Part shown: piece after piece, positions 1-64,000 of the stretch
Layout of the letters: each line of letters begins with the position of its first letter
How positions within the stretch are numbered: the first letter of the stretch is position 1
Program-made: the position numbers and the translations under genes
Notes under the pieces: generated by a model
Database searches by the model: none
The model's input: the letters and a program-made list of their open reading frames with translations, nothing else
What the model was told of the DNA's origin: nothing
Source: Lepidodermella squamata
Taxonomy: Eukaryota > Animalia > Gastrotricha
Length of the DNA: 64,000 bases
Direction: 5' to 3'
Assembly: GCA_047495785.1 (NCBI GenBank)
Contig: JBLDXI010000019.1
Coordinates: 2,976,001 to 3,040,000 of the forward strand

Positions 1-1
1 A

Positions 2-3000
2 GATCGGTAATTTCCATTTATTTCCATGAAAATTTATTGCAATCTGTTAATAATAATATTATTAATTTGAAGAGATCACGTTCGAGTTGAATGCCACCAC
101 GAAGCCCTGCACACCCCATTCTTAACCTCTTATATTGAAGTAAAGGAATTATCCGGAGCTCTGATTCTAAACCAGGCCAACTCGGTTTTACAATCTAGGC
201 TGTGCGCAACAATGGAAGGGGGTAATTAATTAATTTAAAAAATCAGAAAATTCAAATAAAATAATTATTACTATTTTTAATATTAAAAAGGTTGGACGTT
301 TTCTGTCTTCAGAATCAAGACTAGTGCATTGGAAGAAGACGAACTAGCCCTAGGGGCTGGTCAGCCGAAGAAAAAGCGACGTTTAGAGCAGACATTGGTC
401 GATTTTATACTGTCTCACAGATCGGTTCTGTTCATAGACAATGACGATCGCTTGTGCCTATTCAGAGCCATTGTTCACGCTCTAGCTTACCGTGATTTTA
501 ATGAGCCGAGGGCTGGTCATGAACGTCACGGAAATTTCGAACTATTGCGTCCCTATTATTCGAAAGATCGCGATGCATTAACACCATTGGCAATCCAAGA
601 GCGAGCAGTAGCATTCGAATACGAAGGGCAATTGGCTAAGCAGCTGATGGAGACTGCTGGTATTGATGGAAATAAAGATCGCTATGGCATCACGGATTTT
701 AAAAAAGCTGTTGAAACAATAGGGCTACCGTATCGTGGTAAATTCTGGTACCTGAATACTATTTCGACCCCTTACTAATTCTAAGAATTTAATTTTCTCA
801 GGGATTATTTACAACTTCAAAACGAAACAGGTTGTCGCAATTCATCCTCCGGCAACTGTTGAAATAGCTGACGAGCGAAAAATTTACATTGGTTTTATCA
901 GTAGTCAAACTATTGCTTCACATGTCGAAGGAGGCGTAGGGTCGTTCGAAAGTGTCGGACACTACGTCGGCCTAACTGGTATTTCTAACATATCAGGCGG
1001 AAAAATCATGTGCCCATACTGCTTCATGCTCCATAAGAAAAATTCCGTAGCGCATAAATGCAGTCGAAAGTGCAATAGGTGCCAAACCGTTGGGGCAGAT
1101 TGTAAAAGCAGTCGAGAGCGGGACATAATATGTCGTGGCTCTTGCGGACTATATTACCATGGAAAGCAGTGCTATGAAGCTCATGTCAAGGTGAACCCAA
1201 CTACTGGAAAATCAATCTGCGATTCTTTCTTCATGTGCAGCAAATGTGGAAGAACGTTGCCGGCGAAAGCTCGAAAAAAGCACAAATGTACGTGGTTGCG
1301 CAATTCGAAGCATGCTCAGGGAAATTTAATCTTTTAGGTGAAATTCGAAACTGCCGTGTCTGTAAAGGTGATTTGCCTCCACGCGACGAGTCTGCACCGC
1401 ACGAGTGCGTTATTCAACCTGGTAGGATTGGGAAAGTAAAGCCGAGGTTGCTTGCGTTGTTTGATTTCGAGACAATTCGAGGCAACGATGGCACCCTGAT
1501 ACCTGTAGTTGTTTGTCTCAATTTCTTTTGCGAATCTTGCAAATTCCTACCGAGCTCTGACAAATGTCCCGCAAATTGTACTAATGATGATCCACGCACT
1601 CACTCATTTGTCTCTGACGGAAGTGACAATTCTTGCGTTAACAAGCTAATGCGGTACATTCTTCAGGAGCAGTTCAGAGGTCTCTTCCTGTTGTCTCACA
1701 ATGGAGCTCGGTAATTTTAATTTCGAAAAACACTTTAGTTTTGAGATTTATTTCCCTACTATTACTATAACAAGCTTCGATCACATGTTCATCATGGCTT
1801 GGCTGCAGAGACATGAATACCAATTTGAAACTATCCACCACAACAATAGTGTCATGGAGATCAAAGTTGAAGGCAGCATTGTATTTCGCGACTTTTACTT
1901 GCTAACAATGACGAGTTTGGCAGCGCTTTTCAAAGCATTTGACCTACAAAATGAAGACATTACTGGGAAGCAATTTTTTCCCTACAACCTGTTGACGCCC
2001 GAAAACTGGTTGAAAGACGTAATCAACACCCCAACACTGAATGACTATGACACGTCAAAAATGTCATCTGCGAAAATCGATGAATTGAAACTACATATCG
2101 CACGGAATTCTTCATCTAATTTCAGCCTGAAATCGGAAACTGTTGCGTACTGTCATAGCGATGTCGTATTGCTACAGCAATGTGTAGTCAAATTCCGTGA
2201 GCTGATCCGTGAAATAACAACCATACCGGGGTCTTGTGACGACGGTATCGACCCTATCGCAGGTAAACCTAATAAAAAGTCCCTTTTGAATGAACCTCCA
2301 CCTTAAAAATTTCTGCTTTTGAAGAGTCGCGAACTCTTGCTTCACTATCAAATTTGATTTGGAGAACTCTTTATCTGGATAAAAATCTGCCTATACACCT
2401 GGTACCAAATACAGGTTATTCCGCGGGGTACATTTTTATTATTTTTACTTTTGATGAACATGATGGGAATTCTGTAAACCTCTCAGACCGAATTATTCCC
2501 GCGAATCGGTGATTTGGTTCGAATTTTTATCACGAAAAAGTAACAAGCGGATTCTGCATGCTGGAAATTCGAATGGCGAGGTCACCATCAAGTTGCCAGA
2601 AACTTCAAAATTCTATCGATTCAAACCAGACGGGGTTGTTCTGGATGAAAATGGTCACATTCGCGAAGTATTTCAATATCATTGGCACGGTTGTTTGCGA
2701 TGCTATCCTGACTGCACGAATAAGCTACACCCGGTCCGGAATGTCACCTTTGGTGAGTTGTATCGTGAGACACTGGCGAAAGATCAGGCGGTAATTGACG
2801 CCGGCTATCAGCTAACTGTCACATGGGGATGCGAAGCCAAGCGAATCATGGCTGAAGACGCTGTTTTAGCAGGCGAAATCGAGCGAACACTCACTATTGT
2901 TGACAGAGCTATGCCACGGCAATTTTACACAGGTGGACGCACCGAGGTATAATAATAATAATAACTTTTATGCAAGACCACCAAGTAACAGTCATAATGA

Positions 3001-4875
3001 CTGTTCACAGGTTTTCAGGCTACATTACGAGACATTACCAGGGGAGAAGATAAGGTATTTGGATGTGAATAGTCTGTACCCGGCTGTGCTGAGCTCGAAG
3101 CTTGGATCGGTGCAAGACGGATACGAGGAAGTATTTTTTCCTTACGGCAAGCCATGCCCGAAGGTTTTGGCAATGCGAAACAATGACATTGATCTGCGAG
3201 CACACTTCTTTTCGAAAGAAGATCCAAGCTTTGGACTTACTAGTTGCCTCGTACGAATCAAGCGTGATGTCTACCTGCCAATTCTAGGGTATAGAACGTC
3301 CAGAGGCTGCCTGAAATTCGGATCTTGCCGTTCATGTATGGAACTGGGAGCTCAAGTCGCATGTGTACACAATGACGAAGAACGATGCTTTCATGCTTAC
3401 GTGACAACTTCAGAATTGAGGCTCGCGCTCGATTATGGTCAATGCGAAATCGTCCGCTTCTATGGTACTAAATTTTCCTAATTTAATTGTATCTTCCCTA
3501 TGATATATCGTGGGCATCTCTTCATAGAGACATACCACTACCCGAAGAAATCCAACATGATATTTCGTTCGTTCATTTACGCTGGGCTCAAAGTGAGTAA
3601 TCAGTAGCTTATTTAGCCTTTTGTTTGAACTACCTGTTCACTCTAAAGATCAAGCTCGAATCCAGCGGCTATGATGGGCCTGACATTGATGACTACATTG
3701 AGACGTGCTCAAAACTGTACGGGTTTAAGATGGATAAAGACAAGCTGAAGAACCCCAATTCAGCACTGAGATCCCTTGGGAAATTGCTGTTAAACACTGG
3801 TTGGAATTGTTTAGTTGGCTAATAATTCTGATAACCTTCCATCTCTCTCTCTTTTTATTTTAGCTTATGGAAAACTGGGTCTTAGACCTGATGGAATTCA
3901 AGTTTCATATGTCGACACACCATCAGAGTTGTTGAGACTACTTCGAAGACCTGGCATGAAAATTCATGACATTGCCGTATTGCCTCCGAGTGAAGACTTC
4001 GAAGATGATGGTGATGGGATGCTAACCAAAGAACGGTTACGCATCACTCATTCAACTGAATTGGAAGAGTTCCAACCCTCGTTACCTGTGTCTAACATTG
4101 TTCTAGCAGCCATGGTTACTTCTGCTGCTAGAATTTACCTCTTCAAACAGCTCCATCGGCTCCAGGCAACCTTGTTGTATACTGATACTGGTGAGAATTC
4201 CGAAACAAAGTGCCCTAAATTCAACCATGAGTCGATCTTTCATTCATGTTTTAGACTCTTGCATTTACGTGGAAAAGCCGGGATCAGCCGTGCCACTGCA
4301 CACAGGCGACTGTCTGGGTAAATATATTGAACCGTTCAGAATAAAAAAGAAAAAAAATCGGAATGAATATTCTTAAACTATTATAGGTAACTGGAAAGAT
4401 GAGATCGGATCGGGAGATTACATCACAAAGTAAGGAATGAATATAACGAATTCAAAATCCAAAGTTAAATGTACCTTTCTCAGATTTATTGGTTTGGCAC
4501 CGAAGACGTATCTGATACAACAATCTAACGGAGTAAGCTCTCCTGAACTTCTGACTAAACGAACAATTCTTAATCTAATTATTGTACTAGCAAACTACAA
4601 TTCGAATGAAAGGCTTCCAGCTGAAACCTGCCCTCGAGAGGCAAGTCAACTACGACAGTTTCATGCGACTTCTTCACTCTATCAATGCTGACAAGAACGC
4701 AGACGAGGCTTGTTTGAAGTTGGAACAGCAGGTTTGGCGCCGATTTCAGTGCCATCCCTATGCAAAGGTTGCAATTCAAGATGTGATAAAAACACTCCGA
4801 TTCAAGTTTATGAAACGCTTCATTTCAGATTATGAAACATTCGAAACTGTACCCTTTGGTTATATTAAGGGCTAA
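2..4875 (+). CDS. Protein-primed family B DNA polymerase (pPolB), 5'-partial, 15 introns, ~1315 aa visible
   Basis: GT-AG introns 7-72, 222-290, 738-801, 1288-1337, 1711-1774, 2263-2324, 2428-2486, 2947-3010, 3465-3527, 3593-3648, 3800-3863, 4191-4254, 4318-4386, 4430-4483, 4533-4590. Spliced length 3948 nt is a multiple of 3 with no internal stop. Motifs: ExoI FDFET, ExoII HNGARFD, ExoIII YCHSDV, GGRTEVF, motif A DVNSLYP, motif B KLLLNTAYGKLG, motif C YTDTDS, APKTY, KGF, C-terminal VPFGY. Confidence 0.93.
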
Positions 4876-4892
4876 CGGACTGAATTGTGAGC

Positions 4893-6054
4893 ATGGCGAT
4901 GTACAATAATAATAATAATATCGCCATGCTTTCTGACGAGGACTATGTAACTCTTGATGAGCTTTTACATCCATTATATTATACTGCTAACTTGCCCAGT
5001 TCATTTCGATCTATTAAAATTCTGTACGAAGCTGCAAAGGCCAGGTATCCAAATAATCGGGTCATTACCTATAAAACAGTTCGAGAATGGCTATCGGCTC
5101 AACCGGCTTATAGCCTTTTCCGGCAAGCTTCTACGCGCAATCGTAAGCTTTATAGGCGAGTTGCGGTACATGCTAAGGGTTCCACCTTTGCTGGGGACCT
5201 AATGGAAATTACGAAGGAATATCAATTTTTCAACGCGAGAAAGAAGTACGTCCTATGCATAAAGGACCTTTTTACCCGCAAAACTTGGTTGAGGGTGTTG
5301 AAAAATAAAACAGCTGCTATAGTGCTTGGTGCGATTAAAGGTATCATGTCCGAAATCGACTTGATCCCTAATCAGGTAATTACTGACAAAGGTAAGAGAA
5401 AACATCTGTCTGCCGCAGTGTCTTAATCTCCATTTAAAATCTCTGATCTAATTAGGATCCGAGTTTCGCGATAAGAAAGTTCAAAAGTACTTTTCTGATC
5501 TCGGCGCCAGGTTTTACCTCACTAATTCTCCCAAGAAGGTGGGTGCAATCGAGACATTTATCAAGAACCTTCGAATGCGATTGGTTCGATATATGATGGC
5601 TAATAACACTAAAAATTTCATCGATAAACTTGACGACATTTTGGATGCAATCAATAGCTGCCCAAATTCAACAACCGGCTTTAGCCCTGATGAGTTATGG
5701 AACCTTAACCCTGAATTGAATGTGGCGCTTTCGCAACCCGGTTTCATGACTGTTTATGAGGATCACCCAGACAATTTAGTCGCTCATCGAAACGCTTTCA
5801 AGACGATTCGCCAAATACGAGTGAAATTCAATTTGGGAGATCGCGTTCGGATCTTGCAACAGCGGAAAATTTTCAAAAACCGAATTAAACACCCGACTTT
5901 TAGCGACAGAATCTACCATGTGACTGAAATTCTTCCTCAAAATGATCACTCGACGGTGGCTTACCGCGTATCATCTGACCCCAACGATAAATCCGGGCAA
6001 CTGAAGCGTGTTTTCTACACGCATGAGCTCCAGAAGTTATATAAAGAGAAGTGA
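4893..6054 (+). CDS. Retroviral-like (rve) DDE integrase, 1 intron (5392-5455), ~365 aa
   Basis: Spliced product reads ...AGDLME...IKDLFTRKTW...ITDK/GSEF...KVGAIETFIKNLR...; D,D,E triad intact; C-terminal FNLGDRVRI...VFYTHELQK. Confidence 0.92.
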
Positions 6055-6069
6055 TTTCGCACGCACCTT

Positions 6070-6342
6070 ATGGTAATGTCATCCATTTCAAATCCCGAAC
6101 TTGCGTCAACTGATCGTCGATCTCAGCAACTTCGACCTTTTCTCCTTGCAACGAGAACCGCAACTGCTTTTCAACCACCGAGTTTATCAAGCGTACCTAG
6201 ATCCTCTTCATCATTAGCATCGCGATCAAAGCAAGTACTCGCCCTGGCTCTTACTCTGGTTTTACTGCTTTTGACCTTGGTTGTCCACCATCTACTATAT
6301 CCAACCGTACCTACTCTACCTAATAATGCTGTCAGTCAATAG
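6070..6342 (+). CDS. Small Ser-rich protein with one hydrophobic (putative TM) helix, within the Maverick
   Basis: 90-aa ATG ORF preceded by TATATAAA (~6038-6045); hydrophobic stretch VLALALTLVLLLLTLVV. Confidence 0.5.
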   Translation: MVMSSISNPELASTDRRSQQLRPFLLATRTATAFQPPSLSSVPRSSSSLASRSKQVLALALTLVLLLLTLVVHHLLYPTVPTLPNNAVSQ

Positions 6343-7511
6343 CTACTACGGCAAGGACTTGATTCTAGTTCTACCATCTCATGCGTCATCAGATTTGTAT
6401 CCTCAAAATACTGCTGCAGAGTTCAAAGTCAAGCTTCCACATATTATTGGTAAGTTGAATAAACTCGTATCGTCTTGCATCTTGTTACGCCTTCCGATAA
6501 TAGATTTAGGGAGCGTTGGCTCTCATGAAGCTGCCCTCCTCGAGGTTTGCACTCCATCGCAGGTTGTTTCGCTGAAAAAGTCCACTTTTTTCGTTTTCAA
6601 AACCTCTTGGTTGGACCGTGGCACTCTTGAGGAATCACCTTACAACAACCCTTTGGAGTTTGCCGAGTGCCATGTGGGTGGTCGCATCTACGAGACAATG
6701 ACAGATTACATCAATGACTTGCTCTCTGCTATGCCTGAATGGGCTGAAATCAACATGGCCTATGAGGAAGGCAAAGATCGCATTCGCTTTGACCTAAAAC
6801 CCGGCTTCGGGTTGTACCTTCCCGAATTTACGGGGCAGATTCTTGGTTTTGGAAAGGCTGTCGTTTTAATTAACGTCCCTCCAGATGAAGAGTCTAGTGG
6901 GGATGAAGATTGGCAGCAGAGACATGAACGGGAATATTTGAGCCTCTTCAGTCATTTATTGCGATTTATACTGGCCGGAAAAGATGGCAAAAAGTTGGTA
7001 ATGGCAAATGGGAAAAAACCTACATATCAGACCGACGAAGATGGTAAATTAACCCTGAATCTTTATCAGAGGAGTTTGGCAGATGAGGTCTCATTGGCCG
7101 CTGAGGTTGCTTATCGATCCACGCGCAAAGATCAGCCGCTCTACTCTGAATTCATTCCGCAAATTCATTTCCACACTCCGCTGATTTATTGCTACACGGA
7201 CCTCATTGAGCCGGTTATTTGCGGTGATAAAAGTGTCCCTTTGCTGCGAGTTTTTCCCGCGTCTTCTGGCGCATCCAACAAGCAAAAGTACAACCTGATC
7301 AGTTTTGCTGGCTCAACACCGTACTATCACCCAATCAAGTCGCAATTTTTGGACACCCTGAGCTTCATGATGTGCCTCGATTCAGGTATCTGTGATTTTC
7401 TTCTTCATCGTCAGCTGTGATTTTTACGAATTGATGATTTTAGGAGAGAAATTAGTATTTAAACAAGGGAAAAGTATGCTGACAATCCACATACGTCCCA
7501 TTCGCCATTAA
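6326..7511 (+). CDS. Minor capsid (penton-like) protein, 2 introns (6450-6503, 7386-7443), ~357 aa
   Basis: N-terminal LVLPSHASSDLYPQNTAAEFKVKLPHIIDL...HEAALLEV and C-terminal IYCYTDLIEPVICGDKSVPLLR...DSGEKLVFKQGKSMLTIHIRP match the Maverick minor capsid pattern. Confidence 0.88.
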
Positions 7512-7513
7512 AA

Positions 7514-8035
7514 ATGCGACAACCTATTAGCTCCGATTCATACCTGCACTGGTTTCAGCAACAACAGACTGGTCGTGGGATTTCTTCTTCAATCCAACCA
7601 TTCACTGGACCCTCTATTGTTTTGATGCCACAAGTCGGTAATGGCTTGGGTAAGAACGGCGATTAGTTTTCATCAACATTCTTAGGAATTTCTCGTGTGT
7701 TGTTTTTTTTCTTTTCAAAAAAAATATTAGGTACTTGGCTCCGAGGTTGGGTACGAAATAGCCTGATTCCATTTCTACCCAGGCTCTTGAACACTGCTGC
7801 TACAGCGGCATCCAACATAGCTTCAGATATCTCCACGCGTCAACAGAGTGGCGCAGATCTCAATGTAGCTGAGGTTTTTAAAAACCGAGGATTGGAAGGT
7901 CTCAAGTCTGTTGGCAAAGAAGCTGTTAATCATTTAGCTTCTCAGTATGGATCTGGAAAGCGCAAACGCAAAGGGAAACCAAAAAAGCGTGCAGTTTTGT
8001 TCAAGCAGCCAAAATCGGATCGCATTTTGTTCTAA
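7514..8035 (+). CDS. Conserved Maverick QxGxG-motif basic protein (probable virion core protein/protease substrate), 1 intron (7650-7730), ~146 aa
   Basis: QTGRG...QVGNGL/GTWLRGWVRNSLIPFL (amphipathic)...QYGSGKRKRKGKPKKR; lies between the minor and major capsid genes. Confidence 0.8.
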
Positions 8036-8111
8036 TTAAGTGTGTGTATATAAAGGATCTTCAGAAATTGAATAAATTGTAATCGCCCAAGTGCTTTACG
8101 TTTTTACAATC

Positions 8112-9461
8112 ATGTCTGACCATGCTATTAGAGCCGAATTAGCTGTTTTTGCCTCACCTGCATTCACAAATGAAATCACAGGAACGCACGTAACTGAATG
8201 CTTTCCAACAACATCGATAAGTGGAGCCCAGCAGATAACATTTGTTATCCCTGCTTCTGAAGCCTTCACAGACCTCAGTCACACCTATTTATCAATCAAG
8301 GCTACGCTAACACCGACGAATGATGACATCACAACAGAGACATTTTGCTGCGCGGGCGTAAATAACCTGTTGAACTCCTTATTCGAGGACTGTCACATTT
8401 ATCTCAACGAATGCTTAATCACGCAGAATTCTTCGCTCCATAGCTACCAGGCATATATGGAAAACTTCTTATCGGCAACACAAGATATCCAGTCTACAAA
8501 GCTCACCAACGTTGGTTGGTACCCTGATACCCCCGGGTTGTTCAACAATCTGAAGGAAAATGCAGGGTTCAAATCTCGTCGTGCGCTGGTGAAGAATTTC
8601 GAACAAAAACCCGTCATCTCTTTGCTGGGGAAAATTTCGACCGATTTCTTCAATCAGGAACGATATTTGATCCCACAAACAAGCGTGCGAATTAAGCTGA
8701 CTCTACACAAGCCAGAGTTTTTCCTTATGTCTGATAATCTGGCAAATTACGAGTTCAAACTTCTGGAGGCGGTCTTGCTAGTAAAACGAGTTGAGGTTGT
8801 TCCCGAGGTCACCATTGCACTTGAAAAGGCGCTATTGGAAGCACCGGCTCGTTACAGTTTCACTCATACGGTGACTAAGCCATTCAATTTGCCTACTAAT
8901 ATGACGGCCATTTTCCTCAACAACGTTGTATTAGGAGTGATTCCCGAAAAGATTGTATTAGGTAAAAAGAAAAAACCCATTTTTTTTCAGACCATTCCAA
9001 TATAACTTGTTTTACCATTGCAAGCCATGGTCGAGGATGAAGGTATTCAGGGTTCAGCTGCCACCAACCCTTTCAGGTTTCAACATTTCGGTCTTCAGAA
9101 TATAACAATTACCATCGATGGAAAGGCTGTTGGTGGCACACCTCTTGCAATGGATTTCGAAGCTAACGATTGTGCCCGAGTTTACCAACTCATGCAAGAT
9201 ACCATATTTCCGACTTCGAATTCAAAGTGTGTCAACATAAGTCGGGATGATTTCGTCAAAGGTGGTGGCTTTGTCATGGCATTCGACTTGAGTCAGGATT
9301 CGGATCCTAATGGACGTTTGACGCAGACAGGACAGATGGCGATCAACCTTCTCTTCAGCAAGAAACTGACTTCTCCAACGACTTTGATTGCCGTAATGTA
9401 TTATAAAAACAAGACGCTAGAAATTCAGGCCAACAGAACAGTCCTGCATAATTTCTTCTAA
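8112..9461 (+). CDS. Major capsid protein (double jelly-roll), 1 intron (8962-9024), ~428 aa
   Basis: AELAVF...ITFVIP...DLSHTYL...NNLLNSLFED...DFFNQERYLIP...IPEKIVL/AMV...NPFRFQHF...AFDLS, the Polinton MCP pattern; TATATAAA upstream at ~8047. Confidence 0.92.
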
Positions 9462-9467
9462 GAAAAC

Positions 9468-9959
9468 ATGAACACCCTGGAACTGAATGCTTTGCTCCAT
9501 TCCGACCCTATTATCAATCAAGGTGTTTACGCTACAATTCCGTGCGATATGCTTCATTATTACGAAAACTATGATATGCATACTAAGCCTCTTTACCTAA
9601 TCGTGAATGCCTCTCCAAGCTCGACAGCAGGCACTCATTGGATAGCCATACATGTAACGGAAACATCAATTACCTTCATGGACTCTTATGGTCAGGATTC
9701 GGGATCTTGGTCGGTTCGTCTGGACCATTTCATCGGTAACATGGCGAATTGTGGCAGGAAGCTCGTATCATTCAATCACCGCGGCCTTCAACCGTTTGAC
9801 AGTGCCTACTGTGGTTTGTATTGCCTGGTATTCCTACATCAGTCAGCTCGCGGTGTTTCCCTACCTAATATTCTTTCGTTAATCACTAATCATGGCTGGA
9901 ATACGAGAGCCGAAAATGACGCTTTTGTTGCACGCTTTGTTAAGGACAACTTTGCATAG
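9468..9959 (+). CDS. Adenain-like (clan CE) maturation cysteine protease, original copy
   Basis: GTHW (His), FMDSYG (Asp), LQ...CGLYC (Gln, Cys); intronless, 163 aa. Confidence 0.92.
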   Translation: MNTLELNALLHSDPIINQGVYATIPCDMLHYYENYDMHTKPLYLIVNASPSSTAGTHWIAIHVTETSITFMDSYGQDSGSWSVRLDHFIGNMANCGRKLVSFNHRGLQPFDSAYCGLYCLVFLHQSARGVSLPNILSLITNHGWNTRAENDAFVARFVKDNFA

Positions 9960-9982
9960 TATATAAAAAGAGCTGCTTGTAA

Positions 9983-10832
9983 ATGTTACCTACCATACAT
10001 AATATTAATAAATCCATAACGGAAGATTATATGACGATGACTTCGTTTACCACAGCTTTCCAGGCACCTTGTACTATAATCATTTCTGGCCCTAGTCAGG
10101 GTGGAAAATCAACACTAATCAAAGATATTTTGCTGTACCCTGGCTCATTCGATAGACCTATCGATAGGGTAGTTTGGTTTCGAGGTATTGCTCAACCAGG
10201 TCATGTCGAACTCAGTCAACAAGTTCGGGCAGTGCGTGGAATTCCGATCGAATATCGGGATGACATAACAACCTTTCACGAGGCTGATTACCTGGGACCT
10301 GGGCATAAGCTGCTGGTATTCGATGATAATTACTGCGATGCCAAGGATATGAAGCAAGTTGCAGAACTGTTTTACCGCGGTTCGCATCACAGCCAAATTT
10401 CAGTAATAATGGCGCAAAATAATTTATTTCCTCGGTTTGTTTACTGCTATATGAATAATATATTATAACCATGATTTTTAGAGGAAAGTTTTCCCGAGAT
10501 GTCACCTTGAATGCGAGATACATTATTGTTTTTCGCTCACCTTGTGACATGACTCAGTTCGGACACCTGGCTCGTCGAATTTTACCCAAAGACTGGAGAT
10601 TCTTGCAAGGTTAACAATTTAAATTTCATTTGAATATTACCGCTTCACATCATTAAAATATATAGAGAGCTTTGACATTGCTACGAGCGCGCCTTTTGGT
10701 TATCTTTTAATAGATAACACATCATCTTGCCCGCCGTTACTCCGTTTTCGAAACTTTATCGGATCTCGAACTGGCAACGTTTTTGTAAAGGTGGAAGACG
10801 TTCCCAGCTTGAACCTACCACTGACTATATAA
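9983..10832 (+). CDS. A32/FtsK-like genome packaging ATPase, copy 1, introns 10435-10481 and 10610-10665
   Basis: Walker A GPSQGGKST, Walker B LLVFDD, GSHH, QNNLFPR/GKFSRDVTLNARYII, PFGYLLID. The true start may be ATG 10031, given the TATA box at ~9960. Confidence 0.9.
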
Positions 10833-11032
10833 AAAGGACTCTGTGTTACAGTAGGAATAAACACATCAAACTCTTGATTATGTTCGGTTTATTGTGTTAC
10901 TACTACTACGAATACTACTACTACTACTACAGTATATGTTAAGCATACGTAGATTAAGTAAGCGATATATAGTATATATAGTATTGTCCAGTGTCAGTTT
11001 AGTCCATTGAGCCGAGAACGAATTCTCTCTCT

Positions 11033-11476
11033 CTACTCGTTCAGGTTCGAGAGCATGTAGTAGATCATGTGCTGCAGTTCCATGAAGACTGCATCTGAGG
11101 CACAAAAACCATCTTGCGAGAATTCCTGCGAATTTTCTTGTCCAATGATGATATTACCCGCAGCAGGCAGGAAAAGGCGGACATCGACATATGTGCGGGG
11201 TGACCCGTTCGGACGAAATACCTTGGCGTGAAACATTCCTCCGATGTGATGTTTCGGTCCATTGCACATCATCTTCCCTCTCGGTAGTTTCAGCTCCTGC
11301 TTGATCTTGTCAACCCATGAGCCTTCGATCTGCATGCTTTCATAAATCATTCGCAGCTCTCGAGCTGAGAGATACAAACCCTTGCGTGTATAGTAGAGTT
11401 TGTTCACTTCGATTGCATGACCAATGAAAAACTCAAGATCTGGAACGTGATCATCATGATTTCGACGCAAGATCAT
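11033..11476 (-). CDS. N-terminally truncated copy of the PC4-like gene, created by the duplication
   Basis: Identical to the C-terminal 147 aa of 14951-15604; lacks the native N-terminus and promoter. Confidence 0.45.
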   Translation of the reverse strand: MILRRNHDDHVPDLEFFIGHAIEVNKLYYTRKGLYLSARELRMIYESMQIEGSWVDKIKQELKLPRGKMMCNGPKHHIGGMFHAKVFRPNGSPRTYVDVRLFLPAAGNIIIGQENSQEFSQDGFCASDAVFMELQHMIYYMLSNLNE

Positions 11477-11921
11477 GAAGGTGGGCTCTTACGCTACAAT
11501 TCCGTGCGATATGCTTCATTATTACGAAAACTATGATATGCATACTAAGCCTCTTTACCTAATCGTGAATGCCTCTCCAAGCTCGACAGCAGGCACTCAT
11601 TGGATAGCCATACATGTAACGGAAACATCAATTACCTTCATGGACTCTTATGGTCAGGATTCGGGATCTTGGTCGGTTCGTCTGGACCATTTCATCGGTA
11701 ACATGGCGAATTGTGGCAGGAAGCTCGTATCATTCAATCACCGCGGCCTTCAACCGTTTGACAGTGCCTACTGTGGTTTGTATTGCCTGGTATTCCTACA
11801 TCAGTCAGCTCGCGGTGTTTCCCTACCTAATATTCTTTCGTTAATCACTAATCATGGCTGGAATACGAGAGCCGAAAATGACGCTTTTGTTGCACGCTTT
11901 GTTAAGGACAACTTTGCATAG
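11475..11921 (+). CDS. Protease copy 2 with a junction-derived N-terminus (MKVGS)
   Basis: In-frame ATG upstream of the junction; all catalytic residues retained. Confidence 0.55.
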   Translation: MKVGSYATIPCDMLHYYENYDMHTKPLYLIVNASPSSTAGTHWIAIHVTETSITFMDSYGQDSGSWSVRLDHFIGNMANCGRKLVSFNHRGLQPFDSAYCGLYCLVFLHQSARGVSLPNILSLITNHGWNTRAENDAFVARFVKDNFA

Positions 11922-11944
11922 TATATAAAAAGAGCTGCTTGTAA

Positions 11945-12794
11945 ATGTTACCTACCATACATAATATTAATAAATCCATAACGGAAGATTATATGACGAT
12001 GACTTCGTTTACCACAGCTTTCCAGGCACCTTGTACTATAATCATTTCTGGCCCTAGTCAGGGTGGAAAATCAACACTAATCAAAGATATTTTGCTGTAC
12101 CCTGGCTCATTCGATAGACCTATCGATAGGGTAGTTTGGTTTCGAGGTATTGCTCAACCAGGTCATGTCGAACTCAGTCAACAAGTTCGGGCAGTGCGTG
12201 GAATTCCGATCGAATATCGGGATGACATAACAACCTTTCACGAGGCTGATTACCTGGGACCTGGGCATAAGCTGCTGGTATTCGATGATAATTACTGCGA
12301 TGCCAAGGATATGAAGCAAGTTGCAGAACTGTTTTACCGCGGTTCGCATCACAGCCAAATTTCAGTAATAATGGCGCAAAATAATTTATTTCCTCGGTTT
12401 GTTTACTGCTATATGAATAATATATTATAACCATGATTTTTAGAGGAAAGTTTTCCCGAGATGTCACCTTGAATGCGAGATACATTATTGTTTTTCGCTC
12501 ACCTTGTGACATGACTCAGTTCGGACACCTGGCTCGTCGAATTTTACCCAAAGACTGGAGATTCTTGCAAGGTTAACAATTTAAATTTCATTTGAATATT
12601 ACCGCTTCACATCATTAAAATATATAGAGAGCTTTGACATTGCTACGAGCGCGCCTTTTGGTTATCTTTTAATAGATAACACATCATCTTGCCCGCCGTT
12701 ACTCCGTTTTCGAAACTTTATCGGATCTCGAACTGGCAACGTTTTTGTAAAGGTGGAAGACGTTCCCAGCTTGAACCTACCACTGACTATATAA
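11945..12794 (+). CDS. Packaging ATPase copy 2 (complete, 2 introns)
   Basis: Identical to copy 1 at +1962, with its own TATA box. Confidence 0.85.
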
Positions 12795-12988
12795 AAAGGA
12801 CTCTGTGTTACAGTAGGAATAAACACATCAAACTCTTGATTATGTTCGGTTTATTGTGTTACTACTACTACGAATACTACTACTACTACTACAGTATATG
12901 TTAAGCATACGTAGATTAAGTAAGCGATTATATATAGTATTGTCCAGTGTCAGTTTAGTCCATTGAGCCGAGAACGAATTCTCTCTCT

Positions 12989-13432
12989 CTACTCGTTCAG
13001 GTTCGAGAGCATGTAGTAGATCATGTGCTGCAGTTCCATGAAGACTGCATCTGAGGCACAAAAACCATCTTGCGAGAATTCCTGCGAATTTTCTTGTCCA
13101 ATGATGATATTACCCGCAGCAGGCAGGAAAAGGCGGACATCGACATATGTGCGGGGTGACCCGTTCGGACGAAATACCTTGGCGTGAAACATTCCTCCGA
13201 TGTGATGTTTCGGTCCATTGCACATCATCTTCCCTCTCGGTAGTTTCAGCTCCTGCTTGATCTTGTCAACCCATGAGCCTTCGATCTGCATGCTTTCATA
13301 AATCATTCGCAGCTCTCGAGCTGAGAGATACAAACCCTTGCGTGTATAGTAGAGTTTGTTCACTTCGATTGCATGACCAATGAAAAACTCAAGATCTGGA
13401 ACGTGATCATCATGATTTCGACGCAAGATCAT
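12989..13432 (-). CDS. N-terminally truncated PC4-like copy
   Basis: Identical to 11033-11476. Confidence 0.45.
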   Translation of the reverse strand: MILRRNHDDHVPDLEFFIGHAIEVNKLYYTRKGLYLSARELRMIYESMQIEGSWVDKIKQELKLPRGKMMCNGPKHHIGGMFHAKVFRPNGSPRTYVDVRLFLPAAGNIIIGQENSQEFSQDGFCASDAVFMELQHMIYYMLSNLNE

Positions 13433-13877
13433 GAAGGTGGGCTCTTACGCTACAATTCCGTGCGATATGCTTCATTATTACGAAAACTATGATATGCATA
13501 CTAAGCCTCTTTACCTAATCGTGAATGCCTCTCCAAGCTCGACAGCAGGCACTCATTGGATAGCCATACATGTAACGGAAACATCAATTACCTTCATGGA
13601 CTCTTATGGTCAGGATTCGGGATCTTGGTCGGTTCGTCTGGACCATTTCATCGGTAACATGGCGAATTGTGGCAGGAAGCTCGTATCATTCAATCACCGC
13701 GGCCTTCAACCGTTTGACAGTGCCTACTGTGGTTTGTATTGCCTGGTATTCCTACATCAGTCAGCTCGCGGTGTTTCCCTACCTAATATTCTTTCGTTAA
13801 TCACTAATCATGGCTGGAATACGAGAGCCGAAAATGACGCTTTTGTTGCACGCTTTGTTAAGGACAACTTTGCATAG
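13431..13877 (+). CDS. Protease copy 3 with a junction-derived N-terminus
   Basis: Identical to 11475-11921. Confidence 0.55.
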   Translation: MKVGSYATIPCDMLHYYENYDMHTKPLYLIVNASPSSTAGTHWIAIHVTETSITFMDSYGQDSGSWSVRLDHFIGNMANCGRKLVSFNHRGLQPFDSAYCGLYCLVFLHQSARGVSLPNILSLITNHGWNTRAENDAFVARFVKDNFA

Positions 13878-13900
13878 TATATAAAAAGAGCTGCTTGTAA

Positions 13901-14750
13901 ATGTTACCTACCATACATAATATTAATAAATCCATAACGGAAGATTATATGACGATGACTTCGTTTACCACAGCTTTCCAGGCACCTTGTACTATAATCA
14001 TTTCTGGCCCTAGTCAGGGTGGAAAATCAACACTAATCAAAGATATTTTGCTGTACCCTGGCTCATTCGATAGACCTATCGATAGGGTAGTTTGGTTTCG
14101 AGGTATTGCTCAACCAGGTCATGTCGAACTCAGTCAACAAGTTCGGGCAGTGCGTGGAATTCCGATCGAATATCGGGATGACATAACAACCTTTCACGAG
14201 GCTGATTACCTGGGACCTGGGCATAAGCTGCTGGTATTCGATGATAATTACTGCGATGCCAAGGATATGAAGCAAGTTGCAGAACTGTTTTACCGCGGTT
14301 CGCATCACAGCCAAATTTCAGTAATAATGGCGCAAAATAATTTATTTCCTCGGTTTGTTTACTGCTATATGAATAATATATTATAACCATGATTTTTAGA
14401 GGAAAGTTTTCCCGAGATGTCACCTTGAATGCGAGATACATTATTGTTTTTCGCTCACCTTGTGACATGACTCAGTTCGGACACCTGGCTCGTCGAATTT
14501 TACCCAAAGACTGGAGATTCTTGCAAGGTTAACAATTTAAATTTCATTTGAATATTACCGCTTCACATCATTAAAATATATAGAGAGCTTTGACATTGCT
14601 ACGAGCGCGCCTTTTGGTTATCTTTTAATAGATAACACATCATCTTGCCCGCCGTTACTCCGTTTTCGAAACTTTATCGGATCTCGAACTGGCAACGTTT
14701 TTGTAAAGGTGGAAGACGTTCCCAGCTTGAACCTACCACTGACTATATAA
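13901..14750 (+). CDS. Packaging ATPase copy 3 (complete, 2 introns)
   Basis: Identical to copy 1 at +3918. Confidence 0.85.
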
Positions 14751-14950
14751 AAAGGACTCTGTGTTACAGTAGGAATAAACACATCAAACTCTTGATTATG
14801 TTCGGTTTATTGTGTTACTACTACTACGAATACTACTACTACTACTACAGTATATGTTAAGCATACGTAGATTAAGTAAGCGATATATAGTATATATAGT
14901 ATTGTCCAGTGTCAGTTTAGTCCATTGAGCCGAGAACGAATTCTCTCTCT

Positions 14951-15604
14951 CTACTCGTTCAGGTTCGAGAGCATGTAGTAGATCATGTGCTGCAGTTCCA
15001 TGAAGACTGCATCTGAGGCACAAAAACCATCTTGCGAGAATTCCTGCGAATTTTCTTGTCCAATGATGATATTACCCGCAGCAGGCAGGAAAAGGCGGAC
15101 ATCGACATATGTGCGGGGTGACCCGTTCGGACGAAATACCTTGGCGTGAAACATTCCTCCGATGTGATGTTTCGGTCCATTGCACATCATCTTCCCTCTC
15201 GGTAGTTTCAGCTCCTGCTTGATCTTGTCAACCCATGAGCCTTCGATCTGCATGCTTTCATAAATCATTCGCAGCTCTCGAGCTGAGAGATACAAACCCT
15301 TGCGTGTATAGTAGAGTTTGTTCACTTCGATTGCATGACCAATGAAAAACTCAAGATCTGGAACGTGATCATCATGATTTCGACGCAAGATCATGAAGGT
15401 GGGCTCTTTACAGCTTGTTATCGACTGCCTGGCCAAAGTGTAGTGTACTCGTTGAAATCGACTGAGGTCATTCCAACCAGGAATCAAACCGCTTCGATTT
15501 GAGCCGGCAGCAGCAGCAGCAGCATGACCACGTGGAGGTAGCAATGGACCATCGATTGTTGGCGATGAGGGGGTATCCATGGTGGTGGTGGTGGTAGTTT
15601 CCAT
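14951..15604 (-). CDS. Protein with two putative PC4/Sub1-like ssDNA-binding domains (full-length copy)
   Basis: YTRKGLYLSARELRMI and TYVDVRLF...SQDGFCASDAVFMEL resemble the PC4 motifs YVDIRE and TKKGISL; TATAAAA on the minus strand at ~15694-15700. Confidence 0.65.
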   Translation of the reverse strand: METTTTTTMDTPSSPTIDGPLLPPRGHAAAAAAGSNRSGLIPGWNDLSRFQRVHYTLARQSITSCKEPTFMILRRNHDDHVPDLEFFIGHAIEVNKLYYTRKGLYLSARELRMIYESMQIEGSWVDKIKQELKLPRGKMMCNGPKHHIGGMFHAKVFRPNGSPRTYVDVRLFLPAAGNIIIGQENSQEFSQDGFCASDAVFMELQHMIYYMLSNLNE

Positions 15605-15787
15605 CAAATAAAAGAAGTTATCTCAGGATATATACTACCAAAATGTAAAGCAAGCGTTAGTTATGACTATTTCCACCCTTCTCCGCAGGCAACCTTTTAT
15701 ACAGGTCGGACCGTTAGTTGTCATATAGGTATTGTTTGATTAAGTATATTAACCGTTTCTAGTGACAGTTTGTTAATTAATAATATT

Positions 15788-16171
15788 ATGGCGCCAAAGG
15801 CGCAAACGTCAAAGCGGCAACGAACTCTTGACTTCCTACGGTTGCTTACCCAGGCACCACCTAGCCAGCGGCGACGGTTGCTCGGGTTGGCGCCAACTCG
15901 TATAGTTGTTCTGCTAACCGAAATCTGTCTAAATTTGCTACGTCATAACCTGTCAGCGGACTCGAAGACAGTTAAGAAGCTACGTACATATAAAGCAACT
16001 ATCGAGCGCATTTCCAAGTTTAAATCACCAGACATCAACCGCCAATTGCTAGTTCAAAACGGCAGTGGTGCTTTCATTCCCCTACTTATTTCAGCTGCTA
16101 GTAGCGTTCTACCTTCAGTTATTGACGGTATTTTGGCACTTCGTAAAAGCAGCACTAATCGTGATGTCTGA
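15788..16171 (+). CDS. Conserved Polinton basic protein with an adenovirus pX-like C-terminus ('GasderminX'-type)
   Basis: LRLLTQAPPSQRRRLL...LTEICLNLLRHNL...KKLRTYK...LVQNGSGAFIPLLISAASSVLP resembles the Q-x-G-G-F-L-P-L-L/pX signature. Confidence 0.75.
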   Translation: MAPKAQTSKRQRTLDFLRLLTQAPPSQRRRLLGLAPTRIVVLLTEICLNLLRHNLSADSKTVKKLRTYKATIERISKFKSPDINRQLLVQNGSGAFIPLLISAASSVLPSVIDGILALRKSSTNRDV

Positions 16172-17120
16172 GAAGCATAGTCGCAAGTTGGTCCTCATGC
16201 AAGACTTGGCGGCAGATGGTAATGGAAATGTGACGACGACGACGACGCCAGTTACTACGCGCGCGGAAGGTGTTTGTGATAAAGATGCACTACAACGAAG
16301 AGCAATGACGAGGCAGCGTTTGTTTGATGGGCCCGCCTATTCCAAGGTGGAAGATTTGGAAAATCAAATGACTGATATACTACAGCAACCAAATGTTAAC
16401 TCGCAGAGTGCACGAGAGTACAACTACCTGTTCGGGGAACTTGAACGGCTCAAGCAAAACTTTCGACTGTTCCAAAATACCAGAGTTAACAACCAGACTG
16501 ATCAAGCACCTACGAAAGAGTCACCTCGACCTCCTGCTCCCACACCTGTTACTGGCACTACGCCTACCGCGGCGGCTGCTGCTGCTGCTTCTGATCCGGT
16601 AGCCGGTGGTAGTGATACTGCTGTAGCAGGCACGGTTACTAATGGGGACGCTACAACCAATTACCTCAATGCTCGCTTTGGCAGTTTAAAGTCTGATCAA
16701 CTTGAAAAAGCATCCTCTATTTTGAATCATCTGCGTTCGAATTTGTCACCTGATGCTACCTTCACATTGGATGGATCATCGTCCTCCTCAACAATCACTT
16801 TTATTCGGGATGACAGTACCTTGGCTGAGATCCCGGTCGATACTCTGGTTGAAGTCTTAACAAAAGCTCCAAGCAAATTATCAGTCTCCGCAAAGCAGCT
16901 GTTTCAACCAGTTGCGGAACTCTTGTCAAAGACCTCTGCACCCATGCATCTATTCGCAAAGTCGAGCATTGGTAAATCGGTCACGGCGATGACTAATGCT
17001 CGCTATCAAAATCCGACGCGTCCGCCGCGCCAACGGTCTATGTCGTCGTCATCGTTCCTTCGAGACATTGTTACACCTGATATTGCAACCATGTTTCCGT
17101 GGGAACACGTGGGAACATGA
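16164..17120 (+). CDS. Conserved Polinton hypothetical protein (~318 aa)
   Basis: RKLVL N-terminus and LENQMTDILQQP...AREYNYLFGELERL helix, as recalled from Polinton ORFs following the pX-like gene; overlaps the previous stop codon. Confidence 0.65.
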   Translation: MSEKHSRKLVLMQDLAADGNGNVTTTTTPVTTRAEGVCDKDALQRRAMTRQRLFDGPAYSKVEDLENQMTDILQQPNVNSQSAREYNYLFGELERLKQNFRLFQNTRVNNQTDQAPTKESPRPPAPTPVTGTTPTAAAAAAASDPVAGGSDTAVAGTVTNGDATTNYLNARFGSLKSDQLEKASSILNHLRSNLSPDATFTLDGSSSSSTITFIRDDSTLAEIPVDTLVEVLTKAPSKLSVSAKQLFQPVAELLSKTSAPMHLFAKSSIGKSVTAMTNARYQNPTRPPRQRSMSSSSFLRDIVTPDIATMFPWEHVGT

Positions 17121-17142
17121 TAAAAGATTGTGGTTGCTGCTG

Positions 17143-17178
<36 letters not shown>

Positions 17179-17271
17179 TTACTACTACTATCGTAATAAA
17201 ATTTGCAATAAAACACGACCTGCAGGGGTGTCTCAATCGTTCATTCTTTCATTCATTCATTCATTCATTCA
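17143..17271 (+). repeat. Microsatellites (TAC)n 17143-17190 and (TTCA)n 17240-17271
   Basis: Seen directly. Confidence 0.9.
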
Positions 17272-17329
17272 TACAACTGCATTTACCAAACCTGCCGCAG
17301 TCACATGATCATGGGAACATTTTTCAACA

Positions 17330-17543
17330 AACAACCTTGATATTTATTATTCAATTTTCATTTTCGCGCCAAAAATTACCAACGACCTTGACATTTATTT
17401 TCAAATTTTCATTTTCGCGCCAAAAATTACAAACGACCTTGACATTTATTTTCAAATTTTTCATTTTCGCGCCAAAAATTACAAACGACCTTGACATTTA
17501 TTTTCAAATTTTCGCGCCAAAACTTTCTCAAACGACCTTGACA
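17330..17543 (+). repeat. Subterminal ~51-nt tandem repeats (~4.3 copies) in the presumed right TIR
   Basis: Unit AACGACCTTGACATTTATTTTCAAATTTTCATTTTCGCGCCAAAAATTAC. Confidence 0.9.
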
Positions 17544-17623
17544 TAATCATTATGATTCATTTCTCCGACCGTGGGAAAATATTTGAATTTTTGACCGTTG
17601 CTGGAGACCCCCCCCTTACTACT

Positions 17624-17686
17624 CAATTGATAGATAAAATTGGGTAGCCTCACCATAACGCCTAGGAATAATGCAAGCTTTACCAT
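17624..17686 (-). CDS. Exon 1 (17686-17654, MVKLALFLGVM) and 30 nt of intron of a 4-Cys secreted peptide gene, interrupted by the Maverick
   Basis: Homologous to exon 1 and the GTGAGG intron of the copies at 18.7, 21.35 and 25.49 kb; homology stops exactly at the Maverick terminus. Confidence 0.85.
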
Positions 17687-18425
17687 GATGAAATCTTAAA
17701 GTTAAAATAATAATTGTTATCACAAAGTTTGAAACAAGAAAATTTAAGGGAGGCAACAACTGCTTCTCGAAATCGACTCACTCATTCATCGCATACCGAA
17801 TATACAGTCGTAGCGCAAGCAGCAGCCAACAGATATGACATTAGCGAAAACACCAGCACAGGGGACGGGGGACATCTGCTATATGTAATAACATTTCCCT
17901 TCCTAAACTCCGTGTGTCTTAAATGAAAACTTCAATACAAAAACAATTCTTTTTATTACGCTGAAGGCAAATAAAAAGAAGCTGATGTTGAATAATAAGA
18001 AAACGTTAGTTGAAGTTCAATTGTTCACAGCAAGGACCAAGGACTCGTTGCAGACGATATTGCGCGAAAACGGTCGCCAAGGCTTATATAAAGCAGGGCA
18101 AAAACAGCCAAATTCCTCGGGTCGCAAACCCTCGACACCTGGGCAACCTCGGCAACGTAGAGCTGTCCGTGGCTGAAGACACTGGTGTGTAGAAGGGATA
18201 AGCCGAGGAAGTTGAAAGTCAGGCCGTGACTTTTATTGAAGGTCGTAGCAGAAGCGATTTTCCTGATTTGTCATTCTATGGCATAATTCCGATTTCTTAC
18301 TTCGCATTATATCTATAATGACACAGCAAGTGAATATTTTATTATGCCATTGATTGGAATACTTGGTGGGCAATTCATAAGAAAGGATAATTTAAAGTTG
18401 TATAGCATGAATACAGCATGTCTAA

Positions 18426-18714
18426 TCAGCTAGGTCTGCAGACGGCGGTAAACCCGCCTCTTTTCCATTTACCGGGTTTGCCAGAATAGGTTGTACACTT
18501 GCTCCCAATCTCAACGCAACCGAAATCAGGAGCCAACATCAACTTGCGAGTACAAGAGGCTATTTGCGCCTCTACTTGCTCGTCAAACGGAAGGCCTTCT
18601 GCCATGAAAAGTAAAGCGACAGTGGCCTGTTGGAATATAACCGAATGATTATAATGGATAGATCAAATCTGGTAGCCTCACCATAACGCCGATGAACAAC
18701 GCCAGCTTTACCAT
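18426..18714 (-). CDS. Small secreted 4-Cys peptide, family A (77 aa; intron 18627-18681)
   Basis: MVKLALFIGVM/ATVALLFMAEGLPFDEQVEAQIASCTRKLMLAPDFGCVEIGSKCTTYSGKPGKWKRGGFTAVCRPS*. Confidence 0.82.
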
Positions 18715-18957
18715 GATAAAAAATTTGAAAACAAATTTTTACCACGAAGTTTGAAATTAGGATATGTATTTGAATTAGAGTATGCCTCACTTAAGTGAGG
18801 CAGCAACTACTTCTTCAAATCGACTCACTTATTCATCGCCTACTGAATATACAGTCTTAGCGCAAGCAGCGTTACGTCAGCGAAAACACAAGTATAGGGT
18901 ACCGCTGCTGCTATGTAATATTATTATCTACTTGGGTTAATAGCCGCTTTTACAATA

Positions 18958-19070
18958 CATTGTGGTCTGATACTAGTGCAGGGGGCGAAGTTCATTCTTC
19001 AATTTTTCCAAGCTCCTCATTTAAAAGATGATTGAACTTCGCCCCCCTGCCCTAGTATCAGACCACAATG
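18958..19070. mobile_element. MITE (Tc1/mariner-type, TA-flanked)
   Basis: ~38-nt TIRs CATTGTGGTCTGATACTAG...CTAGTATCAGACCACAATG with TA on both sides. Confidence 0.75.
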
Positions 19071-19653
19071 TACAAATCTGTTTCTATTTCTGACTTATTA
19101 GCAATTAAGTCCCACAATTAGGCGTGGCGCAATCGTCGAGAGCGATGAAAATGCCAGATGACATTTAATTTTTTTGAAATTCGAGTTCCAATTTGAAGGC
19201 AACTGTAGCAAGGAATGTAATTATTGATGGCATTGAAGGTATATAATGAAGTCAGTGTTGAAGATAGTAAATATTGAGGTATCAGCGGTGAAAAATCTTT
19301 TCCATCTTTTCCATCTTTAAAATAATTAGGTTAGCCGCAGCGCTAAATTAAACTTAAAAATTAATAAAAGTCCAAAATTATTATCAATCAATTATATCTT
19401 ATACTGGTCAGTGAGCATAGCCCCTCTAATGGCTTCACGGGAAGAGACCCGGCATTTTAAATAAATTTCGAGAATTTATCGTCAGACAAACAAAAGATCC
19501 ATATGCCTATCGAAAATAAAAAAAATTGATTTCCCACTCGACTACGTCGCCCGCATATATCCGCATAATTATTCCGCATTTATTTATAGTTTTGTTCATG
19601 GGGATGCTCATTCAAATTTATAATTAAATCAAAAACCTTTGCTGGGTGAGTAC

Positions 19654-20067
19654 AAATCTGTCGCCCGAAATTAAATAAGCGCGTCCCAGTTTTGTAGTAA
19701 CCAGTTTTGAAAACATGAAAACTAGTTTATTTGTCCGAAGTTTCGGCAGAGTTCAATCATGCCATCATCAGGGAAATCACATTAATGAAAGAGCAAATTA
19801 TTTCGGGCCGTTATCTTCCATTAAACTATTCGCATAATTCGGTAAAAAAAAGTGATATAGCGTCCAGCCGATAAAACCTGCATTAACGCATTGACCGCTG
19901 TTATATTTAGAGGCGCGCACTTGGGGCGCACATTTTGATTTTGAGGGCGGCGATCACGCAACAGTATTTACTATGTCTGCGCACTTATTTAATTTTGGAG
20001 CGACATGGGAGCGACGTTTGAAAAGGGGCGCATTTATTTAATATTTACTTTTGGGCGACAGTTTTGG
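19654..20067. mobile_element. Degenerate MITE-like element
   Basis: Imperfect inverted ends CAAATCTGTCGCCCGAAA / TTTTGGGCGACAGTTTTG. Confidence 0.4.
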
Positions 20068-21052
20068 TTTATCCGTTTTTTGCTCCAGCTTACAAACTGA
20101 CGAAATTAAGGTGGATAGCCTGAACGGAAAACCTCTAATAACTGATATTAGATGATAGGCGATTTTGAGTTATTTAGCTCAAAAATAAAAACTCCGTCAA
20201 TTGTTTGTGTCAACAGCATTTTTCACTGTTTCTTACAAAATCACGAGTGCATGGCTGCAGAACTTCCCGGCAGCATATCTACAATATATCCCAAATTAAT
20301 TGGGACTTCAAATAAGATTTCAAAATTTCCCGAAATTATCCTGGAAAACCCGAATTTTCCAGATCTGCAGATTCTACAACAAAATAACATCCAAAACCCC
20401 AACATTTTTCACAATTGACTTTTTCGAAAGATTGAAAAGTCATAAAAAGACATTGTAACAAATTTTTCCGAACTTTCCCATCGTTCTAAATAATTATAAA
20501 AAAATGTGATACCCGTAAAAATTTGAAATTTAACCCTTTCATGACCATAAGGACGATGCCGGAAATTCGACTTTGACAGCGCACTAAAATCGCAATTTGA
20601 TGAAGTTTATATTTATCGCCCTTTTGAGCAATATTGACCATTTAGATCACTTAATAAAACGCAAAAATTATCAACAAAGGTCGCTAGGAATTAATTACGA
20701 TGGTACGAGCACATAGAGCGCAGAGACTCGGAATCGCAATTGAAACAGGTTGAACCTTCAGCCATACTGGGTACACCGGAGTGACTTTTATTTCGTTATC
20801 TGTACAGGTTATGAAGCAAATCCCTCCACAACTCATCCATCAGTTCATACTTCGTACAGCCGTTGAATCCCCCTGCCGTCTGTTAACTTGATCTGTCATT
20901 CTATGGCATAAATTATCAGATTTCTCACTTCGCATTACATGCAGCCTGCAGCAAGTGCACATTTTATTATGCTATCGATTTGGGAATCTTGGAGGGCAAT
21001 TCATAAGAAAGGAGAATTTTAAAGTTTTAAAGCATGAATACAGCATGTCTTA

Positions 21053-21353
21053 TCAGTTAGTTCTGCAGACAGCAGTAAACCCGCCTCTTTTCCATTTACC
21101 AGATTTGCCAGTATAGGTTGTACACTTGCTCCCAATCTCAACGCAACCGAACCCATGAGTTCTCAACGCAACCATCATCCAATTGCGAATGCAAATGGTT
21201 TTTTCCGCCTCTGCCTGCTCGTCAACCGGAAGGCCTTCAGCCAAGAAAAGTAGGGCGAGAGCGGCCTGTTGGAAAATAACTGAATGATTATAATTGATAG
21301 AGCAAATTGCGTAGCCTCACCATAACACTGATGAGCAATGCAAGCTTTGCCAT
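21053..21353 (-). CDS. Small secreted 4-Cys peptide, family A (81 aa; intron 21266-21320)
   Basis: MAKLALLISVM/AALALLFLAEGLPVDEQAEAEKTICIRNWMMVALRTHGFGCVEIGSKCTTYTGKSGKWKRGGFTAVCRTN*. Confidence 0.82.
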
Positions 21354-22092
21354 AACGAAATTTAAAAGTTAGAAAAATTCTAGTTAACACGAAGTTTTAA
21401 ACTGAAAAGCGAATATATGTAAGTGAGGCAGCAACGACTTCTCGTAATTGACTCGCTTATTCATCGCTTACTCGTATCGCAAGTAGCTGCCTAATGCGTT
21501 TACGTCAGCCGAAAAAACCAGCATGAATGACACCTGATCCAACAATATGATTACGATATCGGGCTCAATTACAAGCCTACAGCGATAAAATGAAAGGCGG
21601 AAACACAGAAAAATGGTAAATGGAATAGCGAAATTGAAAGCTAACGCATAACGGAACATGACGCCATAGAGAAATTGAGACCATTTTCTCTATGGCAAAA
21701 CTCCGGCGCACAACTCTGACGATCGTGTGGCCGGTGACCGGTGACCGGTCCTCACGCGGTAATCTTGGTTGGCCAGGCTTCGCCAATACGGCTCATCCCA
21801 GGGGCAAAAAGCGAGACGGATTGACTTGGTGGATGTTGAGACGGCACCAACGCAGTCACCTCGTTGAAATCCAAACATCGACCGTCCGAACGGACAATTG
21901 TGATATGCCCATTTTTTCCTTCATCTTTGCTCGATAAAGATCGGATGAAAATACAGGGTGCCCACATCCTGCTTGGCGACAAGCCCATTTGTGCGTTACG
22001 TGTCTATGGCTAAGAAGTTTGTTACGGTACAGAACGACTAAGCAGCGGAAAATGAAGAAGAAGGCGATGAGGAAGAAGAAGCGCAATCAGCA

Positions 22093-22308
22093 ATGATCTG
22101 CACAGGGTGGGGCAGCAACACCCAGATGTCGACGGTGCCTCCAGGCGTCCCTGAATCTGGGTCAAAAGCAGATGTCCTGGAATCGGGGACTAAATCTTAT
22201 ATCCCCGAACCAGGACAGAAGACAAGGTCAAAAACGTGCCACGAGTGCGGCAGGGCGGACCATATGGCCAGGCAGTGTGCGAAGCATGGAGCAAAACTAG
22301 CTCTATGA
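22093..22308 (+). pseudogene. Gag-like zinc-knuckle relic
   Basis: CHECGRADHMARQC = CX2CX4HX4C; no surrounding long ORF. Confidence 0.55.
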
Positions 22309-22435
22309 TGTTGATCAAAATGAGGAGAAAAAATGTTCGAAATCAAATTTGCAGTCGGGTCGAAAACAAAATCAATTAGCTAAGAAAATAAGGGTGCGTA
22401 AAAATAGGAAACATCGTAAATCAAATTGTGATTTG

Positions 22436-22655
22436 AACGCTGAGTTCAAGCGGGTTTGGCGGACCGCTCTGTTTAAAGCAGCCCCCTATTAGGATGGAAT
22501 GCATAATTTCGGGTCATAATTGGCCTGATTAGATGCGCCACACCTTGCCGCACTTGGCACTCAAGTGGCACACTTCGATGGTATCCATGACAAGGATATA
22601 AGGGATGATTAGTGTGGTCCGCCAAGAAATAATGGTCCGTTGAACTCAGCGACGT
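22436..22655. mobile_element. Non-autonomous DNA transposon copy (related to 37487-37926)
   Basis: ~140 nt near-identical in inverted orientation to ~37533-37676; shared end TGGTCCGTTGAACTCAGCGACG-TA. Confidence 0.65.
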
Positions 22656-22707
22656 AATGACAAGGAATTCTTGGAATTTACGCGGGGTACTCAAAATTTT
22701 AGCACAG

Positions 22708-22944
22708 CCCAGTCGAAAAAAAGTAGACCATGGTTCGGTCTAAATTTGACACTGGGGTAGATCGTAAGGGTTCGACCCTACGTAGATCGAATGGTAAAAT
22801 TAGGACCTACACAGGATCGATGCCTGTAGATCCAGTTTAATAGATCGACAATAGGTCGGAAAAACAACAATTTTGGACGGATATTTTGCCTTTTGGATCT
22901 ACGTACGATCTACTGAGCTCTCGGTCTACTGATTTTCGTCTGGG
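22708..22944. mobile_element. MITE with CCCAG...CTGGG termini and a 2-bp AG flanking duplication (EnSpm/CMC-like)
   Basis: CCCAGTCGAAAAAAAGTAGACC / GGTCTACTGATTTTCGTCTGGG; internal TAGATC repeats. Confidence 0.55.
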
Positions 22945-23116
22945 AGGAAAAGATAAAACATGGACTACTTCGTATTTTCAGGCAAGCGCGCCCTTCGAAT
23001 TCAGTAACAAATAGACCACGGGACATTGAAATGGAACTGAACTACCTAATATGACGAGATTCTGAACGGACAATTGTGATAATATGCCTACTTTTTTCCT
23101 CGAACTTCCCACTTCC

Positions 23117-23288
23117 CATTTTTTGTAAATTTCATGAATTCGATCATCATCAGTTGAATGGCCAACTTTCCCACAATAATTTTTGTTTAAATTCCCAATT
23201 TCCAATAATTTTATTTCGAACAAAAATTATTGTGGAAAATACGGCATTCAACTGATGATGATCGAATTCATGAAATTTACAAAAAATG
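23117..23288. repeat. Inverted repeat (hairpin) with ~45-nt near-perfect arms
   Basis: CATTTTTTGTAAATTTCATGAATTCGATCATCATCAGTTGAATG and its reverse complement. Confidence 0.8.
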
Positions 23289-23493
23289 AGGCTTTTTGAG
23301 AAACCTTGTGATTTTTTTCCCAATAATTTTTGCGTAGAAAATCATTTCAAAATTATAGCAATGAACTACTTCATTCTTTAGCATTAAAAACAAAAATAGA
23401 GTCTATTGGACCTTTTTTCCCTACTCACTTTGACTATTTTTGAGCATTTTTCCATTGTTGCGTAATCAATTTTTCCTTCTCTATTTAATTCAG

Positions 23494-24858
23494 ATGTGGC
23501 GTGAATGGTTCTTTGAACATCTTGTTCCTGCCGTGAAGGAACAGGCAGCAAAAGATGGCTGACCAGCTAGTGCCTTGCTAATCGTGGACAACTTATCAGG
23601 CCATGAGGCTCACGCCACCCCCGACGGCATGATTCGATGCATATTTTTACCGGCTAACGTGACTTCCGTTGCTCAACCACTCGATGGCGGCGGCATCGTG
23701 AAATTTAAATGCGATTACCGTCGATTTTGGCTGGTGACGAAGCCGATTTCCCTCACTTTTGGGATCGGCTGGAAAACTTCAATCTCTACGACGCAGCATT
23801 GTTGATTGGACGCGCTTTTGAAATATTTCGGCAGTCGAATGCCAATCGCAAATGCTGGGATAAGACCCTCGGCGAAGCTCTACCTCCCGGTTATTTCGGC
23901 GATTAAACGCAGGCTGAGAACATTACCTTCGATTTTCAAGACGATGGTGATACCATCAATCCTGTCGATTCGCCAATTGGTTAGCAAAATTTTCCTGATG
24001 TGTGACAGCAATGCTGCAACTGATGCATGGCTTAATGCTGATGTCGAGATCGCACTCGATGATTGCCTTGACGACGAGCATGTTTGAAGTAAATTGAAAT
24101 AATTAGATTCCAGGTTCTGTTTTTATTAATTGGTAATGTGGCATGACACCAGCAAATTAGTCTTTTGCAGCATTTCCAGCTTATTCCAAAATTTAAATGT
24201 AAATTAAGTTAAAGTCAGCTTTAATCATCAAGGAACGTTTGAACAACTCAGTTCATTAACATATTCAAATGGCAGACCGAATAGCCCCTCAAATTCCCTT
24301 TTTGATGGGGCTATTCGGACGCAATTAATTTGACAAAAGTATGAGTCGGATCGGGGCGTTTTCAATTTTCATGGGTGCGTCTGTAGATTCAGGAAAAATT
24401 GGGCACAGGCCCAGCAAAATTCACTTCCGGTCCAGGTAATTCAACGCAGAACAGTGCTTAAACTGAGTTAAACTTACACCTGAAAGGTAAGCCCATATCT
24501 TCACAACCACTTACTCTCAGGTCTTGACATTTTTACGGCATGTGGGTCGTCTTTCCACCTAACTCCGTGCAAAATTTCATTGCCAACGGCCGGGTAACAA
24601 CGAACCGATGACCTGCTGATAATCTCACCATCGACAAGTATGACGACAAACCATTCGGCCACACGTCCTAGCTTATTTTCAATTATTAAGATGTCTATAT
24701 ATGTGTCAAAAATAGCCCCACACCTGTCCGAATAGCCCCATCCACGGGGCTATTCGGAATCCGGGTGCCATTCGAATCAGGACCCTTGGAAACGTGTAAA
24801 AACGCAAAAAAACACAGGGGGTCATTTTTAACGCCAACCGAGTAACCCCAAATGACGG
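23494..24858 (+). mobile_element. Decayed pogo/Tigger-type transposon: DDE_1 transposase fragment (23494-24087) plus right end
   Basis: WREWFFEHLVP...*...LLIVDNLSGH...FLPANVTSVAQPLDGGGIVKFKCDYRR with an in-frame stop and frameshifts. End CCCCAAATGACGG-TA and a subterminal block are shared with 39425-40468. Confidence 0.75.
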
Positions 24859-24927
24859 TATTCAACTTTTGCTTTATTACGCCATAACTCTTCCGGAACG
24901 CAGGACTTTCCAGATGTCATAATTTAA

Positions 24928-25110
24928 GGAGATGGCTATGTGAACACAGGATTGTGTATTACCTATTGGCTATCACATTACGTACACATTGTGTGTGCGT
25001 GATCGGCTTCTTGAACACAGCGCGCGCTTAAATTTGGCTGTGTGTTACGCACATTTTGTACGCATAGCCATTGGGCGATACACTTTTTCTGTGTTCACAT
25101 AGCCACATCC
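24928..25110. mobile_element. MITE
   Basis: TIRs GGAGATGGCTATGTGAACACAG / CTGTGTTCACATAGCCACATCC. Confidence 0.65.
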
Positions 25111-25201
25111 ATAATTTAATGTTTCTGAAGCAAATCTCTCCGCATCTCATCCATCAACAGTTCATATGTCATTCAGTAATTGAATCTCCCCCGAACTCGT
25201 A

Positions 25202-25490
25202 TCAGATACGTCTGCAGGAAGCGTAAAACTCGCCTTTTCTCCATTTACCAGGTTTGCCAGTATAGGTTGAACACTTGCTCCCAATCTCAACGCAACCGAT
25301 ACCACGAGCGTTCATCCAATTCCGGGCGCAAGCGACTCTTCCCGCCTCTACCTGCTGTTCAAACGGCAGGCCTTCAGCCAAGAAAAATAGAGCGAGAGCG
25401 GCCTGTTCGAAAAGAATTATATGAATATAATTGATAGAGCAAATTGTGCAGCCTCACCATAATGCCGATAAACAATGCAAGCTTCGCCAT
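25202..25490 (-). CDS. Small secreted 4-Cys peptide, family A (77 aa; intron 25403-25457)
   Basis: MAKLALFIGIM/AALALFFLAEGLPFEQQVEAGRVACARNWMNARGIGCVEIGSKCSTYTGKPGKWRKGEFYASCRRI*. Confidence 0.82.
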
Positions 25491-26246
25491 GATGAAATTT
25501 GAAAGTTTGAAAAATAATTGTTCTCACGAAGTTTTAAAGAAGAATAATGAACTGAGGCAGCTTCAGCTTCTCGAAATCGACTCAGTTATTCATCGACTGC
25601 TGAATATACAGTCGTATCGCAAACGCGCTAGCGTTTCGGTAATTTGACTCGCTATTTGACGGTAATGTCATCTCGCCAATGTTTTCAAGTGTATTTTACC
25701 GATAACGGAAAGGCGGTAAATTTTACCGCAGCGCCGCAAAGAATAAAAATGAACACCGCTATTTATCGGCTAATTCATCGGTGTACTGGATATATACACT
25801 CTAATCTCGAGTAGCTGTCAAGTTTTGGCGTCAGCCAAAAACACCAGCATGAATGACACCTGATCCAACAATGATGACGATAGCGAGCGAAATATGGCAA
25901 TAACAAACTTACAGCGATAAAATGACAACGCTAACGTTCAGGTATAACTCTCCATTTGGCGGTAATTATTTTATCGCAGCACGCAAACAAGGTTACCTTA
26001 ATGCTTGTGCGGTAAAACTAGCGCCGTAGCGTTAGTAAATTTTACCGCACACCGCGTTAGTTTTAGCGTAGAGAACTCGCGGCAGTACCTATTTAACGCA
26101 AGATTTTGTCTTCTCACGCTTTCTGAGGCTGACACAGCGAGCGCAAGAAAAATGCTGCTTATGAGCCATGGCGGAATACCGCGCGCACACCATGGTAACG
26201 CGTCATTTTGTAAAACCTTCGTTTTTTATTTGTTAATACTTGATTG

Positions 26247-26312
26247 TACTACTGCGATATCGAGCTAAATTGAAATTTCAAGAATAAATTTTAGCTCGAT
26301 ATCGCAGTAGTA
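26247..26312. repeat. Short perfect hairpin/mini-MITE
   Basis: TACTACTGCGATATCGAGCTAAA ... TTTAGCTCGATATCGCAGTAGTA. Confidence 0.75.
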
Positions 26313-26966
26313 AAAATAGTAATAAAATCTTTAAAAACCGGTATTAAAAGACTTGCTGTAGTGATCTCGACGTAGTATTCAAACAGTTGTTAAGGTGTTT
26401 AATGCTTATTAACCTTAAGTTTGTCGGTTGTGTAACACTTGCTGTTATTTTGCGCATATTATACCTGGTACAGGATGTTCCTTTCGAAACCGAACATCCT
26501 GCCGTAGTCGCGAAAAAAAATCTGCCGGTTAATTTGAGAATTTACTAAAAAAATTTTAAACACTTTTAATACATGTAATTATTTTTAATTTTATTTTCAA
26601 TTGCAAAATGCGCTTGAATGTTAGCGCGCGTTACCACGTCGACGCGTTGGTTTTCATATTGTAGCCGTTTAAAAGCCTGAAATCAGGGTTTTCTAACCCA
26701 CTTCTTAAGATAGTCAGCATGCACGCAGCTCCATGCCTGACAATTTCAAGTCAGTAAAGCGAGCTGAATGCAATAGCCGCGTCCTTTTTTCCTAATCTAT
26801 CTCAGTTTTCGCAATGTGATATACCTAAAATCGGTAAAAAGAGCCTTAAATTGCGCCTTCTTGCCGTTGAAATTCACCGCTGGGATCAAAAAGACATCGG
26901 TGTAATGTGATTTTCTGCTGTCATTGAGGATTCTATAATGGTATATCAAACGGTCCTGATAAATTA

Positions 26967-27525
26967 CAGTACGACCTCCATAAATGCAAAGGGTCGGGAG
27001 ACAAGCGTTTGCACTTACGGAGGGTTGCATTTATGGAGGGCTGTTAAAGAGCTAGCGATGAATCATAAGTGCGTCGCCAAGTTTTTTTCTTAGTTGCTAA
27101 GGCGACGATGATTTTAGTGGTTAGCCATGTTTTAAGATAAGCCGGAACGAATTCAGTAAAATTCATTGATTTGAATGGGTTGTAGTATTTGTAAAAGAAA
27201 AAACTTGAAAATCGCGTGCGCACGATTTTTTTAGTCGCAATCTCAATGAGCTTAAAAAAAAACGGTCTGTAAAGATCGAGATGTTGGGTGTTGGGTGAGA
27301 TACCACCGCGTGGCCGCAAAATTAGAAAGCTGGAAATCCGGCCACAGGGCTGGAATTTTGTTGCTAACGACGCCTGTTTTTTCACCGTAAATAAATTTTC
27401 TGGAACTATAATTTTTAATTTGATGAAAAATAATTTTTCAACAAATAAAATTGACGGGAGACAAAATTGCTTGCAAATACGGAGGTTTTCTTTTTATGGA
27501 GGTTGCATTTATGGAGGTAGCACTG
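26967..27525. mobile_element. Tc1/mariner-type MITE
   Basis: TA|CAGTACGACCTCCATAAATGCAA ... TTGCATTTATGGAGGTAGCACTG|TA. Confidence 0.75.
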
Positions 27526-29048
27526 TAGTGCTCAAGTTTGAGTCCGCGGATCAGAGAAACGCACCCTTGCCAAAGTGCAATGCAAGAAACTGTTTCACGT
27601 TAAAAAGGGTGGTGGCATTATATAAATTGATGGAAAGACGGGTAACAAAGTGTCGCGATTACATCTATACATGCCATGTGGCTGTTGCTGATCTGAGTGA
27701 GACATTTGCTCCTTCTTCATAATCAATAATTCCACAGTCTGGTGTTGCTAATACCAAGTCATCCGCATCGATGCCGTAGTCCCCTATTCCCAATTGATCA
27801 AAGCGGTTATATCGAGCATTTTCTCTCAAAACAATTTTTCTCACGTAGCCTAACGATACAATAACAAGGCAAGGTGAACAGAGATTTGACTGAATATTGT
27901 AGTTTAGCCGCTAAACTTCTGTCGCTCATAGTTCACGCTCTGCCACTCGTAACGTCGCCATGTTAAACTTCCTTACTAAGGATAGTGGTTCATAGGCCTT
28001 TTACATAACCCTGGCTAATACTAAGCATAACCCTGGAAACTCCATGATTAGTAAGGACTGCCTTCCTAAGGATGCTAACTATGGACTTCATGCCGCGCCA
28101 GTTAAGGTGCACAGCTCTATCTGAGATCAGCTCCTTAGATCTTAGACTTTGAGGCGGCGAATTCTGAGTAGGGATCGTCTCGGTAAGCCCATCTACCCCT
28201 ACTAAGCGGACCAGTGACACTGCATCCTTACTAAAAGCTAAGGAAAAGCTAAGCACACTTAGCAAGTAACGCATAACAAAGACGAGCGTCTCCATAGAGA
28301 CGAACAAGGACGAACTGAGCGGCATTCGCGACATAACGGTTCCATAAACCTCGGTAAGTTCGGGAAACGGCAACGAGACTACAACTCCGACACGCGGACC
28401 CGGTCGTCCCGACGAATGTTGAGAACTGCACGAAGGCTAAGATCTTTAAGATTTTTAGATTAAGAATCGATTTTAATGCCAGAAAGTAGTTGCTTTGGGA
28501 ATTGCCATTCCTTAAAAGTTGCAGTGTTTGTTTAGAAGTTATAGTTCACACTTTGATCCAACAATATTATGATGACGATACCGGGCGATAAAACGAAAAG
28601 CGACAATGAAGAAATGGAGAATGGAGCAAGCAATCTTTTTTCAAAACATTTTTCAAGTGTTTTTGCTGCAGCAGTTTACCACAATTAAATTTACCACGAA
28701 TGGATTGGACTTTTAAGTGGTCACACAATGACTAGGTACATCTAATAGGTCGGCATGTGAAAAATCAAACGCATTTTGACATGGCACATTTACCAGAATT
28801 ACCGAAACTGTTGTAATCAGTTTTTTCTGCAATTAATTGGACGTCTTATTAGTAATAGCGCTGATACTTGGATCAAGCTTGCTTTATTTGGTTTAAACTT
28901 TAAAATAAATTGATGCTTTTATGCTACAATGCTACTACAATTTTTTTATGCTAACAAAAATATGTTCGTTCCTTGAAGCATTTATAAGTTTTTATTTCAT
29001 AATTGATTGCGATAATCACCGAATTCCCAACAGAAAACAAGATTCCGC

Positions 29049-30681
29049 TCATGCGCAGTTACAATCAGGATTCGGAATAAAAGTTTTGCCTGGTTCGCAT
29101 CTGTTCCAAACGTGGAAAGTGCCATAGAAGTCGTAGTACAGCGTCGGATCTTCTGTCTTGTAATATCGCGTAACCGCGTTGCCAAAACGATTTTTCGTAG
29201 CACATGACAGAGTCAAGCCGGGTATCGTAACTCGAGTACAAGCTCCGCATTTAGTGCTAGGGCTATATCCCCAACCAGCCGCATCAGAGCAGACACCAGT
29301 GGCGTAGCAACCAACCGGCTTCTCGATAATCACAACATATCCGCGGTACAGCGACGGGTAGTTTGACGCACCCGAGGCTAAACAAGGCGCTGCCAAGTTA
29401 GTGTCCAGCGGTGCGAATCCTAACTCGCCAGCCGCTTCGTTGCATGAACAAGCGCATTTATCCATCGAAAAGCTGGTCGAACACGTGAATTTCGTCGAGG
29501 CGTAGTAACAGCCACGACTATCAGCCACGTAGTAGGAATTGCCATCGGATGATGCGATTCGCTTCTCGTTATTGCGCTGCTTCAAAACGCACTCGCCTCG
29601 GGTCGCGTCCGAAGGAGGTGAAGGGCAGTTGCAAGGGCAGCGAGTTGGCGGATCGTTCTGGGTGCAGGTTCCAACTTTCTCCTCAGAGCAGACGCAGCCA
29701 CAAGCACTTTGCGAGTATACATACCCAGAATCGCAAGTGATGTAAGAAGGCGGGGAGTTCTTGTATTCGTCAAAGCAGCCCAACGCATCGGCGACGTAGT
29801 AACTTTTGGTGAAAGATCCGAGGCGAGTCTCGCCGGACGACGTAGTACAAGGGCTGAAGCCGTCTGTGCCTTGTAGGCGTTTCGTGCTGCAAACGCAATC
29901 GCAGACATCAACGCTGGAACTAAATTCCTTAATTCCGGGGCACGATACCGATTTCGTGAGGCCGAAACAGCCGTTTGAATCTGCAACGTAATAACTGTCG
30001 AATTCGCCGGCCTGTAAACGGTATTCTGATCCTTTGAAGAGGCAAGGCGTCTTATCGCCAGATACATCTGGCCCAGGTGGGCATTTGCACGAGCATTCGC
30101 CTGGCCCAGGTGCAGGATCTCCAGCTTTGCATTCAATTATCGGGCACACGCATTCGCAATCGCTTTGGCTGAAGACCTTGCCTTTGCCACATTGAACAGG
30201 CGATGTGAGACCGAAACAGCCGTTTCTATCTTCTGGATAGTAGCTATTCCCAGCCCCAAGCCGCTGTGCAGTTTGCCCAGCCGGCATGCAGGTCGGCGAG
30301 TTGTTTGGCCTACTCGGGCATCGACAAGGGCAAGTCGGCCGAGTTTCTGGTTCGAGATGTTCTGCGAGACAAGTAGCGCTGCCCGAGCACTCGCAGTCGC
30401 AGTTTGTCGAGTTGAAAAATCCGTAGAAATCGCACTCTGTAACTGAGCATTGTTCAGTTGTAGTTAGCGTGTAGTATCGGCCTGGCTTTGATTTGCTTGC
30501 GAAGCGATGATTGCCGTTGTAGCGGCACCATTGCTTGAAGTTCGAAGCGTCGTTGAAGTCGCTACCACAGCCGTTAAGCAGCACATCGGTCGCAGTGATC
30601 ACTTCAAAAAATGATTTTTATTTAAATGTGAGCTAATGAGTCAGTAAATTTACCGTGAATAAGGAAGACCAGCCTTATCAT
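29049..30681 (-). CDS. Secreted cysteine-rich repeat protein (~526 aa; intron 30602-30653), peritrophin/chitin-binding-like repeats
   Basis: Exon 1 MIRLVFLIH joins the 517-aa ORF in phase; 4-5 repeats of C..RL(G)..SYY..D..GC(F/Y)..C..G..(F/Y)S..C.C.C separated by CPCxCP linkers. Confidence 0.75.
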
Positions 30682-30989
30682 TTTTATTTGAAAATAAACC
30701 GAATGGGTGAAAAAATACCTCACATTTTATAAGATCGTCCGAATAATTTGTTTGAGCACGCTCGTGATGAAACCACGCGTTTCACGCAATAAAAAAATCG
30801 CCCCACCTCAAATAGTAAAAAAATAAGCAAGCAATAGTATCAGTTGGTTTTGGAATCTAACTAATTATTGCCAATTTATCTCGAAAACCTGGTTTAACCT
30901 AGTATAATAAGGGATAATGCGATTTAAATGGTAAAATATGACTTTGAGAACCCAACCCCGAAGAAGGTCATCCAGAGCAAACCTTGATA

Positions 30990-31163
30990 CAGTGGAACCG
31001 CGATTTCCCGTCACCTGATTTTCCGTCTGACGGGAAATCGCGATATGTAAATTATATTTAGGAGCGACTTGGACCCGCAGAGGGCAATTAAAGGCAAAAC
31101 TACCTGGATTTCCCGCCAGGATTTTTGTGGAACCGTAGATGACGGGAAATCGGGGTTCCACTG
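30990..31163. mobile_element. Tc1/mariner-type MITE
   Basis: TA|CAGTGGAACCGCGATTTCCCGTCA ... TGACGGGAAATCGGGGTTCCACTG|TA. Confidence 0.8.
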
Positions 31164-31438
31164 TATGAATTTGTGCGAAACTGAGTTTTCAGGCAGTTTG
31201 CAGCTATTTCCAAGATTTATTTTTTATTTCGAATCAATTTCGCTCAATGTTGTGAAGATTCAAATCTGAACACCGAAATTTGACAGCTCTTCAAACGGTA
31301 CGGCTGGATAATCGCAAATTAAATAATTATTAGCAATATTTGTACATTTTTCGATTTATTTTTCATTAAGACAAATTGCATAAATTGCGAAAATATTTTC
31401 GTTGCATCGCTTCAGTTGTAAATATCCTTCGATTGGAG

Positions 31439-34400
31439 TTACTTTTTGCCACTGGTAAAGTAGTACTGTTCAGGGAAAAGCGGCATACGGCACGCCATTT
31501 CAATGCCGCAGTGATTCTTGCCACGTTCGATTCGCATATAGCCTTGTTCGCCCCATCTAGAAAATTATTTGCGAATGAAAAGAAATTTGGAATTTTCAGC
31601 CTTATTACTCACTTGTCACTCCAGGAATTTTTCAGCTTCCAAAATTTCAATCCTAAAAATGAAAATAAAATAAGTATCAAGTTTTCGAAAAAAATTGAAA
31701 ATGATCTCACCTGTTGCTTCATCGGTTCCGTAACCAACAACGAGCATAACGTGGTCCCGTTTTGTGGTATTGGTACATAAATGATCGCCAGTATAGACTC
31801 CACCACCTATAAAATTTTCGAATTTTCAATGTACTAAGTTATTTGCAATAAATCTTAATATTTCATACCATAATGAGCAAAGGAGTCCATAACCGCGAAT
31901 TCGCAAGCAACTGGTCCGTAATCGGCGATGGCTTCCATGATGGCCCTCATGTTTTTCGTGTCCAGCTTGACGTAGTAAGGATACTGCATTTCAAACTCGC
32001 GACGATCTTCACACTGCTCTTTGCACTTCTTCTTTTCAGCGGCAATTCGATAAGGATACGCTTCCTCTGCCATAATATTATAGAAAAATTCAAAATTAAT
32101 CAATAATGTTTTGCAGTTTTAATTTCGAGAATTTCATCCTCGAAAATTTAATAAAACTTATAGAATAAATTCAGAGATTTTTTGAAATTTATTGAAATTT
32201 TTATTACCTGTACAAAGATGGCCAGTCTCAGCGGCGTACTGGAAAATCGAATGAATACGACCACTGACGCATCCTGTAAATTTAGGAAAATAATCATCAA
32301 CTCGGGTTCTCAATTTCAGAAAAAATTGCACCTTTATTGCCGTATTCAAAAGAGCAGTCGAGCGTTTGCTGATCAGAAAACGAGACAACTTCATCGTTCA
32401 AGATCGCGTAATGAGCTTCAAGGGCGGCTGCCAAATGTATAAAAAATCATGAAAATTTGAAAAAATTTATTTAAATTTTTAAGCATTTTTGAAAATTTTT
32501 AAATTGAGATTTGTGCATTTTTTGAATATTCTCAGGGTTTAAAAAAATTCATTACCGATTCCTGCGAATGCATAGCAGCTAGCGCACGATTTTTGCGATT
32601 TAATAGGCGAGATGAAGTTTTTCTTGTGTTTGCCCCGCCGCGTCCAGTCGACAGATTTCGGCAGGCGGATGGCAAAGGTCGGGCGCTGCGGGTCCTTATC
32701 GGCAGTAGGATCCTTGCCTGGCGTCCATTGCAGCAAGTTCTGCGGCGTCAACCGGCGCGGCATCAGCTTGTAATTAACAGCCTGTGGGCTGTCGTCTATC
32801 GCCAAATCGGCAATACCCATCGTTTGCTTGATGTCCTTTAAGGTTTTGCCAGTAAACTGGTTCAAAGCAAGCCTGAAAATATGAAAATTCATATAATTTC
32901 ATGAACGTTTTTTTCAATTTTTGAAATTCAAATTCGAATTTTTGTAATTTTTGAAAATTATTTTTGAAATTTTGAAATTTTTGAAATTTCAATTTAAAAT
33001 TTTTTAAATTCAAACTCGAAAATTTTAATTTATATTCGAAATTTCATCCTAGTTATTGAATCATTTCAAAGCCTCACTAGGGTGCACAAGTGCATAATTT
33101 TTTCAGGTTTTTTTTTTAATTTGTCCGTAATTTTCCATTGATTTTACCTGTAAGTGACCTTTCCCTCTTCGAAAAGCTTGTTGTGGGCGTGAATTCGTGC
33201 CAAATTCCGCTCGAACGTCTTCTGCTCGTGTCGAGTATCCTCCGGCGTGGCCTGCAACAACGCGCCGGCCGCTTTCGTGCTGAACCCGCGCTGCCCAGGC
33301 TGCGCATCGTGCAACCGGCCATGCGTGACGCGCCACAACTTGTACAACCGTTCGATTTCTTCCTTGGACATTTTCGACGGGTCTTTATCGAGTGCGACCT
33401 GGTCGTTGCCGGATTTCGTATTGTCAGACGGACTTGGTGGTTTCGGTCGGCTTGGCCGCTTCTTGCCACGCAAATGTTTCACGCTTGACTTGACTTCGAT
33501 CGATTCGAATTCAACGGTTTCGTTCGCCGATTTTTGGGTTGTTGTCGTCGATGGATCGACTTTTGATTGAGCTGCCATTTTAAGCCGGTTCAGGTTTTGC
33601 TGGGCCGACGGCTTCAGTCGGGCGGTTAGTGGGTACTTCGGAGGTTGATGCATCTTGTTGGATGATTGAAATTTATTGTTACTGTTCGGCGATTTTTTCG
33701 GCTGATTGCCATTCGCCTTTTCAGAGTGCTCGACGTGCTTGACAACCAAATGGCCATGCGGCGGCGGGACATGCGTCGTTACACGTGGCCAGTCTAATTA
33801 TAGAAACACCGAGAATTGATGAAATTCGGAAATTTCTCAAATACAAATAAAAAGGAATAAAATCCGATATTTTCGGCAGAAAGTAGCACTCCCGATCACA
33901 AGACATATTTTCAATATTTTCATAAATTTTCAAAAAAAGTGCGCCAACCGCAAGGAGATCTCTAAATTATAGAGCCTGCTTTCAAATGCTTGAGAATTTT
34001 ATTTGCTAATTAATTTTGAAGTTTTTCTTTGGTTTGAAGTTTTGAATATTTGAAAATGTTTGAAGAATTTTGAAGGATTTTCGAAATTTGAAAATTAAAA
34101 TGAAAAACAAGGATAATTTTAAATTAATACTAATAGATGTTATCCAGCGTATAATGCTGGGCTGGTACTGACGATGGGTATGCTAATATCATTTGATTGC
34201 ACAATTTTAGAAAATCGTTTACAAAAGGGGTTTCCAAAGGCGCAACATCAAATTTGAGTTCCAGCGTGAAATTTGAAGCTTGAGCAATGAATTTTCTAAT
34301 ATCATGGTTTCTGAGTTGCTAGCTCCCATATGAATCACAATGTCTTACCGACCAACGTGACTAAGATAGCAAATATGCCTATTTATTTTGCTATTCAGAG

Positions 34401-35488
34401 CCGAAATCGAATACGATTTTATCGATATTACAAATCAGTTCTTTTCCGAAGCGATTCTGAGGGTTCCAATTAGCAAAAAAAACCCGGGGTCACTGGCAGC
34501 TCATTATCGACAAAGAATTTGAAAAATCGCAAGACTGTACGCGTTGGAACTTCAATTTTAGTTGTGCTACTATTTCCACCCACTTTCAAAGTTAATTCTA
34601 TTTTTTACAAAGTCATGAGAAACATGATAAATTTGTGAAAAAATCGCATATAAATACTTAAGAGCTGAAATTCTATTGATTTTAATTGGATTTCGATGAA
34701 AGAGATTAATTGGAAAAAATTAAAAAGAAAAATTTAAAATTTAGGAATAGAAAGATCAAGCTGAAGTACGCACTTCAATTTTCATTTTTTCACGCTTGAT
34801 TTGATCGACAGTAAAATGTCTGAATAATATTTAAAAATAATGAATTTTCTAACAGGGTAAAACATATATGTATGCTGAATCATTAGGATGAAATTCAATA
34901 CTCACTTTGAACGCGAACGATTGAAGCGTTGCGATTTGGTTTCAGCTCCATCCTAGACTTCTGCAGCTGCGGCTGATTCTGCTGCCCGAACCTGTCCATA
35001 GTCGGCTGGAACCCGGCGTTTCCCGGCGCCGGAACCGAAACTGGCGCCATAGGTTCCCACTCGTAGTTACCATCACCCCTCTCGACCGGAATTTCATCCT
35101 CGATTTCAACCTCCGTATACTCACCACCCGCCCCGTTTGGATCCGGAACCGGCAAATGAATCGCCCGCGGCTTGGCATCGATTGAAAGCGCCGAAGAACC
35201 GTCGATTTCCAGTGAAACCGACTCGTCGAAGTGGCGATTTCGCAACGCGCGGTGCTCTAGCCGGTGGTTGTTCTTCCGACCGTGACGGGGCCGATCTTCG
35301 TCGTCCGTCTCGTAGTCATCCTTGTAGTAACGCCCGCCGCGGTCTTCATCCTCCGGCGCCTCGATTACGTAGTACTTGTCGTACTTGCCGCTTCGTCGCG
35401 CTTCGGCGAGAAAATTCGACTCGGACGCGAAAAAAATAGCCGGCAAGGCGAGGTATAACGCGAAAATGGCTAATAAAGCGTCTTTCAT
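31439..35488 (-). CDS. Secreted papain-family (C1A) cysteine protease with I29 prodomain and a long N-terminal extension, multi-exon
   Basis: Signal peptide MKDALLAIFALYLALPAIFFA; prodomain EQKTFERNLARIHAHN...LALNQF; LPKSVDW; QKSCASCYAF (Cys); FSDQQTLDC; GPVA; DHVMLVVGYG (His); KNSW (Asn); WGEQGYMRIERGKNHCGI. Exons ~35488-34906, 33793-33148, 32872-32556, then six short exons down to 31439. Linkage of exon 1 is inferred from matching phase. Confidence 0.85.
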
Positions 35489-36367
35489 TTTTCAAACAAA
35501 TTGATTGAAAAAATTAGAAGGGAAATGACTAGGGTGTTGGCGTATTCTATGAAACAATCCAATTAGCTTCATCGTTTTGAAAATTATCATCACACTCGGA
35601 CTTTTTTAATGAGCTCAGCAATTTTAATATAGCCGGACAACAAGAATGATTCTGCCACTTCAAATTCGCAAAATCAAATCTTTGAACCAGTTACTTGGAA
35701 AAATAAATTTCCAAAAAAGGCTGAAACTTTGGTAAATTGTGACGAAGCTGCCCTCTATTTATGTTCGGCTTTATAATAAGGATTATAAGATGATAAAAAT
35801 AAAAGGTACATGTGGACACCGTAATATTATAGGCTTCCAGTATTAAAGTTCAGGTTTCAATTACTATTTTTCCGAATGACTTCGCAAAGAATCGGAAAGC
35901 GTTAGCACCATGACGCTCAAATCTAACGCTCGAACTTCTAGCAAGTATTAGAACTCATCTTCAATTATAGGATTCCTGGGCTTCTGTTATCGGATAAATC
36001 GCCAGTGACGTTTTAAAATCGGATTAGGAACCTGGAACTTGTACTATAGATAAATGCTGGACCCTGAAGCTGAAGTTCCGAAGCTTGAAATTATTGAAAG
36101 AAAGGTTCCTTTCGAACTCCGGCTTTTAACCATTTAACCAGATTTTGAATATCGGAGTTGGATATCGAAAATTGCTGTTCAAATGCCAATAATCACATAT
36201 AAAATTTGGGGAAAATGTCCCAAATACGATTACTTAAATACTTTACGTCAAAACGAGGCATATTTATGAAAAGCTCATAATTTTATTGCACAGGCGTGAC
36301 TCGGCTTTGATATCATTTTTCACAAAGATTCAGTTTTTAACTCAATTATTTCAGTATTGATCAGTTA

Positions 36368-37309
36368 TCATCTTTCGAAAATGGTCGCATTCTGCGCCGC
36401 GAAAGGACTCGCGCCCGAAAACAGGCCACTGCTAGTCGAAGCCGATGCGTAGACAGGTCGCCACCAAGCACCAGGGGCAGGTTTCAAATTCAGCACCCGA
36501 AACGTCACCCTATCACCCAGGCCGTTCTCGAGCAAAGTCGAAAAATTCGAAAAATTCCCGAAATCAAAGCATTTCAAATCAAACTCAGCGATTGGTATCC
36601 GAAACAGGGTGGCCAATTTCTGCTTCAAATCACCCAGTGATTGCTGGCCATCGATTGTGACTAAAATCGTCCGGCCGAATAGATCTTTAACGTGGATTGT
36701 CACTTTGTTAGGCCGGAATAACTGCATGTGTGAAGTCGAGCGTAAAATCAACGATTTTTGACTATTTTGATCACCCTGCTGAGACAGATCTTCGACTGTC
36801 GAGCCGATATTAGGGGTTGATGAGTAGGTCGAAGAGGTTAATGACGACGATAGCGCTGAGTCTAATTCAACCGAGGATGACGGTTCCGGTGTGTGATTTT
36901 GCGATGAGGTTCGGTCGAGCGTGACCGATTGTGAGAATGATTTTGATCGACCGAGCGTTATCGTACTTTTCGAACTTGAATCCCCACCGCCGATTTCGCG
37001 ATACAACGCAGGGTGTCTAGATAGCCTGTGACAGGTTGGGCACCGGACCGCGACCAGGTAAGCCAGCCGGTTTGCCGCGATTTTCGGGTCGCCCCCGAGT
37101 AGCTTTTTTGTTTGCGATTTTGACAGGGTGAGGGGGATTTTCTCGAGCCGCTCGTTGATGCAATTCAGGCAGAACGAGTGGCCGCAGGCGTGGAGGGTTT
37201 GCAGGCTGCAGGGTGACTCATTTATGTCGTAGTCGTCTGGGTGAAACGTATCGTCTTCGGAATACGCCTGGTCGCGAAATACGCCAAGACATTGCGGGCA
37301 CGTGAAATT
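36368..37309 (-). CDS. RING-HC finger + Ser-rich linker + ubiquitin-like domain protein (first exon not resolved)
   Basis: After acceptor TTTGTAG: CPQC...CGHSFCLNC...CPTC in frame with ORF 36368-37006, which contains VTIHVKDLFGRTILVTIDGQQSLGDLKQKL...STLLENGL (Ubl fold pattern). Confidence 0.75.
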   Translation of the reverse strand, partial: NFTCPQCLGVFRDQAYSEDDTFHPDDYDINESPCSLQTLHACGHSFCLNCINERLEKIPLTLSKSQTKKLLGGDPKIAANRLAYLVAVRCPTCHRLSRHPALYREIGGGDSSSKSTITLGRSKSFSQSVTLDRTSSQNHTPEPSSSVELDSALSSSLTSSTYSSTPNIGSTVEDLSQQGDQNSQKSLILRSTSHMQLFRPNKVTIHVKDLFGRTILVTIDGQQSLGDLKQKLATLFRIPIAEFDLKCFDFGNFSNFSTLLENGLGDRVTFRVLNLKPAPGAWWRPVYASASTSSGLFSGASPFAAQNATIFER

Positions 37310-37486
37310 CTACAAAAAGATTCAAAAATTAGTCAAAATAAATAATGCGAAAAATATTAATATTTGCTCCACAATTTTTCTGTTTCCTCAAAACATGTCC
37401 ATAATTTTGTTGGCGAAATTCTAAAGTCGAAAGCATTAATTATGGCAAAAAAATTCGGAAATGTTTCTATTTAAACTAAAAATTAA

Positions 37487-37926
37487 ACGTCTTGAGTTCA
37501 ACGGACAATTTCTTGGCGGACCACACTTATTACCCCTTATATCCTAGTCATGGATACCATCGAAGTGTGCCACTTGAGTGCCAAGTGCGGCAAGGTGTGG
37601 CGCATCTAATGAGACCAATTATGACCCAAATTAGCATTCCATCTTAATAGGGGGCTGCTTTAAACAGAGCGGTCCGCTAAACCAGGGTCCGCTGAGCTCC
37701 AAAAACCCTGGCTTTGTTGAACTCGGCGGACCCAATTTAGCGGACCAAATCAAGTTGTAGTATACTTGGATGTTTGCAACCGCCAGAGTGAGGCTAAATA
37801 GCTCAGGTGTGCATAGTAGGTCATTGGATGGCACTTTTCAGGGGGAATCGACTAATCATATGGCACACCTCCGACCTAGTCCGAAATACTGGTCCGCTAA
37901 AATTTGGTCCGTTGAACTCAGCGACG
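37487..37926. mobile_element. Non-autonomous DNA transposon (TIR ~CGTCGCTGAGTTCAACGGAC)
   Basis: Inverted ends CGTCTTGAGTTCAACGGAC / GTCCGTTGAACTCAGCGACG-TA; homologous to 22436-22655. Confidence 0.7.
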
Positions 37927-39424
37927 TAAAAAAATTAAGTCTAAAAATTCGCCCCTATTTATACAAAATTATACGTGGAACCATTGACCTATTTTTGCAT
38001 AGGTTTTTTTGCAATCTAACCCTAAACCAATTTTAAAAATTTTGTACAAATAGGCACTTCGTTCTAAAAAATAAAGAAAAGCCTTGAAATTCTTCTTTGA
38101 TGGCTTCGTGTATGAGAACTTGACGATGCAAAATAAAGGATATTTATATCATTTCCCAGCATTTGCCCGAATTTGAGATTAATTCCATAATTATTCTAAA
38201 ATTAAATTCCTCAAATTCAAGGGAACGTTTAAAATTATCGATCCAAGGCGGCCAAATAACGCGCTTACTGAGAAAAATTCAGAGAAGATGGTTCCGAAAT
38301 TGATACATCAAACTCGTAATTTATTTGAGGCTGAAATTATTTTAGAGCAGCGCGCAGTGCGGTATTTTTTTCTAGAGTGAAAACTCACAATTTCGAGTTC
38401 CTTCAGCATAGCAAGCTCTTCGTCGAGGTCCCCAATTGGTGTCATACTCCTCGGGCGATTTAATCCAAATAAATCCTCCATTTAAAATCTATTGGATAAA
38501 CCACAAAATATCAATGTCCCAAAAAATAATAACACAGTTGTACTAAGGTATAGCCCTTGTTTTCCAAGGAATGGCTATACTACAGCTGTGATATAAGAAT
38601 CAAAAGGATTGTTTTCCGGGTGAAAACATAGCGCGAACTTGTAACGCGAGGGCAGAGCTGTCCACTGGAGTGGCACTTGAGATGACAGGCCAAGTCAAGT
38701 GGAACGATTACGCCAATATTGGCCAACAAACGCTACTTACTCCACCTCCACCAACAGTGTTTACCTGACACTCCCATCGAGATTATCGAAAGGCAGAGAA
38801 AGTAAGAGAGGTGTTAATTGACCCGGAAAAAGGCCATAAACATACTGTAACAAGAAGCATTAAAAAATCGTAATTTTTCAATGCCCTAATATTAAAAAAT
38901 AAGCAAAGGAAGTGCGGGTAATTGTCCCTTAATAGGCGGCAGTTTTGCGGTACATTTGAAATCCTATATAGCACTCGCGTGCCAAAAGCTGTTTGTAAGA
39001 AAAACGCGCATCAAATCAAGATAAGTAAGAGTGATGGCGGCGTATAAAACGCGCGCGACATGATGGCGCCGCGCACGATAATAATAAAAACGACGAGTGG
39101 TGTTAATATAACAAGAAGCGCGCATACAACATATTATTATACGGTAATTAAGTATACCTATAAACGGGGTGAATACAACTTGAAAAATGGCCGTTTAGTC
39201 AAGTGGCCGCAGCGCAAAAACAATTTATTCGAAAAATATTCATTGCGCAGTCGGAAAACGGCTTTTTCGAAAAATTTTCACGTGATTAGTGGCATACACC
39301 AATCGATTCGCGACAAAACGTTCGATCGAATGGTATGAGTCTTAAAATACGTGATTCGGCGCGTGGAAATACCATTTTTCACTTGATAAGCGACTTTTCC
39401 GCTCACTTCGTATTAAGGCGACTA

Positions 39425-40468
39425 CCGTAAATTGGGGCAAAATGGCCGCGGGAAAAAAATGACCCCCTGTTTTTTTCGCATTTTTACACGTTTCAGAGGG
39501 TCCTGATTCCGATTTTATAGGAAGCTCATTTTGCCCCAGGTTTGGGGCAAATTGGACAGGTGTTTTGGGGCTAATTGGCCACCCTTATCCTTATAATGGG
39601 TTTTTAATATTTGATGATTGTGAGGGTTGAATGGTCGAGTGGTTGTGATGCGTCATCAGAACTTGAGTGATCTGATGAGCGACGGTTCGAATCCTCATAA
39701 AGTAGCATTTTTTTTGCTACGCATTTAATTTTTAATTTTTTGGTTTCAATTGTCCATTTTACTAATAATTTTTAATTAGTTTCTCCGTTTTTTCTGATAG
39801 TTTTACTGCTGAGCAACTTTTAAACGCCTCCCGAACAAAAGAAATGCCCGGGATACGTGGTGTTAGTAGAATAATTAAAATGGAAAATTAACAGAAAAAA
39901 TTAAAAAATTAAATGCGTAGCAAAAAAAATGCTACTTTATGAGGATTCGAACCGTCGCCCATCAGATCACTCGCAAGCTCTGATGACGCATCACAACCAC
40001 TCGACCATTCAACCCTCACAATCATCAAATATTAAAAACCCATTATAAGGATAAGGGTGGCCAATTAGCCCCCATCATTGAGTTTTCCATGGGGTAATTT
40101 GGCCACAATCACCTAGCCATACCTGTGCATCGCCTGGGGTCGCGGTTTTTTTTGCTGTCATCTACGACGAAAATGGTCGAAGGAAAAAATTTCATCTGAA
40201 CATCAAACCTCGTGATTGGCTCCTGGTAATTCAATTTAGAGGAGTCGTTTTTACCTCCCCAAACTCACCTTTAAACAACAACATGCTGTGACCTCATTCC
40301 GGGACATACCTGGCTGAAAATTTACAGGCTTGTATAGGGCTTGTTGATAATCGTCCCCGTAAATTTTTGTGAAGTTTTATCTTGTAGTTTTTGAGCTATC
40401 GATAAAAATGTGAAAACCTCTATTTTTGGCCAATTAGCCCCAAAGGTTCATTTTGCCCCAAATGACGG
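39425..40468. mobile_element. Non-autonomous pogo/Tc1-type element with an internal long palindrome
   Basis: TA|CCGTAAATTGGGGCAAAATG ... CATTTTGCCCCAAATGACGG|TA; internal arms ~39567-39740 and ~39894-40072. Confidence 0.8.
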
Positions 40469-41406
40469 TACTTTTTTGTGTGCGCGCGCGTAATTTGAAG
40501 TAGCTCATGCGCTGTTGTTCCTCTATTATTATTGCCACCGGGTTCCGGTTATTGTTATATCCAAGTCGCGAGGGGCGCGTCTTACAGCCGGAAAAACGCG
40601 CCAATTTTTCCTGTGTATGCAAATGTCCTACAAATAACAGGAAACAACGAGTTGATTGCAAGCCTCTACATTCATCTTGTGATGGTGATGATGGGCTAGT
40701 TTTTGTTACATATAAACTTGCCTTTATCTCAAGATGAATAACCGGCTCTTGAAATAAGCCGGCCAACGCGCGATAAGAAACAAAGTGAATAGCGATACCA
40801 CTCAATTGCTGATATGTATTAGTTATATACAAAAGTGAAACAAAAGAGCGACCGCTCTCAGCGAAAAGTGCTCGCATTGTTTTGCGTTGTTTATTAGCCG
40901 CGAGGTGGCAAATATTCTTGTAGGTATCAGATATTGTTATTAGCTAAGTGTATCGAGGCCAAGGCCGAAAAAATGAATAAATGGTTACAAAATAGGGCTA
41001 ATAAAAGTAATGCAAAAAACGTGATAGCCATTTTTAAGCAACCGACTGAAATTAAGATCCTGATTATTTCCGATGAAATGGAATTTCCACTTGATAGACG
41101 GGAAAATTACAATCAATTTTCTTTAAATAATTGAAGCAAAACGGGATATTCAGCAATTAATAAAAAATTATTAAAAAAAATAATAAATGCCTGAATTAAA
41201 ATAATAATTGAAATTATGAAAATTTAGAGCTTGAAATGAACAAATAATTTAGCTCTAAAGGTATAATTGCTCATAGCCTCCAATAAATGTTGTGGAAATT
41301 GTTGGCGTACTTTTTTCTAATCGCGCAGCCGTCTTTAACGAGGAGAATGAACGAGAAAAAATATGCGTTATACACTTTTCTATCGTGCACATTGGGCATT
41401 ATTATA

Positions 41407-43453
41407 TAGTGTGCACGACGGCCGTGCACGATGAAAATGTCAGTCTCACTTTTGTCAGGCTTTAAAAATCATTTCGGTCGATTTTAAAAATAACCGGGCA
41501 GAATAAAACGGTTAAATTTTATATCAGCATTATCGGGCTAAGGAGGTCTATGTAATGGATCAGATCATTTATTTACAATTTGTCGCGTTTAAAATTTAGC
41601 TGTGCACGACGGATCTTGCACGACCTAGTAAGGACCAGTAATTAAATCGCCGATAATTACCGCGCCCGTACTCAAACATATATAATATAGGGAATAGTGC
41701 GCGCACCTTGATTGAGGTTATTAGCGCGCGCGGGACGCTGTACTCAAACATGAAACCGTATTTATTACCTTAAAAATCGGTAAAATCAGAAATAATATTT
41801 CTTGTTTTGAGATTTTAATTTTAATTTTTATTGGACGCGCCTCCTTCGTCGGCGCGAGCGCGCTATTTTAATTTCTACCAACTGACCCATCCTTCTCATT
41901 TCTACATTTTTGATCTATAGCCATCAAGGCCGAGAAGCGTCCAATTGGGTCTGGTTTGTTGCTACTAAATTCGGGAAAATCAGACAAAATATTATTACCT
42001 TATTTCGTGTAATTTTTGTTTAATTTTTTGTGGACGCGCCTCCTTCGTCGGCGCGAGTAATATTTTTAAATAATTATTGGGAGCGCTCGGCGCATTGTTC
42101 CGCGTATTTGCGGTTTCATTTTAACTCTTTAATTCAATCTGGGACACGCTCCCTGCGGTCGCGTGTTCGTTTTAAATTGGGTCATTTATTTTCTCTCGTG
42201 GCTACCTCATTTTTTAATCTGGTTTATTTATTGTCTTCAGGGCCATTGCTTGATAATTATAATTGAGATAATAGGTAAAATCAGGAATATTTTTTTTTAC
42301 TGGACGCGCCCCCCTGCGGTCGGCGCGCATCCCTGTTTTTTCGGGTCATTTATTGTCTCTTTGGCCGCAAAGAAGCGCGTGCGCAATAATAGTGACCTGG
42401 GTCATTTAATTGTGTCAGGTCAATTATCGGAGGGCGCCTCCCTTCGGTCGGCGCGCACGTGCCATCTTCTGGGTTTCGGTTTTTTACCGGTTTGGGAATG
42501 TGACCCAGGTCATGAAATTATTACGCGCAAATGCCTTTATACAGGGCTTGAGATTTTATTACAGGTAATGGAATGTGACCTGGGTCACGTTTTTTGGCAG
42601 GGCCGGGCGGACGCGGCAGGGGTCTCATTAATTTTACGCGGCAGCCCTATGGAATCCTAGTGGGCTGCCGCTGCGGCTGTCGTGATCAACAAAAAAGGGT
42701 GTTTTCCTCTATTTTCGGGAAAAGTTGAAATTTTCAAAAAATCGTAGAAAATCAACGGTTTATGACAGGGCAATTTGAAAAACAGATTCCAAGAGACAAT
42801 TTGCGTCTGAATATGGAAAAAATTAGCAAGACGTAAGCACACCTCCACAGCGAATAAGCGACAGGTCTATTGATGTCTTATCAAATGAAAAATGGGTGTT
42901 ATTTTTAATAATTGTAATTTTCATATAAATTAAAAAAAATTTAACCAGAAACAAATGGACGCTTCTCGGCCTTGATGACTATAGATCAAAAGTGTAGAAA
43001 GAGAAGGATGGGTCAGAAAGGCATCCTAGTTATCTAATTTGTTTTCGTAATTTGGAATTTGCATATTTTACGGCTATTTATAATGGCCTTGTTCCTTCGG
43101 TCAATCTCTACAAATTTGAAATGAAATGATGAAAAATAGGTGAAAAAATTTCTCTGGCGCCTTGACCTATATTTCGGAATACGCGCGCACTCAGGTAATT
43201 AGCGTGGCCGACTATATTATTGCTGTTAATTATGGGCTGAATTTTATATAATTTTTATCTCGCTGATTTTTCACTCGATTTTCATCGGGTAAAATTTGTT
43301 AGTCTTCGCTTGACGAATATTATGTGGCTGCAAATTTTCAATTTTTTTAAATTAAAATTGGGAGAATTATAGCGTTTTGAAATTTTAAAGTACTGGCATG
43401 TGTGAATGACCTAGTGCGTGTGCACGATGGCCTGGTAACGGTCGTGCACACTA
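41407..43453. mobile_element. Composite non-autonomous element: outer TAGTGTGCACGAC inverted ends, inner ~62-nt inverted repeats (41882-41945 / 42953-43016)
   Basis: Inverted repeats seen directly; internal recurring TGGACGCGCC..TCGGCGCG and TGTGACC(T/C)GGGTCA motifs; no clean TSD. Confidence 0.55.
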
Positions 43454-45806
43454 ATATTAGGCACTGTGCACCAAAAAAAGTGCGAAAAATTATTTCTTGG
43501 CTGATAATGCGCACATTTTATTATTCCGGTCGCTTATTATACTCGCTATCGCCTATAGCCCCAAATCGGAAAATACCCGAAAAATACCAAATTATAAGCT
43601 TATTTTTTCTGCCAGGTCGGTTTGTTGCGGTTTTATATGTAGTAGAAAATCGCGCTCTAATAACCAGCGAAGCGTATCGTCGTAAATAAAACAACGCGCA
43701 AAGATAGCTATTTGGATGTTTATAATAATGTTATTATTTCAGTGAATAAATTACCCAAAAATGAACTTGCCGCGCCTTGCATTGTTTTTACAACAATTAA
43801 TAGGCCAATTTCGGCGATCGTATGTAGTAATTTTATTACTACCACTACGTCGCGATCTCAACGCTCCTACCCGCCGCGCGTATCATGGATAATTTTCAGG
43901 CCGCTGATCAAATAAATAATACGAAAATGCGTCGGTCAGTAAAAAACTTACTCGAACATATTACGACTAATCTTGCAGTATTTTACTACGCTTAATAGAA
44001 TATTTTATTAATTAATTATAATATTTCTACTAATAATTCGTAAGTTCATGTAAACAGTAAACATCGAGTGGGTGTGAATAGGCGAAAGCGAAAAAAATGG
44101 CGAACATTTCTAGTTGAATATTGACTTTTGACATGTTTAAGAATGTGTTCTGCAAGCCGGAAAAAAATTCCCAACTAAGTAGCATAGGCGAAAAGAAATC
44201 CCATCTGATTCCGAGGCGAGAATATTCTTAATGAAGCTATATAGACTCACTGATTTTTACACAGTCTTCGAAAAAACCCAAAATTTCCGACAAATGCAGT
44301 ACGCGTCGTAGCAGAAATTCCAATAATTTCCGGAAATTTGTAAAATACACAGGTTTTACTTACTATTCTAGTTGGGCATAAACAATAGGAAAATGCGAGA
44401 GTTATCATTGCTTTCAAACTGTTTGAATTACGTGACTTTTTGGAAGAAAATGCCGTTTTATCTTTCCGAAAACAATGATACAGAATGAATTAAGTCTGCG
44501 CGGCAGCTTAGATGACGGAAAATGAGGCTATTTAGCTCGCTCCATTTATAGAATTTCATCGGTAATCGATCAATTTGAGATTTGAGCAATCTTGATAGTA
44601 AAATGTTGGACTGGAAACGGCTTGTAAATTTCAAACATCAATTCAAATTTAAGTTTCACTCTTATAACTGAATTTACATGGAAGTATGATTTCCCTCTCT
44701 GCAACCGATCACATAATAAAGGCACAGAGCTGAAAAAGACCGATCGCCAATCTCCAAATCGATTCTTAACGCCTTTGACTTCAGCCACTTATGCATAGGG
44801 TTCTTACGGCCGAAAACGCGTCATCATAAACATGCCATTCATTTTTTTAATCAATTTTCGAGACATACGTTATAAGCACCTTGAGCATGATTATTGTTGA
44901 AAACTCATCTAGCTTGATGATAATTAAAATTTAATTGCAACCAGTGAGGCGTCAACTTGTCACATTCTGGCCGCTGTAAATGTCTCAACTCGGTGAATAG
45001 AATTTGCATTCATTTTTCAGCAGGTGATGTACGTTGACCATAACCTAGTTTCTCTAACAAGTTCAAATTTATTATCTCGCATTCGTAGTCAGAATATCAA
45101 CGATTTTAATTTAATTTCCTGTTTGAAAGTCCCTAAAAGAGACAAAAGTTTGATCAATTTCATTTTTCAAGGCTTAACAAATTGCATTTCCCTTAAATTA
45201 AACTACCGAACCGTTTAGTTGCAACTAATGAAATGTTGCGGAATCGGAGGGTAATAAAGAGGTCAGACAATAAAGTTATCCCCAGAATTCTGTACAAACA
45301 TGAAACGAAATGAAACCTATAAGTATGACGGCGATTTGCAAATTTATAACAATTTGAACTTTCCCCAGCAATGCATTTTCAGCAGATTTGTATTCTCTTC
45401 ATTGCTATAGCTCATCATTCATTGCTAAGCAAAGTCGAAGCCAACAAATTGCCGAGCAAACCATTCGTCGGTTTAAGTAAGTCTTCGTTGATTCTTTACA
45501 CACAAGTCACAAAACTTCTTTTACCGCATAGAAAACCAAGTTGACAAGCTTGAGGCGATGAAGGACATGGATTCACTGTATTACCTCATCAAATTGCTGG
45601 AAAACGAGTGGGACAGTCGATTTGGCGTGAAATGCAACCGAGTGAACAATAAACGATGCCGTGGAGATTTGAGCGTGAATGCTGGACCTCGACACCACGG
45701 ACGGCAAATCTTGAGCCTATCAGTCTTTGGACAGATGTGATTACAGAATAAATGTTCACTGTTTAGCCATTAGTTCAGAATATGTTTTTTACTGGGTCTG
45801 ACTATT

Positions 45807-48217
45807 TTATACATTAGTCGATCGTTTTGCAAAAGAACTAGCTTTCAAATTCAAAGATGATGTGCTCATTCTAGGAGGCGGCCTTAGGAAGGAAACAGCC
45901 CACGTTAGCGCCGTAGAAGTCGCAAAAATTAGCAGCATGAAAGCGACAGACGTTTTCTGGTTGCTGATTACAACACTTGGATTATCATTTTGCATGAAAA
46001 CCTCGTTCAGTATGACACCGGCAATCAGCAGAGCCAAAGCGTTTGCAATTCCTATTGAGATGAAGCTGAATTCGGGAAATTTACCCGATTTTGACAGGTG
46101 CGGAACACGAAACACAACCCAATTAGGAGCCATGTAACATGAAGCAAAGCCAGAGTATAGGCTGAGACTGCTGAAAAGTTGCAAGCCTGATAGATCCAAA
46201 CTGAAAACTCGTCTTTAACAATGTCGTAGATTCTGTCATCAACTGAGTTAGAATATGGCCACTGGGATTGAAAGCACTCCAGAGCGCCCTTCTCTCTAAT
46301 TAGCCATGCGACATTCAAAGCTAAGAAGCTTGCCACCAATAACAACAACACCTTAGGTTTGAATTTGTTGGAGCTCGCAATATTTTCGGCAGCTGGTACT
46401 TTAAGCATCGAAGGTCGAATGGAAGTTCGATTCATAGAACCTCTTTGTCCCTTGTGCAATAGAATATATAGAAATGGCCTAGCGACCAAAACACAGCTTA
46501 GAAGAGTTGGACCGATTGTAAAGAGGAACAGCCTAACCTGCCATACAATCACAGAGTCTTCCGGGCTAACCAGCGCCACACTTGAAATCAACGGGACTGG
46601 AACTGCGGAGATTCCAAAAAGTTTGAGATAAACCTCAAATTCGACATTTTCACCCATTTTTCGTATGATTCTGACTATCAGAGGTACGACAAGACCACCG
46701 ATTACCAGCAATACCCAGACGATAGCTATTATGAAGGTTTAAATTGGAATTCCTCCATCAACGATGAGCATGGATGCTCGATCTCTTGGCGGCTGATTGT
46801 CCTCAGTATTCCACAGCAAAGGCCCGATGCTTGGGTCCAAGCGGTAGTCAATGAAGCTGTTTCCAGATGCATTTTCGATGAGATTCGAGAGAGCCATTTT
46901 CTGATGAGGATTGTCCTCCGAAATCCATCGACATATGGCTAAAACGTCGCCTGCAAATTGCTCTGAGATTTTGTTGTACCTAAACTTCCTACCAGTTCTT
47001 AGGCCATCGAACTCAAGATCAATAGCTGATTGGTTAGCAATATCAGACACAAATCTGCTATGCTTCCGAAAATCAGCCATAGGGTATACTTTTTCACGAA
47101 GTTTCCTATCTGTTGAATCCAAAGCATGGATGAGAGCCATTGTCGCATCGTAGCATTGAAACCTCATGTTGTAGTACTGGCCGTGGTAGCCACCGCTTTC
47201 AATTTCATAGGCAGCTTCGAAATCCATTACTTTCTGGGTATGAATCAACGGGGTAGGTTGAGGCAGGACCCAAATAACTTGCTTCGCCTGTTCGGTTATC
47301 ATAGCCCTGGTACAGCCTTGCCACAGTTGCTGGGGCAGAAAGGCTGGAAATACCTCGATGAAATGAAAGAAATTGTACCGAATACCCGTAATCCCCATGG
47401 CGTAGGTATGGCAGTAGAACTGATGCAAAACCTGCACGTTAGTGATCCAAAGGATAACGATTCTAACATCAGTCGATTTGAGAGGCTGCAACTGACTTCG
47501 GTCAGCTAAATCCCAAACTCCGTGGTACCAAGCAACCGTAAGATTCTCCTTGACAGCTGTTTGATACGTATGCTCGGCCGATAGGTAATCGGTAAGATTG
47601 GCTTGGTGGAATAAAATCGCAATTTTCTGCCATTTACCAATATTTTTAATCACGTGAAGATAGGTGAATACGTTGAAGGTCGAAGTTCTTTGGGTAAGGA
47701 ACAAATTTGGGAACTTCTTCCGATCACTCAAAAGTGGAGCAGTACATTTCAGAGATATTCCAACCAAGTCTAAATGGTGGAGGAAGGGCCCAACACCGAG
47801 ATGAAGCCACCCGAGATGAAGCCCAATCCAACTATTGGCGAAAGAATCGATTCGTTACTTTCGCTTCTGTAGAAATTGATGACATGGCTCGGGGCTAAAA
47901 GACCACCTGGGCCTTCATCGCGAAACTCGGCAACAACTTCGTAATTTGGCAGCAATGATTGGTTGCGATTTGCCTCGACAAACGCTATTCTGGAACCCGC
48001 TAAACATTCCGATGCGTTGATTCCAGGATTGGAAGTTCTTTGGTACAGAACTCTTAGTTAATCGAACAGATAATCGAAAATGTTGGAAGCTGCTAGACGG
48101 AGCTGTCTATTCCGGAATAAGCACTCAAGCCTAAAACAAACACATCCGGCGTCTTATGGCTGTGCCACGCAGGCAGGAAGATGAGCAGTGCTAAATTCGC
48201 AATTCCGCTGCTGCATA
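45807..48217 (-). pseudogene. Intronless GABA-B-like class C GPCR, disabled
   Basis: LLPNYEVVAEFRD, LSDRKKFPNLFLT, WQKIAIL, LKSTDVRIV, YDATMALIHALD, PPRD, then TM helices and PEFSFI. Frameshifts near 47768 and 46200, in-frame TAA at 46739-46741. The 5' boundary is approximate. Confidence 0.75.
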
Positions 48218-48657
48218 GTCCGTAGTCTGGTGACGATGAGAATCTAAAATTAGCCTATCACCTATCATCACTGGATCTAGTCTTACTAAGCTAACACGGA
48301 CTTTAGACTTGGCTTGAGTTGCGGAACGGCGCTCTTAACTTCGTTGTCCCAGTTAAAGGGATTATTTTGATTCGTTGAAAATGCTATTGCAATCACCTAT
48401 CACATGGCTCATTGGTTCTTCAGTAAAACACACCTTCGACTATATAAGTCTAAGTGGATTTCCAAGTTAGGCGCTTTCAGAGTCTGATGTTATGCATTCC
48501 GATGAGTTTCAAAAAATGTAGTTACATTGTTAAACAAAAATTGTATCAGACGTGTAACATAGACCATGTTTTACTCATATCTGTAAAAGGAGAGTCACAG
48601 AGATTCGATGGTCTGGAACTAGAGACGATCGACATCCCGCTACTACTACATAGCAGA

Positions 48658-49023
48658 TCATTCGCAAAAGGAAGTTACTCCACCAAAGCGCCTGTAGCAG
48701 TCTCGCTTGCGCTTCTCCTCTCGCGCCATCTTGACAATCCACTGAAGCCCAGAGGCGTCGTTATTGGCTACAAATCGCATGACGAGCTGCTCTGTTAAGT
48801 TCAAGAAATAGTTATGATGAGGCTGAAATATTATAGAGCTCTTACCTAGCTTCTGCTGATTCGTCGAACTACTACTATCTGTGCCTGATTCCAGCTTGTT
48901 CTCACTGTGAATTGAGGTGAATCGATAGGAATTACTCGCGGCTTTGATCTTGGAAGTTGCAGAAGCGGAACTCAGTACGGCAAATAGTAAGCAACAAACA
49001 ATGAGACGGCAGATATACGTCAT
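48658..49023 (-). CDS. Small secreted 2-Cys peptide, divergent family B member (probable intron 48792-48845)
   Basis: Signal peptide, Ser-rich linker, phase-1 GTAAG..AACAG intron, then EQLVMRFVANNDASGLQWIVKMAREEKRKRDCYRRFGGVTSFCE*. Confidence 0.65.
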   Translation of the reverse strand: MTYICRLIVCCLLFAVLSSASATSKIKAASNSYRFTSIHSENKLESGTDSSSSTNQQKLGKSSIIFQPHHNYFLNLTEQLVMRFVANNDASGLQWIVKMAREEKRKRDCYRRFGGVTSFCE

Positions 49024-50553
49024 ATTAGCCTGAGATTGATATGCCGATAACGAAAATGTGACGATTTCACGCAGGTCTCTTGGTTATATCAACCGAAGTT
49101 GAACTCGTTAGTGCTAATGGATATCTTCTCATCATCAGCTCGTTCCGATTTGTTGATTTGATGATCCCGCGCATTCCGGTGTTCTTCCCAGTGACGCCAA
49201 TCTTTTACCTAGAGATTGTCGTAGCACTTGCGTCAAAATCTGCGTGACCACATGATGTAATCTCCAATAATTGACTACTGCTGGCATTATTACCAGGTTG
49301 AAATTATGGCGAGACGATCCAGGACCGATACAAATTATTCATCAAGCTTCGACCCCCGCATCAAAACCCTTGATTGAGGTTTTAATAATGACCTTGTTAA
49401 AAAAGCTCGTCGAAGGTGGTCCAAGTTCGGTTTTTGAAAAAACTCGTTGATTAAAATAAATTTGATTGACAAAACTGGTTAAGATTTATCTTGGTAAAGC
49501 AAAGCATCTCATCATTATGAAACAGAAACAAAATGGGGAACAAAGACATATGTATTTCAACTAAAAGCCGCGACTAAAGGCGTCTGTGTTATAGCGGCTT
49601 GCCAGCCGTTTCTTTGACTTGAATTACGCGGCGCCAGAAGCGTGGTATCTCACCATCGCTATCTTAATCGCAATTGTAATGAGCAACTGCCGTCTTGCTC
49701 GGTACATACAAGTAATTGAGAACGGCGGGTAAAGTGTGTTTTGTTTTTAATTAAAATGTTGCATGAATTAAGAATTAAGAATCACTTATTATTTGCTTAA
49801 AATACAGTTTTCTTTCCGAGATAAGTTAACGTGCCATAGCCATGAAACTTTGATGGGCACGCTGTTTTTAATTTTTGAAATGTTAAAAAAACTTAAAAAA
49901 TTTAAAAAAAATTAAAATTTCCGATTTAAAATTCAAAATAACCAATAGGAATGAAATTAATTAACCATCAATTATCTAAAATTTTCAAATGATTTTCAGG
50001 TGAAGGAGATGATTATAGCTTTTCAGAATTTCGAGAAATTAATTTTTGTGTCATCAATTTAACCTTGAGGTCGCAATCCTATCAAACTCGATTAGGATAT
50101 AATATATTTCAAAATTTTTATAGAAATTGTTTAAAATGCATTTGAGCACATTTTGAGCTTGAAGCCTAAGTCTAAGATTAAACTCCACGAACAAAGTTTT
50201 TCGAGTCAACATGCTCGAAAATTCTTGGTCAAGCCAGGTGGTACTCGTTCTAAATCGACACGCGTTCAATATCTGAACTGGACATGATAATTCTTGAAAC
50301 ATTCAGGTTAATATCTAGTATGTAACAGCAACATTAATGTTTTAACAGTTTTTTAGAATATTTTTACCTAATTTTTCTCTCTCGTTTTGTTAAATTTCTC
50401 GCTAATTTATTCTTAAACGTAAAAAATGCTGAATTTTTTAAATTTTTAACGTAAAGGTTGATTAAATGGTTGATGAATTTAATTAACCCCTTTTATACTG
50501 GTTATCATCCATCACTGGAAGCTTCAACAAATGAACTGAAAGCTGACAATAAC

Positions 50554-52584
50554 ATGCTGAAAATCTATCAACAAATCTGCATTGCTCTACTGCTAGCTGT
50601 GGGCCTGACCGTTTGCTACCTGTTCACCGAGCCGCCGGCTTCATTTTCAACAATCATCGTCTCATCGCGGGAATTTCTGAGCCAACAGAGGTCCAAGCTG
50701 GTTCTAAACTTCCCCGGTCGACTCGCCAATAATGTCGTTGAACCTAAGCGAATTCTTATGTGGACAGGCTATTCGTCGACAAATGGCTGGTCTGGGCTGT
50801 TTAAATACAGAAATCGATCAAGCGAGACCGTTCTGGTCGAGGCATCGGGCAATTCTGGCTACAGGTGTTTATTCACGCGTGACCGAGATTTCTACAACCA
50901 ATCGGATTTGATTGTTTTCAATGCGCAAAATATTGATGTGGACGATATTCCGGACAATAATCTTAGGCAAGATTGGCAAAGATACGCGTTTTTTACCCAA
51001 GAATCGCCGATTCATGACTTGCCGGCACAAACCGCGTGGAATCAGGTGAATTTCAAGATAAAATTCATTGATTTTTCGGTTTTTTAGGATTTTATGTATT
51101 TATTACGAATTATTCTCTAAATTTGTTTTCGAATTTCTCCAGCGAGGGAGGGAAACATTTACTTCCCGATGAATAAAATTGGAAAAAAATTAGGGTGCCA
51201 ACTTTCATACATATTTTTTTCATTAAATTCAAGCTGAAAAGATTAGGGAAATGCCAGATGACTAGTTTTCGGTTTATGAAAAAGAAAAACGGGGTTCCGG
51301 AAGCGTAGTCAATTTTTTTCCGCATGAAAATGGTTATTGGGGAAGCGCAAGGGCCCAAAAATCGAGCTTCGTAGAAACCCGAAACTCGAAATTTCCTAAC
51401 CCTAACCTTAATCCTGAACCCGAACCAAACCCTAAATCTAACCCGAACCCGAACCAGAACCCTGGCACCTAACCCTAACCACTAACCCCAATTCCTAATC
51501 ACAGTTTGGCTGAAAAACACGATTTTATGAAAAAATATGTATGAAGGTTAAAAATTTCATACATAAATATGTATGAAAGTGCACTTCGAAAAAATTATTT
51601 TCACCTGAAATTTAATTTAATTTAATTTACTAAATAAATTTCCATTTTCCACATTTTTTAGAAAAAATCAGGATAATTTTTTGAAAATTATACAAATATT
51701 TTGATCAAATTTAGGATCGAATGGTTGTTCTCTGATTTTTCGTTTCCTATTTTTAGGTAAATGCGATTGGTTTTAACTGGACTATTTCATATTCAAGCTT
51801 ATCAACCGTGACTTTTCCATTCGACGGAATACCATGGCGCCAAAATGCCGAAGAAACTCCTGATCTGGCTCGAAAAATTCAAAAATTTGCATCTGATTTT
51901 AAAAATCGACCCGCTACAGCTTGTTGGCTGGTTTCAAACTGCCGCGGTGAATCGAACCGGAATGCACTAGTATATTCGCTCGTAAAACTGGGCATAAATG
52001 TCGAAATGTGGGGCAGGAAGCCGTGCAAAGGCCTGAAGAACCAATACCGCGGTTCGCCAGATGCTCAAATGAAGAAAAATTGGCGGGAATTCTACGCGAG
52101 ATGCAAATTTGTTTTCGCCTTCGAAAATTCACTCTGTTCTGATTACGTGACTGAAAAATCGTATCGGGCCTTCCGGGCCAGTTATGACTCCGGAGCAATA
52201 CCGGTTGTATTCGGCGGCGGGAATTACAGCGAAATTTTCAAACAAGGCGGCTTCATTGATGTTCAAAATTTCAGAGATATCACGCAGTTAGCTGCATTTT
52301 TAACGAAAATCGCGAACAGCGGGCCGAATGACCCAGATTTGCTGCGGCTTTATGACTGGCAGAAACACGTTGACCCAATTTTCGGCCGGTCACTTGATGG
52401 CTATCGATCACAGCCGTGGCGTGATGTGTGCGGCGCATTATGGCAGGCTGATTTAGAAGCTTACGATTCGAGATTAAAAGCCGAAAATCAGACGGCGCTG
52501 AACTTACAGATTGATGACGTGAGGCCTTACCTCGGTGATTGTAGGTCAAATTTTGATATGAAGCGCTTTCTTGGACTTGTTTGA
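50554..52584 (+). CDS. Alpha-1,3-fucosyltransferase (GT10), intron 51046-51756
   Basis: Type II TM anchor, KRILMWT, CLFTRDR, SDLIVF, TQESP, FNWTISY, WLVSNC, and the alpha3 motif KFVFAFENSLCSDYVTEK. Confidence 0.92.
51195..51584. repeat. Intronic repeat element containing a degenerate (CCTAAC/CCGAAC)n tract (51396-51500)
   Basis: Tract flanked by inverted TTTCATACATATTT / AAATATGTATGAAA. Confidence 0.6.
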
Positions 52585-53206
52585 AAAATAAATAACGAAT
52601 TTTTTCAGAAAAGCGAGTTTTCATGATTAAGCGTAATAATGGCCGGTTTTAACTCAATAAATTAGTAGTAGCTAATGACATTGCGCAGTAGTGCGCTAAA
52701 TAAAAAATCCTCCTTAAGAATGCGTGGTTTTTAATTAGTAAGCCGTTTTCACTTGACAAGTCCGCGCACTTACGCATTTATAATAAGTAGGTCAGTCAAA
52801 TGAAAAAGGTGTTTTCATGCGCGCGCTCTTGCAATGATTCATCGACCTAGCACTCACGTTATTATTAATGAATAATCGACCGCGGCGCGTGTAGTTTTAT
52901 GCTGCGTGCGTGAGATATACAAAAACAACAAAGCAGCATAATAAAGGCCCGAGTGCTGCGCAGCATTTGGCGGCGTGTCTCGCTAAACAAGGTCAGCAGC
53001 TAGAACTAGTCTCGCGATCACTCTTGCTTCTCACTTTCTACTCTATTTCTTCGTTGTTATTCATTTCTTATTGTACAATATTTCTGGGTCATCATAATTT
53101 ATGAACCTTATGATTTTGGTTAGACAAGATATTCGCATTTTCCTATTTATATTTCTCTTCATTTTAGTTAATATTGAGAAGATTTTTTACAAAACTTGCC
53201 GCGAAA

Positions 53207-54241
53207 ATGATGGATCAATCTAACAAGGGATGCTGCTATCAAAACATCGACGAAGAAATCACCCCGTCCGCCAGGCATTGCGTTAAATTTGGATGGGCTC
53301 TATTTCTAGGTAAAGTGTCTTCGTAATAACTGTCATTTCATTAGCTATTTCGTTATTAGATTTGTAGAAATGCCATTGAAAGCCGGTAAATAGAAAATTT
53401 ATTCTATAAAATTCGCGAAATAATAATGTCCAAGATTTTCAAGATCGAATTTGAGAAAATTTTTATTTACCGAAATTATTATCAAATTTTTTTTGCGAAT
53501 CAGTTGGTAATATTTTCATTCTGAGGAGCAATTTCATCGTAATTGAAATGTTCCGTTCGCTTCTAAGGTTTGATTCTTGAGTTTCATTTTTTCAGAAATT
53601 TTGATTTCGAAATTTCAGAGTTTCTTTCCAAGCTTTCCAAGTGCACTAAATTTAGGTTTTGAAAAAAATTAACCAGAATATTATTAAGAAAATTACCTAT
53701 TAATAAGCTAATTTAATTTAATTTTGTTCTTTAAATTTCAGTCTACTCTGTCTACATCTGCCATGCGATGGCTTGCGGCAGCGTCATGTACTGGGTCGAT
53801 CCCGCGGCCTTCGGAACCGTCGCCTTCGTCCTCTACGTCATCATCGTCGCAAGTGGCCCACCCATCGACTACTACCTGCGTTTCCGCCCATTGTACCGAG
53901 CCTTCAACAAAAACAGCGAAGCCGCATCGGCCCGCCGCTACTGGATCATGTTCTTGATCGTCACGGCTGTTACAGCCCTTCTGCTGGTCGGCGATGCTAC
54001 AGGTTTCACGCTTTACACGCCTGGTTTGTATGGCGGTATCAAGAAAATCACGTGTTACATGAACGGCGGTGCCGAATGCCCGTCGACTGGCTACCTGATT
54101 GCTGGCATTATGTACAGTATTAACGGAGCTTGGGCTTCGCTTCAGATTGCTGCCCACATCTATTTGATGATCAAAGTTTACCAGCAGTTCAACAAAACTG
54201 ATACCATTGATCAAACAACGCCCCTTGCCCCGAGGCTGTAA
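53207..54241 (+). CDS. Multi-pass (about 4 TM) membrane protein of unknown family (~200 aa; intron 53310-53741)
   Basis: Exon 1 MMDQSNKGCC...FGWALFL splices in phase 1 into the frame of ORF 53768-54241; four hydrophobic segments. Confidence 0.7.
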
Positions 54242-55128
54242 ATTTGGCGCGGGAACAGTCTTCCGGCAATCATCGATTTGATATACGGCTTATTATTATA
54301 CAATCAAAGCCTCCTCGATCAGCGATTGCTCTTCAATTTGAAGTTGGTGTTCATTTTACTACGAACGAAGGTTTGCTTCTTTCTGGTCTATCCTATGGTT
54401 TCCAACGCGCTAAAAGCCCAATTTATTGGGCATAGTTTGATATTAACTGGCAAGCTTGCAACATCACGAGAAAACAGAAAACAGGGAAATAAGAATTCCT
54501 CATTTCGGCAACCAAGTAACCCAAATAATGACCCAAATCCTTTGGGAACTGCTGGTAGTCCTTGAAAATGTCATTTAGCGCAATTCACAATGTACCGCGT
54601 GTTTGGGGGTAACGTTCGCAGTTGGCAAGGCCGAGGCGGAAAGCCGCAAGAAGCACGGGGGACCCGTTGGTCATAAAATACCCCCCTGGTCCCTAGCTCC
54701 CCCGAGTTCGAGCGAGGCTCCTACATCTGATAGATCTTGCAAGTCATTGTTGGGGCCAAGTGACACGTCAGAGCGCTTAATCTTTGAGACCTTAATTTTA
54801 GACTTTCAGCGCAACGTTTACAGACATTCGTATTAATGAGTCAACTCTCGCATTTTTCGGCTCGCATCTTTGTGCAAACTGTTTCGCCGTTGGGATTTCG
54901 TATGATTCTTTCAATCACAGCTTGCTCGAATGGATGGCAGCCGATTTTTGAATGTTTCTCCAGTCGACAGCATTTCTCGCAGGTGTGATATCGACCAGGC
55001 GTCTGGTGCTGCTAACAACATGGCTTGCAAAACTGAGAAACATCACAGCGTCAGTTGATTGACATCGCAAGTTGAACACATTCGAAGCACATTAATCTGA
55101 ATTTCTCGATCTCTTATTGGAAAATATC

Positions 55129-57458
55129 ATGGATGACGAAATCTTCAAGGAAGAAGTCGATCAAGAAGACGTGCGGAGCGCGCAGGAAGACGTGGTCGAG
55201 GAGGACGAGAACGATGGCGATGAAGTCATCTTGAGCCCGAAGCAGCGCGTCGAAAAAGCCATGTCCATGGCTGCAGCGCGTTTCACCGAGCGCAAGCAAA
55301 TGCAGGAACGAATGAGGCGAGCGTTGAAGTATTTCGCCCGTCTGTTCGGATTCTGCGCAGCCGTCGTAATTTATTCGATAATTGGTGGGCTGTTGTTCGA
55401 ACAGCTTGAAGGCAAAAATGAGGTCGGCCTCTGCAACGTCGTAGGTTTCGCTGAATCTTGATATTCCAAATGGACTTCTGAATTTAATTGTACAGGCTCG
55501 AAGCAAGTACAAGAAAGCTCTTAACGAGGCTGTAAACAGCGTCAATAACATTCGGACGGATTTTACGAAATCACCAGTTGAACGAGAAGAACAATATCGA
55601 GCAATAATGGAATCCTTGAGGTTCGTCTGCCGTTTGAGTTGAATCTATAGAGTGGTACGCTCAAAAACTCTCAAAAGCTGACATTTTTACTTGGAGAGCT
55701 ATCCCTTTTCTAAATATCAGCCTCCTTAAACGGCGACCAGCTAAAAATGTCAAAAGGGTACATTACTTGTACAAAATTTATTTTCAAAACTAACCATAAC
55801 GAGCCCAAACCGACCCTAACCCTAACCCTAACCCTGACCCTGACCCTGGACCTGACCCTAACCTAACCTAATAACCTAACAAACTTCAATTTTGAAAAGT
55901 ATGTACAAATAGGCACTTTATTTCAAAAAATCATTTGAAAACGAATCATTCGCCTCAATCTCAGGCTTAGACTAATGGTTCAATTTTCTGATGCAGGGGT
56001 GCCTATGTTAACTCGACCTGGGATGGAGGTGACTGCGACAAAATGGTATCACATTGGCACGTTGTTAGTGCAAGCGTCTGGTGCTTGACCGTAATTACCA
56101 CGGTGGGATACGGCCACATCGTCCCAGTCACACAATGGGGTCAAATTGTAACTATCGCCTACGCAATCTTCGGCATAACCCTCTCTCTGGTAACTCTGGC
56201 TACTGTCGGGTCATTCTTCGCTGATATCGCACAATTTTCTTACCACATTTTATGTTGCTGTGCGATTTGCCGCAAAGAAAAGCGCATGTTGGATGACAAT
56301 GACAAGAGGCATATCATGCGGTACTACTTCAAGGAGCATTTCAGTGAATTTTATCGCCATAAGTACACCGAGGCGAGTGGAGCTCCGAAGAACGACCCGA
56401 AACGCATAGCTTTCTTCGAAATTTTCGGCCAATCAGGCGATTCTTCTGAAGAAACTATCGACGAGGAAGATCTTAAAATGATGGCTCTGGACAAAATGGA
56501 ACACGTCCCATGGTACCTGTCTCTTCTAATCATCGTTTTCACAGTTATGGCTGGCGGGGCTTATTTCTCGGCTCTTGAGGGCTGGAAGTTTATCGACAGT
56601 GTTTACTTTTCCTTCATCACTGTCGCCACTATCGGATTCGGGGACATATACCCGAGTATTTTCGAGCCGGGGAGAGCTTCAACTCAACTGCGTCTCATCG
56701 CTTGGGCCTTGTTCATTTTCTTTGGCCTAGCGATCATGTCCATGTGCCTCAACATGATTCAGCTCGATGTTGGCAGCAAAATTAGCCACATTATCGCAAT
56801 TTGTACCAATAAGGCAGCGCGCGATGCTGACATTTCTTCCAGCGAATCAAGCGACAATGAAGGTGACGAAACGATGCATGACGCCTATCAAGAGGCCGCT
56901 AGACCGCATTCAGTTCCATTCGCCCTCCTCAAAGCTAAAACTGCATCTAAAGAAGCTCGCCCCGAAGGCGAGGAGCAGAACCAACCACCTGGTGATCCTA
57001 TGATGTTCCCACCGATGCTTGATGAGTTTGGCAATCCAATTCAGCCCCCATTTGATCCTGCAATGTTCCCGCCTATGCTAGACGAGTTTGGCAATCCGAT
57101 GCCGAATCCTTATTTCGATCCGAACATGATGCCTTACGATCCGAATCAATTGATGTTTCCGCCATACGATCCTAACATGCCGCCCCCTCCTGATATGATT
57201 TACGCTCCTCATGATCCTATGCTACAACCTATCAAGCCTATCCACAATCAGCAACAGATCGAACCAGATCAGCCAAAAGCTGAGCCGTCAAAGCCACCTG
57301 TGGCGCCTTTGAGTGCCGCGGCTGACCCAGATGAAGGTGATGATGATGATGATGATGATGATTTTGATGATTCTGAGGACGACGAAAACGACGGAAACAG
57401 GCAACAAGCTACGGACAAGAGCGATCCGAAGACTGTGGGAAACGAGTCGCACGCATGA
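55129..57458 (+). CDS. Two-pore-domain (K2P/TWIK-family) potassium channel; introns 55441-55495 and 55621-55996
   Basis: M1 YSIIGGLLFEQLEG; P1 TVITTVGYGHIVP; M2 YAIFGI; P2 FITVATIGFGDIYP; M4 FIFFGLAIMSMC. Confidence 0.92.
55795..55918 (+). repeat. Degenerate (CCCTAA/CCCTGA)n tract within an intronic repeat
   Basis: Tract followed by TGTACAAATAGGCAC, which also occurs at ~38043 after AACCCTAAACC. Confidence 0.65.
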
Positions 57459-57742
57459 CACTGAGAAAGATCTCTGTATTTTAGAGTGATTTCTATCTCT
57501 AATCTTTTCTGATCTTATAATGTTTTCATACTTCGCTGTCACTGTTAAGAATGGCAAATTGTAGCTCTGCATTCGTTCTCTCGTTTCCATGAAATACATG
57601 CGCAGGTGTTCAATAAACTTGAGTTGAAAGAATGTACGACGAGGCTTTCATTTTTACAATCGTGTTTCAGAATATTTTCTTATATCGACGCGTCGTTACT
57701 GAAGTTAAACTTAAGTCACTGAAGGTATACGGCAGGTGTGAA

Positions 57743-57996
57743 TTTTTTCATCAGACATATGTCGTATTTCATCCGACATCCGACATCCTAAAATGTGACT
57801 TTAATTATCCGACAACAGTTCCCACTCGGAACCAAGTTTCACTGAATTTTCACTGAATGAGGGAACTTCAAGGAAGACTTGGTGATGATCGGCAAAATTT
57901 GAATTTAGGCAAATTTCATGTCGGTTATTTTAAGTCAAATTTTAGGTTGTCGGATGAAATAAGATATATGTCTGATAGAAGATGTCTGATGAAAAA
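57743..57996. mobile_element. Degenerate MITE-like inverted repeat
   Basis: TTTTTCATCAGACATATGTCGTATTTCATCCGACA / TGTCGGATGAAATAAGATATATGTCTGAT...TGTCTGATGAAAAA. Confidence 0.5.
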
Positions 57997-58764
57997 CGTT
58001 TTTTTTCTTTGTGGAGATATATCGGACGCGATCCTAAAGGTTTCAAAACGCGATGAAAACTTGGCGTAGGCGAAAGTCTGTGGGATTAATCAATCTTTGC
58101 TCAATACATTAGACGCGTACATTTCGCCGGAAGTCCCCGCGTTGATTACCTACAAACGACAATGCATTAATGCCGCGTAGACTAAACCATTTTCTTGTAA
58201 GAGGATGCATTGTACATGAGCCAACTACGCGCTCTGTTGCAACGTGTGAAGCAGGCAAATAATGGAAATAAGTGAAGAGGAAAAAGGTCAGCGATAGATA
58301 TAGACAGGGATATATCCTGCACTTTGTCCGGGCGGATTGGTTGAAACATTACCGGGTTCTGGGGGTTTGAATCACTCGCGATTCGCGATCGATAACTATT
58401 TGGACCCTGTCTTACGCGATTTTAGCTGTCGACAACGGACTTATTGTATCGATTTGGACAGCTCATGGTGAGAGATTCGAAATGCTTCTAGCTATAAACC
58501 AGCTATTTGAAATAGTGACAGAGCTTCGAGGTTTCAGTCTGCGTCCTATTTTGAAGATTTTGTATTTACTTGGTACTAGAGATGTAACGCGAGTTTGAAT
58601 ACGGTTTCAAGACGCAAAATGAACAAATTCAACTTCATATTTTTATTCTATTTCTAGTAGCATCAAGAACTTCATAGTATTTAGGGTTGATTTTTGTTCC
58701 ACCGATTTATCCAGATCCAAGAAGCAGCAGGAGCGACGTGGACTATAATAATCATGGACCTTTC

Positions 58765-59117
58765 CTATTCGCTATTCATAACCTTACGAGCAACAGTTTG
58801 TGGTAGAATGTAAAATAGCAGTTTTCCTTCACAGATTTTTCGAGACTTCCATAAATCCAAGCATTTTCGCATTCGGATCTCTTGCTGTGTTGAGCGAATT
58901 ATATGTATGAGACCGATAAGCTTAGACCAATCCTCAGATGCAATCGCTTCAGAAATCGTCAATTCTGCGAGGAAAGAATCGAAAAGTGACGTAAGACGGT
59001 ATTTTGATTGAACTCACTTAGGGATGACTGCTGCGAACTTGAGTTATGCTCGCTAGTTACAAAGATCTTCAAGCTGGATATTAGCATCGCTAAATAACAA
59101 GCCAAAATCAGTTTCAT
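58765..59117 (-). CDS. Small secreted 2-Cys peptide, family B (99 aa; intron 58965-59017)
   Basis: MKLILACYLAMLISSLKIFVTSEHNSSSQQSSL/KLTISEAIASEDW...RMRKCLDLWKSRKICEGKLLFYILPQ... Confidence 0.8.
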
Positions 59118-60122
59118 ATTCGGAGGTGCTATTTAACTTAAAACGAGAGAACGAGAGATGTGTGCGAATCGAGCTGCTTTAGGATTACCTTATAACGCTC
59201 AACGTAACGCACATCGGAAATTTCTGAAGAAATATGATCTAAGCCGATTCGCAGAAATAACTCGGTTACGAAGACAGTGTTCCAACCGCACGTTGAAAGA
59301 TGCTAAATCCGGACCCGACAAAATGCGTATTTCCAATATTATCGATTGCATGTTCAAAAGGTTGCTGATCGTGCGGTCGAATTAGAGCTTTTTTAAAGGA
59401 CTGCTTCCGCTTTTCAATTCAAATTGGATAGGTGCAGAGCATGCTTCCCATATTAGAATCAAAATAATTCTGATGATGCGTAAATTATCTGGACATTTTT
59501 GACTCTTTGTTTGAAACGTGATTGATTCTTTTCAGCAAAATCTGTCTTCTCCCAGGATTCTCTCGCAGTAACTTGAACAAATTTCACTTGACTTATGCCG
59601 CGTGATTCCCGGGCGAAAAAGGATCGACTCAACAAATTGATTGCAATCCTTTTCGTATCAAATATTTCCTTTCCAGAATGCAGATAATGGTTTATATAAA
59701 GAGAAAATCGAACCAGGTAAAACTTTTGCCACTCTTATTGCCGTCCAAAAGATAACGAAACAGCTGAAGGCAGCCCTTCGAAACAGCTAAGATGTGATGA
59801 GCGATGCCATCAGCCAATCTGTATTCAGTGAGATCAGCCCACCAACATTATCCATCGCTAAGTTAAAATAATTTCATCCCTCATATTGTTTTCTGTTCAT
59901 TATTCCAGGGCAGCAATTTATTATAAAATCAGGCCTATCGGCTTGCAAAAAGTAAATAAAAGTAGTATATAGAAAGTCTCTGGACGAAATTTTCATTTGC
60001 ATTAAACATTCAATAAATACAATCGCTTAAAACATGGGTACACTAAGTAATCTCACGGCAGCTCAATTGATTGTCTTACATGTAGAGAGCAAAACTTGGG
60101 AGAATTTGTCGTCAACAGTTGC

Positions 60123-60486
60123 CTATTCTGGGTGCGTAATCCGTCGAGCTAACATTTGAGGCAGAATGTAGAATGAAAGCTTGCCTTCACAAATATCTCT
60201 GGACTTCCAAAGCTCTATGCATTGTTGCATTCGGATCTGTCGCTGTTGCGATTGAATTGCTCGCGTTAAGTCGACTAATTTTTGCCAATCTTCAGCGGCT
60301 ACTGCTTGAGAAATCATCGCTTCTGCGAAAATGAATTAATGGTCATGAAATAATCCGTTTCACTTTCTTCGACTTACTAAGATTTGAGGCCATCGAAGAA
60401 TCTGTGATTTTTTCGCAATAGCCACTTGAAACATGAAAGACATCGACCAATAAGAGAGCCAATAAAAAAATGGACAGCAGCTTCAT
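60123..60486 (-). CDS. Small secreted 2-Cys peptide, family B (102 aa; intron 60323-60377)
   Basis: MKLLSIFLLALLLVDVFHVSSG.../KAMISQAVAAEDW...RMQQCIELWKSRDICEGKLSFYILPQ... Confidence 0.8.
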
Positions 60487-62078
60487 GCTTTTGAAATGTT
60501 GCCAGTCTAATTACAAATGATGAATGCTAATTGAATGACGTGAAACTAAAAATACTATGATTCATTTGAAATGTAAAATTGAATCACTATGATTCATTGC
60601 AAATGTAAATTATATCTAATTTTAATCGGAATTGTCCATAGACCTCTGAGTGCCATGTACCTTTAATTCGTGCTCGAGTGTCGAGTGAGTGTTTCTCAGC
60701 AATCAGGAAGTTTGCCGATGCATCCATGTTTGTCCGTTATTTTATGACAGGTATTACAAGCCACTTGCGCTGAGAAATTCTAGTTCGGAAAATTCTTCCA
60801 GCATTATATATAGGGAAAGCACCCATGGACATGGTGTGAAGGACTACTAATCTTGAAAGGGCTTTCTACTTCTCTACTTAACGAAGTCGTCCATATTTTC
60901 TGGGAAATCCCTATTCACGGGTCATTGGATACAAGTTACAACAGATTGTCTCCTGGAATCATGGGATCATGGATTTAGGGCAATCCGGTGGTGATTCAGG
61001 ACTTCCATTCCAATATACTTCCAACATTCATGCGTTCCCTGATGAATTTTGGTGCTGATAATCGATATGACCGGGGTTGGAAATCAACCATTCATTTTTC
61101 AGCGACTGTTTGATAGTTGAATCGCCCCTGCCGTAGGCTTTGTTGCGTCGCGCTCGGCTCACTCGTAGGAGGAAGGTGGGGATTTTGTTGCGGGAAAATT
61201 TTCAGAAATGCGACAGAAACCTGAGATGTCAAAGCATCACTGCAACAAATTTATCACTGAAATTCTGCGAATTTTTGAAGCAAATCTAAGAACAAATTGA
61301 CCTAAAAAAATCTGGATGAAAACATGAGATCTGCGCATGGCGGATACCCTTATGAATGGGCGATAAAGAGTGGTGTATCGCTATTGTTTCTGTAGTTCGG
61401 AAGTAGAATCCTTGAACTAGGGGGCATTTTCGGGACCAAATTATGGATTTGATGAGAGTTTTCCACCTTGGCCTTGCGAACTGGCGGGTACGATATCCCT
61501 CATTCCCTCCGTACTTCGAGCGCTGTGTTGTTGAATAATAACTGCGGAGGTTTAGTATTTCTTCGAGGCTTTAACAAACGGAAACCAGCCACTATTCATC
61601 GACACTAGCGATCGTCATTCTCACACCATTTATTGCGATTGCACGCCTGTCACTTAGCATTTGGGTAAAGGCGTTAAGGCTAATGTTGGATACTGATGGA
61701 GTTCCGAGGTTGATCATCTCAGTTTCTCCATAAATGTAAGTATACACGACTGACGTCAAGACTTGTCACTTTGATTAAGACTAATGCTATTCCACGATCA
61801 TATTCGAAATAGACTCAACAACGTTGAGCGAAGGACTTGCTCTGAACTGCAAGTTGCGTAGGAAATGAGAGCATGTCCTTTTGTGAAAGCGAGGCCTTAA
61901 AATGATGCATTAATTTTTCAACCCACGGCATTACTTATGACAAATTTTAGTCAAAGCCCAACCATTCTGCTCGGCTAGTAAATCCAAAGATAGTTGAAAA
62001 TTTGTTAATAATTGAATTTATTGAAATCCTTTCGACAACATGACAGCCGAAAAACTGCTCAAAAGGAATTGGAATTCT

Positions 62079-62436
62079 TCAGTCTTTGAATAATCCAGTG
62101 TTCATCATTTTGCGAGCATAACTTTGCTGTAAAATGTAAAATGTTAGCTTCCCTCCACAGATATTTCTCGACTTCCATAACTCGAGGCACATATGCATTT
62201 GAATCTCACGCCGTTTCGCTCGTATATGTCGTAAGAGGTCGGAGAGCAGTTGCAAGTTTTCATTTGCCATAGCTGTAGAAATTGCAGATTCTGTGGATAA
62301 GAGAATAAGTGAAGGATAAAACAAATCGTAGGAAATAACTCAAATCTGTCGTCTGATCTCCAGATCTTGATTTACATGACACAATGCACAGTTTGGTAAT
62401 AAGAACCAGGGAACACAATGTCGAAATAAGTTTCAT
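62079..62436 (-). CDS. Small secreted 2-Cys peptide, family B (102 aa; intron 62291-62339)
   Basis: MKLISTLCSLVLITKLCIVSC.../KSAISTAMANENL...QMHMCLELWKSRNICGGKLTFYILQQ... Confidence 0.78.
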
Positions 62437-63706
62437 ATTCAAATAATTATTTAAATTATCTCTATTGAATTAAGAATGAGAGTGCGAGATCGCATAAGTT
62501 TGCTTATATCCAGCGCGCACAGGAAACGCTCGACGAAATATGATCGACACCTTGGGTATATCGGTAACAAATTTCAGGTATCAGGTCTGGTAAGGTCCGT
62601 TTTCTGGCTATTTCACAGACGTTTCGGCTGATGAAATTGGAACATATTCTTCTCATCTCGCGCACTCACTAAATATTATTGTCATCAAGGAACCCCAAAA
62701 TCACTATCTAAAGGACCTCATTTCCGAAGTCTATGGGCGTGTGATGATATTACTCACCCCATTCACGTGAGTTCAGCGGGATCCGTGTCATTTGTCAGTT
62801 TGAGAACATATAGAGACAATGATCATCAGATGATTACTCGTGTCTCGTGTCAACAAAAACTTCCGGCTTATTTCAAAATTTGTAGATCGAAAAATATTGG
62901 TGCACGAAACATTCATTTATGTATGTCGTTTTTAATTTTTACCTTTGTCGGGTTGTTCCAGCTAAAATCAGCGCACTTTGCAAAAGAAACAGGTATCAAG
63001 CGAGGATGACGACGGTCAGAGCGCAGATCAGGCCCGTTGGCAAACGAGAACTGAGGAGGAAAACCCATTTCATCGAAGGCAGCGGAAACAAGGAACGTCC
63101 TCTTACTCGTGATAGAATTTCGACAATAATGAAATAGCAGTTTGCTTTGCTGGACTTGAAGACAACGAAGTATTTTCATCATTCATCCACATTTCTTAGC
63201 ACTGCTCTAAATGTCGAAATCGTATACATAACGTCGAAGATCCATTTGGTATTTACCTATCGCCTATCGACTGGTAAAATGACATAAACAAGGTTAAATC
63301 GGACTTTCCGATAGCCCCTGTGTCGAGATACGAGATTTCAATGCAGATATAACGTTCGTGGCGCGGAAGAACAAGCAATTCAAGCAAAAAACATAGTGCT
63401 AATGATAGGATATTTTTTGCTTGAAGTGCTTTCAATGTTGGCCTTAACTTGTCCTTAACTTGTCACGTCCATTTGAAATTATTTAAATCAGTTTCAGGCG
63501 TGAAAGCGGGAGATGTTCTGGTTTTAAATAAGTATTCCCGTGACACCGGAAGATAGCAGCTGGTCAGGCGCGTTGTTGATATTGAGGGTGAGAATTTATC
63601 GATTATTCTGCCCTCAGACAATGCTTTGAAATCGGTCTATACATGATTAATTTTATCTTAGATAGCCACGTTAGCCCGAGGTCTCAACTGGAATTTCGCA
63701 TCGATT

Positions 63707-64000
63707 ATGAAGCCGACGATTGTGCTCTTATCAGCTCTGTTCACCTTTTTTATTATTGAATCGGCTCGGACTGCTCCGTTACCACTAGGAGATGCTGAAA
63801 TCAACACAGAAGAGCAGTTGGCCAAACTAAGTGGGTAGAAGCTTTCTTCAAACATTTTATATTATATACTTTTTACAGGAAAAAAGGTTATGAAGATCAT
63901 TCAACGCCGCGATCTTGAGGCTCTGGCCCAGCTGGTAATAACAGCCAGGCACAGACAACGTCAAAATCGGATGCGAAAATGCGTTGATCAACTAGGTTCA
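63707..64000 (+). CDS. Small secreted peptide, family B, 3'-partial (intron 63831-63878)
   Basis: MKPTIVLLSALFTFFIIESART...EQLAKL/RKKVMKIIQRRDLEALAQLVITARHRQRQNRMRKCVDQLGS; same phase-1 intron and RMRKC motif. Confidence 0.72.

Follow-up and report, generated by a model that had tools for sequence, protein, structure and literature searches.

Is the run of broken reading frames at this locus a decayed virus, or a virus whose genes are interrupted by introns? We analyzed a 64,000-nt stretch of the genome of the gastrotrich Lepidodermella squamata (hereafter, the window; contig JBLDXI010000019.1, positions 2,976,001 to 3,040,000). A preliminary description had placed an intron-rich, apparently intact Maverick/Polinton virus at positions 1 to 10832 of the window. 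That extent is too short. The element runs to 17623, where its (ACT)2 end cuts cleanly into a dispersed host repeat: similarity to three other copies of this repeat starts exactly at 17624. (Maverick/Polinton elements end in terminal inverted repeats of the form (AGT)2//(ACT)2 or (AG)3//(CT)3.) The last 297 nt are likely the right terminal inverted repeat. No inverted partner of this end was found within the window; the left arm lies outside it, as do about 60 N-terminal codons of pPolB. Beyond the preliminary description, we found a tandem triplication, three further genes, and the right terminus, as well as an integrase that lacks a chromodomain.

Features of the element, in positions of the window
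Feature	Position	Strand	Remarks
Maverick/Polinton element	1..17623	+	left end outside window; basis: gene set and right end
pPolB	1..4875	+	5' end cut by window edge; PF03175 match; 15 introns
pPolB introns	7-72 (or 7-74), 222-290, 738-801, 1288-1337, 1711-1774, 2263-2324, 2428-2486, 2947-3010, 3465-3527, 3593-3648, 3800-3863, 4191-4254, 4318-4386, 4430-4483, 4533-4590		
Retroviral-type (DDE) integrase	4893..6054	+	intron 5392-5455; profile E=6e-44; D, D, E present
Small intronless ORF	6070..6342	+	hydrophobic C-terminal stretch; no homologue found
Putative minor capsid protein	6326..7511	+	introns 6450-6503 (or 6509), 7386-7443; named by module position
QxGxG protein, PW-like by position	7514..8035	+	intron 7650-7730; profile E=1e-11
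Major capsid protein (double jelly roll)	8112..9461	+	intron 8962-9024
Adenain-type maturation protease	9468..9959	+	intronless; PF00770 above cut-off; H, D, Q..C motifs
Head-to-tail triplication	9527..15406	.	blocks of 1962/1956/1962 nt; 0 mismatches, one 6-nt microsatellite indel
Packaging ATPase	10031..10832	+	introns 10435-10481, 10610-10665; profile E=7e-45; Walker A and B
209-aa intronless gene	14951..15580	-	whole only in last block; no Pfam match, only weak leads
127-aa basic protein, intronless	15788..16171	+	conserved in related Polintons; 7 blastp matches in related loci
318-aa gene, intronless	16164..17120	+	no homologue found
Subterminal 51-nt tandem repeats and right terminus ending (ACT)2	17327..17623	+	terminal motif as described in PMC8097293
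Candidate 6-bp target site	17624..17629	+	host repeat resumes here; one side visible

The core genes all lie on one strand and form a set of seven, six of which contain introns. The order of the module, int-mcp-pw-Mcp-pro, matches that of vertebrate Mavericks (PMC8097293). Once spliced in silico, pPolB gives a single domain match (E=1e-138, profile columns 76-1245). As had been claimed, the catalytic motifs are restored: Exo I-III and Pol A-C are all present in pPolB, and the motifs of the integrase, protease, and ATPase are present as well. Taken singly, the pPolB exons are 26-48% identical to their best pPolB match, which indicates distant homologues; the named relatives, reached via a related locus, are from beetles, flies, and leafhoppers. 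The integrase has a weak rve match, under the curated cut-off. A chromodomain-like tail is found in 38/40 integrase homologues and is missing here: there is no chromo-like match in six frames and no hidden chromodomain exon. The putative minor capsid protein has 61 blastp matches among the ORFs of related loci, where the gene has the same position. Word-indexed protein searches with single exons gave no match, unlike a full HMMER scan, which gave 3849 relatives of the major capsid protein at E<=0.001. We folded only exon 1 of this protein, and the model (pLDDT 91.8) matches the capsid folds of iridovirus, poxvirus D13, PBCV-1, and mavirus.

The element is 3.9 kb longer for its three identical 1.96-kb blocks. 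Each block contains a 5'-truncated protease, a whole ATPase, and the minus-strand gene's 3' part. No gene lacks a whole copy: for the protease and the ATPase it lies in the first block, and for the minus-strand gene in the last. The triplication may mean that this copy was rearranged, or that the assembly is in error. The reading frames have no internal stops and keep their motifs, but the term "intact" has to be qualified in view of the left end, which lies outside the window, the triplicated block, and the integrase without its usual chromodomain.

To call introns, we listed candidate GT-AG pairs and picked among them by eye, guided by known Polinton motifs. This rebuild agrees with the preliminary description in the count for each gene (15 in pPolB, 1 in the integrase, 2 in the minor capsid gene, 1 in the PW-like gene, 1 in the major capsid gene, and 2 in the ATPase) and in the length range (47-81 nt, median 63 nt). 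Exon-by-exon frame arithmetic likewise bears out the absence of residual stops or frameshifts in all six genes. At some introns other choices exist: the first minor-capsid intron may end at 6503 or at 6509, and one pPolB intron has a rival donor at 2236 instead of 2263. The density in pPolB, given as about 4 per kb, is 3.8 introns per kb of exon; across the whole element, it is 1.5-1.6 per kb. The lengths are concentrated, with 12/22 at 58-66 nt, and 14/22 are not multiples of 3. Among the eight that are, seven could be tested for read-through, and six of these contain an in-frame stop. The introns are 71% AT, versus 55% for pPolB exons.

In their donor consensus they agree with U2 spliceosomal introns. 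GT-AG itself was selected for (22/22), and the donors are GTAAGT-like, with A at +3 in 17/22 and G at +5 in 10/22. The acceptor is AAG in 6/22. Branch-point-like motifs are weak, and 8/22 introns have none. A G precedes the donor in 18/22, and 14/21 are in phase 1. By eye, the host introns in the window are 50, 51, 54, 58, 128, 141, 275, and 376 nt long, plus two less certain ones (33 and 37 nt). The earlier comparison with short host introns of 48-55 nt holds in that the size is host-like, but the introns of the element run a little longer than the short host introns. The 22 stretches are likely host-type (spliceosomal-type) introns that would be removed by the host spliceosome.

If the stretches are introns, then homologous proteins should skip them rather than align across them, and this is what we found. 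Junctions in pPolB are in exact register (net 0) at 11/14 testable sites, and the remaining three are offset by +8, -6, and -5, where a coding stretch would be expected to give +19 to +23. All six junctions in the integrase, minor capsid, QxGxG, and ATPase genes are net 0. When the first minor-capsid intron is read through, 23 residues are left unaligned. Among full-length major capsid homologues, 109/118 lack exactly the 21 intron codons; several short capsid homologues (P0009, P0024, and P0057) stop near the intron site. The chosen pair ranks top among frame-keeping GT-AG alternatives at 19/21 junctions, and two junctions have no alternative. The first pPolB intron falls outside these comparisons, as its upstream exon is beyond the window. 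The capsid gene is unbroken in 80/81 related loci, which are the best-scoring 80 of 524, a selection that favors unbroken genes; the other locus (1/81) has a frameshift, and no intron-sharing relative was found. Compared to their intronless homologues, all 21 testable introns are gains.

We can now return to the question of decay. A relic in which chance GT/AG pairs parse away frameshifts and stops would have fragmented ORFs, as seen here, and our introns were chosen by eye. But once the local sequence is shuffled, the chance of finding a GT..AG pair at a fixed insertion (+-4 nt) is 3% per site, and 17/20 profile-tested junctions are in exact register. Also, there is no stop or frameshift outside the introns, and every interruption is AT-rich and 47-81 nt long. 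We give this idea almost no credence. A different idea is that the introns are introners that inserted after integration. This has a precedent in Polinton-like elements of dinoflagellates (PMC11957031), and the narrow length range would fit. Yet similarity among the 22 introns is no greater than in shuffled sequences (a score as high as the top one arises in 54% of shuffles). We found no terminal or flanking repeats at the introns, and they match the rest of the window only in tandem copies and in weak hits of 15-22 nt. Because the introns are mutually dissimilar and lack such repeats, they do not derive from one recent introner burst, and we consider post-integration introners to be very improbable. 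Introners, tandem duplication of flanks, and terminal repeats were all rejected as intron sources within the window; an ancient introner origin may still apply.

Could the element instead be a Maverick that was domesticated and no longer moves, having inserted long ago, been kept by the host under purifying selection, and gained host-type introns after settling? The host-like size and AT content of the introns and the missing chromodomain are consistent with this, and selection on a host locus would also keep frames open. Domestication usually retains single genes and loses termini. This element has retained all seven core genes along with its subterminal repeats and a perfect (ACT)2 terminus, and it is inserted into a dispersed host repeat. 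We consider domestication unlikely. We think it equally unlikely that the lineage is intron-rich and was recently mobile while this copy is already defective, so that "potentially active" would not apply to it. The copy does carry the triplication, and a proper left end might be lacking, as this end is outside the window. However, one whole version of every gene remains, and the triplication could be an assembly artefact.

The explanation we favor, and consider probable, is that this is a Maverick/Polinton whose polymerase, integrase, PW-like, ATPase, and two capsid genes are split by 22 introns that are likely spliced, and that the lineage likely went on multiplying through DNA replication and integration once it had acquired them. 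In favor of this, about 11.0 kb of coding DNA is free of stops, which bounds neutral decay at about 0.5%; that is too short a time for 22 unrelated introns to be gained on the spot, unless the genes were maintained by selection. The interruptions, their register with homologues, the motifs, and the right terminus are direct observations; from these we infer splicing, mobility after intron gain, and virions. We predict that the genes undergo nuclear transcription by host RNA polymerase II and that the major spliceosome removes the introns. Starting from the terminal repeats, pPolB would copy the element, which the integrase would insert with a 6-bp target duplication. This cycle would run from DNA to DNA without reverse transcription, so gained introns would not be purged and would accumulate as a ratchet, with gains mostly after G and in phase 1. 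As the introns are mutually unrelated, they likely accumulated singly in a DNA-replicating lineage that kept moving. More tentatively, and with less than even confidence, we suggest that this is a still-replicating, virion-forming lineage of animal Mavericks that needs host splicing for its replication, integration, and virion genes alike, that exceeds in intron density (1.5-1.6 per kb) the intron-rich viruses described in the literature consulted, and that belongs to a wide group of Polintons which ORF-based virus surveys overlook.

How does this element compare to known systems? The comparisons that follow rest on the portions of the cited sources that we consulted. These portions agree with the preliminary description that Polintons are usually considered intronless or intron-poor: the core genes of animal Mavericks are stated to be intronless, with introns only in cargo genes of nematodes (vertebrates, PMC8097293; nematodes, 10.1101/2022.07.12.499685). 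Within the same limits, which leave aside the Polinton papers of 2006-2007, Repbase, and supplements, we found no description of spliceosomal introns within animal Maverick core genes. Our element shares with animal Mavericks (these two papers and adintoviruses, PMC8502044) the gene set of pPolB, DDE integrase, putative minor capsid, major capsid, PW-like, protease, and ATPase, as well as the module order, the (ACT)2 end, and a size of ~14-18 kb. It differs in having interruptions in six of its seven core genes, in carrying the whole core set on one strand, and in lacking an integrase chromodomain.

In those portions, the nearest precedents are the dinoflagellate elements and the intron-rich mirusviruses. 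The dinoflagellate elements are likewise of Polinton type, contain spliceosomal introns, and have retained genes for replication and capsids, but their introns are repeated transposon families, mostly post-integration, in a protist (PMC11957031), while ours are mutually unrelated and in an animal. Mirusviruses (PMC12768974) and a punuivirus (10.64898/2026.10.09.758095) are nuclear DNA viruses with short GT-AG introns, for which a ratchet model of gain is also proposed, but they are unrelated large viruses of protists and algae. Mirusviruses have introns in virion genes, as here, and punuivirus introns are enriched in latency genes. The densities quoted for these viruses are 0.04-0.2 per kb by order, with a maximum of 0.65, versus the value for our element.

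These results bear on how Mavericks are counted. In the consulted portions, one survey used a prokaryotic gene caller on the grounds that endogenous viruses "do not contain introns" (PMC10120064), and another scored Genewise "introns" as decay (PMC8097293). Surveys of Mavericks thus presuppose genes without introns; they would overlook intron-rich elements or take them for fossils, which would bias counts of intact Mavericks. As the preliminary description had warned, ORF-based callers recover only fragments of this element (the longest unspliced pPolB frame is 218 aa). Introns in capsid and packaging genes would also bind the whole viral cycle to the nucleus. And with 21 testable gains, the element is a compact, polarized set for studying intron birth.

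Scans of viral contigs found one Polinton (L002), with a pPolB of another group and no match to this pPolB. We considered the minus-strand gene of L002 as a homologue of our 209-aa gene, but this is unproven (E=0.16). Atlas matches to the 209-aa gene were below 0.9. Other scans of viral contigs gave only one unrelated phage locus (L001), and a plasmid search was empty. Within the element, there are TATA-like boxes at 6038, 8047, and 9960, and poly(A)-like signals lie behind several stop codons.

A Maverick/Polinton element takes up the initial 17.6 kb of the window. The plus-strand genes are, in order, pPolB, integrase, a small ORF, minor capsid, the QxGxG protein (PW-like by position), major capsid, protease, and ATPase; one minus-strand gene and then two further plus-strand genes lie 3' of the ATPase. 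The reading frame of pPolB is open at the window edge, and about 60 of its codons fall outside the window, as does the left end of the element. In gene content and predicted working, this is a Maverick/Polinton; of its termini, only the right half is visible. The word TATATAAA recurs at or near gene ends, and in three cases it stands 32-71 nt upstream of the next start codon. These words are likely TATA boxes.

Features of the element and of the neighboring host DNA, in window numbering
Feature	Position (nt)	Strand	Comment
pPolB intron	2263-2324	+	donor 2236 scores slightly higher
pPolB stop	4875	+	
Integrase	4893-6054	+	
TATATAAA words	6038, 8047, 9960, 10826		
Minor capsid intron	6450-6503	+	acceptor 6509 scores slightly higher
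QxGxG protein gene	7514-8035	+	
Tandem 1.96-kb block	9527-15406		three head-to-tail copies, zero mismatches
Element terminus	17623		(ACT)2
Dispersed host repeat	17624-17830, 18425-18880, 21064-21500, 25201-25640		copies 62-89% identical; Maverick inserted in one
Inverted repeat arms	22453-22630, 37508-37683		94-96% complementary, ~15 kb apart
Cysteine-rich ORF	29049-30617	-	522 aa
Short introns, ANF-receptor gene	46052-46084, 46726-46762	-	33 nt and 37 nt
CCCTAA-like tracts	51395-51480, 55815-55875		degenerate, within host introns

The core genes are interrupted by 22 putative GT-AG introns. We picked these by eye from 235 candidate AT-rich GT-AG pairs, guided by Polinton motifs, and this pick reproduced the counts in the preliminary description (15 in pPolB, 1 in integrase, 2 in minor capsid, 1 in QxGxG, 1 in major capsid, and 2 in ATPase). 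As had been claimed, joining the exons leaves no residual stop: inspection of each exon in turn showed every gene to be free of internal stops. In the long exons, both alternative frames do contain stops. All 18 of the catalytic motif patterns were found, including Q..C of the protease. The introns are 47-81 nt long (median 63) and 71% AT, versus 55% for the pPolB exons. Donors have A at +3 in 17/22, A at +4 in 15/22, and G at +5 in 10/22; the acceptors are TAG (12), AAG (6), or CAG (4). Fourteen of the 22 shift the frame, and six of the seven testable frame-neutral introns contain an in-frame stop. The exception is the first minor capsid intron; if it is translated through, 23 residues stay unaligned. 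We infer that the introns are removed by splicing.

If these stretches were coding, homologs should align across them, an outcome that the preliminary description named as refuting its reading. Instead, the reference proteins leave them out. Starting from major capsid exon 1, whose confidently predicted fold matches double jelly-roll capsid structures, a full HMMER scan found 3,849 relatives. Among the 118 full-length proteins in our comparison set of 156, 109 are missing exactly 21 residues at the intron site. (Three capsid homologs, P0009, P0024, and P0057, terminate within a few residues of this position; they could be relatives that also carry an intron, or else broken copies.) For pPolB, a protein of the same group from one related locus gave 120 listed relatives, of which 76 were 1200-1300 aa. 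Our query, with an X at every exon break, had a single domain match (E = 1e-138, profile columns 76-1245). Net insertion was zero at 11 of 14 junctions; the other three, in looser regions, had +8, -6, and -5, where coding sequence would give +19 to +23. In integrase, minor capsid, QxGxG, and ATPase, net insertion was zero at 6/6 junctions. When every GT-AG pair that keeps the frame and lies within 45 nt of a site was scored, the chosen pair came out highest at 19/21 sites. A GT..AG fit by chance is expected at 3% of sites. The observation of introns is confirmed.

What appears to be new is the intron-rich architecture in an otherwise known type of element. In the text available from each source, the ORFs of intact vertebrate Mavericks are intronless (PMC8097293), nematode Mavericks have introns in cargo but not core genes (10.1101/2022.07.12.499685), Cafeteria virophages have no introns (PMC8547959), and a prokaryotic gene caller was chosen for endogenous viruses on the grounds that they lack introns (PMC10120064). 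Accessible portions of other papers provide precedents: introners in dinoflagellate elements (PMC11957031), protist PLVs with group I introns (PMC12220804), intron-containing transcripts from viral regions of Cymbomonas (PMC10675990), punuivirus (10.64898/2026.10.09.758095), and mirusviruses (PMC12768974). This element has 3.8 introns per kb of pPolB exon; its overall density of 1.5-1.6 per kb compares to at most 0.65 per kb in mirusviruses (PMC12768974, available text). The available parts of PMC10748475, PMC11296320, PMC8502044, PMC11244446, 10.64898/2026.07.28.741278, and 10.64898/2026.10.13.758929 do not mention spliceosomal introns in Polinton core genes, and our literature search, whose scope excluded supplements, Repbase entries, and the founding papers from 2006-2007, found no such description for animals.

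The interpretation of the element as apparently intact and potentially active is partly supported. Besides the motifs, the right end is present: the terminus, the common Maverick end (PMC8097293, available text), is preceded by 51-nt subterminal repeats, and sequence resembling three host repeat copies starts immediately 3' of it. One whole copy of each gene is left after the triplication of the 1.96-kb block. At the block junction, the interior of the minus-strand gene is fused to the interior of the protease gene through a short stretch that both share. The triplication is either a very recent duplication or an assembly artefact. Also, the integrase lacks the C-terminal chromodomain-like tail seen in 38/40 homologs, and no hidden chromodomain exon was found. 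Because ~11.0 kb of coding DNA without a stop bounds neutral divergence at ~0.5% (from stops and splice dinucleotides only, with three accessory ORFs included), the copy is young or under selection. It may be active.

The 22 introns are no more similar to each other than shuffled sequences are; we found no terminal or flanking repeats at them, and their only matches elsewhere in the window are the tandem copies and five weak matches of 15-22 nt. G precedes the donor in 18/22, and 14/21 are in phase 1, which exceeds the expectation from G content (13/17 versus 0.43 expected, p = 0.005). Profile columns at the 11 exact pPolB junctions average 0.75 versus 0.58 bits (p = 0.004), or 0.70 bits for all 14 junctions (p = 0.016). 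This hints that junctions sit in more conserved columns, but weakly, because windows overlap and exact placement favors conserved sites. For unrelated introns in a young-looking copy, the best explanation would be that a lineage gained them gradually and continued to replicate. A DNA-to-DNA cycle has no intron-removing step, so gained introns would be retained; a ratchet of this kind was proposed for mirusviruses (PMC12768974, available text). Counting against gradual gain, the comparison with 81 related loci, taken from one viral contig and the 80 best of 524 metagenome matches, showed an unbroken capsid gene in 80 of them and not a single intron in common with this element, although this set is biased towards unbroken genes.

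The rest of the window contains host genes with Pfam matches to papain protease, ANF receptor, fucosyltransferase, SCAMP, and two-pore potassium channel, a set that suggests an animal host, as well as a cysteine-rich ORF with zero Pfam matches. The ANF-receptor gene (class C GPCR-like) appears to need two very short introns, which were picked by eye. The inverted repeat arms may represent two copies or the two termini of a DNA transposon.

Follow-up and report, generated by a model that had tools for sequence, protein, structure and literature searches.

The window, a 64,000-nt stretch of DNA from the gastrotrich Lepidodermella squamata, begins inside a Maverick/Polinton whose left end lies beyond it. 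The hallmarks of such elements are present: a protein-primed DNA polymerase B (pPolB), a retroviral-type integrase, a double jelly-roll capsid, an adenovirus-type protease and a packaging ATPase. On the right the element ends with ACTACT (17618-17623), which we take to be the Maverick/Polinton terminal motif, and a host repeat starts just past it, at 17625. One descriptive trait of Mavericks in print, intronless core ORFs, is absent here: we predict 22 introns. The features are as follows.

1..17623, + strand: right part of a Maverick/Polinton, assigned by gene content and right terminus.
2..4875, + strand: protein-primed DNA polymerase B gene, 5'-incomplete (Pfam PF03175, E 3.8e-17; exon frames).
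7-72, 222-290, 738-801 and 1288-1337, + strand: predicted polymerase introns 1-4, in the N-terminal part, placed by frames.
1711-1774, + strand: predicted polymerase intron 5, phase 2, AAG acceptor, within ExoII, splitting the codon after HNGA.
2263-2324 and 2428-2486, + strand: predicted polymerase introns 6 and 7, outside the canonical motifs.
2947-3010, + strand: predicted polymerase intron 8, phase 0, immediately 3' of GGRTE.
3465-3527 and 3593-3648, + strand: predicted polymerase introns 9 and 10, placed by frames and homologue alignment.
3800-3863, + strand: predicted polymerase intron 11, phase 1, non-consensus donor GTTGGA, within motif B after KLLLNT.
4191-4254, + strand: predicted polymerase intron 12, phase 1, in motif C, splitting the second Asp codon after YTDT.
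4318-4386, 4430-4483 and 4533-4590, + strand: predicted polymerase introns 13, 14 and 15, placed by frames and homologue alignment.
4926..6054, + strand: integrase gene of retroviral type, interrupted by a single intron (E 0.0013 to Pfam rve, short of the cut-off).
5392-5455, + strand: predicted integrase intron, phase 1, within the TDxGxEF motif after TDK.
6326..7511, + strand: putative minor capsid gene with two introns, assigned by position in the element.
6450-6509 (3n, stop-free, the least certain) and 7386-7443, + strand: predicted introns of the putative minor capsid gene, placed by frames.
7514..8035, + strand: gene for a small basic protein carrying a GxG motif, intron 7650-7730 (weak match to L002/L011, E 0.01).
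8112..9461, + strand: double jelly-roll major capsid gene, intron 8962-9024 (Atlas feature score 0.94-0.98).
9468..9959, + strand: adenovirus-type cysteine protease, intronless (Pfam Peptidase_C5, 22.2 bits, cut-off 21.3).
10031..10832, + strand: packaging ATPase gene, introns 10435-10481 and 10610-10665 (Walker A/B; L015 ORF, E 0.0013).
9527..15400, no strand: near-perfect tandem triplication, units of 1962 and 1956 nt (self-comparison of the window).
14951..15622, - strand: 'PC4-like' ORF, longest copy, no intron called (label from the preliminary description).
15788..16171, + strand: intronless ORF, presumably pX-like (ORF call).
16164..17120, + strand: intronless ORF of no assigned family (ORF call).

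The polymerase gene comprises 16 exons and at least 1315 codons, contains all of the Exo I-III and Pol A-C motifs, and matches homologue HMMs at E 2e-251 and 2e-224. The integrase matches that of L015 at E 4.7e-13. For the major capsid, the Atlas features point to DJR/capsid clusters; a single-sequence fold (pLDDT 31) contributes nothing. The putative minor capsid assignment also leans partly on motifs that we recall as typical, and Pfam and homologue searches gave no family or database match for it, nor a family match for the PC4-like ORF. We take the small GxG protein to be core-protein-like. The triplicated stretch takes in the ATPase together with portions of the protease and the PC4-like ORF; its junction has no read cover in run X1, which proves nothing. 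Neither polymerase exon 9 nor capsid exon 1 gave a match in word-index searches; PDB sequence searches yielded nothing useful, and viral-contig scans one locus with polymerase exon 6 and none with exon 9 or with the database polymerase P0183.

The predicted introns are 47-81 nt long (median 63). Fifteen fall in the polymerase, as the preliminary description had counted, and this is a minimum given that the 5' end lies beyond the window; the others are distributed over the integrase (1), major capsid (1), putative minor capsid (2), ATPase (2) and small basic protein (1) genes. All 22 have GT-AG ends and keep the reading frame on removal, and their G+C content is 0.09-0.42 vs 0.42-0.49 in exons. 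Each polymerase exon is stop-free when translated singly in its phase-set frame. The junctions of polymerase introns 4-15 align with homologues that read straight across, a set that may include spliced gene models or transcripts, while introns 1-3, where the alignment is poor, are based on frame logic and composition. By their ends, composition and frame, the 22 gaps are thus predicted to be U2-type spliceosomal introns. In a check for stop-free 3n introns that might have been overlooked, only three low-G+C candidates came up, overlapping and confined to two places, and we accepted none of them.

Intron phases are split 3/14/5, and an exonic G precedes 18 of 22 introns, which largely accounts for the phase-1 excess (p=0.07). 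Six of the 22 use AAG acceptors vs none of the 11 host introns called in the window (p=0.067), the latter measuring 55, 56, 58, 58, 62, 128, 141, 275, 376, 432 and 711 nt. Junction repeats span 0-5 nt. The introns show no mutual likeness (best pair score 25, shuffles 21-34); with the best score inside the shuffled range, an introner origin was rejected, on a comparison of these 22 introns only.

The polymerase, the longest gene, holds 15/22 introns in 35% of the coding DNA (p=0.0016) and has the highest intron density, 3.8 per kb; 3' clustering of its introns is not significant (p=0.19). The preliminary description set it against an intronless protease, PC4-like and pX-like gene. No intron is indeed called in these three, but this has a probability of 0.24 at the non-polymerase density, and the capsid, ATPase and small basic protein genes do carry introns.

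Six catalytic motifs make up the canonical set of such polymerases, and GGRTE is not among them. Three of the six (ExoII, B and C) are cut vs 0.35-0.42 expected (p 0.002-0.005), in a post hoc test whose motifs were named after the intron finding had been read. No intron interrupts ExoI, ExoIII, motif A or KxY, and 12/15 polymerase introns lie outside the six motifs. Of five junctions previously placed inside motifs, all are GT-AG introns and four are inside; the fifth sits at the edge of GGRTE, which had been wrongly counted as catalytic. Conservation at intron sites, the proposed enrichment in conserved columns, is significant (p<0.05) in 56/96 non-independent variants of the test, but in only 1/24 at the exact residue. 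The lean persists when the null is matched for phase and for the base on either side, so that insertion context alone is insufficient as an explanation. Both the lean towards conserved blocks and the polymerase excess hold up moderately.

As host control for this lean we used one gene, a cathepsin in the same window. Its introns (phases 0/5/2) also lean to conserved blocks, with a mean percentile of 0.64-0.73 at +-5/+-10 (p 0.015-0.17, n=6-7). Lean and phase bias are both similar to those of the element introns. An animal-type K2P channel was recognised as well.

Breaks at the same sites occur in other Polinton polymerases. Four unrelated database proteins (P0183, P0056, P0248 and P0151) break at the motif-C codon with a donor-like tail, seen as protein tails only and not from DNA. 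At motif C, four lineages sharing less than 50% identity stop at 'DT-G' followed by a short tail, against 0.09 expected. A single clade of the window polymerase, P0183, P0056 and P0248 is rejected (p-AU 4.5e-65). Another protein, P0138, breaks after GGRTE, where polymerase intron 8 sits. Other lineages break at several differing sites in motifs A and B, and 19/79 independent truncations fall inside motifs vs 6% expected.

At the DNA level, introns are present in 4/5 metagenome loci. The four sites in L019, L020 and L022 and the one in L023, whose boundary is less certain, have conservation percentiles of 0.13-1.00, hence these introns are not all in motifs. L021, a frameshifted relic without introns, was rejected as a carrier. 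The split integrase of L015 was likewise rejected as a shared intron: it reads through TDxGxEF without one, and is split by a one-base frameshift downstream of the intact motif. The shared motif-C break in four unrelated database polymerases and the metagenome loci with DNA-level introns are new here.

We propose, with a probability of about 0.65, that this Maverick/Polinton carries 22 predicted short introns of the host's size class, likely gained singly over a long nuclear residence and likely constitutive, with no switch. Introns would have been gained one at a time during the element's stay in host nuclei, and their splicing is assumed to be constitutive. Conserved codons would keep a G-ending insertion context in every lineage, so that separate gains could coincide, for example at motif C; parallel gains at one site are described as common in Daphnia (PMC4202315). 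An intron in an invariant motif could be lost only by exact removal, while one in a loop could erode, which would favour retention at motifs. The exact-removal argument was made for inteins and group I introns (PMC2814812), and the same source counts against our explanation in reporting, for its set of proteins, that spliceosomal introns do not favour conserved sites. We infer that shared insertion context and exact-removal retention together give rise to the lean towards catalytic motifs. The six AAG acceptors may leave room for inefficient or regulated splicing.

A more far-reaching idea, which we consider doubtful, is that intron-bearing Polintons form a large hidden fraction of the group, with unrelated lineages repeatedly gaining spliceosomal introns at shared catalytic codons that are nuclease targets, the motif-C Asp foremost, their introns being homing relics or protective scars of a conflict between elements. 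Such introns would be the spliceosomal equivalent of inteins in polymerase motifs. The mechanism behind it, whereby motifs are cut by nucleases of rival elements and repair or homing inserts introns that shield the site, appears unlikely, as does the associated view of the short introns as scars or as relics of homing spliceosomal introns. Motif breaks recur in other lineages, as the truncations and the differing sites in A and B attest; a preference for conserved sites marks homing elements (PMC2814812), and mirusviruses are described with spliceosomal homing introns, one family of them at a fixed site (PMC12768974). Yet the longest intron here has 81 nt and none is coding, the introns are mutually unrelated with junction repeats of 0-5 nt, searches of the part of the element within the window turned up no free-standing endonuclease, and the host cathepsin leans likewise.

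Introns could also be kept against HUSH-like silencing of intronless foreign RNA, or for export, which we judge quite unlikely. In human cells, having introns guards against HUSH (PMC8770142), and the longest gene is the densest in introns, but several genes have none. Such a shield would explain intron number, not position.

The preliminary description suggested a splicing switch by analogy with P-element intron retention. Regulated retention of one or more introns, as with IVS3 of that element, would confine polymerase or integrase activity to particular tissues or stages; we find this improbable. It was right that retention would mostly destroy the product: 21/22 introns shift the frame or bring a stop, the exception being the stop-free 3n intron 6450-6509. 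As a signal the pattern is void, since one stop-free intron among eight 3n introns is what shuffling gives (1.17 expected). The intron-rich polymerase and the weak sites (the intron 11 donor and the AAG acceptors) would suit a switch; introns in structural genes, and intron-free genes with a probability of 0.24, would not. Nor does a switch follow from motif position: a retained intron with a frameshift or stop removes everything downstream, so its place in a motif adds nothing; motif C has 12 introns before or within it, and KxY has 14 before it. In the P element two introns are constitutive and one, which has an exonic silencer, is regulated, its retention yielding a repressor protein (PMC7776569); the sequence features here lend no support to that arrangement. 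Judged from sequence, the switch idea would add little.

A motif-C intron already present in an early animal Polinton and lost from most lineages would account for five lineages sharing one codon with a compatible phase, but we regard it as very improbable. Carriers of the break are scattered among 85 lineages with intact motif C. The window polymerase falls among animal Polinton polymerases, and the nearest of them, P0077 (35% identity), reads across the sites of introns 6-15. Of the 15 polymerase intron sites in the window, just 2 are matched among the breaks examined, and other lineages use differing motif B sites.

Finally, we compared element positions 1-10168 with the main contigs of run X1. 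Ten of the 19 listed differences are intronic, although introns make up 1252 of 10168 nt (12%; p=2.6e-5), and all four non-coding-length changes within genes are in introns. The sole exonic indel has 9 nt, in frame, at 2677, and 5/8 exonic substitutions are silent. Introns diverge faster between copies than exons. A distant second family also shows up in X1. That the gaps are intron-like insertions in a decayed copy is hardly credible, for while this copy has the triplication and the indel at 2677, 22/22 are frame-keeping with GT-AG ends, all are carried by high-depth X1 contigs, and differences concentrate in introns.

If the predicted introns are real, polymerase, integrase, capsid and ATPase all rely on the host spliceosome, tying the element to the nucleus of its host at every stage of its cycle. 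In surveys of Mavericks and endogenous DNA viruses, which use ORF callers or score interrupted genes as decay, such an element would be missed or filed as dead. With the ancestral genes taken to lack introns, elements of this kind would hold a clean record of intron gain: 22 gains in one element, with apparent recurrence at one codon across unrelated lineages, would make intron landing sites directly testable.

Compared with other animal Mavericks/Polintons (PF03175 pPolB, adintovirus-like), the element shares pPolB, rve integrase, DJR capsid, C5 protease, ATPase, ACTACT and multiple copies, and differs in its 22 predicted introns in six core genes. Vertebrate Mavericks (PMC8097293) and nematode Maverick core genes (10.1101/2022.07.12.499685) are described as intronless in these accounts, and a protist survey assumes no introns (PMC10120064). 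Our literature search, covering main texts, found Polinton genes described as intronless only, dinoflagellate introner insertions excepted. Those insertions, in Maverick/Polinton-like proviruses (PMC11957031), also bring spliceosomal introns, or elements that make introns, into Polinton-like elements, but are described as repeated transposon families, whereas here 22 unrelated introns sit in an animal host. Spliceosomal homing introns (shintrons) were rejected as a match: no endonuclease gene was found inside these introns of at most 81 nt. With the Drosophila P element IVS3 (PMC7776569) the element shares a DNA transposon enzyme dependent on host splicing; the regulated intron, silencer and repressor belong to the P element. 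Inteins and group I introns (PMC2814812) likewise interrupt replication proteins at conserved motifs, but they are self-splicing and often nuclease-bearing, unlike the 47-81-nt spliceosomal-type introns predicted here. Mirusviruses (PMC12768974), as described there, are likewise a lineage of nuclear DNA viruses whose core genes hold many short GT-AG introns, a few of these at a fixed site across lineages; they belong to another phylum with another capsid type, and their introns are enriched in virion genes rather than, as here, in the polymerase.

Positions 1-17,623 of the window hold the right-hand portion of a Maverick/Polinton whose left end lies beyond the window. The element finishes with ACTACT at 17,623, and downstream genes for a cathepsin, a fucosyltransferase, a K2P channel and an ANF-type receptor mark the genome as animal. 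Just within the right end, 3' of TAC and TCAT microsatellites, four tandem 51-nt repeats occupy 17327-17513.

Gene order of the element, with introns called per gene
Protein-primed polymerase (Pfam PF03175), first in order: 15 introns
Integrase, second, after the polymerase: 1 intron
6073-6342, plus strand: 90-codon ORF with a hydrophobic stretch
Putative minor capsid gene, after the small ORF: 2 introns
Small basic protein: 1 intron
Double jelly-roll (major) capsid gene: 1 intron
C5 protease
Packaging ATPase: 2 introns
Minus-strand ORF
Two further ORFs, last before the right end

From the DNA we called by hand 22 GT-AG introns in the element. Every exon is free of stop codons in the frame set by the intron phases, and the flanks of polymerase introns 4-15 (numbered 5' to 3') align with homologues that read straight through (95 proteins of at least 500 residues, from 150). 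Over positions 1-10,168, 10 of the 19 listed differences from the main contigs of X1, a sequencing run with DNA contigs matching the window, are intronic, while introns make up 12% of the DNA (p = 2.6e-5); the list lacks one indel row and any differences where contigs break. Four of its five length changes fall in introns, the single exonic one being in frame, and five of the eight substitutions in exons leave the protein unchanged. As far as DNA shows, the 22 predicted introns are real.

The introns measure 47-81 nt (median 63), their phases are distributed 3/14/5, and G precedes the donor in 18 of 22. Pairwise comparison within the set revealed no mutual similarity; as far as these 22 show, they are not an introner family. 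In length and phase they look like the host's: of 11 introns called in host genes of the window, 5 span 55-62 nt, and the phases of the cathepsin gene are 0/5/2.

In X1 the element is present as unspliced contigs at a depth of about 340-540, while stretches coding for host proteins have about 80-100; this suggests several copies, although depth itself is no copy number. A further contig (depth about 70) aligns with the window in short pieces only, at 4667, 5569-5624, 8111-8159 and 13726; it is probably a distant second Maverick family of the same genome, offering material for intron-site comparison. In the window copy, a stretch reaching from within the protease across the ATPase into the PC4-like ORF is triplicated in near-perfect tandem at 9527-15400 (1962 and 1956 nt). 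Long X1 contigs have the single-copy form there, and the triplication may be peculiar to the window copy or may have arisen in assembly. At 2677 the window is 9 nt shorter than the main X1 contig, in frame, within the nuclease-like motif of the polymerase; the copy may be defective.

Elsewhere in the window, a host papain-family gene (31420-33797, minus strand) has at least seven introns, none in phase 0; the residues ahead of its catalytic Cys are QKSCASC instead of the usual form. Long inverted repeat pairs of 94-99% (22453-22630 with 37508-37683; 39567-40072) are probably host non-autonomous transposons. X1 depth is high around 22-28 kb. A cysteine-rich intronless ORF of 522 codons (29049-30617, minus strand) lacks a Pfam match.

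The preliminary description placed introns inside catalytic motifs. This holds for ExoII (intron 5), motif B (intron 11) and the second Asp codon of motif C (intron 12), but intron 8 sits at the edge of its motif, directly after GGRTE, and ExoI, ExoIII, motif A and KxY of the window polymerase contain none. With motif definitions fixed post hoc, once that first finding had been read, 3 of 6 canonical motifs are cut where 0.35-0.42 would be expected (p 0.002-0.005); a wider list of 9 motifs has 3 cut (p 0.012-0.016). The proposed enrichment in conserved columns was borne out at the level of blocks. Two profiles were built from homologues alone (95 and 49 proteins), the window protein being placed with X at junctions, and null sites were drawn either uniformly or with phase and flanking bases matched. 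Smoothed conservation at intron sites gave p<0.05 in 56 of 96 overlapping variants, most strongly at ±5 residues, whereas the exact residue did so in only 1 of 24. The lean is therefore towards conserved blocks, not catalytic residues as such; it is real and moderate. Measured on a profile built from 67 viral cathepsins (80 loci), seven introns of one host gene, the cathepsin, lean similarly (mean percentile 0.64-0.73 at ±5 and ±10, p 0.015-0.17), with no lean at the exact residue.

The polymerase excess described earlier also stands: this gene makes up 35% of the coding DNA and holds 15 of the 22 introns (p = 0.0016). The intronless protease, PC4-like and pX-like genes say less: they are short, and none in all three has a probability of 0.05 at mean density and 0.24 at non-polymerase density.

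We then surveyed where 259 database polymerases stop, by scoring rules of our own with two or three doubtful calls. Eighty-seven end early with a 2-40-residue tail, equal to 79 independent breaks, of which 19 fall within motifs where 6% would be expected (p about 2e-7); these are protein tails only, and intact homologues may include spliced models. In four lineages less than 50% identical (P0183, P0056, P0248 and, from Heterodera schachtii, P0151) the protein stops within motif C, where G replaces the second Asp, the readout of a phase-1 intron; intron 12, if retained, reads alike. Among the listed members of the P0183 cluster, 11 of 15 end there, and motif C is intact in 85 lineages. These tails point to an apparent repeated intron gain at one catalytic codon across unrelated lineages. 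P0138 breaks at the site of intron 8; at motif B, other lineages break near the window's site but at different places. A single clade of the window polymerase with P0183, P0056 and P0248 was rejected (p-AU 4.5e-65; 22 rows, P0151 excluded for low coverage).

At the DNA level, four of five metagenome loci have short GT-AG introns in a Polinton polymerase; none lies at a window site, and conservation is mixed. L019, L020 and L022 are probably one family.

Introns in metagenome loci
L019: 464-513, 1378-1438; phase 0
L020: 239-286; phase 0
L022: 223-275, 492-540, 1279-1336; phase 0
L023: about 1866-2003

The nearest polymerase, P0077 (35%), reads as one ORF across the sites of introns 6-15, starting ~30 residues past ExoII; an intron may lie near the site of intron 5, or the protein may be cut there. 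In one family (P0187, P0190, P0205, P0212, P0218, P0219, P0222, P0226, P0227, P0230, P0232, P0234), all called ORFs pass from motif B into sequence that resembles introns, which two members read through without a stop.

Most likely, host-type introns would have been gained one at a time while the element lineage resided in host nuclei, and would be spliced as routine. Conserved codons could preserve one and the same insertion context across all lineages, so that separate gains coincide, and introns in invariant motifs would be harder to lose. Parallel gains are reported as frequent in Daphnia (PMC4202315). The harder-to-lose argument was put forward for inteins and group I introns in a paper that found no bias of spliceosomal introns to conserved sites (PMC2814812).

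Under the matched null, insertion context alone is insufficient to explain the lean, so a nuclease-linked hot spot at polymerase motifs is a less likely candidate. Spliceosomal homing introns are described in mirusviruses (PMC12768974), but no intron of the element has nuclease coding capacity. Regulated retention as an on/off switch, proposed in the preliminary description, is improbable: AAG acceptors (6 of 22 element introns, 0 of 11 host introns; p = 0.067) and the poor donor of intron 11 would fit young introns or inefficient splicing, but a retained stop or frameshift removes every downstream motif, so location inside a motif adds nothing (12 introns precede or fall in motif C, and 14 precede KxY). 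Retention would indeed end the protein for 21 of 22 introns, as expected of A+T-rich 60-mers; 1 of 8 introns of length divisible by 3 is stop-free, against 1.17 in shuffles.

The P element is described as having two constitutive introns and one regulated via an exonic silencer, yielding a repressor (PMC7776569); nothing comparable is visible in the window element. Vertebrate Mavericks (PMC8097293) and nematode Maverick core genes (10.1101/2022.07.12.499685) are described as intronless, and one large survey assumes intronless genes (PMC10120064). In the open-access literature searched, we found no animal Maverick described as having spliceosomal introns in core genes. The lasting value of the element is that it is rich in introns within a group considered intronless, and that one catalytic codon has apparently gained introns repeatedly; its nearest precedent is the dinoflagellate Polinton-like proviruses, described as carrying introner insertions (PMC11957031).

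Follow-up and report, generated by a model that had tools for sequence, protein, structure and literature searches.

Maverick element and neighbouring genes

The window, by which we mean the whole 64,000-nt stretch of DNA analysed, opens with a mobile element whose right end lies in the first intron of a peptide gene belonging to a cluster of four copies, three intact and one interrupted (Table 1). The element is a Maverick/Polinton, as it carries a protein-primed DNA polymerase B (pPolB), an integrase, a protease and a capsid-like ORF, and has an (ACT)2 end and a 6-bp target-site duplication (TSD). Scanning 33 window proteins with Pfam, we matched the polymerase to PF03175 (DNA_pol_B_2; E 3.8e-17, 62.8 bits against a cut-off of 25.8), with a second piece at E 4.8e-4, and the protease to PF00770 (Peptidase_C5; E 1.3e-4, 22.2 bits against a cut-off of 21.3). 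The integrase matches rve with E 0.0013, the split of its domain keeping the match under the curated cut-off; its second piece is weakly IS481-like (E 0.019), and the flanks of the motif lie on both sides of the gap. The first capsid piece scores 0.97 in the Atlas against a double-jelly-roll (DJR)-like cluster in which 10% of members carry PF21738, and 0.94-0.95 against clusters of capsid proteins; these scores are a feature lead, not an alignment. This ORF has no match in Pfam or PDB, and the capsid search returned one weak locus (L001). The ATPase candidate combines its Walker A-like motif with weak P-loop matches and no Pfam match, and ORF 6326-7420, blank in Pfam and NCBIfam, is a positional candidate for the minor capsid protein. 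The two ORFs nearest the right end (15788-17120) are encoded on the plus strand. The element measures at least 17.6 kb, of which ~3.9 kb is internal triplication. The triplicated ~1.96-kb unit spans the candidate ATPase piece, a portion of the protease and an ORF on the opposite strand, and may be either a real amplification or an assembly artefact. No longer polymerase relative was present among 383 candidates, the element tip had no exact match in viral contigs, and Rfam gave none in 15000-30000.

Table 1. Features of the interrupted locus and its surroundings (positions in the window)
Feature	Position	Strand	Basis or remark
Maverick/Polinton, left end beyond the window	1..17623	.	Pfam and capsid-like Atlas matches
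Protein-primed DNA polymerase B, many ORF pieces	287..4875	+	two 64-nt GT-AG gaps, near 3800 and 4190
Retroviral-like integrase, two ORF pieces	4893..6054	+	64-nt GT-AG gap near 5390 between the pieces
Likely major capsid protein (double jelly roll), two ORF pieces	8112..9461	+	Atlas feature score
Adenovirus-type protease	9468-9959	+	Pfam Peptidase_C5
Candidate packaging ATPase, first piece	9983-10468	+	Walker A-like motif by eye
Tandem triplication of a ~1.96-kb segment, 99.7-100% identical	9527..15400	.	right limit at least 15400
Subterminal 51-52-nt repeats, four minus-strand AATAAA facing inward	17327..17544	.	
Terminal (ACT)2 motif, right end of the element	17618..17623	+	X1 terminal-repeat contig also ends exactly at 17623
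6-bp TSD CAATTG, palindrome	17624..17629	.	right junction, left junction, once in the empty site
Intron nt 1-30, interrupted copy	17624..17653	-	paralogue comparison
Exon 1 (MVKLALFLGVM), interrupted copy	17654..17686	-	33 nt, ATG at 17686
Upstream region kept as in paralogues, facing the element; likely promoter and 5' UTR	17687..17858	-	sequence comparison
Intact paralogue 1	18426..18714	-	two exons, 55-nt intron, 4-Cys peptide; ATG 18714
Intact paralogue 2	21053..21353	-	two exons, 55-nt intron; ATG 21353
Intact paralogue 3	25202..25490	-	two exons, 55-nt intron; ATG 25490

All three catalytic motifs examined, two in pPolB and one in the integrase, are split by a 64-nt gap (3800-3863, 4191-4254 and 5392-5455; sites picked by eye). 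The gaps are phase-1 and AT-rich (0.62-0.69), run from GT to TTAG and are mutually unlike, with 19-25 of 64 bases shared; they are likely spliceosomal introns. Many further ORF breaks in 1-10600 look alike by eye. A crude intron scan of 1-10600 found 25 candidates of 50-70 nt on the plus strand versus 15 on the minus strand, a weak excess reached by 10 of 100 shuffles, and, at 62-66 nt, 10 versus 4, reached by 3 of 100. Intronless core genes, a common but non-defining Maverick trait, are thus not what this element displays if the putative introns are real.

In each of the three intact paralogues, a 33-nt exon 1 and a 55-nt intron precede an exon 2 that stays open for 66-70 codons and encodes four invariant cysteines. 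The hydrophobic N-terminus indicates that the peptides are likely secreted. A scan for M[VA]KL gave six matches, four of which are this family. All three paralogues have A(A/T)TAAA 82-85 nt downstream of the stop, so the host likely uses this poly(A) signal. A word search yielded no candidate relative and the Atlas no usable match; none of the three exon-2 peptides matched Pfam, the one compared with NCBIfam matched nothing there, and no sequence match was obtained in PDB. The predicted peptide model (pLDDT 62.6) had no fold match at E <= 0.001. The sole profile-search match, a 609-aa tandem repeat, was rejected as spurious.

A short inverted-repeat element with 30-nt arms (18956-19072), a high-copy MITE-like repeat, reaches a summed depth above 2000 in the contigs of public run X1, and further inverted repeats lie at 23117-23288, 24920-25118, 26221-26338, 26965-27527 and 39567-40072. 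A repeat of ~196 bp occurs twice in inverted orientation, 93% identical and 15 kb apart (22453-22648 and 37493-37683), its first copy just behind a Gag-like CCHC stretch seen by eye (22240-22290). An open frame of 522 aa on the minus strand (29049-30617) abounds in CxCxC repeats and matches nothing in Pfam. Host genes in 32539-57458 encode a papain-like protease with I29 propeptide, a RING protein, a GT10 fucosyltransferase, a two-pore potassium channel and an ANF-receptor-domain protein adjoining a hydrophobic ORF; as a set they point to an animal host. For the fucosyltransferase, a search gave two hits with 31% identity. Degenerate CCTAAC telomere-like arrays lie internally at 51395-51455 and 55815-55875.

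Junctions and the interrupted gene copy

The preliminary description placed the right end of the Maverick inside the small intron of a peptide gene, and this junction is borne out base by base. On the plus strand, a C-run, TT and ACTACT are followed by CAATTG and the flank; on the minus strand, a 33-nt exon leads through the GTGAGG donor and 30 intron bases into the element. What follows ACTACT is, as described, the intron and exon 1 of the family, encoding MVKLALFLGVM, and the alignment with the paralogues ends at the junction, where homology is cut 30 nt into the intron. Compared with the three paralogues, the interrupted copy shares 26-28 of 33 exon 1 bases and 25-26 of 30 intron bases, with BLAST E values of 8.5e-50 to 4.7e-34, far above chance. 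Its exon 1, donor and upstream region display no decay and are conserved as in the intact paralogues. No fourth exon 2 was found in the 64-kb window by tblastn.

The left junction and the empty site were read from contigs of X1, which contain 0.87 of the window's words; the run possibly comes from the window's own source sample, or from a pool. At 17585-17670, 12 contigs were placed, and our statements rest on eight contigs and the four loose ends listed. The right-junction contig covers 17600-17653. One loose end, 23 nt behind 17629, consists of the element tip, CAATTG and new sequence; it represents the left junction as seen from the opposite strand and matches the last 24 bases of the element in inverted sense. 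The predicted recurrence of CAATTG at the left end is therein observed. A second loose end, 23 nt before 17624, belongs to a contig with a single CAATTG and no element, i.e. the empty site, and is the exact reverse complement of the 23-nt end of the left junction. The remaining two listed loose ends are from paralogue 2. No X1 contig and no long read spans the whole element, and the 23-nt flank had no exact match in metagenome contigs.

The sequence of the left flank departs from what was anticipated. The remaining ~25 intron bases and the whole of exon 2 had been expected before the left CAATTG; the 23 visible bases differ from these, and of the two hallmarks whose joint absence was to speak against the insertion, CAATTG is present and exon 2 is represented by only nine similar bases. 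The first 14 flank bases are identical to paralogue intron nt 31-44 at 9, 10 and 10 positions, and the last nine correspond to exon 2 nt 22-30 (9/9 in paralogue 1, 7/9 in the two others). Between intron nt 31 and exon 2 nt 22 the paralogues have 46 bases versus 14 in the interrupted copy, so that ~32 nt, including the splice acceptor and the first seven exon 2 codons, appear to be lost in both alleles. The score of this alignment was reached by none of 5000 shuffles and by 3 of 5000 random 23-mers from the window; when a random 9-mer took the place of the last nine bases while the first 14 stayed as they are, 121 of 5000 trials reached it. Outside the cluster, 117 of 55592 9-mers on the plus strand and 79 of 55592 on the minus strand fall in the paralogue set (0.14-0.21%).

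The same 23 bases occur in the filled and the empty allele, which makes the lesion likely older than the insertion; the gene copy was probably dead when the element arrived, a reading that draws on these 23 bases. The earlier suggestion that the insertion disabled the gene thus finds no support in that form, as the empty allele carries the same defective-looking flank. That the Maverick knocked out a working gene, with an empty allele that still works by means of a diverged intron end or a nearby cryptic acceptor, is in our view unlikely. The conservation of exon 1, donor and upstream region speaks for it, and a strongly diverged but intact intron end is conceivable because intron nt 54-55, the AG of the paralogues, fall just beyond the visible flank. 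However, the pyrimidine tract of the paralogues gives way to purine-rich sequence at flank bases 15-23, the same bases that agree with exon 2 of paralogue 1 at every position. Retention of the intron would lead to an in-frame stop at the third flank codon, and the visible flank offers a single AG, ending at base 21, whose use would, by paralogue numbering, cost 28 bases of the exon and put the rest out of frame. Against our own reading, none of the X1 contigs listed on 17200-19200 is assignable to the left-flank exon 2.

Empty site, possible antisense transcription and element ends

The right-junction contig has a depth of 35.9; by subtraction, the empty contig comes to 34.5 and the left-junction contig to 51.6. 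Together, right junction and empty site reach 70.4, against a flank depth of 65.8 and depths of 66.6-68.2 in neighbouring contigs, and the empty share is 0.49; note that contig depth is not copy number and that short contigs are noisy, as the two junctions themselves display (51.6 versus 35.9). On 17200-19200, single-copy X1 contigs have depths of 66-68, and one starts exactly at 17624, hinting at a branch in the assembly at this position. As the empty site coexists with the insertion at about half depth, the insertion is likely polymorphic and recent, and the simplest reading is that X1 represents a heterozygote, or a pool with the insertion at about half frequency. The summed depth of left junction and empty site (86.1) is close to that of an 86-deep contig on paralogue 1; an assignment to this contig was rejected, its base at 18605 differing from the flank.

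The empty site could alternatively be a duplicated second locus, or result from excision in part of the cells, and so not be an allele. X1 contig depth over exon 2 sums to up to 421, with extra variant contigs (18406-18700), which suggests that X1 holds more peptide-family copies or alleles than the window and leaves room for a second locus. A duplicate is nevertheless expected to double the depth of the right flank, which is at single-copy depth (65.8) with an even split between filled and empty forms, and we consider this alternative quite improbable.

Further insertions of the Maverick family are present: X1 terminal contigs, among those listed, have depths of 130-536, and run X2 contains a different flank. 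A shared terminal-repeat contig of depth 461 stops exactly at 17623. Most terminal contigs listed (X1 depths 295 and 130, and the X2 junction too) continue with CA, which hints at a target-site preference (17624-17625), and a variant of the terminal C-run with one extra C exists.

These other copies bear on a further idea, already raised in part by the preliminary description, that antisense transcription from the orphaned promoter runs into the element and supplies small RNAs that silence the Maverick family, the insertion acting as a trap locus. The orientation is right for it: the upstream region is conserved and the two nearest element ORFs read on the opposite, plus strand. The terminal repeat also offers an AG preceded by pyrimidines, 53 nt from the orphaned donor (17601-17653, minus strand), so that exon 1 could be spliced into the end of the element, this distance being close to the native 55-nt intron size. 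Against this, the minus strand carries four AATAAA at 122-276 nt into the element, ahead of the closest ORF end, which is 503 nt in; 0.57 would be expected in these 503 nt, the four being repeat copies and hence not independent. Transcripts from the orphaned promoter would probably terminate early at these poly(A) hexamers in the subterminal repeats. Moreover, since several other family ends exist in X1, a single half-frequency allele would make a poor master locus, and we judge the silencing role very improbable. Run X2, which is at best presumed to be RNA, covers non-coding stretches and gives no cover at 17669-17936; it was accordingly left out of any statement on expression, and a third run, X3, placed no contigs. 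We speculate that the inward AATAAA present in each 51-52-nt subterminal repeat might protect both ends of the element against host read-through.

Finally, because CAATTG is a palindrome, element ends of TG...CA with a 2-bp AT duplication would also fit the three junctions and would suit the CA continuation of most terminal contigs listed (295, 130, and the X2 junction), but this is scarcely credible given that the shared contig of depth 461 stops at 17623, that one of four arithmetic solutions is a hidden branch of 166.7 without C (295 + 166.7 matching 461), and that Mavericks are published as having (AGT)2//(ACT)2 termini together with 6-bp TSDs (PMC8097293).

Order of events and relation to known elements

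Taken together, we favour, with a probability of about 0.75, a Maverick inserted in the first intron of one of four peptide gene copies, with CAATTG at both ends and the empty form beside it, the insertion being likely recent and polymorphic and the copy likely a pseudogene already through a ~32-nt deletion. DDE integrases make staggered cuts whose repair yields TSDs. The deletion would have come first, removing the acceptor and the start of exon 2 and turning the copy into a pseudogene; the DDE integrase of the element would then have cut the intron in staggered fashion, repair duplicating the 6-mer CAATTG. The half-depth split would correspond to two alleles. The insertion presumably persists because a dead copy accompanied by three intact ones makes it cost-free, and its persistence in this redundant, repeat-rich cluster would be near-neutral. 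For the same reason, a target probably already dead and flanked by three intact copies, the locus carries little weight as a knock-out or silencing story. What makes it valuable is the clean record it gives of a recent Maverick move in an animal, with both junctions, an exact TSD and an empty site at about half depth.

A broader proposal is that this represents a currently mobile animal Maverick lineage with spliceosomal introns inside the catalytic motifs of polymerase and integrase, recent activity being dated by the segregating insertion; we regard it as an even call. As the putative introns lie inside catalytic motifs, such a Maverick would have to use the host spliceosome, and the copy in the window could have been moved by the proteins of another copy. 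If the gaps are spliced, this would be an intron-bearing Maverick that is still transposing, contrary to the usual intronless description of intact elements.

Birth-and-death clusters of small Cys-rich secreted peptides are a general pattern. The cluster in the window resembles them in its tandem two-exon genes, hydrophobic N-terminus, four invariant cysteines and one probably dead copy, and differs in that its peptides match no nameable family in the databases searched.

In the accessible parts of the literature, published Mavericks have (AGT)2//(ACT)2 termini and a 6-bp TSD (PMC8097293), and nematode Polintons measure 13-25 kb with 5-8-bp TSDs (10.1101/2023.08.22.554363). The element in the window agrees with animal Mavericks/Polintons so described in its ends, its 6-bp TSD, its pPolB, integrase, protease and capsid-like genes, its candidate ATPase-like gene, and in its size so far, which is within the reported 13-25 kb. 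Descriptions of intact Mavericks from vertebrates and Caenorhabditis call them intronless (10.1101/2022.07.12.499685; PMC8097293), whereas short GT-AG gaps interrupt both polymerase and integrase in this element; the insertion in the window further differs from the published ones, as far as their accessible descriptions go, in that its empty site is seen directly, at about half depth. We found no report of spliceosomal introns in animal Maverick core genes in a search made mostly at title and abstract level, in a collection with few subscription papers.

In Caenorhabditis elegans, Polinton insertions in the host gene eri-6/7 vary between strains, and a large intronic insertion lowers expression of the downstream exons, according to the available part of the report (10.1101/2024.01.15.575659). 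A variable Polinton within a host gene is the same kind of event as the insertion described here; on that account, however, the eri-6/7 case concerns a working gene and remnants only, whereas the window has a long element, an exact TSD and a likely dead target. Outside animals, group I introns are reported in protist PLVs (PMC12220804, accessible part), and introners in dinoflagellate maverick-polinton-like elements, full-length ones included (PMC11957031, likewise). The latter elements are alike in carrying spliceosomal-type introns inside integrated copies, those of the window being putative; as far as the available text tells, they differ in that their introns form repeated introner families in protists, whereas the three gaps in the window share 19-25 of 64 bases and lie in an element whose host is an animal.
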